This document shows, one piece after another, positions 1-28,040 of a stretch of 28,040 nt of DNA. Every line of letters begins with the position of its first letter. Position 1 is the first letter of the stretch. The stretch lies in assembly GCA_008932965.1 (NCBI GenBank), contig WBXG01000019.1, positions 1 through 28,040 of the forward strand, read 5' to 3'. Below the pieces are notes generated by a model. That model was not told where the DNA came from and did no database searches. It saw only the letters and a list, made by a program, of their open reading frames with translations. The translations under genes and the position numbers were made by a program. This DNA is from Verrucomicrobiota bacterium. GTDB taxonomy: Bacteria; Verrucomicrobiota; Verrucomicrobiia; Chthoniobacterales; UBA6821.

Positions 1-105
1 GCTGTATGTTTCATACTGTCCAAATCACAATTCGAGACCAACGCAGTAATGAGGAGCTTTCCACAAGCCGTAATAGATTTAGTGTGAAATATCCGGGTTA
101 AAGCC
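1..105. repeat. Partial copy (central hairpin plus right arm) of the ~190-bp imperfect-palindrome repeat family, cut by the window edge
   Basis: 1-105 aligns by eye with 27527-27630 and 22209-22313. Shared elements are the central GCTGTATG..CATACTG hairpin, CAAATCA.AAT, AACGCAG, and the terminal GTGTGAAATATCCGGGTTA. Confidence 0.7.
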
Positions 106-203
106 AGGGCAGTCTCCACCGCAGTCTCCCGACCGCCGGTGGTGTCTGCATCAGGATTCACGGCTCCTCGCGACGGACCAGTATGAAATATGCGGGCTAA
201 ATC
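106..203. repeat. Second, solitary arm of the same repeat family, directly abutting the first
   Basis: The reverse complement of 106-203 (TTAGCCCGCATATTTCATACTGGTCCGTCGCGAGGAGCC..CTGATGCAG..) matches the left arm of the 27445-27630 copy (TTAGCCCGGATATTTCATACTGATCGCGACGAGGAGGC..CTGATGG). It ends 8 nt from the stop codon of the permease gene. Confidence 0.65.
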
Positions 204-211
204 ACTTCAGG

Positions 212-2095
212 CTAGCCACAGACAACAAGATACATATCTTCAGGAATCATTTTTGAAAGGGTGCTTACCATATCCCCGCGTAACATTGTGATGAGTGTTC
301 CTCTTTGGGAAGCACCAATAATGACACGTTCAGCTCCAATAGTTGAAGCAAGATCAGCAATAGCATTAGGAGGAGAATCACTAATCGTATAGCAGGGCAA
401 AATTTTCTCTCCAAGACCTTGTGTTTGCAGGCTCTCAAAAATTTCTTTTGCCTCCATATCATCATACCATTTCTTTTTGCGATCACCAGGAGCAATGACT
501 GGTTGCTCACGCACAAACATCACATAAAGAGGACGACCTGTTTCGATAGCTTCACTCACGGCAAAGTCGAGTGTTTTACCCAGTCCTCGTACTGCAGCTA
601 AAATAGGGCCTCCATGATGCTGCGTGGGGTGATGAAACGAATTTTTTGAAAGAGCTATTGTTTTAGCTGCCGAAGAAGCAAAGTGATGAGAGGTGACAGG
701 CACCTGAGTCACCTTGTGGTGATTCAATTGATGCCCCATTTCCTTAGCTCTGGCATCCTTACGCGCAGAGTGCTCCCTTGCTAGACCGCGCATGATCAAT
801 CCTACAGCCAAAATCGTGACAGCAAAAACACGTGCTCCTGGCTTTTCGACAAAGAGGGTGATTTCAATGGCTACCAAAATAGCAAAAGTCACAAACATGA
901 GGAGGCGTTCTCTCCATTTCAATAAAAGTTTTCGATCAGTTGACGTAGCACCTAGATTGGTAGCAATGGCTCCAACAACTCCTACTGCATAAAGCTCTGC
1001 TAAGCCGGAAATATCTCCAACCAAAATGACGAGTGCTGCTGGGATAAGCACCATGACAATGAGAGAAAAATAAGGAACCCCAAATTGATTGAGCTTTGCA
1101 AAAACAGGAGGTAGCTCATGGTCCTTGGACATTAAAAAGCTAATCGATATTAATCCAAGAATAGCTGTATTCACTGCTGAAAGGAGGAGTAACCCAAAAG
1201 TAATACTCACTGCCCAAGCAGCAATGGTTCCAAATAACGGCCCAAAGGAATCCCCAACAAAAACTTGAGCCATATAGCGGAGCATGTAATCGCGCACTCC
1301 TTCTGCTCCAGGAGCATTAACCTCTCCGCTTGCGAGCACTAATCCTGGCAAAGCCATCATGGCAAGACCAAGGAGAGCAGTGAAACCTACTACTTCACAA
1401 AGCACTACCAGCAACGCTTTAGTTGATGTTTTTGTAACCACGGGAGAGCGCAAGGAACTTCCAGGGTTGAGCTTCATCACACCGGTTGCATTGGCAATGG
1501 CCTCAACTCCGGACAGGGCAAGGACAATACTCACAAAGCCAGTCCAATTGTGAATGATTCCACTATGAAGTGGCTTTAAATGAGCTATTGCTGTTCCTAA
1601 ATGAGGTAAGGCAAAGAGCCCCAGAAGCAAAACGATGATTGCCGTTGGAATAGAAACCATAACAGCAAAAGCACCACTATGTTTAGGTCCAAATAAATTC
1701 AAAGCACCAATAACTAGAATAGCTCCCCCTGCAAAATAGATAGGATGCTCCACTCCAAGATATTTAAACGCAGCTAATGCACTCAACGAGGCAGTCACAA
1801 TGTAGTCTGCGACCATAAGAAAAGCCCCAACTATAGAAATAATTTCTGAACGATGGCGCACACTTGCATAAACCCCTCCTCCATTAGGGTAAAGACGGCA
1901 GATCGTAATATAGTTGATACCAACAAGTGCCGTCAAAAGGCACATTGGCACAATCAGCCAAAAAGAACTATACCCTGCAACAGCAAAAGCTAACCCTATA
2001 ACATAGGCCTTACTTGTACCCCAATCTCCATAAAGAATTCCTGCTGCTCTTTTCCAATCAATATCACGAGGACGTGATGTTCCAGTGTCTAGCAT
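212..2095 (-). CDS. APC-superfamily permease (about 12 TM segments) fused to a C-terminal universal-stress-protein (USP)-like domain
   Basis: 627-aa ORF with an ATG start at 2095. The N-terminal ~440 aa are polytopic and hydrophobic, with a YGDWGTSKAY motif typical of transporter N-termini. The C-terminal ~130 aa has a USP-like alpha/beta pattern (..VMFVRE.., ..RVIIGASQRGTL..). The start lies 14 nt after the upstream gene's stop. Confidence 0.6.
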   Translation of the reverse strand: MLDTGTSRPRDIDWKRAAGILYGDWGTSKAYVIGLAFAVAGYSSFWLIVPMCLLTALVGINYITICRLYPNGGGVYASVRHRSEIISIVGAFLMVADYIVTASLSALAAFKYLGVEHPIYFAGGAILVIGALNLFGPKHSGAFAVMVSIPTAIIVLLLGLFALPHLGTAIAHLKPLHSGIIHNWTGFVSIVLALSGVEAIANATGVMKLNPGSSLRSPVVTKTSTKALLVVLCEVVGFTALLGLAMMALPGLVLASGEVNAPGAEGVRDYMLRYMAQVFVGDSFGPLFGTIAAWAVSITFGLLLLSAVNTAILGLISISFLMSKDHELPPVFAKLNQFGVPYFSLIVMVLIPAALVILVGDISGLAELYAVGVVGAIATNLGATSTDRKLLLKWRERLLMFVTFAILVAIEITLFVEKPGARVFAVTILAVGLIMRGLAREHSARKDARAKEMGHQLNHHKVTQVPVTSHHFASSAAKTIALSKNSFHHPTQHHGGPILAAVRGLGKTLDFAVSEAIETGRPLYVMFVREQPVIAPGDRKKKWYDDMEAKEIFESLQTQGLGEKILPCYTISDSPPNAIADLASTIGAERVIIGASQRGTLITMLRGDMVSTLSKMIPEDMYLVVCG

Positions 2096-2109
2096 AAAGT
2101 TAGTGGACG

Positions 2110-2586
2110 TTAGCAGTTGAGTGAGGTCTGTTCTTCATTCGATTCAGAACAAGAACATCCTTGTGAACAGCTAGACGCATCAAATTGTTCTTCAATAAGA
2201 ACAACCTGCAAATCAATCTGCTGATGAGAAAGCTGATGGTGTGCTCTTTCAATAAAGCCCAATGCCTCTTCACTCGGTTCATGAAGAGTGCGAAGTTCGA
2301 TACGCACTGGCTTTTCTTTAAGATGTGGAAAGGTCTCTTCCATTTCTCCATCGAGGACAAAGGAGAGATAAGCATTGAGTTTTTCTTGAAGTTGAAAAAG
2401 TTGAATTTCTCCTAAATTCCAAGGGCGACTTTCAAACATAGCCAGAATGAGAAGATCATCATTTTTGTCATGGACGAAAGCATCGAGAGTTGCTGTTTTT
2501 TCGAGACCAGAGGAAATCGAGGAACAGCATTTGGAGTTCCTATCATTCGAACCACAACAAGGGGAAGAAGCATGTTCAGAGGACAT
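2110..2586 (-). CDS. Hypothetical 158-aa soluble protein with Cys-rich N- and C-terminal tails around an acidic core domain
   Basis: ATG at 2586 lies 3 nt after the DUF420 stop. The N-tail is SSPCCGSNDRNSKCCSS and the C-tail is SSCSQGCSCSE..SLNC. The core (LDAFVHDKNDDLLILAMFESRPWN..LQEKLNAYLSFVLDGEM..KPVRIEL) resembles a widespread DUF family that I recall as DUF6572, but I cannot verify that here. Confidence 0.6.
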   Translation of the reverse strand: MSSEHASSPCCGSNDRNSKCCSSISSGLEKTATLDAFVHDKNDDLLILAMFESRPWNLGEIQLFQLQEKLNAYLSFVLDGEMEETFPHLKEKPVRIELRTLHEPSEEALGFIERAHHQLSHQQIDLQVVLIEEQFDASSCSQGCSCSESNEEQTSLNC

Positions 2587-2589
2587 AAA

Positions 2590-3021
2590 TCAAGCCTGAG
2601 GAAATAAAACGTATAACATGAGGTAAACCAAAACCCCAGTAACAGAGACATAAAGCCAAATCGGCAAGGTCCATCGGGCAATTTTTTTGTGGCGATCAAA
2701 ACGTTTCTGCAATGCAGGTATAAACGTCATGATTACTAATGGTACCACAGCTAATGCTAATGGAAGATGCGTGAAGAGAATAAAAAAGTAAATGAGCCTT
2801 GGCCATCCTGTTGCTGTAAAAGCGACATGGTGTCCAGGAATATTAAAATGATAGATGAGATAACATGAGAGAAAAAAACAGGATGTAATGAATGCAGTGA
2901 TCATACAGCATGCGTGAGCTCGCGGATGCCTACTCTTAATAAAACACCATCCAGCAAAGATGAAAATAGCACTCAAACTATTGAGCAGAGCATTGATTAA
3001 GGGTAGTTGAGAAATGGTCAT
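2590..3021 (-). CDS. DUF420 family membrane protein (CtaM-like cytochrome aa3 assembly factor)
   Basis: Four TM segments with an N-terminal LPLINALLNSLSAIFIFAGWCFIK pattern typical of DUF420. The tracked start at 3054 is TTG, and I prefer the ATG at 3021. It sits in an oxidase assembly context. Confidence 0.7.
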   Translation of the reverse strand: MTISQLPLINALLNSLSAIFIFAGWCFIKSRHPRAHACCMITAFITSCFFLSCYLIYHFNIPGHHVAFTATGWPRLIYFFILFTHLPLALAVVPLVIMTFIPALQKRFDRHKKIARWTLPIWLYVSVTGVLVYLMLYVLFPQA

Positions 3022-3058
3022 CGAAGACAAATAACAAGTGAAGAGTAGAGTCAAATTA

Positions 3059-3197
3059 CTTTGAAATTACATGAAAGAAGGAAGCTTTTTCTAGGCAGAG
3101 CGAGGCCGAAGACCGAGCACTGTCCAAAGATAATATGAAGGGATGAGAACAAAGCTATTTTCTAAAAAGAACAAGGTGATTTTTTGTAATTTCAAAG
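3059..3197. repeat. Perfect 13-bp inverted repeat (CTTTGAAATTACA at 3059-3071, TGTAATTTCAAAG at 3185-3197) bracketing an intergenic spacer
   Basis: Read directly from the sequence. The arms are 113 nt apart and enclose the whole gap between the small CxxC ORF stop (3192) and the DUF420 start region. Confidence 0.5.
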
Positions 3198-3449
3198 AAA
3201 TTTGACTCTGCTCTGCAATCGATGTGCTTTATCAGCCTGCAAACAAGCAGAGCGAATCGCCCAGCAAAGAATACCCAGCAACAAAAAAACAAAGGCGAGC
3301 AGAAAGAGAACACTCCAGGAGAGGGCAATTCCAGCTTGAAGAGTTTGTGTTTCCTTAAATCCGTTGATAGAGGACATTTTACATCCTTCACAAGCACGTG
3401 CCAACGACGGCCAATAATAGAAAAGAGGGAAAAGATAAAATCGTTTCAT
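3192..3449 (-). CDS. Candidate small (85-aa) membrane protein: signal-like N-terminus, CxxC, one TM helix
   Basis: ATG at 3449 lies 8 nt after the SCO1 stop. The protein starts MKRFYLFPLFYYWPSLARA|CEGCK (AxA-type cleavage site) and then has the TM helix IALSWSVLFLLAFVFLLLGILCWAI. Two competing overlapping ORFs (3155-3397 on the minus strand, 3222-3467 on the plus strand) lack such features. Confidence 0.45.
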   Translation of the reverse strand: MKRFYLFPLFYYWPSLARACEGCKMSSINGFKETQTLQAGIALSWSVLFLLAFVFLLLGILCWAIRSACLQADKAHRLQSRVKFL

Positions 3450-3457
3450 GGAAAATA

Positions 3458-4165
3458 CTATTTTTGAGAAGGCTCACGCAAAAGATCCCCAACCTTCATC
3501 AATATTTTTTGGACAACCTCAGGATCATTCCCGTCACTATAGCTTCGAATCATACCGTTTCTATCGACCACCATCAAGCGCAGAGAGTGAGCAGGAGCTC
3601 CATCAGATTCTATGGCTAGTGGTTGCTTCATTCCCCCTTGAATAAAGGAGGTGATTTGAGGAAGTGGCCCGGTTAAAAAAATCCATTGTTGAGGATTTGC
3701 ATGAATATTGCGTGCATAGTCGGCAAGTACTTCAGGAGTATCGTAAGCGGGATCAACTGATACTGATATCAGTTTGACTTCATGATTTTTGGCAAGCTTC
3801 GAGGAAAGTTCCATCATACGAGAAGTCAACATAGGGCACGGCCCCACACAACGAGTGAAAATAAAATCGGCAATCCAGATTTTACCATGAAGGTCGGCCT
3901 TAGTCATCGTTTTCCCCTCTTGCGTTGTGAAAGAAAAATCGGGCACCTCCCCAATCGGAAGCTCCTTGATAGAATAACGTCGTTCAGAACGATGAAAACT
4001 TATAAAGGCTGCTCCTATGAGAAGACCAGTAATAAGAAAAATAAGAATCCACCAAGAGGCGGAAAGAGACTTAGGCTGAAAGGTATTCGAGTTCAAAGAT
4101 GGGGAAGAAAGGTAACAAAGCGGTAATCTTGTTTTATGCTTCAGTGGTTTTATTTTGAAGCTCAA
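3458..4165 (-). CDS. SCO1/SenC family copper chaperone / thiol-disulfide protein
   Basis: N-terminal TM anchor (WWILIFLITGLLIGAAFI), thioredoxin-fold CxxxC (FTRCVGPCP) and a downstream His (APAHSLRLMVVD). The start is uncertain. There is no ATG, the tracked start at 4219 is TTG, a TTG at 4165 forms a TTGA overlap with the ctaE stop, and another TTG lies at 4096. Confidence 0.8.
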   Translation of the reverse strand: MSFKIKPLKHKTRLPLCYLSSPSLNSNTFQPKSLSASWWILIFLITGLLIGAAFISFHRSERRYSIKELPIGEVPDFSFTTQEGKTMTKADLHGKIWIADFIFTRCVGPCPMLTSRMMELSSKLAKNHEVKLISVSVDPAYDTPEVLADYARNIHANPQQWIFLTGPLPQITSFIQGGMKQPLAIESDGAPAHSLRLMVVDRNGMIRSYSDGNDPEVVQKILMKVGDLLREPSQK

Positions 4166-4782
4166 ACAATATACAAAATCATATAGAGGAATACCCAGAC
4201 CACATCGACAAAATGCCAATAGAGCCCAACATTATCGAGTGCTACATGATGGTGCTGGGTAAAAGATTTGAAGAAACATTGACGTAAAAAGCACCAGAGT
4301 ATTAAGAGCACCCCAATAAGAACATGGGCCCCATGAAATCCTGTCATCACAAAAAAAGAGGATCCATAGACTCCACCAACATGAAACCAGAGCCCTTCGC
4401 GATAGAGGTGAGTCCATTCATAGGCCTGTCCACACAGGAATGTAGAACCTAAAAGAATGGTTAAGAGAAGCCAGCGACGCCCTGTCTTGCCACTCTTGAC
4501 TGAAACTTCCACCATATGAAAAGCGAGACTACTTGCGATCAGCACGAGCGTATTACATCCGGTTAACACCTTTGGCAAGGCCGGAAGATCTGGTGATGGA
4601 GGCCACTGAGCCGAGGCCAAACGCAACACAATATAGCCGCCTATAAGTCCCGCAAAGAGCATCGCCTCAGAAAGCAAAAAAATAATCATTCCAAATTTGC
4701 AGACATGGGGAGGAGCACCATGATGAGAGGATTCGGTGGAATGAACTTGATCAAAAGGAGTAGTAAGAGCGCTGGAGGACAT
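4162..4782 (-). CDS. ctaE: Cytochrome c oxidase subunit III
   Basis: Motifs FHGAHVLIGV and LYWHFVDVVWVFLY in a polytopic membrane protein. The tracked start at 4824 is TTG, and the ATG at 4782 (MSSSALTTPF..) is more likely. Confidence 0.85.
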   Translation of the reverse strand: MSSSALTTPFDQVHSTESSHHGAPPHVCKFGMIIFLLSEAMLFAGLIGGYIVLRLASAQWPPSPDLPALPKVLTGCNTLVLIASSLAFHMVEVSVKSGKTGRRWLLLTILLGSTFLCGQAYEWTHLYREGLWFHVGGVYGSSFFVMTGFHGAHVLIGVLLILWCFLRQCFFKSFTQHHHVALDNVGLYWHFVDVVWVFLYMILYIV

Positions 4783-4847
4783 AGGAACTTTCTTAAAAGA
4801 AAATGAGTTTAGACAAAAAAGCAAAAATGAAAAAGAGGTATTTATAT

Positions 4848-4876
4848 ATTTTAGAGCGAATAATCTCTCTTCTCAA
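4848..4876 (-). promoter_or_regulatory. Candidate sigma70-type internal promoter upstream of ctaE
   Basis: The minus strand reads TTGAGA, then 17 nt, then TAAAAT (-35 at 4876-4871, -10 at 4853-4848). It lies 60-90 nt upstream of the ctaE ATG. This rests on the sequence match only. Confidence 0.3.
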
Positions 4877-4923
4877 CCGCAGAATTTCGAGGCAAGCCAG
4901 ATATTTTATGAACTATAGTCTCA

Positions 4924-5040
4924 TTATTGGGTCAGCGCTGGTCCACGCAGCAGCATCAGCCAAAAAACAATTGCAGTGAGAACAATCGCAAAAAGAAAAA
5001 TACTAAGACCGATGAAATAACGTCTGCTTTTTGGCATCAT
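4924..5040 (-). CDS. Untracked 38-aa single-pass membrane ORF (MMPKSRRYFIGLSIFLFAIVLTAIVFWLMLLRGPALTQ)
   Basis: I translated the minus strand by hand. ATG at 5040-5038 overlaps the ctaB TGA (5039-5037) as ATGA. The basic N-terminus followed by a 21-residue hydrophobic helix gives positive-inside topology. The stop is TAA at 4926-4924. It sits between ctaB and ctaE. Confidence 0.5.
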   Translation of the reverse strand: MMPKSRRYFIGLSIFLFAIVLTAIVFWLMLLRGPALTQ

Positions 5041-5951
5041 AAAAATTTATTTTTACAAAATAAGAGAGCTAATAAAATTAACGGTAAATAAATGATAGAG
5101 GCAAAGAATAAAAATCGTGCTTTTTTTCGTGAACGCTGCATTACAAAATTGAGAGCTGCTAGTACAAAAACGAATCCAAGAATCAGAGCCAAGACAAAAT
5201 AGAGAGGTGTTGCCATTCCTATTACTCCTGGTAAAAGCGAAACGGCAAGCAACCCTAATGCATAGAGCAAAGCTTGACGTGAAGTCATCAACCCCTCCGG
5301 ATCATCCACACTCAGCATACGAAAACCAGCTGCTGCATAATCGTCACGATAAAGCCACGCGATAGCAAGAAAGTGGGGCATCTGCCAAAACCATAGAAGG
5401 AGAAAAAGAAGCACTCCCTCCAATCCTATTTCTCCTGTTGCAGCAGTCCATCCCAGAAGTGGAGGGATGGCTCCAGGAACAGCTCCTAGTAACGTATTGA
5501 GAGTGGTGTGACGCTTCATGGGAGTATATCCAAGAACATAAATAGCCACTGTTGCCAACCCTAATGAAGCTGACACAAGATTAACAAAAAAGAGAAGAAG
5601 GGCCGTTCCTATGAACACAGATAAGAGACCAAAGAGAAGGGCATCGCGCGGGTGTAACCGTTTTGCAGGAAGCGGGCGATCTTGAGTTCTCTTCATGAGA
5701 GCATCAAGTTCATGCTCCCACCATTGATTCAGAGCAGAAGCCCCACAAGCGCTCAAACCAGTTCCAAGGAGCGTTACCCCTAATAAAAAATAATCGATAG
5801 GCCCCGTCCATCCCAAAAGAAAACCAACTAACGTCGTAATAAGTACAAGTAGCGATAAACGAAGTTTGATGAGCTCCATGAGATCACTTCTTAGGGAGTG
5901 ATTTTTCTGACTACTCTCCTCACTTTTTTCACTCATGTTAGTTTGTTGCAT
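5037..5951 (-). CDS. ctaB: Protohaem IX farnesyltransferase (haem O synthase), UbiA family
   Basis: UbiA-type motif NQWWEHELDALMKRTQDRPLP and about 8-9 TM helices. The tracked start at 5990 is TTG, and ATG candidates lie at 5951 and 5936. Confidence 0.85.
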   Translation of the reverse strand: MQQTNMSEKSEESSQKNHSLRSDLMELIKLRLSLLVLITTLVGFLLGWTGPIDYFLLGVTLLGTGLSACGASALNQWWEHELDALMKRTQDRPLPAKRLHPRDALLFGLLSVFIGTALLLFFVNLVSASLGLATVAIYVLGYTPMKRHTTLNTLLGAVPGAIPPLLGWTAATGEIGLEGVLLFLLLWFWQMPHFLAIAWLYRDDYAAAGFRMLSVDDPEGLMTSRQALLYALGLLAVSLLPGVIGMATPLYFVLALILGFVFVLAALNFVMQRSRKKARFLFFASIIYLPLILLALLFCKNKFL

Positions 5952-6013
5952 TATCAAAATTGTTAGCAGTAATGATAGCCAACTCACCAATTAGAACAGC
6001 CTTATTTTTTTAT

Positions 6014-7051
6014 TTATCCTTCTTTTGCTGAAAAACTTTCGTTTTTTTGGCTTGAAATAAATAATCGAAACGTAAAAAGAAAGGCCGTTCCAAGAATCAA
6101 TGCTCCCAAAGCCATATGGGTTGTTGCCACATCAGCTGCCTTATTCGACCAAATCGTCCAAGCTCCGAGAACTACTTGGCATAAAAGCAATAGCCCCCAT
6201 AAGGTTGACCAACGACGCACCCAATGTCCTTTTGGAAAAAGTTCATAACTTCGAATAATTAAAAGGAGAACAATTCCAAAGAGTAGAATAGCTCCACCCC
6301 GATGAATCATTTGAAGAGAGATTTGCGTTGTTGTTGTCGGCATCATTCCTTGTGCAAGACGATCTTCATTGATGGTAGCAAGCGCCTCGTTTGAAAGTGA
6401 AGGAAGCAAGTGCCCATAGGCTGTGGGAAAATCAGGGATCGAGAGGCCGAGATGGCTATGGCGCATGGTAGCAGCAATAATTAATTGAAAATAAATTAAA
6501 ATGATTCCTGCAAGTGCAAGCCATTGGAGACGAGCTGCAGCACTGTCACCAAACCATGTCCCTTCAGAAAAACGACGACTTGTCATTGCGGAGAAAATTA
6601 CAAGAAGACCAAAGAAGGATTGAGCGAGGATTGCATGAAAGATCCCGATTTCATCCTTATAAAGAGTGACGCGAAGTCCCCCAAGGACTCCTTGTAAAAT
6701 AACGGCAAAGACTAGAACTGCGGCTACGTAACGGAGAGTAGAACGTTTTTCTAAAAAAAAAGTGAGCGCTGCCAAGATGACTGTGATCAAACCAATCCCT
6801 GATGCTAATAACCGGTGACTATGTTCATAAAAAACTCCTCCCACCCAGCGTGAAAGAGGAAAAAGAAACATATTGTATCCATAAGTTGTCGGCCAATCAG
6901 GAACTGACATTCCTACCCCTTTTGAAGTCACAAGGCCGCCACTGCAGAGAAGGATAAAGGTGAGGAAGGTGGTGGCAACTGCTAAAACATGTAGAAAAGA
7001 AGGCGGAGAAAAGTGAAAACGAGTAACTGCTGGGGAGGACGGTGTTAACAT
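6014..7051 (-). CDS. ctaA: Haem A synthase (COX15/CtaA family)
   Basis: 345-aa protein with about 8 TM helices and paired His-containing helices (EHSHRLLASG, FHAILAQ, IHRGGAILLF, THMALGALIL). ATG at 7051. It is adjacent to ctaB. Confidence 0.8.
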   Translation of the reverse strand: MLTPSSPAVTRFHFSPPSFLHVLAVATTFLTFILLCSGGLVTSKGVGMSVPDWPTTYGYNMFLFPLSRWVGGVFYEHSHRLLASGIGLITVILAALTFFLEKRSTLRYVAAVLVFAVILQGVLGGLRVTLYKDEIGIFHAILAQSFFGLLVIFSAMTSRRFSEGTWFGDSAAARLQWLALAGIILIYFQLIIAATMRHSHLGLSIPDFPTAYGHLLPSLSNEALATINEDRLAQGMMPTTTTQISLQMIHRGGAILLFGIVLLLIIRSYELFPKGHWVRRWSTLWGLLLLCQVVLGAWTIWSNKAADVATTHMALGALILGTAFLFTFRLFISSQKNESFSAKEG

Positions 7052-7151
7052 GTTAATGAACTTTTATTTTCAAGCTCTCATGGAACCCTTCACTTCAAGT
7101 GGCTCTCGAGTGACAGTGCACATGGCATTTTATGATTACAGGAAACCTCTA

Positions 7152-8936
7152 CTAGTGGATTTCAAGCTGAATATTTGTAGGGGCTTTTTCGTTTTGAGGA
7201 AGATAGTCCTTGTCCATTCCCGGAACACTATATTCGTAGGGACCGTTATAAACAATAGGAGTTATTGGAAAATTACCATGCCCAGGAGGGGAGGAAATAG
7301 TCCATTCTAGCGTTGTGGCAAGCCAAGGATTATCGGGAGCTTGAGGACCTTTGAAGATGCTGTAAAAAAGATTCACAAAAAAGACGAGTGTTGAAAGCCC
7401 TAGACCAAAAGCACCGATCGTACAAATGACATTGAGCGGCTGCAACTGGCGAAGATGTTCATAGACCGTAGGATCGGCAATACGACGCATCATTCCTCCA
7501 AGACCTAGATTGTGCATGGGGAAAAAGGTGAGGTTAAAAAACAGAAACGTTGCAATAAAATGAATCATTCCAAGTGTTGGATTCATCATGCGACTGAACA
7601 TTTTTGGAAACCAAAAATAGATTCCTGAAAAAATTGCGAAAAGACTTCCACCAAAGAGTACATAATGAAAGTGAGCTACAATAAAATAGGTATGGTGCAC
7701 AAAAAGATCGACCGGAGTTGAAGCCATAAAAATACCACTTAATCCTCCAATCACAAACATCGATACAAAGGCCAACGTAAAACACATTGGAACTGTGTAT
7801 TCAATCGATCCTTTCCAAACGGTTCCTAGCCAATTGAAGGTTTTGATTCCTGAAGGAACAGCAATCACCATTGTTGAGACAGCAAAAGTGGCGCTCAAAG
7901 TAAGATTCATTCCACTCACAAACATATGATGCCCCCACACAATAAATCCAAGAAGCCCAATAGAAGCCATTGCATAGACCATTGCCTTGTAGCCAAAAAC
8001 AGGCTTACGTGCAAAGACAGGCATGATTTCAGAAACCAGACCCATCGCAGGTAATATCATGATATAAACTTCCGGGTGTCCAAAGAACCAGAAAAGATGC
8101 TGCCATAGTAGGGGCTGTCCTCCCCCTGCTGGTTTAAAAAAACTTGTTCCAAAATTCAGATCGAAAAAGAGCATTGCTGCAGCTGCGGAGAGTACAGGGA
8201 CTGCAAAAATTAATAAAATAGAGGTGATTAAAAGAGACCAAACTGTGAGAGGAAGACGAAACATCGTCATTCCGGGAGCCCTCATAGTAATGATCGTCGT
8301 AATGTAGTTTGTAGCTCCAGCAATGGAGGCAAGTCCATTAATGAAAATTGCGATTCCCCAAAGGCTTTGACCCACTTGCGTTTGATTATAAATTGCAACG
8401 GCACTTAGTGGAGCATAAGCAGTCCAACCTGTTCCCGGAGCACCACCTGGTGCAAAGAAAGCAGCAAGGATAAAAAAACCAGAAATCACATAGAGCCAAT
8501 AACTCACTTCATTGAGCAAAGGAAAGGCCATATCTCCAGCCCCAATTTTTAATGGGATTAGATAGTTTCCAAATGCACCAATAAGCAGCGGCATGACGAC
8601 GAAAAAAACCATGATCGTCGCATGCATGGTCACAAGCATGTTGTAACCACCAGGAATAATCGTTCCATCATCGGACGCCAGAGTTGATGGAAGAAAACGA
8701 CCAATGAGAGGCACTGGATGATTTGGAAAACCAAGCTGGTATCGAACAGCCATAGCTAGGGCTCCACCTAGTAAGAAAAATAAAAAAGCTGTCCACAAAT
8801 ACTGAAGTCCAATCATCTTGTGATCATAGGACCAAAGATAATGCATGATTCCTTTTTTTTCGGAATGATGGTGAGTTTCTAAGGCAATGGGATGATCAAG
8901 GGCTAGGTCAATATCAGGGGCAACAGAAACATTCAT
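7152..8936 (-). CDS. ctaD: Cytochrome c oxidase subunit I, A1-type haem-copper oxidase with all ligands present
   Basis: Motifs MHATIMVFFVVMP (haem a His), WFFGHPEVYIMILP (CuB His, Glu, cross-link Tyr), VWGHHMFVSG (CuB HH) and VAHFHYVLFGG (haem a3 / haem a His). ATG at 8936. Confidence 0.95.
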   Translation of the reverse strand: MNVSVAPDIDLALDHPIALETHHHSEKKGIMHYLWSYDHKMIGLQYLWTAFLFFLLGGALAMAVRYQLGFPNHPVPLIGRFLPSTLASDDGTIIPGGYNMLVTMHATIMVFFVVMPLLIGAFGNYLIPLKIGAGDMAFPLLNEVSYWLYVISGFFILAAFFAPGGAPGTGWTAYAPLSAVAIYNQTQVGQSLWGIAIFINGLASIAGATNYITTIITMRAPGMTMFRLPLTVWSLLITSILLIFAVPVLSAAAAMLFFDLNFGTSFFKPAGGGQPLLWQHLFWFFGHPEVYIMILPAMGLVSEIMPVFARKPVFGYKAMVYAMASIGLLGFIVWGHHMFVSGMNLTLSATFAVSTMVIAVPSGIKTFNWLGTVWKGSIEYTVPMCFTLAFVSMFVIGGLSGIFMASTPVDLFVHHTYFIVAHFHYVLFGGSLFAIFSGIYFWFPKMFSRMMNPTLGMIHFIATFLFFNLTFFPMHNLGLGGMMRRIADPTVYEHLRQLQPLNVICTIGAFGLGLSTLVFFVNLFYSIFKGPQAPDNPWLATTLEWTISSPPGHGNFPITPIVYNGPYEYSVPGMDKDYLPQNEKAPTNIQLEIH

Positions 8937-8973
8937 GATTTATATGATAGCTAGAATTAGGTAATTTAAAAAC

Positions 8974-9942
8974 TTATTGTGAGATAATAGAACTATTTCC
9001 AATAACAATATTGGGTTTCTTCACTTTCTCTGCATACCAGGTGTCATATTCCTTTTGGCTTACAACACGAATCGGAGCCTTCATATTATAGTGTCCCTTT
9101 CCGCAGAGCTGGCTGCATGCAAGCTGAAAATTCCCCATACGCAATGTCCTAAACCAAACCCATGCGATCGTTCTTCCAGGGACGGCATCTTGATATAAAC
9201 GAAACTCTGGAACATAAAAGGAGTGAATCACATCGCGTGATCGCAGAAAAATGTGAACAGGCTTACCAACAGGAATCACAAGTTCTGTAGTACTGAAATC
9301 TTCTTTTGCATGGGGGTCAGTAGGATCGATTCCAAATTTATTATCGAGGCTTATTTTTCGCACATCAGAACGCGCAAGAACTCCACTGGTTCCAGGATAG
9401 CGCATGTCCCAAGCAAATTGATAGCCCACAATTTCTACATTCAGAGCATCTGCTGGTGCGGGACGATGGATATTGTACCAGACTCGATTTCCATAAATAG
9501 CAAGTCCAAGGAAAATCAATGTAGGTAGCGTCGTCCAAATAATTTCTAATTTATTATTTCCATGACTGTAGTGTGCCTTCACACCCGGACGACGACGGTA
9601 TTTGACGAGATAATAAATATAAACAACTTGAACGGCTACAAAAACGGAGGTAGTTAACCAGAAAATAAAATTCAAAATTCCATCGGTTGCAAGACCATTG
9701 ACGGTGGCATTTTGAGGAGTCCAATAAATGTTACCAACACGTGATTCAGCCATCAGAGACATAGGCATGACCATAAGCGCCAATAAGCCTCTCCAGAATA
9801 GAGAAAATGGAGATCTAGAGCTAATATCACCGTGATCAGCTTTTATTTGTTGTTTACAGTTCGCAGAAGAACTAAGATTAGTATTGCACCATCGATGGAT
9901 GGTCATGTGCAGGTGATCGAGAATCTTAGAGGGTAATGACAT
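8974..9942 (-). CDS. ctaC: Cytochrome c oxidase subunit II (CuA) without a fused cytochrome c domain
   Basis: CuA site HSFYVPEF ... CSQLCGKGHYNM and two TM helices. There is no CxxCH anywhere in the ORF. About 45 aa precede the signal-like segment (LLALMVMPMSLMA), so the true start may be the ATG at 9906 rather than 9942. Confidence 0.9.
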   Translation of the reverse strand: MSLPSKILDHLHMTIHRWCNTNLSSSANCKQQIKADHGDISSRSPFSLFWRGLLALMVMPMSLMAESRVGNIYWTPQNATVNGLATDGILNFIFWLTTSVFVAVQVVYIYYLVKYRRRPGVKAHYSHGNNKLEIIWTTLPTLIFLGLAIYGNRVWYNIHRPAPADALNVEIVGYQFAWDMRYPGTSGVLARSDVRKISLDNKFGIDPTDPHAKEDFSTTELVIPVGKPVHIFLRSRDVIHSFYVPEFRLYQDAVPGRTIAWVWFRTLRMGNFQLACSQLCGKGHYNMKAPIRVVSQKEYDTWYAEKVKKPNIVIGNSSIISQ

Positions 9943-9993
9943 TTTTTTGATTGTAAACGATAGTATAAAAATCCCTAAAAAGGTTTTTTATCT

Positions 9994-10704
9994 TTATTTG
10001 GCTGGTGGGGTTGGGTTGGTAGCAGCTCCAGAATAAAGCTCTCGAGGAATTGCTTGAAGTTCTGACATAGTCCAAGCTTCGGTGCGTGGAGGGGTGCTAG
10101 CACGTATTTTAGCAACAAATTCTGGAGAGATTGGAGATCCATTATTTCCCCATTCAGAGCGAACATAGGTCAATACCCCCGCAATTTGCTGATCAGTAAG
10201 TTGATTCCAGGGAGCCATAGCATTGTTGTAGGGCATATTTTTAACGATAATTGGACCCTGCAGACCGTAGAGAATGTTTTTAACAAGATGATTATCTCCA
10301 TGCCATCCTTGGGATAGGGCCCATTCGCTTCCCACTAGTGGAGGGTATTGTCCGGCAATACCAAGTCCTGTTTCTTGATGACAAACCACACAATTTTGAG
10401 CAAAAACTTTTTTTCCAACAACTCTTAGATCAATCGGAGCTGCTGCCCTGGAACCCCCTCCACCACTCCAGGCAACAAGTTCTGCATTATAAACATTGGA
10501 CTTAAAACCGCCGCTGTAGTAGGCGAGATAGAGGCCTGCCCAAAAAAAGAGAACCATCGAAATAGCGATTAACCAGAGCGGAATAGGTCGAAAAAATCCA
10601 CCATATTTTTCTGGATTGACAGAGAGAGGAGGACGATTGATTTCCACAAGATCTCTCTCGGGATTCAAGGCATCACTGGAATTTAGGTCATTTAATGGAT
10701 TCAC
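9994..10704 (-). CDS. Membrane-anchored monohaem cytochrome c (CcoP-like N-terminal anchor plus one class I haem domain)
   Basis: GTG start. The TM anchor IPLWLIAISMVLFFWAGLYLAYY resembles the CcoP N-terminus. It has a single CVVCHQ, with PPLVGSEW and MAPW downstream. Confidence 0.75.
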   Translation of the reverse strand: MNPLNDLNSSDALNPERDLVEINRPPLSVNPEKYGGFFRPIPLWLIAISMVLFFWAGLYLAYYSGGFKSNVYNAELVAWSGGGGSRAAAPIDLRVVGKKVFAQNCVVCHQETGLGIAGQYPPLVGSEWALSQGWHGDNHLVKNILYGLQGPIIVKNMPYNNAMAPWNQLTDQQIAGVLTYVRSEWGNNGSPISPEFVAKIRASTPPRTEAWTMSELQAIPRELYSGAATNPTPPAK

Positions 10705-10726
10705 GAAGGGCTATCGTTGGGATGAA

Positions 10727-11356
10727 TTAAGGAGCCGAGGGAGTTTCCGCAGAAACCTCAGGTAAGGTATAATCATGTTTGAGAGAAAGCAAATAGGCTA
10801 CTAAATCCTGGGCATCCTTCGTTGGAACAACCTCGTACCCTGGTGGAGGAGCATGTGGACCAGTGAGAGGAATTGCTTGTGCAGAGAGCTCTCCTTGGAT
10901 TTTTTGCATGTGAAAAAGGTAACGGTAGGAAGGCATGATCGATCCAGGGGTGACTTGATCTGGTTCATACAAATGATGATAGTACCAAATAGGATCGGTG
11001 AGACGACTTCCCACATTACTTAAATCAGGGCCCATGCGTCTCTTTCCAAGAAATGCAGTTTGATCGCGTAAATAATCAAGTGCTACTGAGGGACGCGTGC
11101 CCCATTTTCGATCAATATCGGAATGCGTCACATCTAACTGACGAATTTGCTGAGTATGACAGGTCATGCATCCACTAGCTGCATAAACACGAGCTCCTAA
11201 AATGGCTTGCCCACTATAATAGGGAGGTAGGATACCATCACTACCGGCAACCGATTTGAAATGTCCTAATTCCAGATAAGAGTAGACGACAACTCCGAGC
11301 CAGCTGGAAAAAAAGAGAAGTATAATAATTAAAAATAGAGATCTTAATCGATTCAT
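10727..11356 (-). CDS. ccoO: CcoO/FixO-like monohaem cytochrome c (cbb3 oxidase subunit II family)
   Basis: N-terminal TM helix, then GARVYAASGCMTCHTQQIR ... WGTRP ... LGKRRMGPDLSNVGSR ... HLYEPDQVTPGSIMPSY. This is collinear with the canonical CcoO signature (CxxCHSQxIR, GPDLxxVG, MPSY Met ligand). Confidence 0.8.
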   Translation of the reverse strand: MNRLRSLFLIIILLFFSSWLGVVVYSYLELGHFKSVAGSDGILPPYYSGQAILGARVYAASGCMTCHTQQIRQLDVTHSDIDRKWGTRPSVALDYLRDQTAFLGKRRMGPDLSNVGSRLTDPIWYYHHLYEPDQVTPGSIMPSYRYLFHMQKIQGELSAQAIPLTGPHAPPPGYEVVPTKDAQDLVAYLLSLKHDYTLPEVSAETPSAP

Positions 11357-11371
11357 AAGATGAAAAATAAT

Positions 11372-12823
11372 CTAGCGAGGCATGGGCAATTTTTCTTCGA
11401 TCATCTCCCAACGCATAGTCACAAGAAGACGCATGAAACAGAAGAAGCCAAGAAGGAGGAGGAACCAGGAAAGCGTAACAAGAACATTCCAAGGTAATGT
11501 GTAGGAGAGAATGTTAGTAAAAGTAATGACGGGGTCATTGAATGCAACTCCTTCAATCATTCCACCAAGAACCATAGAAGAAACCATGAGGCTTATTCCA
11601 ACAACGGATAGCCAAAAATGGAACTGAATCAGCTTGCTTGAGGACCAAGAAATCCCTGTCAACCTAGGAATAAAATAATAAAGCCCTCCGAAAAGTGTCA
11701 TTCCAAAAAATCCCAAGAAGAAGAGTAGGAAGGTCCCGCTTAAATAATCTGTAAAATTCAAAATGGCATTGAAACAAGGAAAACTACTTACTAAGGAGAG
11801 CACAGTTGCGATCACATATGAAATGATTCCTGCTGCAACAAAACGAAGTGCCGGGCTTTGATGAAGAATCAACTTTTCTGATTCTTGAAACATCCAATAA
11901 AAATTAATGACGACAGCAATCATTGGTAGCACGAGCATGATGTTAGTAACGACTCCAGCACTCATCATCCATGCAGGAATAGCCCCCCCAATAAGAGAGC
12001 TTAAGCCATTCCATCCAGAAAAGAGAAGTAACGAAAAAAATCCAAAGAGAGCCAAATAATAACTGTAAATTTTAACACCAGTAATTTTAGGAATGAGGTA
12101 GTAGATCGTTCCAAGAGCTATTGGAGTCAACCAAAACTGCATGAGAGAGCCTGCATACCAGCATTGAATGGGCCCTTGAGCGGAGCCTTGAATTTTTCCC
12201 CAAGTCAACATCAGATTAGCTGTTCCATAAATCCATGGAAAAGAGCAGAGAGCGGTGAGTAAGTACCACTCGGAAACATAGAGAGCTCGCTCTTTTCTCT
12301 CCTGAGTCAAGAGGAGTACCCAAAGGCCCATCAATAGAAAAGAGACGAAGAGTAAGAACGAAGCCCAATTAGGATATTCTAAAAAAATCACTGATGTTCC
12401 ATATCCAGCAAGTACTGCTAAGGAACCTAGGAAGAGGGCACTATTCCAGAGATGTGCTGCTGCAGTGAGTATTCTTATGTGAGAAAGAGGAGTGGCACTA
12501 AGTCGAGCCATTAGCCAAAGGATAAGAGCAAAACCAAGCGGAATCGCCCATCCATAGATAAAGAGATCATAGGCAACCGGAAAAAGACGCCCGTAGGTTA
12601 GGAAGCTGATTCCATCGAGAAAAGAAGGAAAGACGAGTTTAACAGCACAGATCGATATTAGGAACAATGCTAAGCTAAAGCTAAAAAAAGAGGATCTCAT
12701 CAAAAAGAGTATCGGGACACTCAGGGAGCGATCAATTTCAAGCCTCTTTGAAGCGTCCAATGGTAATGGCTCGCTGAGATAGGAGGCAGGCTCTATTTTT
12801 GAAAGTGTTGTTGCGTTATTCAT
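11372..12823 (-). CDS. CcoN-like (cbb3 subunit I homologue) membrane protein lacking all haem and CuB ligands; probably non-catalytic
   Basis: 483-aa protein with about 12 TM helices. YGRLFPVAYD compares with FGRLRPLHTN. QCWYAGSLMQFWLT..YYLIPK..IYSY compares with QWWYGHNAVGFFLT..YYFVPK..VYSY. WNGLSSLIGGAIPAW compares with WAGPHHLHYTALPDW. FTDYLSGTFLL compares with YTDWTIGHVHAG. Reference motifs are recalled from Pseudomonas stutzeri CcoN. Confidence 0.8.
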   Translation of the reverse strand: MNNATTLSKIEPASYLSEPLPLDASKRLEIDRSLSVPILFLMRSSFFSFSLALFLISICAVKLVFPSFLDGISFLTYGRLFPVAYDLFIYGWAIPLGFALILWLMARLSATPLSHIRILTAAAHLWNSALFLGSLAVLAGYGTSVIFLEYPNWASFLLFVSFLLMGLWVLLLTQERKERALYVSEWYLLTALCSFPWIYGTANLMLTWGKIQGSAQGPIQCWYAGSLMQFWLTPIALGTIYYLIPKITGVKIYSYYLALFGFFSLLLFSGWNGLSSLIGGAIPAWMMSAGVVTNIMLVLPMIAVVINFYWMFQESEKLILHQSPALRFVAAGIISYVIATVLSLVSSFPCFNAILNFTDYLSGTFLLFFLGFFGMTLFGGLYYFIPRLTGISWSSSKLIQFHFWLSVVGISLMVSSMVLGGMIEGVAFNDPVITFTNILSYTLPWNVLVTLSWFLLLLGFFCFMRLLVTMRWEMIEEKLPMPR

Positions 12824-12909
12824 GAAAAAAACTCACAGAGATAAAAAAGATTCGTTAAAAAAGGAGAGGAATTTTATAATGAGTTGTATTTTTTGTTATT
12901 TTTTGATCC

Positions 12910-13356
12910 CTAGGAATTGTTTTTTGGAGGTGGCACTGGTGTCGGTGTTGGCATTCCTGCAGCAACCGGAACAAGATCAATGGGAGCTATCGGATATGTT
13001 GCATGAGGTCTACGAGCGGTATCGTTGAGCCTCTTTATTTCCATCTCCATAGCTCGCTCTAAAGGAATATGGACGACTCCTTGATTCTGATCTGCCCAAC
13101 CATAGGTATTTAAAAGCTCCTCATTTGCTTTGTTTAAGGCAGCTAGATTTTTTACCCTTAGTAGAGCCCTCTCTTCATCATCGGTCATGGGCTCGGGATT
13201 CCATCGCATCATTACAATGATGGCTGCTACAAATAGGATGAGTAAGCAAGCAGCCATCCATAAACGACCCCATGGAAAAGGGCCTGAGGCACGAGAAGAT
13301 AGTGAGCTATCCTCGGCTAAGGAGTCTTGATGGATATGATCAGTACGTTGCTTCAT
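12910..13356 (-). CDS. Single-pass membrane protein at the end of the ACIII genes (possible ActG-type accessory subunit)
   Basis: 148-aa ORF with ATG at 13356. It has one TM helix (LWMAACLLILFVAAIIVMM), a conserved-looking GVVHIPLERAMEMEI segment and a Pro-rich tail. The assignment rests on position only. Confidence 0.45.
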   Translation of the reverse strand: MKQRTDHIHQDSLAEDSSLSSRASGPFPWGRLWMAACLLILFVAAIIVMMRWNPEPMTDDEERALLRVKNLAALNKANEELLNTYGWADQNQGVVHIPLERAMEMEIKRLNDTARRPHATYPIAPIDLVPVAAGMPTPTPVPPPKNNS

Positions 13357-13430
13357 CAGATGGGTGGATTTTTAAATAATGACAGTTTGAGAAAACTCGA
13401 TTGAACTATCAACACTGTTAGGTTTCAGGT

Positions 13431-14699
13431 TCATACAACAATATGAATAGAATCTTTGAGACGCGGATCGCGTAATGGCCACAGAGGAACATCTCCAAGA
13501 CGTTTTAAGAAAACGGCAGCAAGGGCTGTTCCTATAGCAATCAAGGAAAGAAGATCAAGGAAGCTGGGATGAAACCCTGCAGGGTGTATCATGGGAAGAA
13601 CGACAATATAGATGTCTAGAAGGTGCATGAGTAAAATCCAGCAAGCGATACCACAAAGATAGGCAGGACGTTTTTTAGGATTACGAAAGAGTAGCAAGAT
13701 GAATGGAACTAAAAAGTGCCCCAAAACAAGAATGATATTAAGAATGCACCAACTCTCGGTATTGCGACGTAAAAAATAGGTAGTCTCTTCAGGAATGTTG
13801 GCATACCAAATAAGCATATACTGGTCAAAGCCGATATAAGCCCAAAAGACAGTAAAGGCAGTCATGAGTTGACCTATTAATGCATAGTGACGTTCGGAAA
13901 CAATCCCCTCTAAATAACCGACAGAGCGAAGTGCTGTTATAATAAGAAGAATCACACAAAGAGAGCTTAATGCTGATCCTGCAAAAATGTAGACTCCCCA
14001 CATTGTTGAGACCCATTTGAAATCAAGACCCATGAGCCAATCGACAGCAGCAAATGTTAAACAGACCCCGAAGAAAGGAAGGCTTGCAAAGGTGATTTCA
14101 CGAGCCATCACGGTATATTTAGGATCCCCATCGTTATCTTGAGCTACAGAGAGCTTGCGCAGCCAAAGAGAGGCGAGACTAAAAAACAGAAAGTAAAAGG
14201 CTGCTCTCATCCAAAAAAATGGAAGATTGAGATAAGCCGCTTTTTCTAGTAAAGCATGACTACTTCCATGAGGAATCACCATCCACTTCCAGAGTAAGGG
14301 AGCAACAAAAATCAAAGGGATAAAAAAAAGAGAAAGCACAGGAAAAAGGGTTGCTACGTTTTCCATTTGACGACGTACCCCAACACTCCACTCCACGTCA
14401 ATTCCATGGTGCACTAAAATCCAAAAAAGACTCCCGATACAAATTGTTAAAAAAAAGGTAAAGGCGAAAAGCCACGAGAAAGCAAATTGCTTAGGATTGT
14501 TCATTCCAAGAGCGATGCACCCTAAAAGGGAGATAATAGAGATGGAAACTAATCCAAAAAATCGTCCTCCAACATGTTTATAATCAAAAAAACAATTACT
14601 CAGGGGCACCCCACTGTGTGCCGTGCTTTCTTGGGACTTGGACGCAGGGCCATCGTGCGTTATAGGCCGTTTGTCGTTATTATCAGAGTGTGAATTCAT
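13431..14699 (-). CDS. actF: ACIII subunit ActF (NrfD/PsrC-like polytopic membrane subunit)
   Basis: 422-aa protein with about 10 TM helices and an NrfD-like architecture. It holds the canonical position after actE. ATG at 14699. Confidence 0.8.
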   Translation of the reverse strand: MNSHSDNNDKRPITHDGPASKSQESTAHSGVPLSNCFFDYKHVGGRFFGLVSISIISLLGCIALGMNNPKQFAFSWLFAFTFFLTICIGSLFWILVHHGIDVEWSVGVRRQMENVATLFPVLSLFFIPLIFVAPLLWKWMVIPHGSSHALLEKAAYLNLPFFWMRAAFYFLFFSLASLWLRKLSVAQDNDGDPKYTVMAREITFASLPFFGVCLTFAAVDWLMGLDFKWVSTMWGVYIFAGSALSSLCVILLIITALRSVGYLEGIVSERHYALIGQLMTAFTVFWAYIGFDQYMLIWYANIPEETTYFLRRNTESWCILNIILVLGHFLVPFILLLFRNPKKRPAYLCGIACWILLMHLLDIYIVVLPMIHPAGFHPSFLDLLSLIAIGTALAAVFLKRLGDVPLWPLRDPRLKDSIHIVV

Positions 14700-14777
14700 C
14701 AGGAAAAAATTGTATTAATGGGTATTTTTAAAAATAGATCAGCCTTATTAGAACTTTGTTTTTTTTCATCCTCCGCA

Positions 14778-15500
14778 TTACTTGGATTGAGCTGGTAATG
14801 GAAAGGAGTCAAGAGAGAATTGTTTTTGTGCAGCTACATCTTGTGGAAGATCCTTGATGGTGGCGTGCTGAGAAAGTTGCAATGCTCTTAAGTAACAAAT
14901 AATAGCCCAGCGATCTGGTACTTGAATCGTAGAGCCATAACCCATCATTGAATTTTTTCCCCAGGTAATGGTATTAAAAATTTCTCCATCGGCCATATCA
15001 CGAATCCGCTGCTGTTGCTGATTAGCAATACCGTTGAGGCCATATTTAGAAGTAATCCCATTTCCCATACCACTAGCACCATGACATACAGCACAGTTAA
15101 TATTATAGCGTTCTTGCCCACGCTTCATAACAGCAGCAGTTACTTCAAATGGAATTCCACTCCCCCATTGATTGCCCATACGACCAGTAGCGACATAGTC
15201 AGGAGAAGCAGAAAACTGAATATTCTGATACGGACCAAGATCCCCCATCGCATCTTGCGAGGAAGAAACATTTCCTTGAGGTGGTGCATACCCAACAGGA
15301 ACTGTTCCTTTCACATGGTGACGTGCAGAACGATCATCTGAATAAAAATCACTTTCTGACTGTGCCTTATACTTTGCTTGACGCACCATATCGGGAAACA
15401 ACTCTATAGGAGGTCGCTTTGACTTCCAACCACGCAAACCGGTAATTGAAACCAGTAATACTACGAGAAGGGTAAATCCAATAAAAAAATAGCGGAGCAT
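14778..15500 (-). CDS. actE: ACIII subunit ActE (membrane-anchored monohaem cytochrome c)
   Basis: N-terminal TM helix (LRYFFIGFTLLVVLLVSITGL) and a single CAVCHG. The tracked start at 15575 is TTG, and the ATG at 15500 lies directly before the TM helix. Confidence 0.8.
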   Translation of the reverse strand: MLRYFFIGFTLLVVLLVSITGLRGWKSKRPPIELFPDMVRQAKYKAQSESDFYSDDRSARHHVKGTVPVGYAPPQGNVSSSQDAMGDLGPYQNIQFSASPDYVATGRMGNQWGSGIPFEVTAAVMKRGQERYNINCAVCHGASGMGNGITSKYGLNGIANQQQQRIRDMADGEIFNTITWGKNSMMGYGSTIQVPDRWAIICYLRALQLSQHATIKDLPQDVAAQKQFSLDSFPLPAQSK

Positions 15501-15654
15501 GGCTAAATAAAGTAACGGGTAAGAGCTAACGGATAATAGATAAGTGAATTTTTTAGTGATAACTCTCCTAAACAATCCATTGCGCTAGGAGTTAGATATT
15601 TTGTTTTTTCAAAAAGTTGCATCATCGTATTTTATCAAGGTTGGAGTTTTGCTT

Positions 15655-16272
15655 TCACTCGTTCCCGGAATCCTCATGAATGGCAGTGAGATGATTTCCT
15701 CCCAGTGAGTTTAAAAAAGCGCTTGTTGCTTCAAATGAAAATTTCTGATCACTGGACTCAATTGCAATGAAAAATTTATCTTCTGTTACTTTATTGAAGC
15801 GATCCCAATTGAAATTAGGATGATTCCATCGTGGCAACCCATTGAGTGCAAGCATTCCAAAAGTTGCAGTCAATGCAGCAAACAAAATAGTGAGCTCAAA
15901 CATAATGGGAAAGAAAGCAGGTATGGTGAATAGATTGGTCGGTTTTCCAGCAACGACGAGTGGATAGAGAAAGGAGGAGGTTCCAAATTCCAGTGCAAGA
16001 GCCAACGTAAATCCTGTTAATCCCCCAATAAAAACTAAAGCACTCAGCCACGACTTTTGAAGTCCCATGGCTTCATCCATCCCATGAATGGGAAAAGGAG
16101 AATAGGTATCCCATTTTTTATAACCAGCATCACGCACTTTTTCTGCCGCATGATAAAGATCCCGGGCGCTTTCAAACTCTATACCAAGTCCAAAGAGGGG
16201 TGCAGTTGCAGGACCAGCAGTAGTAATGGTAGGGGCACTCGTATTCATCGTAACTTTAGTGATCTTCTCCAT
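15655..16272 (-). CDS. actD: ACIII subunit ActD (DUF3341-type)
   Basis: [45 protein letters not shown] followed by two TM helices, as in ActD. The start is ambiguous: TTG at 16311, ATG at 16272 (17-nt overlap with actC) or ATG at 16248. Confidence 0.8.
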
Positions 16273-17683
16273 AGTGAGGATTGGCTTCCGGAAGGACGGC
16301 CTTGACTTCAAACATACAAATCATCGGCAAAAAGCGAACAAAGAGAAGAAAGAGTGTTGTGAAAATTCCAAAGGTTCCAATGAATGTAAAGATATCAACC
16401 CATGTTGGGTGAAACATTCCCCATGAGGAGGGAAGAAAATCTCGAGCTAGTGTTGTTGCGATAATCACAAAGCGCTCGAACCACATTCCAGCATTCACAA
16501 ACATACAGATGATAAAAACGACGAAAATATTTTTACGACACCATGGAAACCAAAAGACTTGCGGTGAAATCACATTACAAAACATCATGCTCCAGTAGGC
16601 CCACCAATAGGGTCCAAAAGCACGATACCAAAAGGCAGCACGTTCATAAGGATTAGCTCCATACCAGGCCATAAAGAGCTCCATGAGGTAGGCGTAACCG
16701 ACAATGGATCCTGTGAGTAAAATAACTTTGCACATTTTATCAATATGCATCGGAGTGATCATATCGTGCAATTGAGGATAAATGGCCCGTGCAGGAAGCA
16801 TGATGGTAAGAACCATTGCAAAACCACCGAAAATCGCTCCCGCTACAAAATAAGGAGGAAAAATAGTGGCATGCCAGCCAGGAATGACTGAGGTTGCAAA
16901 GTCAAAGGAGACGACACTATGCACCGAGAGCACCAGAGGAGTCGAGAGACCTGCAAGAAGAAGATAGGCCATTTCGTAATGACGCCATTGACGGTTTCCT
17001 CCTCTCCAACCAAGAGCGAGAATTCCATAAAAGAATTTTTTTATCTTCGTAGTACAACGATCCCGAATCGTTGCTAGGTCAGGAATGAGCCCAGTATACC
17101 AAAAGAGAATGGAAACGGTAAAATAGGTAGAGACGGCAAAGACATCCCAAAGAAGAGGGCTTCTAAAATTTTGCCAAATTGCATTGGAATTAGGGACTGG
17201 TGCTAAAAAATAGACTTTCCAAACACGACCGACGTGGAAAAGAGGATAGATTCCGGCACAAACAACTGCAAAGAGGGTCATTGCTTCAGCAGCACGGTTG
17301 ATGGAAGTACGCCACTTTTGGCGTGTCAAAAAAAGAATTGCTGAAATTAATGTTCCTGCATGACCGATACCGATCCAGAAAACAAAATTGGTAATATCCC
17401 AGGCCCAAGCTACCGGGCTATTGTTTCCCCAAACACCAACACCTGTGGAGACAAGATAGCAGATAAGGAGTGGGGTGAGTAACGCAATGGGCGAAGTAAT
17501 GGCAATGGAGATATACCACCAGAGAGGTGTTTTGGATTCTACAATGGTGCTAACATAACTGCTAATCCAGCCCATGGTGCGCTTGTTGAGCACGAGGGGG
17601 GGGCGCTTGATACCATCTCTCTGTGCTAACAGGTGTGGTTGGTCAGGTGACTCTTGCGAGTTATGTTCAGTGTGTTGGTCCAT
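16256..17683 (-). CDS. actC: ACIII subunit ActC (NrfD/PsrC-like quinol-interacting membrane subunit)
   Basis: About 475-aa polytopic NrfD-like protein immediately after actB. ATG at 17683, one codon inside the tracked TTG. Confidence 0.85.
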
Positions 17684-17763
17684 CAAAAAAGTTGATTATT
17701 ATCCATTACAGGTAAGAGCTATCTTTACTAAAAAAAATTTATATTTTCTTTTCATGGTAGAAA

Positions 17764-20700
17764 TCACTTGGAATTTTCCATGATCTGAGGACTAACTACT
17801 GAAGTGGAGGCTTGTGGAGAAACCACCCCGTGTTGATCAAAATGGGTAGGTCCTACATCGGCATGTTCCCCAGCAGCTTCATGATGTACAGTGCCATTGG
17901 CTAAACCGACTTTATCTGCATCTGGCATTGATGCATTGGGGTTTTTGATACGAGCCAAATAAGTCACACGAGGACGTGCATTGAGATATTTTAGCATTGT
18001 ATAATCACGAGGGCTTTCTTTGCGTTGAGAAACAGTACTCTTTGCATCAGCAATATTTCCAAAGACAATTGACTCTGAAGGGCATGCTTGTTGACAGGCC
18101 GTTTTAAAAGGAGCGATTGGAGTTTTATGAGAATCACTAGCCCCAGCTTGAACCAAGCGTCCAATCTTTGCCTCTTCAATACGCTGCAAGCAGAAAGTAC
18201 ATTTTTCCATTACCCCTCGCATACGGACTGTGACATTAGGATTTTTTGACATCTTCAGGCTATCGGCCATTCCCTTAGGGGCAAGTGGGCCATAGTAAAG
18301 CTGATCAAGTGGGCGTAAATTATAATCAAAGAAATTAAAACGGCGTACTTTCCATGGACAGTTATTGGCACAGTAACGAGTCCCGATACAACGATTATAA
18401 GCCATGAGGTTAAGCCCATCTTCGCTATGAACAGTCGCATTAACAGGGCAGACTGTCTCACAAGGAGCATTGTCACAATGCTGACACATGATTGCCTGCG
18501 GCAACATCTCTGGATTTTTATCCGAACCATCGGGACTTGCAAACCAACGATCAATTCGAATCCAAGCCATATCACGGCCCCGACGCACTTGGTCTTTACC
18601 AACTACCGGGACATTATTTTCAGATTGGCATGCAAGCAAACAAGCATTGCAACCAATACAAGTATTGAGATCCACAGACATTCCCCACTGCTCCTGAGCA
18701 GTAAAAGGAGGACGGGTGTAGAGACCAATATTAGGAGGAATGTGACCATCCATTCCCATGGTCTGTGCAAACTTAGGATCCTCTTGGTAGCGTTCTATAG
18801 TTCCTTCACGTACAAGATCACGACCTTCCATGTTGTGATGTTCTTGTGTTTGTGCAAAAACATATTTTTTACCAGTTAATGGTTTGATGGAAACAGAGCT
18901 GGTGTAGCGAGGCGAAGCGGCAGTACGCAAAGGATAAACATTAAAGCCGACGTTACTGACAATATGAGAAATATTTTTACGTCCATAGCCTAGAGAAGCA
19001 CTCACCGAGCCATTAGCATGACCAGGGAGTGTTAAGATGGCAATATCGATAGAGTGTTGTCCATCACTGAGACGCACAAAATCGCCGTCGCTAAGATGAA
19101 GGCGCTTCGCATCTGCAGGACTCATAAGTAAGGCATTATCCCATGTCAACTTGGTGACAAAGTCAGGTGTCTCCTGCAACCACGCGTTGCCACTATAACG
19201 ACCATCATAAACGCTGGAGCTTGGGAGAAAGACACATTCAAAATCATCTTTTGAAAATGGCTGTTGAGGCTTTAATGTAGCAATCAGCCTTTGTACTGCA
19301 GGATCATTCCAGGAGGGTTGACTCACAGGCCATGCGCTATCTGACAAGAAACCTTGATGCAGATAGTTGTTCCAAGTGCCATCAGAATGATCCTGAGAAA
19401 AGGAATTAAAAGTTTCACGGATCAGCGCAGGCCCCTCAGCTCGCGGCTCACCGAGCAGGGCATGGAGGATTTCTAATTCAGAATAACCATTCCAGAGTGG
19501 TAAAATCATTGGCTGGACTGCACACAGCGTTCCATCAAGACTTCTCACGTCACCCCATGCCTCGAGGTAATGTGCTGCAGGCACATGCCACCGAGAAACT
19601 TTGGATGTCTCTTCTTCACATAACGAAAGATGAAGCGTTTCAGGAACTGATGCGATGAGATCGGTCCAGTTCTTTTCTGAGGATGCAGTATAAACTGGAT
19701 TTACCTGAAACAAAAGAAGCTTCTTAATAGAACCTGCTTCAATAGCCTCTGCAAGATCCTTTAAAGAAGACGTTGGTTTTATTCCAGTTGCTGCCACTTC
19801 AAGGGTCGTTCCAAAATTTCCTAAGGCAGCATTCATTCCAAGCACCATTAATTGAATGCCGATAGACTGCTCTCCCCCAGCAAGAACAAGGCTCTTCCCT
19901 TGATTTGCCAGCAAATCCTCCACAACTGCTGAGACCCATTTTTGAGATTCGCTGGAGAGTTCGATCGTGGGATTATTATGAATCCAGGTGGTGGCTAGTA
20001 ATTTTAGGGAGGCATTGTTGGTCTTGGTGCCAACAAGAAGAGACATTGCTGCTGTGAAAGCCCCCAATTGACGGGCTTGAAGCCTGAAACGATGATCAGC
20101 TAAGCCACCCGTAAGGCTGTAATGATTTTCTACAGCATAGAGACGATTCATCTGCTGGTCGGGATTGCGCCGGGCATAGAATCCATTGGCTAATCCAAAA
20201 CCAGCTACAGAAGGATTTAAAAAATCAGCATCCAGAGCAACAATAACATCTGCTTTCTTAAAGTGGTAGATCGGCCGTACCCCTTCTCCTAAAGCAGTAT
20301 CGCACGCCTGTTCGAAAAAGTGAGTAGATAGGGGTTCATACTCAACCCATGTTATTTTTGGAAATTCTTTTAATAAAGCATCACGCAAACGATCACGCGT
20401 TGGAGATCCTATACGCTCGACCACTATAGCCATTCCTTCACCTCCATTGCTCAAGGCTCCTTCACGAAGATGGGCAAGATATGAATCAAGCTTTGAGGAG
20501 GTTGCCTCTTTTCCATCCAAGGTAATGGCTTTGGAGCGATAGGGATTATAGAGGTCTAACAGCGAAGCCTGGGCAAAGGCATCGGTAGAGCCATTACTCA
20601 TGGGGTGGAGTGGATTCCCTTCTATTTTCGTCGGACGCCCATCAGAAGTCGTTACAATGAGTGGAATAGCACCTGCTGGAGCAGGCATCGTGGTTGCATA

Positions 20701-21000
20701 GTAAAGAAATTTTCCAGGAATTGTCCATTCTGCAGAGCGGGTAAATGGTACCAAATAAGCCTCAGGACGCCGGCATGCTGAAAGACCAATACCGGCTAAA
20801 GCAGCAGAAGCCCCCGTTAATCGAAGAAAGTCACGACGCGAGAGCCCTTGTGTTTCATGTTTCTCTCCAGCACGATCAGCACCAGCTGGAAACTCACGTT
20901 GTAACGATTCGTTAAAAATAGCACTATTTTCACGCTCTTGGGAATTCCTCCAAAGAGTCGGCTGAACGTCGCGTGCTGGATGTTGAAAAATACGTTTCAC
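17764..21000 (-). CDS. actB: ACIII subunit ActB (fused molybdopterin-oxidoreductase-like B1 domain plus 4-cluster ferredoxin-like B2 domain), TAT-exported
   Basis: 1078-aa protein with a GTG start. Twin-arginine signal SRRDFLRLTGASAALAGIGL. FeS motifs CIGCNACLLACQSENN, CQHCDNAPCETVCP, CIGTRYCANNCPWKVRRFN and CTFCLQRI. Confidence 0.92.
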   Translation of the reverse strand: MKRIFQHPARDVQPTLWRNSQERENSAIFNESLQREFPAGADRAGEKHETQGLSRRDFLRLTGASAALAGIGLSACRRPEAYLVPFTRSAEWTIPGKFLYYATTMPAPAGAIPLIVTTSDGRPTKIEGNPLHPMSNGSTDAFAQASLLDLYNPYRSKAITLDGKEATSSKLDSYLAHLREGALSNGGEGMAIVVERIGSPTRDRLRDALLKEFPKITWVEYEPLSTHFFEQACDTALGEGVRPIYHFKKADVIVALDADFLNPSVAGFGLANGFYARRNPDQQMNRLYAVENHYSLTGGLADHRFRLQARQLGAFTAAMSLLVGTKTNNASLKLLATTWIHNNPTIELSSESQKWVSAVVEDLLANQGKSLVLAGGEQSIGIQLMVLGMNAALGNFGTTLEVAATGIKPTSSLKDLAEAIEAGSIKKLLLFQVNPVYTASSEKNWTDLIASVPETLHLSLCEEETSKVSRWHVPAAHYLEAWGDVRSLDGTLCAVQPMILPLWNGYSELEILHALLGEPRAEGPALIRETFNSFSQDHSDGTWNNYLHQGFLSDSAWPVSQPSWNDPAVQRLIATLKPQQPFSKDDFECVFLPSSSVYDGRYSGNAWLQETPDFVTKLTWDNALLMSPADAKRLHLSDGDFVRLSDGQHSIDIAILTLPGHANGSVSASLGYGRKNISHIVSNVGFNVYPLRTAASPRYTSSVSIKPLTGKKYVFAQTQEHHNMEGRDLVREGTIERYQEDPKFAQTMGMDGHIPPNIGLYTRPPFTAQEQWGMSVDLNTCIGCNACLLACQSENNVPVVGKDQVRRGRDMAWIRIDRWFASPDGSDKNPEMLPQAIMCQHCDNAPCETVCPVNATVHSEDGLNLMAYNRCIGTRYCANNCPWKVRRFNFFDYNLRPLDQLYYGPLAPKGMADSLKMSKNPNVTVRMRGVMEKCTFCLQRIEEAKIGRLVQAGASDSHKTPIAPFKTACQQACPSESIVFGNIADAKSTVSQRKESPRDYTMLKYLNARPRVTYLARIKNPNASMPDADKVGLANGTVHHEAAGEHADVGPTHFDQHGVVSPQASTSVVSPQIMENSK

Positions 21001-21194
21001 TTTAAAAACAAGAGTACAATTTTAGTAAGAATGATCAGGCGTTGCAATTTAAGAACCGCTGTTGAGACTCTCTAAAAGGGATGAAGAGCGAGAAGTGCAG
21101 AGGTAAAATAACTCAGTTCTAGTGATAGTACGCAATCGTGAGGGAACTGGAGCAGCACAGATTATCACTGCATTTGTAGAGTATAATAAAGGGT

Positions 21195-21854
21195 TCATCG
21201 GTGGCATCCTCCACAAGTAACGGGTGGATTCACATTCCACTCCTGTTTGAATTTCATTCCCATCTCAAGTTGTGCGTCAATAGACTTAGGATGCCACTCC
21301 ATATTATAAATTTCGCTTGGTGGTCGAAGAAAATTTTCTGGAGCACGATGGCATTCCAAACACCAGGCCATACTCAGGGGCTTGGCCTCATAGACCACAG
21401 ACATTTCATTAATAGCTCCATGGCAGCTGTAGCAACTCACACCACGGTTCACATGGACAGCATGATTGAAATAGGCATAGTCAGGAACCTTATGAATGCG
21501 AACCCATGGAATTGGTAAACCCGTTTTCCAACTCTCTTGTACCGGGGCTAATCGGGGGCTTTCCCACTTGATTTTCCCTTGACCATGGCAATTAATGCAG
21601 GTTTGCGTGTTAGGAATATTAGAATGGCTCGCCACCTCCACAAAGCTATGACAGTATCGACAATCCATTCCGAGCTGCTGGACATGAATCGCATGAGAAA
21701 AAGGAACCGGCTGGTCTGGCTGATAACCAACACGAGTGTACTTTGGGGTGAAATAATACCAGATTCCGCCGACTAGCCCAGCACCGATGAGCGTCAAGCA
21801 GACGATCAATTTGAACGGCAATAAATTGGACCAGCGTGGAAAAAAATTCGACAT
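21195..21854 (-). CDS. actA: ACIII subunit ActA (membrane-anchored pentahaem cytochrome c)
   Basis: N-terminal TM helix and five CxxCH motifs: CRYCH, CINCH, CYSCH, CLECH, CGGCH. ATG at 21854. Confidence 0.9.
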   Translation of the reverse strand: MSNFFPRWSNLLPFKLIVCLTLIGAGLVGGIWYYFTPKYTRVGYQPDQPVPFSHAIHVQQLGMDCRYCHSFVEVASHSNIPNTQTCINCHGQGKIKWESPRLAPVQESWKTGLPIPWVRIHKVPDYAYFNHAVHVNRGVSCYSCHGAINEMSVVYEAKPLSMAWCLECHRAPENFLRPPSEIYNMEWHPKSIDAQLEMGMKFKQEWNVNPPVTCGGCHR

Positions 21855-22081
21855 TAACTTATTTCAAAAGAGGGAGACTAAAAAAAGAACTACCAAATGA
21901 AAAGAATAGCTCTTTTTTTAAAAAAATGCGAGCGCTGAGTCTAATCGCGCGTTACCAAGAATCAATCTTTTTTAGGTCAAAAAGAGAAAGTTTTAAATAT
22001 TCTTGGGGAAAAATACTGCAATCGATTCCTTCAGAGTGAAGAGAGGTGCAACAGATAAGAAAATAAAAAGTTTATATTTGG

Positions 22082-22313
22082 GTTACCCGGATATTTTATA
22101 CTGAAGTGTCATGAGGTAGCAGCGAAGGCTGACCCGCATATTTCATACCGATTCTGCTGCGGCTTGCGAACACCTGATGGATACTGCGTCAGTCTCGAAT
22201 TGCTCCTCGGGCAGTATGAGTCCCTGCCGCCCAAGTCAAAATGGGAGTCTAACGCAGCATCCATCTGACTTCCACGCTTCCGTATTAGATCGGGATGAAA
22301 TATCGGAGTTAAA
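22082..22313. repeat. Compound copy of the palindromic repeat family (extra left terminus plus one full element)
   Basis: A left-terminus-like sequence occurs twice (GTTACCCGGATATTTTATACTG at 22082-22103, CTGACCCGCATATTTCATACCG at 22129-22150). There is a central GGGCAG..CTGCC hairpin. The right arm shares an identical 29-mer (GAGTCTAACGCAGCATCCATCTGACTTCC) with 27561-27589 and ends GGGATGAAATATCGGAGTTAA. Confidence 0.75.
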
Positions 22314-22430
22314 ACAACATGATTTTTTATTGTAATAACAGAGTCTGAATGCAACTAATAACTTCATTTTATAGAAATTAATTTCTTAACTCTTGTATTG
22401 AATCAACCAACCTGAACCCCTCAACACCTC

Positions 22431-22886
22431 ATGAAATCCCTTCTCTTCTTAGTCCTTCTACTTGTTTCTGGAATCATCACCCTAGCACCCTCCAAAGTTC
22501 ATGCTATCGAAATTAGCAATCAACGAGTGATCAGACTCACTCTAAATGATGCAAATAACTCTCATAACTCCTCCCTAGAAATAGCGCTTGAAGATACTAT
22601 AGAGGTTGAACTTGAGAATAATGGAAGCATTGGAAACAGCTGGCATTTTTCTAATTTTTCTCAAGGTGAAGTGATCTCCCTCAAGACATCTAATGATGGA
22701 GTGATTAAAAACTCTCCTGAAACCAAACCTTTAATGGGTGCTCCGACAACTTATGTCTGGCTCTTGAGTCCTGTTTCTGTAGGCGCAACTAGCATTCGTT
22801 TCATTCAGACCGACAGATCTGGAAATCAATCCCAATCAATAGATTTCAATATTGTTGTTTCTCCAGAAAAATCAGACCTGCAATAA
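22431..22886 (+). CDS. Secreted 151-aa protein, possibly a chagasin-like (I42 family) peptidase-inhibitor fold
   Basis: Signal peptide MKSLLFLVLLLVSGIITLAPSKVHA. VELENNGSIGNSWHF resembles the chagasin NPTTGY.W loop, and LMGAPTTYVWLLSPVSVGATSIRF resembles the GxGG..F.F..G pattern. The similarity is judged from memory only. Confidence 0.35.
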   Translation: MKSLLFLVLLLVSGIITLAPSKVHAIEISNQRVIRLTLNDANNSHNSSLEIALEDTIEVELENNGSIGNSWHFSNFSQGEVISLKTSNDGVIKNSPETKPLMGAPTTYVWLLSPVSVGATSIRFIQTDRSGNQSQSIDFNIVVSPEKSDLQ

Positions 22887-22988
22887 AGTTTATCAATACT
22901 CTTTTGATAGAGTGATCTCAATGGGAGGACATCAGTGTTAAAAAAAATTACTGATGCCCTTTACCTGCATAGTCAAATTAAAAAGAGA

Positions 22989-24332
22989 CTATTCAATTCC
23001 CACATCCCAGATATAACGGACTTCCCGGAGCTGATGCTGCATAAAGCGTCTAGTCATGGTATCTTTGGGAAGCCTTCCAATCCTCATTCGCTCTTCAACG
23101 TTTAAGGCATCAGCAGCAAAAGGCTTCCCTGCTCGATAGGCCACATACGATTCACAAAAGACATCACCAGGCAGGGCCCTCACCATTTCTATGTGCTCTT
23201 TCATGATTTGCTCTGATTCGGCAAGCCTCTTGTGATAAGAGGGAGAAAAAATATCGAGAAAACTTGGCTCTAAGAAAAAAAAGAGAACGAAAGCTCCAAC
23301 TCCGCCAAGTGCTAATAGATAACTATTTTCTCGAATAAGAAGAGTGAAGATAACCCCTAATCCAATCGAAAGGGCAATCACTAGATCAAACTGGGCATTG
23401 ACGAAAACCCCGTTTCCAAGACGCTGTATAAAGCCAACGATTAGTCCAATAAAAATCATCAGAGTCACCAGACAAATGGAGGATTCTTTTCGAAACTTCC
23501 AACTTGCTGCAAACCAAAATAGTAGTCCTACAGAAAGAGCCCCCAGATCAGAAAAAGCATGAATCACTTTAAAAAGGAGCCAGGTGCGTGGAGTCGTAAA
23601 ATTATAATAAAAATTAAATCCATAAACACTTAGACAAATCGCAAAACCTAAGAGAATCAGGGAAAGTGCAAAGAAGGAACAAAAGAAAAAAACTTTCCAT
23701 TTTTTTTGTATGACTAACCAAAGCATGATGGTTAGCGGCATTGTAATAATGTTATGTTTAAAAAATCCGGCAATCACCATCACAAATATAGCTATCCAAT
23801 AATTCCGATCTTGTTCCATCGCCTTAATGAAAAGAAAAAAACCGATAATCATGATTGCTTGAGCTAAAAGCTGTGGATCATTAGCACCTACATACCATTT
23901 AAAAAAAATAGTGAGTGTTCCAATAAAATAGGTAACCCCAATAAGACTCCCCTGAAAAGAGTCTGCTAATTTTCCAGAGGTCAGGGAGAGCTGTTTTATA
24001 ATTTGAGCAATAAAAAAAGAGATGACTCCTATGGCCAGTAAGGAAAGAAGCCGGCCCGCTAGGATAGTATCTCCAAGCATCTTTCCCAAGGATCCCACGA
24101 TATAAAAAGAGAGCGGAGGATAGTTATTGGTGATGAGTTGATTCGGGGAAGGATAGAGCTGCATCTTTCCGAGAGCTGCATCATCAAAAAAAGCATTCCA
24201 TCCTTCATTCGAGTTAATTATGATTTCTAAGAAAGAACGCTGTATCGACCAGAGTAATGAAATCGTAGCAATCAGAAAGAAGAGCAGGAGACTCCATGAG
24301 AATACTTTTTTCAAAACAGGCTCCGAGGGCAT
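22989..24332 (-). CDS. Polytopic membrane protein, likely a GT-C-fold glycosyltransferase (ArnT/PMT/DUF2029-like)
   Basis: 447-aa protein with about 11-12 TM helices. The first loop carries acidic and aromatic residues (NEGWNAFFDDAALGKMQLYPSP..NNYPPLSFY), reminiscent of GT-C lipid-linked sugar transferases. ATG at 24332. Confidence 0.45.
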   Translation of the reverse strand: MPSEPVLKKVFSWSLLLFFLIATISLLWSIQRSFLEIIINSNEGWNAFFDDAALGKMQLYPSPNQLITNNYPPLSFYIVGSLGKMLGDTILAGRLLSLLAIGVISFFIAQIIKQLSLTSGKLADSFQGSLIGVTYFIGTLTIFFKWYVGANDPQLLAQAIMIIGFFLFIKAMEQDRNYWIAIFVMVIAGFFKHNIITMPLTIMLWLVIQKKWKVFFFCSFFALSLILLGFAICLSVYGFNFYYNFTTPRTWLLFKVIHAFSDLGALSVGLLFWFAASWKFRKESSICLVTLMIFIGLIVGFIQRLGNGVFVNAQFDLVIALSIGLGVIFTLLIRENSYLLALGGVGAFVLFFFLEPSFLDIFSPSYHKRLAESEQIMKEHIEMVRALPGDVFCESYVAYRAGKPFAADALNVEERMRIGRLPKDTMTRRFMQHQLREVRYIWDVGIE

Positions 24333-24418
24333 AAAACTTACAAGATTTAAAATTATTAATATCTCATTTTAAAAAGAAACGTTTTCTAAAATGATCTATT
24401 ATATTATGAATAACCGCT

Positions 24419-25198
24419 ATGAATGTTGAACATTACGTAGCGACACTACCAGGTCTTTTTTGGATTTGTCTTATTGCACCAGTATTTTTTGCCCTAATAG
24501 GTATTTACATAGCGAGAAAGCTCATTGAGCCTCATAAAAGAAATCCCCATCACGATATTGCTCATGCTATTCTTGGGCCTGTGGCTACTATCTTTGGTAT
24601 TTTGGGAGCATTTATTGTTGCAACCGTATGGCATCAATATGAAGACACATCACTGAACTTACATGAAGAGAGCAATGCTTTACGAAGCCTCTATTTCGAT
24701 GCAGAGGCTTTAGGTCCGGAGTATACCAAGCAAGTTCAAACCCTTTGCAAAAACTATCGAGAAGCCATTATTACTTATGAGTGGAAAATTGTTCAACAGG
24801 GTAGAGATACTCTTTTAGCAGATGCTATTATCGCCAAACTTTCCAAACTCTATCTTCTCTACCCGATTAACTCAGCAAAGGAATCTATTTATTTTAAACA
24901 GAGCATCGATAATTTAACAAAGCTGAGAAAATATCGTGAGCTACGTATTGAAGATTCCTGCACAGGATTATTGCCTCTGCTTTGGATTCTTTTTTTATTA
25001 GCAGGCACGACCTTAGTATTAGTAAGTCTTTTAATGATCTCTTCACCAGGAAAGACTCATGGAGCTATGGTTGTTTTGCTTGCCATGTTAATCGGTATTA
25101 TGACCTTTGCTATTATTAGTCTCGACTTTCCTTTTAGTGGATTCACTAAATTGAGCACTATACCGCTAGAAAACATTCCTATGGATGCATTGCGTTAG
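24419..25198 (+). CDS. Membrane protein, DUF4239 (bestrophin-like)-type architecture
   Basis: 259-aa protein with TM helices at the N-terminus and two near the C-terminus. FGILGAFIVATVWHQYEDTSLNLHEESNALRSLY and the C-terminal LDFPFSG fit my recollection of the DUF4239 pattern. Confidence 0.5.
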   Translation: MNVEHYVATLPGLFWICLIAPVFFALIGIYIARKLIEPHKRNPHHDIAHAILGPVATIFGILGAFIVATVWHQYEDTSLNLHEESNALRSLYFDAEALGPEYTKQVQTLCKNYREAIITYEWKIVQQGRDTLLADAIIAKLSKLYLLYPINSAKESIYFKQSIDNLTKLRKYRELRIEDSCTGLLPLLWILFLLAGTTLVLVSLLMISSPGKTHGAMVVLLAMLIGIMTFAIISLDFPFSGFTKLSTIPLENIPMDALR

Positions 25199-25312
25199 TG
25201 CTTCACTACCATACATTCTAGTAGAGCAAGACTATAGTGTATTACATTGAAATTTTACGTTGAAGAGAAAATGCCAGCAATCTGCGAGCTCATTCATTTT
25301 TGAGGCTAATTC

Positions 25313-25789
25313 ATGTTTCTCCTTTTTTTCTTAGTCTACTTTGCAAATATAGGTGCTCCGTTAGCCTCAGGATCATCGACTATTGATACACCTCTACCAC
25401 ATCAAGGATCACTTCCCCACACCTCACTCTCCATTGGAGGAATCGACCTTGATGTTGAGCTAGCTACAGATGAGGCTTCGCGTGAGAAAGGCCTTATGAA
25501 TCGGAACTCTCTAGACCCAAATAAAGGAATGCTTTTTGTATTTCCAAGAGCAAAACAAGTTTCTTTTTGGATGAAAGAAACTTCTCTAGCTTTAAGTGTG
25601 GCCTACATTAACAGCAAAGGTCGCATTATGGAGTTTCATGATCTAGAACCGTTCAGTGAACATTTGATTTCCAGTCGGTCTTCAAATATAGTTTATGTCT
25701 TAGAAGTAACGCGTCACTGGTTTAGAGATCATAACGTGCTAGCTGGAGATTTAATCACAGGGCTCCCCTCGCCCTTAATGGCACAATAA
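25313..25789 (+). CDS. DUF192 (COG1430) family secreted protein
   Basis: N-terminal signal or anchor segment, then GLMNR..L....GMLFVFP......FWMKET...LSVAYI...G.I, the DUF192 signature. Confidence 0.7.
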   Translation: MFLLFFLVYFANIGAPLASGSSTIDTPLPHQGSLPHTSLSIGGIDLDVELATDEASREKGLMNRNSLDPNKGMLFVFPRAKQVSFWMKETSLALSVAYINSKGRIMEFHDLEPFSEHLISSRSSNIVYVLEVTRHWFRDHNVLAGDLITGLPSPLMAQ

Positions 25790-25861
25790 GAATCTCATTG
25801 AATAGCGCTATTCCTGCTTATCATCTAAGAGTACTGTTTCATTCTCCCGTGCGGTTAACCC

Positions 25862-25905
25862 GCAGCCTCCGTAAGTGATTGGTATGAAATATCAGGGTAA
25901 GTGAT
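25862..25905. repeat. Solo terminal fragment of the palindromic repeat family
   Basis: CCTCCGTAAGTGATTGGTATGAAATATCAGGGTAAG matches the right terminus of the 27445-27630 copy (CTTACGTAGGTGATCTGAATGCAATATCCGGGTTAG). It lies about 80 nt upstream of tRNA-Arg. Confidence 0.55.
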
Positions 25906-25985
25906 CATTACCTTGTTGCAAAAAAGAATTTTCCTCTTTGCATTTGACCAACGCACCTTTTTGCACTTACCTATAGGACCTCATT

Positions 25986-26062
25986 GCGGCCGTAGCTCAA
26001 TTGGATAGAGCATCTGACTACGGATCAGAAGGTTCGGGGTTCGAATCCCTGCGGCCGCACCA
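25986..26062 (+). tRNA. tRNA-Arg, anticodon ACG, with encoded CCA
   Basis: Hand-folded cloverleaf. Acceptor GCGGCCG/CGGCCGC, D-arm GCTC-AATTGGATA-GAGC, anticodon arm TCTGA-CTACGGA-TCAGA (ACG at positions 34-36), variable loop AGGTT, T-arm CGGGG-TTCGAAT-CCCTG, discriminator A, then CCA. Confidence 0.92.
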
Positions 26063-26128
26063 GATCGTACTAGGCGTTAGTAATGAACTAGTATTTGCAC
26101 TTTCTTACCTCAATCATTTTTAAGTAAA

Positions 26129-27430
26129 TTGGGTAAATCTACTTCTCCGCTACAGCTCGCAGAATCACTACGCCTCAAAAAAGATTTTGTCTGGCTTGAT
26201 TCTTTACTTCCCCAGATATCTCGTTCACCCCAAGAAGAGGGACTTTCTCTTCTAGCTGCAGAGCCCGATCTCATTCTCGAAGGAGGACCTCATGATTGGT
26301 CTTTATTAAACGAAGAACTTCAAAAAAGAGCGCAGACTAGAAGCCATAGAGTACAGGAGGAAGTGTTTAAGCATTCTCATTCTAGAGCGAGGAGCACATG
26401 CACTCCACACCAACAACTCAGGGGTGACCACTCCACTTGTGAATCAGCATCTGGAGCTGCCATAGGTTACTTTCGTTATGATGGTTCCTTTTGTTTTGGA
26501 TTTTATGAACAAGTATATCGCCATGTAGCAACGCCAACAGCCTCGTACTGGTCCACCTCTCTTCCTGAAATGGAGTTGCAACAACCAAGGTTTACTGAAA
26601 TCACCCCTCTCTCTTTTCGCTCTCATCTTAGTGCCGACGAGTATTGTCAAAAAGTACTTCTAGCCCAGAAGGAGATTGCTGCTGGTAATATTTATCAAGT
26701 TTGCCTCGCACATCGCTTCCAAGCAGCTTTTAATCAAGATCCGTGGCCATACTACTTAGCACTACGCAAGAAAAGCCCTGCACCTTTTGCAGCCTATCTT
26801 CAACTAGGCCAAGAAACGATCTTATCCACTTCTCCAGAATGTTTCCTGAGGATAGAGGGGGATAAGATCAATACCTACCCAATTAAAGGAACCCGTCCTC
26901 GAGGAAGGTCTCAAGTAGAAGATGCACAGCAGCGATGGGAGCTTCAACACTCTCCCAAGGAAAAAGCAGAGCTCATCATGATTACGGATCTAGAGCGCAA
27001 TGATCTCAGTCAAATCTGTGAATATGGAAGTGTTACCACTCCTGAACTTCTTGAACTCAAATCTTATCCTCATCTCTATCATCTTGTTTCAAGAGTTCAA
27101 GGAAAGCTTCGTAAATCTATTTCTCATGTAGAAGCTGTTGCTGCCTGCTTTCCCGGAGGTTCTATTTCAGGAGTTCCAAAAAAAAAGGCCCTAGAAATTA
27201 TTGACCGACTAGAACCGGTGCCACGTGGTCTTTTTACCGGAGCTATTGGCTATTTTGGTTTTGATGGATCGAGTCAGTTTAGTATCGCCATTAGAACATT
27301 AGTCATTCATAACGCATGTGCAGAATTTCATGTCGGCGCAGGTATTACCAGCGATTCGATCCCTCATGAAGAATGGAAAGAGACCTTGCACAAAGCTGCA
27401 GGAATACTCGAAGCAACATCGATTGTTTAG
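26129..27430 (+). CDS. pabB: Aminodeoxychorismate synthase component I (chorismate-binding enzyme, PabB-type)
   Basis: PIKGTRPRG (a Lys here is the PabB hallmark, where TrpE has PIAGT), GGSISGVPK, GAIGYFGFDG and AGAGITSDS. There is a TTG start with no in-frame ATG before the conserved N-terminal F.WLDS segment. Confidence 0.8.
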   Translation: MGKSTSPLQLAESLRLKKDFVWLDSLLPQISRSPQEEGLSLLAAEPDLILEGGPHDWSLLNEELQKRAQTRSHRVQEEVFKHSHSRARSTCTPHQQLRGDHSTCESASGAAIGYFRYDGSFCFGFYEQVYRHVATPTASYWSTSLPEMELQQPRFTEITPLSFRSHLSADEYCQKVLLAQKEIAAGNIYQVCLAHRFQAAFNQDPWPYYLALRKKSPAPFAAYLQLGQETILSTSPECFLRIEGDKINTYPIKGTRPRGRSQVEDAQQRWELQHSPKEKAELIMITDLERNDLSQICEYGSVTTPELLELKSYPHLYHLVSRVQGKLRKSISHVEAVAACFPGGSISGVPKKKALEIIDRLEPVPRGLFTGAIGYFGFDGSSQFSIAIRTLVIHNACAEFHVGAGITSDSIPHEEWKETLHKAAGILEATSIV

Positions 27431-27444
27431 AGCATTTTAAATAG

Positions 27445-27630
27445 TTAGCCCGGATATTTCATACTGATCGCGACGAGGAGGCTAAGAAGACTGATGGGGT
27501 AAGGCAGACGAGCATTTTGATGCAGGGCTGTATGTGTACATACTGCCCAAATCAAAATGTGAGTCTAACGCAGCATCCATCTGACTTCCCTGCTTACGTA
27601 GGTGATCTGAATGCAATATCCGGGTTAGCC
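27445..27630. repeat. Complete 186-bp copy of the imperfect-palindrome (MITE/ERIC-like) repeat family
   Basis: The left terminus TTAGCCCGGATATTTCATACTGATC matches the reverse complement of the right terminus (GGCTAACCCGGATATTGCATTCAGATC). The arms are complementary along most of their length (e.g. CATTTTGAT / ATCAAAATG). The central hairpin is GGGCTGTATG-tgta-CATACTGCCC. It starts 14 nt after the pabB stop. Confidence 0.8.
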
Positions 27631-27635
27631 CAAAT

Positions 27636-27674
27636 ATAAAAAAATTAGCCCGGATTATTGCTAATCCGAGCTAA
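27636..27674 (-). terminator. Rho-independent terminator of the RRM-protein gene
   Basis: The minus-strand RNA reads UUAGCUCGGAUUA-gcaa-UAAUCCGGGCUAA, a 13-bp stem whose only non-Watson-Crick pair is G-U, followed by UUUUUUUAUA. It lies 54 nt downstream of the stop at 27729. Confidence 0.75.
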
Positions 27675-27728
27675 TTAGAATTTGAACTCTACTAATAAAA
27701 TTTAGCAGAGATAATCGCTAATCTAAGC

Positions 27729-28040
27729 CTAGCGAAAATCACGGCGAGGTTTACGACGATCATCAGAACGTCCTCCACCACCACCATAACCACCACCGTA
27801 GCCGCCTCCATCACCACGAGGAGCACGCTCTTCCATTGGACGTGCTTCGTTGATGGTCAGACGACGACCATTGACTTCTTGACCATTAAGTCCAGCAATT
27901 GCTGCTTCACCTTCTGCCTGGTTACCCATCGTCACAAATCCGAAGCCACGAGAGCGACGGGTTGTTTTGTCCATCAGGACAAATGAGTCAGTGACGGTGC
28001 CAAAGGGTGCAAAAACCTCTCGGAGATCTGCGTCTGTTAC
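27729..28040 (-). CDS. Glycine-rich RNA-binding protein (single RRM), 5'-truncated by the window edge
   Basis: RNP1 motif RGFGFVTM and a GGGYGGGYGGGGG..RR tail. The reading frame stays open upstream of the tracked Met to position 28040 (..VTDADLREVFAPFGTVTDSFVLMDKTT..), so the true start lies beyond the window. Confidence 0.85.
   Translation of the reverse strand, partial: VTDADLREVFAPFGTVTDSFVLMDKTTRRSRGFGFVTMGNQAEGEAAIAGLNGQEVNGRRLTINEARPMEERAPRGDGGGYGGGYGGGGGRSDDRRKPRRDFR

Follow-up and report, generated by a model that had tools for sequence, protein, structure and literature searches.

The window, a stretch of 28,040 nucleotides from a genome of the Verrucomicrobiota, carries a respiratory gene cluster that lies entirely on the minus strand. 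Its upstream part, the genes actA to actF of alternative complex III (ACIII), occupies positions 13431-21854. An ACIII set comprises a pentaheme ActA, a molybdopterin-like/FeS ActB, the NrfD-like ActC and ActF, ActD, and a monoheme ActE. The genes of the window have the expected order, CxxCH counts, and Pfam matches (ActD at 200 bits, NrfD, Fer4, and cytochrome c7), with actA (21195-21854) encoding five CxxCH motifs, followed by actB (17764-21000), actC (16256-17686), actD (15655-16311), actE (14778-15575), which encodes one CxxCH, and actF (13431-14699). Next is a gene for a small single-TM protein of 148 aa (12910-13356), which gave no Pfam match and whose position between ActF and CcoN is kept in many relatives, including Methylacidiphilum. 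Behind it come three genes with gaps of 15 and 22 nt, the close spacing noted in the initial annotation: a CcoN homologue of 483 aa (P0001, 11372-12823), a CcoO-like monoheme cytochrome c of 209 aa with an N-terminal TM anchor (P0002, 10727-11356), and, in the CcoP position, a membrane-anchored monoheme class I cytochrome c of 236 aa with a GTG start (P0003, 9994-10704).

Directly downstream are the genes of an aa3 oxidase. Subunit II, CoxB (8974-9942), has a CuA motif (HSFYV ... CSQLCGKGHYNM), and CxxCH was looked for in its sequence and not found, in agreement with the earlier description of a CuA-bearing subunit without a fused cytochrome c domain. Subunit I, CoxA (7152-8936), is the sole ligand-bearing heme-copper oxidase subunit I of the genome. 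The oxidase biogenesis and remaining subunit genes (2590-7051) have the same order in relatives: ctaA (6014-7051), ctaB (5037-5990), coxC (4162-4824), SCO1 (3458-4219), and a DUF420 gene (2590-3054).

The CcoN homologue matches the COX1 profile at 138 bits and the ccoN profile TIGR00780 at 137.5 bits, the latter below the equivalog cutoff of 583.15 bits. When it is aligned residue by residue to the solved cbb3 CcoN chains 8smr_E and 9g6b_A, all six His ligands of heme b, heme b3, and CuB and the cross-link Tyr prove to be replaced (H60 by A84, H207 by G225, Y251 by S269, H257 and H258 by S275 and S276, H345 by T364, and H347 by L366). A second alignment, to ligand-bearing homologues, yields identical replacements. 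The lack of ligands, first pointed out in the initial annotation, is therefore confirmed. The fold is a different matter: the AF2 model (pLDDT 90.7, pTM 0.90) predicts with high confidence that the protein keeps the 12-TM fold of heme-copper oxidase subunit I and is nearest to CcoN. Its best Foldseek matches are cbb3 CcoN chains, with TM scores of 0.86 to 0.89 and rmsd of 2.5 to 2.9. Other features of canonical CcoNOP, a C-family heme-copper oxidase (Pseudomonas stutzeri 3MK7/5DJQ, Rhodobacter capsulatus 6XKW, and Pseudomonas aeruginosa 8SMR), also remain, namely the N-O-P gene order and a CcoO partner with a TM anchor, CxxCH, and axial Met. In canonical cbb3, a Glu binds Ca2+ at the CcoN-CcoO interface, and this residue is retained as E149. 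In contrast to canonical cbb3, CcoP is monoheme, ccoG was not found, and the genes are predicted to be cotranscribed with ACIII.

Both partner cytochromes have intact heme c sites, as had been proposed. P0002 matches FixO (PF02433) at 79 bits, above the cutoff of 29.6, and scores 76.6 against the NCBIfam CcoO equivalog, below its cutoff of 200.65; it aligns to CcoO of 6xkw and 9g83 over a heme site made up of CMTCH and the axial-Met motif MPSY. Its Pfam score, TM anchor, single CxxCH, and axial Met identify it as a member of the CcoO (FixO) family. P0003 has a single CVVCH and one TM helix followed by a Gly-rich linker. A profile search of the trio matched Cytochrom_C and Cytochrome_CBB3 domains, and P0003 reaches 29.8 bits against ccoP TIGR00782, below the cutoff of 179.95. 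Assignment as a diheme CcoP was ruled out, as there is one CxxCH only. Cytochrome cy shuttles electrons while tethered within a III-IV assembly. P0003 is comparable to that of R. capsulatus (bc1-cbb3, 6XKW) by architecture alone: a TM anchor leads through a flexible linker to a class I cytochrome c domain, in a different protein family context.

The streamlined genome (1.66 Mb, 97.9% complete) has ActA, ActE, and the CcoO- and CcoP-like proteins as its sole credible c-type cytochromes, and its only oxidases are aa3 and cytochrome bd. A canonical CcoN was looked for across the genome and not found, which removes the prospect that a canonical cbb3 operon elsewhere supplies CcoN to the two cytochromes. 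The search for ccoG (TIGR02745), the one gene it covered of ccoG, ccoH, ccoI, and ccoS, likewise gave no match. Given this inventory, ActA, ActE, and the two trio cytochromes must lie on or beside the path from ACIII to CuA. Like the loss of ligands from a retained fold, it favors a role for the trio in relaying electrons from ACIII to aa3. An improbable alternative is that the c hemes either deliver ACIII electrons somewhere other than aa3 or act as a buffer, on the model of the extra CcoP heme of Neisseria cbb3, which diverts electrons. For ACIII, a split of the electron path at ActA/ActE has been put forward (PMC8552683), and the trio is also retained in lineages having several oxidases; here, however, aa3 is the sole heme-copper oxidase, and no other c-type cytochrome or CxxCH-bearing cytochrome c-dependent enzyme was found in the genome.

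Comparison with relatives changes the view of how the locus arose. The trio had been described as inserted between the ACIII and aa3 genes, but its place at the 3' end of the ACIII operon is fixed: the order ActABCDEF-(148-aa protein)-CcoN-CcoO-CcoP occurs at 33 of 35 loci in about 19 families and is the standard operon throughout the class Verrucomicrobiae, while aa3 genes follow the trio in some lineages only. About half of the ACIII-linked loci retain a fully liganded CcoN, including a sister lineage (L034) with unchanged gene order. Liganded loci of this type (L034, L036, and L039) share the operon, the three proteins, and the monoheme CcoP with the window, at 35 to 40% identity, and L034 also shares the downstream aa3 cluster; unlike the window, they retain all seven catalytic residues and the CxYCH motif of CcoO. 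A C-type oxidase next to ACIII is attributed to Refojo et al. (2010) in PMC8498564. The liganded CcoN proteins are presumably real oxidases, since in five genomes the ACIII-linked CcoN is the sole heme-copper oxidase. Fixed linkage to ACIII and the five genomes in which the liganded CcoN is the sole heme-copper oxidase are both in keeping with a relay.

Within this conserved operon, ligand loss needs at least five to seven separate events, which again fits a relay. At least seven changes of state are needed on a tree of ActBCF and at least five on a tree of CcoO and CcoP, and the neighboring genes reject a single ligand-less clade (AU p of about 1e-45 and 4e-52). On a tree of CcoN only, most ligand-less proteins cluster (SH-aLRT 88, three changes), and an AU test on the CcoN data does not reject family-level monophyly (p of 0.062). 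A single origin drawn from this tree was dropped because of its long-branched rows and this AU value; it is also countered by the neighboring genes and by residual ligands that differ among lineages, with one family (f3) keeping both heme b His and two others (f10 and f14) keeping H60. The reported "cbb3 oxidase" of Methylacidiphilum fumariolicum SolV belongs to the ligand-less type. Reviews of Methylacidiphilum, for their part, tally a cbb3 oxidase whose CcoN is ligand-less.

The ligand-less genes are under purifying selection. With unsaturated dS, dN/dS is 0.11 to 0.19 for ligand-less CcoN and 0.02 to 0.06 for liganded relatives, the values being taken from close pairs at other loci and not from the 91%-identical relative (P0006) of the window protein. 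A metagenome scan with a single-protein query gave no match, whereas an alignment-based query did. About 60 full-length ligand-less cluster representatives were found at 28 to 91% identity, so that the gene in the window is no chance frame. These data make it very unlikely that CcoN is a functionless relic decaying toward deletion. That reading could draw on CcoN being the fastest-evolving gene of the cluster (within-genus identity of 52%, versus 84 to 92% for CoxA and ActC) and on an in-frame stop in one relative (G012), which indicates that the CcoN gene can be lost and thereby also counts against a relay. It is already contradicted by the dN/dS values, and the frame is open and full length in every one of at least five independent lineages and has been retained in a streamlined genome.

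Selection could also maintain a CcoN that still holds a heme or metal through noncanonical ligands and carries out another reaction, although we consider this quite unlikely. The ligand subsets that persist in f3, f10, and f14 would suit such an enzyme, as would positions, such as Y90, that are more conserved in ligand-less than in liganded proteins. Yet the ligand positions of P0001 are now A, G, S, S, S, T, and L, and the protein has four His left, one of them the HFW His also conserved in canonical CcoN. Replacement residues vary among lineages, and the propionate-binding Arg has decayed together with conserved residues on the cytoplasmic side; the missing match to ccoG points the same way. 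In ligand-less proteins, decay is in fact focused on cofactor and cytoplasmic-side residues, and the largest share of conservation lies in the periplasmic loops, a pattern that favors the relay.

The partner cytochromes follow a different course. CxxCH is retained in CcoO and CcoP at all 35 related loci, whatever the state of CcoN, and at most loci both partners retain the axial Met motif as well. All 17 liganded loci have the Tyr of the CxYCH motif in CcoO, and 15 of 19 ligand-less ones have lost it; it persists in a lineage that retains both heme b His ligands. Such a systematic change of the CcoO heme motif after the loss of the CcoN hemes suggests a heme that is retuned, not inert.

Evidence linking ligand loss to the type of terminal oxidase is mixed. 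An A-type oxidase is present in 20 of 20 ligand-less genomes examined, and in 7 of 10 family-level lineages CcoP is immediately followed by an aa3 operon without a c domain, a place never taken by a caa3 operon; both observations favor the relay. The co-occurrence of ligand-less CcoN with c-domain-less aa3, suggested in the initial annotation as a check, holds as a trend but not as a rule. A strict association was tested and is absent, with exceptions in both directions: ligand-less CcoN is also found in genomes with caa3 A-type oxidases that are encoded far away, and liganded CcoN also adjoins c-less aa3. Because of the distant caa3 cases, a relay specific to aa3 cannot be the general cause of retention.

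An ACIII-aa3 supercomplex of Flavobacterium johnsoniae was reportedly described by Sun et al. in 2018. In the F. johnsoniae ACIII-aa3 supercomplex (Lorencik et al. 2021, PMC8552683), as would be the case here, an aa3 without a c domain receives its electrons from ACIII, and no soluble carrier is needed. The last donor proposed there is an extra mobile heme domain of ActA (PMC8552683). In the window, by contrast, ActA is a plain pentaheme protein that lacks this domain, and the genes of the two complexes are separated by those for two additional membrane-bound cytochromes c and a CcoN shell. The F. johnsoniae system nevertheless cuts both ways. ACIII feeds aa3 directly in that system, without extra cytochromes, and ActE is dispensable (PMC8552683), so that ActE alone could serve CuA here. 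Conservation of CxxCH could likewise reflect only the folding need of a c-type domain. These two points underlie the strongest competing account, less probable in our judgment but to be taken seriously, in which the trio is purely structural and serves the assembly or stability of ACIII or of a supercomplex, with ActA/ActE delivering electrons straight to CuA and the c hemes persisting only because their domains cannot fold without heme. The constant position behind actF, whatever the oxidase type, and the retention of the trio in genomes with a distant caa3 agree with that account, against which stand the persistence of axial Met together with CxxCH in both partners, the shift of the CcoO heme motif, and the lack of the mobile sixth-heme domain in ActA.

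On balance, we put forward, at roughly even likelihood and from sequence comparison, that the trio is a cbb3-derived, O2-inactive CcoN platform for a cytochrome c relay or adaptor from ACIII to aa3. The four-cytochrome inventory, the sole aa3 without a c domain, and the lack of a canonical CcoN or ccoG make this the best reading. The ancestor of the trio would have been an O2-reducing cbb3 oxidase, cotranscribed with ACIII throughout the class. In the lineage of the window, CcoN would have lost the binding of heme b, heme b3, and CuB and hence the ability to reduce O2, and would have persisted as a folded platform of 12 membrane helices, bearing the heme c domain of CcoO and anchoring the tethered monoheme cytochrome c. 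Repeated loss in related bacteria indicates that the shell most likely serves to hold the cytochromes c and not to reduce O2. Menaquinol would be oxidized by ACIII, electrons would pass along ActA and ActE, and the two c hemes of the trio, fixed in the membrane and acting as a relay or an adaptor for docking, would hand them to CuA of the aa3 encoded directly downstream. We infer this flow from CcoO and CcoP to aa3, and the trio is probably joined with its partners in one assembly.

Subunit I of heme-copper oxidases is the textbook catalytic core, and its repeated conversion here would imply a second, noncatalytic job of the cbb3 body. We found no report of a heme-copper oxidase subunit I stripped of its cofactors and kept by selection, and no paper noting the ligand loss, in a literature where Refojo et al. 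(2010) is represented through citations. Somewhat more tentatively than the relay itself, we suggest that subunit I has turned into a cofactor-free pseudoenzyme at least five times, the cbb3 body acting as a cytochrome c wire and docking platform in an ACIII megacomplex. If so, the ACIII-bound platform would serve whichever terminal oxidase is present, pointing to a noncatalytic role of the cbb3 body in respiratory assemblies that contain ACIII, and the lineages concerned would offer natural replicates of redox-enzyme decay after a paralogous pathway takes over. Several verrucomicrobial "cbb3 oxidases," including that of M. fumariolicum SolV, would then not reduce O2, and the oxidase inventories used in ecophysiology would be corrected, as genomes listed as "cbb3, high O2 affinity" may be without such activity.

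Comparison of P0001, the CcoN homologue of the window (11372-12823, minus strand, 483 aa), with solved cbb3 CcoN chains by HMMER alignment and with ligand-bearing homologues, two approaches that agree, bears out the initial annotation of a ligand-less protein. All seven catalytic residues are replaced: H60 (haem b axial) by A84, H207 (CuB) by G225, Y251 (cross-link) by S269, H257 and H258 (CuB) by S275 and S276, H345 (haem b3) by T364, and H347 (haem b) by L366. The AlphaFold2 model (73-sequence alignment; pLDDT 90.7, pTM 0.90) has twelve long helices, and the top Foldseek matches are the cbb3 CcoN chains 9g83_t, 6xkw_n and 3mk7_A (TM 0.86-0.89, rmsd ~2.7 Å), with NorB and ba3 well behind. Profile scores are 138 bits for COX1 and 137.5 bits for ccoN TIGR00780, the latter far under the 583-bit cut-off. 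Six residues past the lost H60 site lies Y90 (TM2, window ~12554-12556), a column that is Tyr in 43 of 48 ligand-less proteins and most frequently Leu (19/37) in liganded ones; the Tyr may have arisen convergently to fill the pocket.

The whole gene cluster is encoded by the minus strand. P0001 is followed by P0002, a member of the FixO/CcoO family (10727-11356, minus, 209 aa, 79 bits), and by the CcoP-like P0003 (9994-10704, minus, 236 aa, GTG start), which comprises one TM helix, a Gly-rich linker and a single class I cytochrome c domain. The gaps within this trio, 15 and 22 nt, are as first described. Upstream are actA, actB, actC, actD, actE and actF of alternative complex III (ACIII), then a 148-aa single-TM protein (12910-13356, minus) without a Pfam match; downstream are coxB, coxA, ctaA, ctaB, coxC, SCO1, a small CxxC open reading frame, DUF420 and DUF6572. 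In many Verrucomicrobiae, and at L135:2116-2487 in Methylacidiphilum fumariolicum SolV, actF and ccoN are separated by a small single-TM protein, which could be an unrecognised accessory subunit of ACIII or cbb3.

Relatives of P0001 are present in 122 of 401 Verrucomicrobiota genomes, with about 95 strong matches of the same class, among which the only outright pseudogene is an ACIII-linked homologue with an internal TAA stop in an Opitutaceae-like genome (G012:C26:163873-165231). Across 35 related loci of 19.5 kb each, the order ActA-B-C-D-E-F-(small protein)-CcoN-CcoO-CcoP is found in 33, and A-type oxidase genes follow the trio in some families only. Thus the verrucomicrobial ACIII operon normally has the trio at its 3' end, and the trio is not, as initially proposed, a module inserted between ACIII and the aa3 oxidase. 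This position agrees with a passage in PMC8498564, citing Refojo et al. 2010, in which a C-type oxidase adjoins ACIII in verrucomicrobial methanotrophs and Opitutaceae.

Loss of the ligands has occurred repeatedly. Among 33 ACIII-linked CcoN proteins, 15 keep all seven residues and 18 have lost all or most, with replacements that vary from lineage to lineage; family-level lineage f3 retains both haem b histidines, and f10 and f14 retain H60 only. The CcoN-only tree places most ligand-less proteins in one weakly supported, long-branched group, and the CcoN data do not reject keeping family f9 together (AU p 0.062). Trees of ActB+ActC+ActF (2071 columns) and CcoO+CcoP follow taxonomy, requiring at least 7 and 5 state changes, respectively, and both reject a single clade of all ligand-less loci (AU p 1e-45 and 4e-52). 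As regain of seven specific residues is implausible, the changes are independent losses from a liganded ancestor. Within the window's own order, ligands are lost in f1 (the source genome) and f6, and an f2 locus (L034) shares the ACIII-cco-aa3 arrangement with all its CcoN ligands retained.

Nei-Gojobori dN/dS for ligand-less CcoN pairs, the state of metagenome pairs having been checked, was 0.11 for loci L035/L007 (dS 0.08), 0.19 for L072/L073 (dS 0.11) and 0.12 for L084/L085 (dS 0.19). Three liganded pairs from family f8 gave 0.02-0.06 at dS of 1.28-1.35, near saturation, which makes these ratios rougher. Constraint on ligand-less CcoN is several-fold relaxed, yet far from neutral, and CcoO and CcoP ratios in the same pairs are similar. 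Our comparisons establish that ligand-less CcoN is non-catalytic, retained and linked to ACIII, and they also establish the cytochrome inventory given below. The per-column ratio of ligand-less to liganded conservation is highest in periplasmic loops (0.79) and lowest in cytoplasmic loops (0.59). Residues invariant in liganded proteins and decayed in ligand-less ones are the ligands, the GRLRP Arg, W221, E146 and R449, as well as several on the cytoplasmic side (H180, H308, H309, E392 and H460). This pattern fits a protein that has kept its shape and outer docking face and lost cofactor binding; judging from the family in general, proton-path chemistry may have been lost too.

The partner cytochromes are intact, as the initial annotation had it: in the CcoO-like protein, CMTCH and the Met of MPSY are retained and align with CcoO of 6xkw and 9g83, and the CcoP-like protein retains CVVCH. 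Also confirmed is a subunit II without a cytochrome c domain, CoxB having a CuA site and no CxxCH. CxxCH is retained in both CcoO and CcoP at all 35 related loci. The CcoO motif is CxYCH in 17/17 liganded loci; of 19 ligand-less loci, 15 lack its Tyr, as does CMTCH in the window, and f3, whose CcoN still has both haem b ligands, keeps it. The surroundings of the CcoO haem therefore change when the natural acceptor disappears, which suggests that the haem pocket co-evolves with the haem b acceptor.

The assembly to which the window belongs, as contig 19, amounts to 1.66 Mb and is 97.9% complete; the nearest named homologues are in Chthoniobacterales (Verrucomicrobiota). A canonical cbb3 operon elsewhere might have supplied CcoN to these cytochromes; neither a second CcoN nor ccoG was found in the assembly. 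The genome also encodes one cytochrome bd oxidase, and apart from the adjoining aa3 oxidase no enzyme that oxidises cytochrome c was found. A CxxCH scan of all open reading frames yielded four credible c-type cytochromes, ActA (5 haems), ActE, CcoO-like and CcoP-like, and no soluble cytochrome c; other matches resemble cytoplasmic zinc-ribbon-type proteins, e.g., DnaJ, NrdR and ligase. All four are apparently encoded in one operon, yet the genome retains a gene for cytochrome c maturation by System II (C3:45311-45898). Whereas Flavobacterium johnsoniae ActA carries an additional mobile haem domain (PMC8552683), the ActA of the window has its five haems and no such domain, and therefore the last donor to CuA must be ActE, CcoO-like or CcoP-like.

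Most likely, as the initial annotation had envisaged, ACIII would oxidise menaquinol and pass electrons through ActA and ActE to c haems on the CcoN shell, CcoO being fixed and CcoP tethered by its flexible linker, and from these to CuA of aa3. The shell would position the c haems and perhaps bridge ACIII and aa3; we infer both the path and the physical complex. The main rival is that the trio's role is purely structural, in ACIII assembly.

The relay reading can be set beside the distribution of oxidases. PF00115 searches of 52 genomes found at least one A-type oxidase in 20/20 ligand-less genomes; among the 32 liganded genomes, 9 lack one altogether. Five genomes have no haem-copper oxidase other than the ACIII-linked CcoN. 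Among 40 A-type oxidase loci, caa3-type operons (CoxB with CuA and CxxCH) occur in f7, f8, f9, f13, f17 and f18 regardless of CcoN state, and none adjoins the trio. Operons for aa3 lacking the c domain lie directly behind CcoP in f1, f2, f5, f6 (coxB only), f10, f12 and f14, as they do in all metagenome relatives of sufficient length, and away from the trio in f3, f19 and f21. That an oxidase without its own cytochrome c domain usually comes right after the trio supports a functional link between the trio cytochromes and aa3. The expected co-occurrence of ligand-less CcoN with such an aa3 is, however, a trend: ligand loss also occurs in genomes without a trio-adjoining c-domain-less aa3. The aa3 operon of G243 is split, coxB staying directly behind the ligand-less trio (L035, G243:C26) and coxA-ctaA-ctaB-coxC-SCO1 lying elsewhere (L093, G243:C17). 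Separately, second ACIII-like sets (ActD, ActE and ActF detected) in L100 (G351:C25), L109 (G060:C1) and L118 (G252:C1) are directly followed by a caa3-type oxidase (CoxB with CxxCH), with no cco trio.

A cbb3-type terminal oxidase is still attributed to verrucomicrobial methanotrophs in reviews and in a paper from 2023 (PMC8498564, PMC10205796), and our full-text literature search found no publication noting CcoN ligand loss. In M. fumariolicum SolV, the ACIII-adjacent "cbb3" CcoN (L135:2501-3946, NZ_CAHT01000078.1) reads S, E, S, S, H, F and V across the catalytic positions, six of the seven canonical residues being lost, and no canonical ccoN was found in the genome, the best TIGR00780 match scoring 28 bits where the cut-off is 583. 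SolV, being in culture, makes the hypothesis of a CcoN shell testable.

Follow-up and report, generated by a model that had tools for sequence, protein, structure and literature searches.

A CcoN homologue without haem or copper ligands, encoded between alternative complex III and aa3 oxidase genes in Verrucomicrobiota

What is a haem-copper-oxidase subunit for, once every residue that would hold its haems and its copper has been replaced? The question is raised by a gene, here called ccoN', in a 28,040-nucleotide stretch of verrucomicrobial DNA (the whole of which is referred to below as the window):

11372-12823, minus strand: ccoN', cofactor-ligand-less CcoN homologue; 483-aa ATG-to-stop ORF with 12 predicted TM helices

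The ccoN' product (N') is a full-length, collinear homologue of CcoN in which all six invariant histidines and the cross-link tyrosine are substituted. It matches Pfam COX1 (PF00115) with E=4.4e-40, residues 41-452 aligning to profile positions 6-433 of 436, and TIGR00780 (ccoN) with E=6e-40, but the latter score of 137.5 bits lies far below the curated equivalog cutoff of 583.15. Its best PDB matches (phmmer) are the cbb3 CcoN chains 8smr_E, 9g6b_A and 3mk7_A, at E of about 1e-26 (3mk7_A, E=1e-25). The seven ligand columns read HHYHHHH in every canonical CcoN of our MAFFT alignments, with H in all intact sequences. In N', (i) the haem b His column holds A84 (FPVAYD aligned under RPLHTN), (ii) the CuB His column holds G225 (CWYAGS under WWYGHN), (iii) the helix 7 cross-link Tyr column holds S269 and the CuB His-His pair S275/S276 (FSGWNGLSSLI under LYIWAGPHHLH), and (iv) the haem b3 and haem b His columns hold T364 and L366 (LSGTFLL under IGHVHAG). 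None of these alignments places a histidine of N' in a ligand column. The protein has only four histidines (115, 124, 321 and 402), of which H402 alone is conserved, and equally so in intact CcoN.

A sequence-only reading had described a 483-aa CcoN homologue lacking the six histidines and the tyrosine; this held in the alignments, and the strand, which that reading did not give, is minus; read on the plus strand, the coordinates give many stop codons. It had also claimed retained scaffold motifs, tight spacing and an intact ORF. These points held as well: YYLIPK..IYSY, IPAW, FTDY, YYFIPRL and HFWLS are all present, and 15 nt separate ccoN' from the ccoO-like gene downstream and 86 nt from the gene upstream.

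Other residues have been lost along with the ligands. Conserved in intact verrucomicrobial CcoN and lost in ligand-less forms are the WWYGHN motif, H308/H309, H356, two arginines, R81 and R449, which we take to be the haem-propionate arginines, and positions 233, 258 and 336, which we take to be the K-channel-analogue positions (P. stutzeri T215, S240 and Y317). At positions 233, 258, 336, 81 and 449, conservation is complete (100%) among intact verrucomicrobial CcoN proteins but only 20-61% among the ligand-less ones, and glycines of intact CcoN give way to bulky residues (G368 to F, G453 to W, G229 to Q). The ligand columns are hypervariable among ligand-less homologues, none of the seven being conserved across the set, which leaves no alternative ligand set; within the window's own clade, successive columns read A, then G, S or A, then S, A, G, T, E or N, and so on. 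Essentially no residues are newly conserved across the ligand-less lineages, the only examples being L63, Y77, L206 and G371, none obviously functional. The polar residues that ligand-less forms retain (R79, R107, E149, R176, N307 and H402) are equally conserved in intact CcoN.

Two variants were seen among the homologues. One large ligand-less subclade carries a conserved charged set (D/E-R-K-Q) in the former CuB and haem columns. Partial forms, with three haem ligands and without CuB ligands, also exist (L034, HSYNHHH; L120, HQAQHHH). A further partial type reads AHAHDNF, and such forms may represent intermediates that bind haem only.

The missing ligands lead us to infer that N' cannot be an O2 reductase, a conclusion already drawn in the sequence-only reading and further supported by the loss of the haem-propionate arginines, the proton-channel residues and the ccoS maturation gene (see below). 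It remains an inference regarding activity, for which there are no biochemical data. In a functional sense, N' cannot be filed as a cbb3 oxidase subunit.

Is N' then a working protein at all? An AF2 model of N' has a pLDDT of 90.3 and a pTM of 0.90, and in Foldseek this predicted fold overlays solved cbb3 CcoN structures with TM 0.84-0.89 (for 3mk7_A, TM 0.86/0.89 and rmsd 2.7). Purifying selection is evident in pairwise comparisons (NG86; dS up to about 1.5 or more): dN/dS is 0.073 between ccoN' and a 90%-identical orthologue and 0.043-0.146 in ten ligand-less pairs, compared with 0.030-0.119 for seven of eight intact CcoN pairs (dS was saturated in the eighth). The ligand-less range is similar to that of the neighbouring alternative complex III (ACIII) genes, ActB giving 0.046-0.205. 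Ligand-less orthologues have intact ORFs across 28-91% identity and a constant length in more than 50 independent assemblies; frameshifts, stops or omega near 1 were sought in the orthologues examined and none was found, omega lying far below 1. When a profile of ligand-less proteins was searched, 137 of the 148 best newly returned 50%-identity cluster representatives were also ligand-less. N' does evolve faster than its neighbours, with 67% identity to the L001 protein compared with 91-93% for CoxA and ActC. The substitutions cannot be a sequencing or assembly artefact, since dozens of independent assemblies carry ligand-less orthologues. The earlier claim of a folded, selected protein as opposed to a pseudogene thus held, with the fold predicted by a model and the selection shown. 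N' fits the sequence-level criteria for a pseudoenzyme kept as a structural subunit, namely loss of cofactor residues, purifying selection with wide conservation, and conserved partners and context; its physical presence in a complex with those partners is an inference.

The first of these partners are two c-type cytochromes encoded immediately downstream:

10727-11356, minus strand: ccoO-like mono-haem cytochrome c; 209 aa, N-terminal TM anchor, CMTCH at 63-67, Met141 ligand motif MPSY
9994-10704, minus strand: CcoP-like membrane-anchored mono-haem cytochrome c; 236 aa, CVVCH at 105-109

Both retain their haem c sites. The ccoO-like gene (Pfam FixO, E=4.7e-22; NF011055, E=6e-24) keeps CXXCH in 75/75 genome loci and 80/80 metagenome loci, and its product shares 65 conserved positions, the Met ligand included, with the partners of intact CcoN. 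The CcoP-like gene (Pfam Cytochrom_C / Cytochrome_CBB3; TIGR00782 ccoP, E=3.6e-7) keeps CXXCH in all 70 of 70 loci; its product has lost an N-terminal cytoplasmic motif that is conserved in intact-type partners. A ccoO-anchored metagenome scan found no ccoO without N or N' directly upstream.

What has been lost together with the ligands is ccoS. A FixS/CcoS ORF (PF03597) lies directly upstream of ccoN in 66/66 intact loci, versus 0/52 ligand-less loci (Fisher p=9e-35; neither this association test nor that for coxA, below, is corrected for phylogeny). No FixS-like ORF was found anywhere in the 28,040-nt window, a search that does not cover the rest of the genome. An inactive CcoNOQP complex forms even in R. 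capsulatus mutants without ccoS (PMC8267372, citing Koch 2000 and Kulajta 2006), which is the only experimental precedent for a stable apo-CcoN complex.

The remainder of the operon consists of ACIII genes upstream and genes for an intact aa3-type oxidase downstream:

13431-21854, minus strand: ACIII genes (Pfam ActD E=2e-59, NrfD, multihaem c, Cytochrome_CBB3; NCBIfam QrcC/QrcB-like; TAT signal in ActB), as follows
21195-21854, minus strand: actA, five CXXCH (pentahaem)
17764-21000, minus strand: actB, Mo-less/FeS fusion
16256-17686, minus strand: actC, NrfD-like
15655-16311, minus strand: actD, Pfam ActD
14778-15575, minus strand: actE, one CXXCH (monohaem)
13431-14699, minus strand: actF, assigned by position without a Pfam hit; homologues occupy the actF position in related operons
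12910-13356, minus strand: ActG-like single-TM protein, 148 aa, between actF and ccoN'
7152-9942, minus strand: intact aa3-type oxidase core, coxB and coxA (Pfam COX2 / COX2_TM; TIGR02891)
8974-9942, minus strand: coxB, CuA motif CSQLCGKGHYNM, no fused haem c
7152-8936, minus strand: coxA, with WFFGHPEVY, GHHMF and HFHY all present
2590-7051, minus strand: aa3 biogenesis/accessory genes (Pfam; order matches related loci), as follows
6014-7051, minus strand: ctaA, Pfam COX15-CtaA
5037-5990, minus strand: ctaB, Pfam UbiA
4162-4824, minus strand: coxC, Pfam COX3
3458-4219, minus strand: sco1, Pfam SCO1-SenC
2590-3054, minus strand: DUF420 gene, Pfam DUF420

The genes actA-actF stand in the order expected of an ACIII operon, and this order is conserved in related loci. 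CoxA matches TIGR02891 (CtaD_CoxA) with 652 bits (E=5e-196). The 148-aa protein is less easily assigned: a profile of 12 homologues matches PDB 8k9e_G ('ActG') only weakly (E=0.0057), but the alignment of the motif YG[WY]..G.vH[IL]P[IL].RAM.L is convincing. Its AF2 model is of low confidence (pLDDT 64.5) and too poor for a fold search. The ActG-like gene is found in intact and ligand-less operons alike. A promoter and terminator scan of the operon was uninformative on its boundaries, with promoter counts at chance and terminators only modestly above it (27 versus 18.8 +/- 4.3).

How widely does this arrangement occur? A scan of related loci, built from an alignment of 25 closer sequences, shows an operon actABCDEFG-ccoN-ccoO-cytc-coxBA-ctaAB-coxC-sco in Verrucomicrobiota in which CcoN is either intact or ligand-less. 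The order actABCDEF(G)-N'-O-c-coxBA is conserved across ligand-less loci, and intact CcoN versions likewise directly follow actFG. Downstream coxA is present in 33/39 ligand-less loci versus 13/43 intact loci. Exceptions include four ligand-less operons without downstream aa3 genes (L079, L058, L065 and L084, all with ACIII upstream) and one on a short contig, L083, which encodes the cytochromes with N' but shows no ACIII gene within 1 kb upstream. The idea that the ligand-less form is a conserved clade that always sits beside ACIII or aa3 genes was borne out only in part: the losses are recurrent and do not define one clade, the ACIII adjacency of ligand-less CcoN is near-universal, and aa3 adjacency is strong without being absolute.

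Recurrence rests on three observations. Firstly, a concatenated ACIII tree scatters the ligand-less lineages. Secondly, pairwise identities of ligand-less proteins to intact CcoN are as high as, or higher than, their identities to one another. Thirdly, when placed one lineage at a time, ligand-less lineages attach to different intact CcoN clades. Bootstrap support for the positions in the ACIII tree and in these placements is 42/50, 43/50 and 38/50 (all trees are NJ with 50 bootstraps). We conclude that ligands were lost independently at least three times, and probably five or six. That these recurrent origins carry different replacement residues points to loss and not to a gain made in common. 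It is not fully excluded that a dead ccoN allele spread by gene conversion or transfer.

A single origin was also considered. A plain NJ tree of all CcoN groups nearly all ligand-less forms in one long-branched clade; this origin was rejected because of the three observations above, and the clade most likely reflects long-branch attraction.

The window's arrangement can be set against several known systems. Compared with cbb3 CcoN (P. stutzeri 3MK7 chain A; TIGR00780), ccoN' shares full-length collinear homology, 12 TM helices and neighbouring ccoO and CcoP-like genes, and is nested phylogenetically inside ACIII-linked verrucomicrobial CcoN; it differs in lacking the six histidines, the cross-link tyrosine, the haem-propionate arginines, the proton-channel residues and an adjacent ccoS. 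The act-ccoNO-cyt c architecture is that of the ACIII-cbb3 clusters of verrucomicrobial methanotrophs and Opitutaceae (Refojo et al. 2010, cited in PMC8498564; PMC6688271), with intact examples among our loci being L082 and L011-L037. The methanotroph and Opitutaceae CcoN keeps HHYHHHH and ccoS, whereas in the lineage of the window both are gone and aa3 genes have been added to the cluster. In function, the window's predicted product comes closest to the inactive CcoNOQP complex of the R. capsulatus ccoS mutants (PMC8267372), although that is a laboratory state with intact ligands and no known function, whereas N' is natural, fixed, selected and without ligands. In the ACIII-aa3 supercomplex of F. 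johnsoniae (Sun et al. 2018, Nature 557:123; PMC8498564, PMC8552683), act genes adjoin aa3 genes as they do here, and electrons pass directly from the ACIII c haems to the oxidase without a soluble carrier (PMC8498564, PMC8552683). However, F. johnsoniae has no CcoN-, CcoO- or CcoP-like genes between act and cox, whereas the window has three extra genes intercalated there and a CoxB without a haem c domain. Core1 and Core2 of mitochondrial bc1 offer a conceptual parallel: both are homologous to the MPP protease but inactive, and are retained as structural subunits. Like N', they are dead enzyme folds in electron-transfer complexes; the fold and the complex are unrelated, so the analogy goes no further.

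The explanation that we favour, with moderate confidence, is that N' without cofactors acts as a scaffold in the membrane for a module of two c haems, probably one that relays electrons from ACIII to aa3. On this proposal, N' would be a catalytically dead descendant of CcoN that keeps the 12-helix haem-copper-oxidase fold, on which the CcoO-like and CcoP-like cytochromes, both still haem-binding, would assemble; its role as a scaffold for these partners would be why purifying selection retains it. The resulting 'N'OP' module would hold two c haems and no O2-reducing site. It is encoded between ACIII, which would oxidize menaquinol, and an intact aa3 oxidase with a CuA subunit that itself lacks a haem c domain, and would most likely carry electrons from the ActA/ActE haems of ACIII to the CuA of aa3, probably in a supercomplex. 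In evolutionary terms, N' would be what remains of an ACIII-cbb3(-aa3) operon of ancestral Verrucomicrobiota, from which several lineages would independently have dropped ccoS, all ligands and the proton channel, without being able to lose the subunit itself. The homology, the loss of all ligands, its recurrence, the selection, the joint loss of ccoS, and the conservation of haem c sites and of synteny have been demonstrated. The absence of cofactors in vivo, the physical assembly of N', O and P, and the relay are all inferred, there being no biochemical or structural data. The relay cannot explain all loci, since some ligand-less operons have no aa3 genes and one has no ACIII upstream. It is also counted against by F. 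johnsoniae, in which ACIII hands electrons to aa3 without an N'OP-type module and even ActE is dispensable (PMC8552683).

The rival that survives best, and remains possible, is that N'OP has no specific link to aa3 and is part of ACIII itself, either as a structural subunit or as a generic c-cytochrome module at its terminal end. ACIII would then need N' to assemble, to remain stable, or to pass electrons to whichever acceptor is available, be it a soluble cytochrome or an oxidase encoded elsewhere. In its favour, ACIII adjacency is more universal than aa3 adjacency, the four operons named above have ACIII upstream without cox downstream, and intact CcoN versions occupy the same position after actFG. 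Against it stand the enrichment of downstream coxA in ligand-less over intact loci and the apparent absence of ACIII beside N'OP at L083, which is, however, a short contig.

It is unlikely that N' has gained a new, metal-free activity, for example in sensing, in regulation, in quinone binding or as a channel for ions, protons or gas. Strong purifying selection, the charged set conserved in one large subclade and the retained polar residues (R79 to H402, above) would fit such a role; against it, there are almost no newly conserved residues, the retained polar ones are no more conserved than in intact CcoN, the residues at the K-channel-analogue positions have gone, and the recurrent origins carry different replacement residues.

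Less likely still, indeed very improbable, is that N' remains a redox enzyme whose haem or metal is held by atypical ligands (Met, Lys, Tyr, Cys or carboxylates). The protein does contain 19 Met, 21 Tyr and 5 Cys, and the partial forms L034 and L120 keep three haem ligands. Against this, no ligand column is conserved in the ligand-less set, the haem-propionate arginines are gone, none of the 52 ligand-less loci has ccoS, and conserved glycines have been replaced by bulky residues.

That ccoN' is a decaying pseudogene or assembly artefact without function, as its faster evolution and the loss of all catalytic residues might suggest, is all but excluded by intact, constant-length ORFs in more than 50 independent assemblies with dN/dS of 0.04-0.15, a high-confidence predicted fold, the failure to observe ccoO without N or N', and 137 ligand-less cluster representatives with mutual identities below 50%.

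The scaffold-and-relay explanation can also be taken further. In a bolder form, which on balance we are inclined to doubt, N' would be an obligatory adaptor joining a three-part ACIII / N'OP / aa3 supercomplex, the CcoO- and CcoP-like haems would form the only electron path from ActA/ActE to CuA, and the arrangement would have evolved repeatedly by inactivation of the cbb3 half of an ancestral ACIII-cbb3-aa3 assembly.

The sequence-only reading had known of no described function for such a protein, and this held: no prior description of ligand-less CcoN or haem-copper-oxidase homologues was found in the searchable literature (subscription papers were outside the scope of the search). A Ferrigenium preprint that surfaced as a candidate proved to be a phrase match only, its subject being eNOR.

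If the proposed explanation is true, N' would be the first natural, widespread haem-copper-oxidase subunit I without a haem or copper site, indicating that this fold can persist in a role without catalysis, a state that arises recurrently. It would provide a testable hypothesis on how ACIII is wired to aa3 oxidases without a fused cytochrome c, and bears on the existence of ACIII-cbb3 supercomplexes. The perfect co-variation of ccoS with the ligands (66/66 versus 0/52) offers a simple genomic marker for distinguishing functional from dead cbb3, and lends comparative-genomic support to the proposal that CcoS acts in cofactor insertion.

There is also a consequence for annotation. Pfam COX1 and NCBI, JGI and KEGG-style pipelines name the ligand-less proteins 'cbb3-type cytochrome c oxidase subunit I', because they exceed the PF00115 gathering threshold (138.3 bits for N', against 34.8). 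Were the bolder reading true, a large fraction of the 'cbb3 oxidase' assignments made for Verrucomicrobiota MAGs would be wrong, and with them the microaerobic lifestyles that they have been used to infer. The labelling error is in any case systematic, so that the high-affinity microaerobic respiration inferred for abundant soil and freshwater Chthoniobacterales and Terrimicrobiaceae MAGs can be false.

The gene of interest, ccoN', encodes a 483-aa protein (11372-12823, minus strand, ATG to stop) that is homologous across its full length to CcoN, subunit I of cbb3 oxidases. It matches Pfam COX1 over positions 6-433 of the 436-position profile (E=4e-40) and TIGR00780 ccoN with E=6e-40, though its 137.5 bits fall short of the curated cutoff, 583; its top phmmer matches in the PDB are solved cbb3 CcoN chains (8smr_E, 9g6b_A, 3mk7_A; E ~1e-26). 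In MAFFT alignments, all canonical CcoN proteins show HHYHHHH in the seven columns of the six ligand histidines and the cross-link tyrosine. Residue-by-residue alignment of ccoN' gives:

A84: column of the haem b His
G225: column of the CuB His in WWYGHN
S269: column of the cross-link Tyr
S275/S276: columns of the CuB His-His pair
T364 and L366: columns of the haem b3 His and haem b His, respectively

The claim of the sequence-only reading, a CcoN homologue with every haem and CuB ligand substituted, thus held in full in the profile, PDB and MAFFT alignments: inspection of the ligand columns found no ligand His or Tyr in any of the seven. The protein has four histidines, of which only H402 is conserved, and to the same degree in intact CcoN (all seven residues present). 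The predicted fold is that of CcoN: an AF2 model built with 59 ligand-less homologues as input (pLDDT 90.3, pTM 0.90, 12 long helices) superposes on solved CcoN with TM 0.84-0.89 (rmsd ~2.7 angstroms, ~467 columns), better than on NOR and A/B-type oxidases.

The respiratory genes of the window all share the minus strand, separated by short gaps:

actA, minus: five CXXCH
actB, actC, actD, minus: genes of alternative complex III (ACIII), in this order after actA
actE, minus: one CXXCH; after actD
actF, minus: after actE
12910-13356, minus: 148-aa single-TM protein, between actF and ccoN'
CcoO-like mono-haem cytochrome c, minus: CMTCH; 15-nt gap from ccoN'
9994-10704, minus: CcoP-like membrane-anchored mono-haem cytochrome c, 236 aa; CVVCH
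coxB, minus: CuA motif present, no haem c domain
coxA, minus: WFFGHPEVY, GHHMF and HFHY all intact; TIGR02891 652 bits
ctaA, ctaB, coxC, sco1, DUF420, minus: after coxA, in this order

These assignments place ccoN' directly between a complete ACIII and a complete aa3 oxidase. The 148-aa protein has no Pfam or NCBIfam match; its profile weakly matches ActG of a solved ACIII (8k9e_G, E=0.0057), in an alignment sharing the motif YG[WY]..G.vH[IL]P[IL].RAM.L that we judge convincing, and its homologues occupy the same position in intact and ligand-less operons. Beyond the cox/sco/DUF420 genes lie a 158-aa DUF6572 protein rich in Cys at both termini (2110-2586, minus) and a 627-aa multi-TM protein with a C-terminal universal-stress-protein domain (212-2095, minus), neither with a known respiratory link.

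Ligand-less CcoN is a large, diverse family, fast-evolving yet constrained. A protein search returned 89 homologues, ~60 of them without ligands, similar in length and 28-91% identical to ccoN'. When one genome per species was scanned, relatives turned up in 186, nearly all Verrucomicrobiota (Chthoniobacterales, Terrimicrobiaceae and a few others). A ligand-less profile matched 874 proteins at E<=1e-30 in a 1.84-billion-protein representative library; of the 148 best new representatives of 50%-identity clusters, 137 are ligand-less, 3 partial (some ligands kept) and 4 intact, and the other 4 have a gap in a ligand column. All sequence data come from MAGs and metagenomes. By pairwise NG86 (dS >1 in some pairs), dN/dS is 0.073 at dS 0.75 between ccoN' and its nearest relative (locus L003, 90%), 0.043-0.146 in ten ligand-less pairs, 0.030-0.119 in seven of eight pairs of intact CcoN from the same operon type (dS saturated in the eighth), and 0.046-0.205 for ActB. 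The reading of ccoN' as a pseudogene is ruled out by the low dN/dS, the similar homologue lengths and the many diverse ligand-less relatives; the earlier claim of a protein under selection held.

Whether these proteins bind cofactors is addressed independently by ccoS. Intact loci carry, directly upstream of ccoN, a 60-80-aa ORF whose score against Pfam FixS (PF03597, 'cytochrome oxidase maturation protein cbb3-type') exceeds the gathering value (E 3e-6 to 4e-5). Six-frame translations of all loci were searched with an HMM built on seven such ORFs. It matched every intact locus having upstream sequence; within the locus sequences, the only part of the genomes searched, it matched no ligand-less locus, nor the window. 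The pattern recurs in 80 loci sampled independently from metagenomes with ccoO as anchor, and both samples combined give 66/66 intact vs 0/52 ligand-less loci (Fisher p=9e-35, without phylogenetic correction). Without CcoS, the CcoNOQP complex is still detected yet inactive (Kulajta et al. 2006, as summarised in PMC8267372, also citing Koch et al.). The absence of ccoS, together with this finding, supports the inference, made without cofactor measurement, that ligand-less CcoN is very probably cofactor-free; the complex seen without CcoS is an experimental precedent for apo-CcoN forming a stable complex with the partner cytochromes c.

Comparison of 54 non-redundant ligand-less proteins with 27 intact verrucomicrobial CcoN shows what else was lost: (i) the WWYGHN context, H308/H309 and H356 along with the seven ligands, (ii) R81, beside the haem b His, and R449 in TM12, and (iii) positions 233, 258 and 336, which by offset we take to match three residues of the K-analogue proton channel in P. 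stutzeri (T215, S240, Y317). The arginines equivalent to R81 and R449 bind haem propionates in haem-copper oxidases. Several glycines of intact CcoN are bulky in the window (among them G229->Q, G368->F, G453->W). Kept in both groups are chiefly a Gly, Pro and Trp scaffold plus R79, R107, E149, R176, N307 and H402. Since the ligand-less set has gained almost no conserved position while scaffold residues persist, the pattern, inferred from sequence alone, is likely one of pure loss of redox and proton machinery with the fold kept, rather than neofunctionalisation. One large ligand-less subclade (L038, L040, L041, L044, L046, L048, L055, L062, L067, L068, L076; proteins P0029-P0039) has a conserved A-G-G-(D/E)-R-K-Q in the former ligand columns, placing an acid, Arg and Lys within the membrane at former CuB/haem positions, conceivably as a salt-bridge plug or as a new site peculiar to this lineage. 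The ActC/ActD proteins of the subclade also stand out as divergent (57%/43% to those of the window; Terrimicrobiaceae 81%/68%).

The order actABCDEF-(G)-ccoN-ccoO-cytochrome c is conserved across 80 genome loci, 39 with fully intact CcoN, ~35 ligand-less and a few partial; many different residue patterns replace the ligands. Whether the ligand-less form is one conserved clade had been queried. A plain tree of CcoN (all trees are NJ with 50 bootstraps) does unite these proteins on long branches, a grouping we judge an artefact on three grounds. Firstly, a concatenated ActABCDEF tree disperses ligand-less lineages among intact ones. Secondly, ligand-less proteins are at least as identical to intact CcoN as to other ligand-less groups (L049 shares 55% identity with intact L035 and <=53% with any ligand-less protein). 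Thirdly, adding the ligand-less lineages one at a time to the tree of intact CcoN gives attachment points that differ by lineage and agree with the ACIII tree: L049/69 join L029/31/32/35 (42/50 bootstraps), L077/79/80 join L054/57/59/60/74/78 (43/50), and the window clade is sister to a 26-member Terrimicrobiaceae-type clade (38/50). Placement and the ACIII tree thus point to several losses instead of one clade: at least three independent losses are well supported and very likely, five or six likely. That a dead allele spread by gene conversion is not formally excluded and remains possible.

Some partial forms retain the three haem His and lack CuB His and/or Tyr (L034 HSYNHHH, L120 HQAQHHH, L033 HHCSHHH, protein P0106 HHAQYHH); in L140/L143/L160 (AHAHDNF) only two His remain, a CuB His plus a member of the CuB His-His pair. 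These may be intermediates or haem-only variants. At locus level, ccoS is gone from L033, L034, L120 and L140/L143/L160; it is retained in L017 and L026 (HRYHHHH) and L023 (HHSHHHH). One MAG (CAZRIL01) holds two ACIII-ccoS-ccoNO-cytochrome c-coxB loci, L012 (HHYHHHH) and L026, perhaps a real duplication or a strain mixture in the bin. In L045 the ActF match is split (7568-8257 and 8359-8925, within 7568-8925), possibly by a frameshift or an assembly error in the MAG contig.

The cytochrome partners keep their haem sites: CXXCH is present in CcoO-like proteins of 75/75 genome and 80/80 metagenome loci and in 70/70 CcoP-like proteins. Between ligand-less and intact operons, CcoO-like proteins share 65 conserved positions (including C63, C66, H67 and M141) and have lost 8; CcoP-like proteins share 52 and have lost 7, six of these in a short N-terminal cytoplasmic stretch. 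There the motif H..RE...P..G.E, 94-97% conserved in partners of intact CcoN, is gone (window protein residues 23-39), with the haem domain unchanged. The N-terminal cytoplasmic region of CcoP contributes to the proton-entry site, which we treat as a lead only. Among ccoO-anchored loci with enough upstream DNA, none has ccoO without N or N' directly upstream; the dead subunit has been deleted nowhere in the sample.

An aa3 coxA follows in 33/39 ligand-less vs 13/43 intact loci (p=6e-7, shared ancestry ignored); many intact-type loci end in an orphan coxB or nothing further. Exceptions are L079, L058, L065 and L084, ligand-less with no cox genes downstream; L084 (context of P0064) has ACIII upstream and unrelated genes in place of aa3. 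L083 (context of P0074), a 4.8-kb contig, has ligand-less ccoN'-ccoO-cytochrome c and no ACIII in 1 kb upstream. In L061, L064, L070, L072 and L085, coxA comes first (42-45% identical to the window's), then coxC/cox4, with coxB several kb on, an arrangement found with intact and ligand-less CcoN alike. Intact ccoS-ccoN-ccoO-cytochrome c operons ending in an orphan coxB (L011:12940-13848; also L015, L017, L026, L029, L031) encode a COX2 domain with an intact CuA motif, CSQLCGTGHYNM, and no coxA in the following ~8 kb; in L011 an HNH endonuclease gene comes next. They could mirror the ccoN' case, with aa3 lost and the CuA subunit retained.

Public annotation labels ligand-less CcoN as 'cbb3-type cytochrome c oxidase subunit I', and reviews of verrucomicrobial respiration take ccoNO genes next to ACIII to be simply a cbb3 oxidase (PMC8498564, PMC6688271). 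Although homologous to CcoN, ccoN' lacks its defining features (ligands, Tyr, equivalog cutoff score, channel residues, ccoS). In functional terms it should not be classed with the cbb3 oxidase subunits. In manner of working it is, by analogy, nearest to the apo-cbb3 complex of ccoS mutants, and it conceptually resembles relic enzyme subunits retained as structural parts of respiratory complexes. No description of ligand-less CcoN was found in the openly searchable full-text literature, within which the earlier statement that no function is described held; mention elsewhere is not excluded.

We propose that the ancestral verrucomicrobial operon would have encoded ACIII, then a true cbb3 oxidase, plus aa3 in many lineages. 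Several lineages would have lost cbb3 catalysis (ccoS, ligands, proton channel) and kept the CcoN polypeptide because CcoO and, through CcoO, the CcoP-like cytochrome need it as a membrane scaffold. The resulting module of N', CcoO-like and CcoP-like proteins (N'OP) would hold two c haems and pass electrons from ActA/ActE to CuA of aa3, whose subunit II here has no cytochrome c domain. We lean modestly towards this mechanism as a whole. A specific role of the module in connecting ACIII to aa3 is an inference that could fall either way; a scaffold role for the c haems, with assembly inferred in the absence of a complex model, is likely; and the ccoN' product is very likely a selected, cofactor-free pseudo-oxidase subunit.
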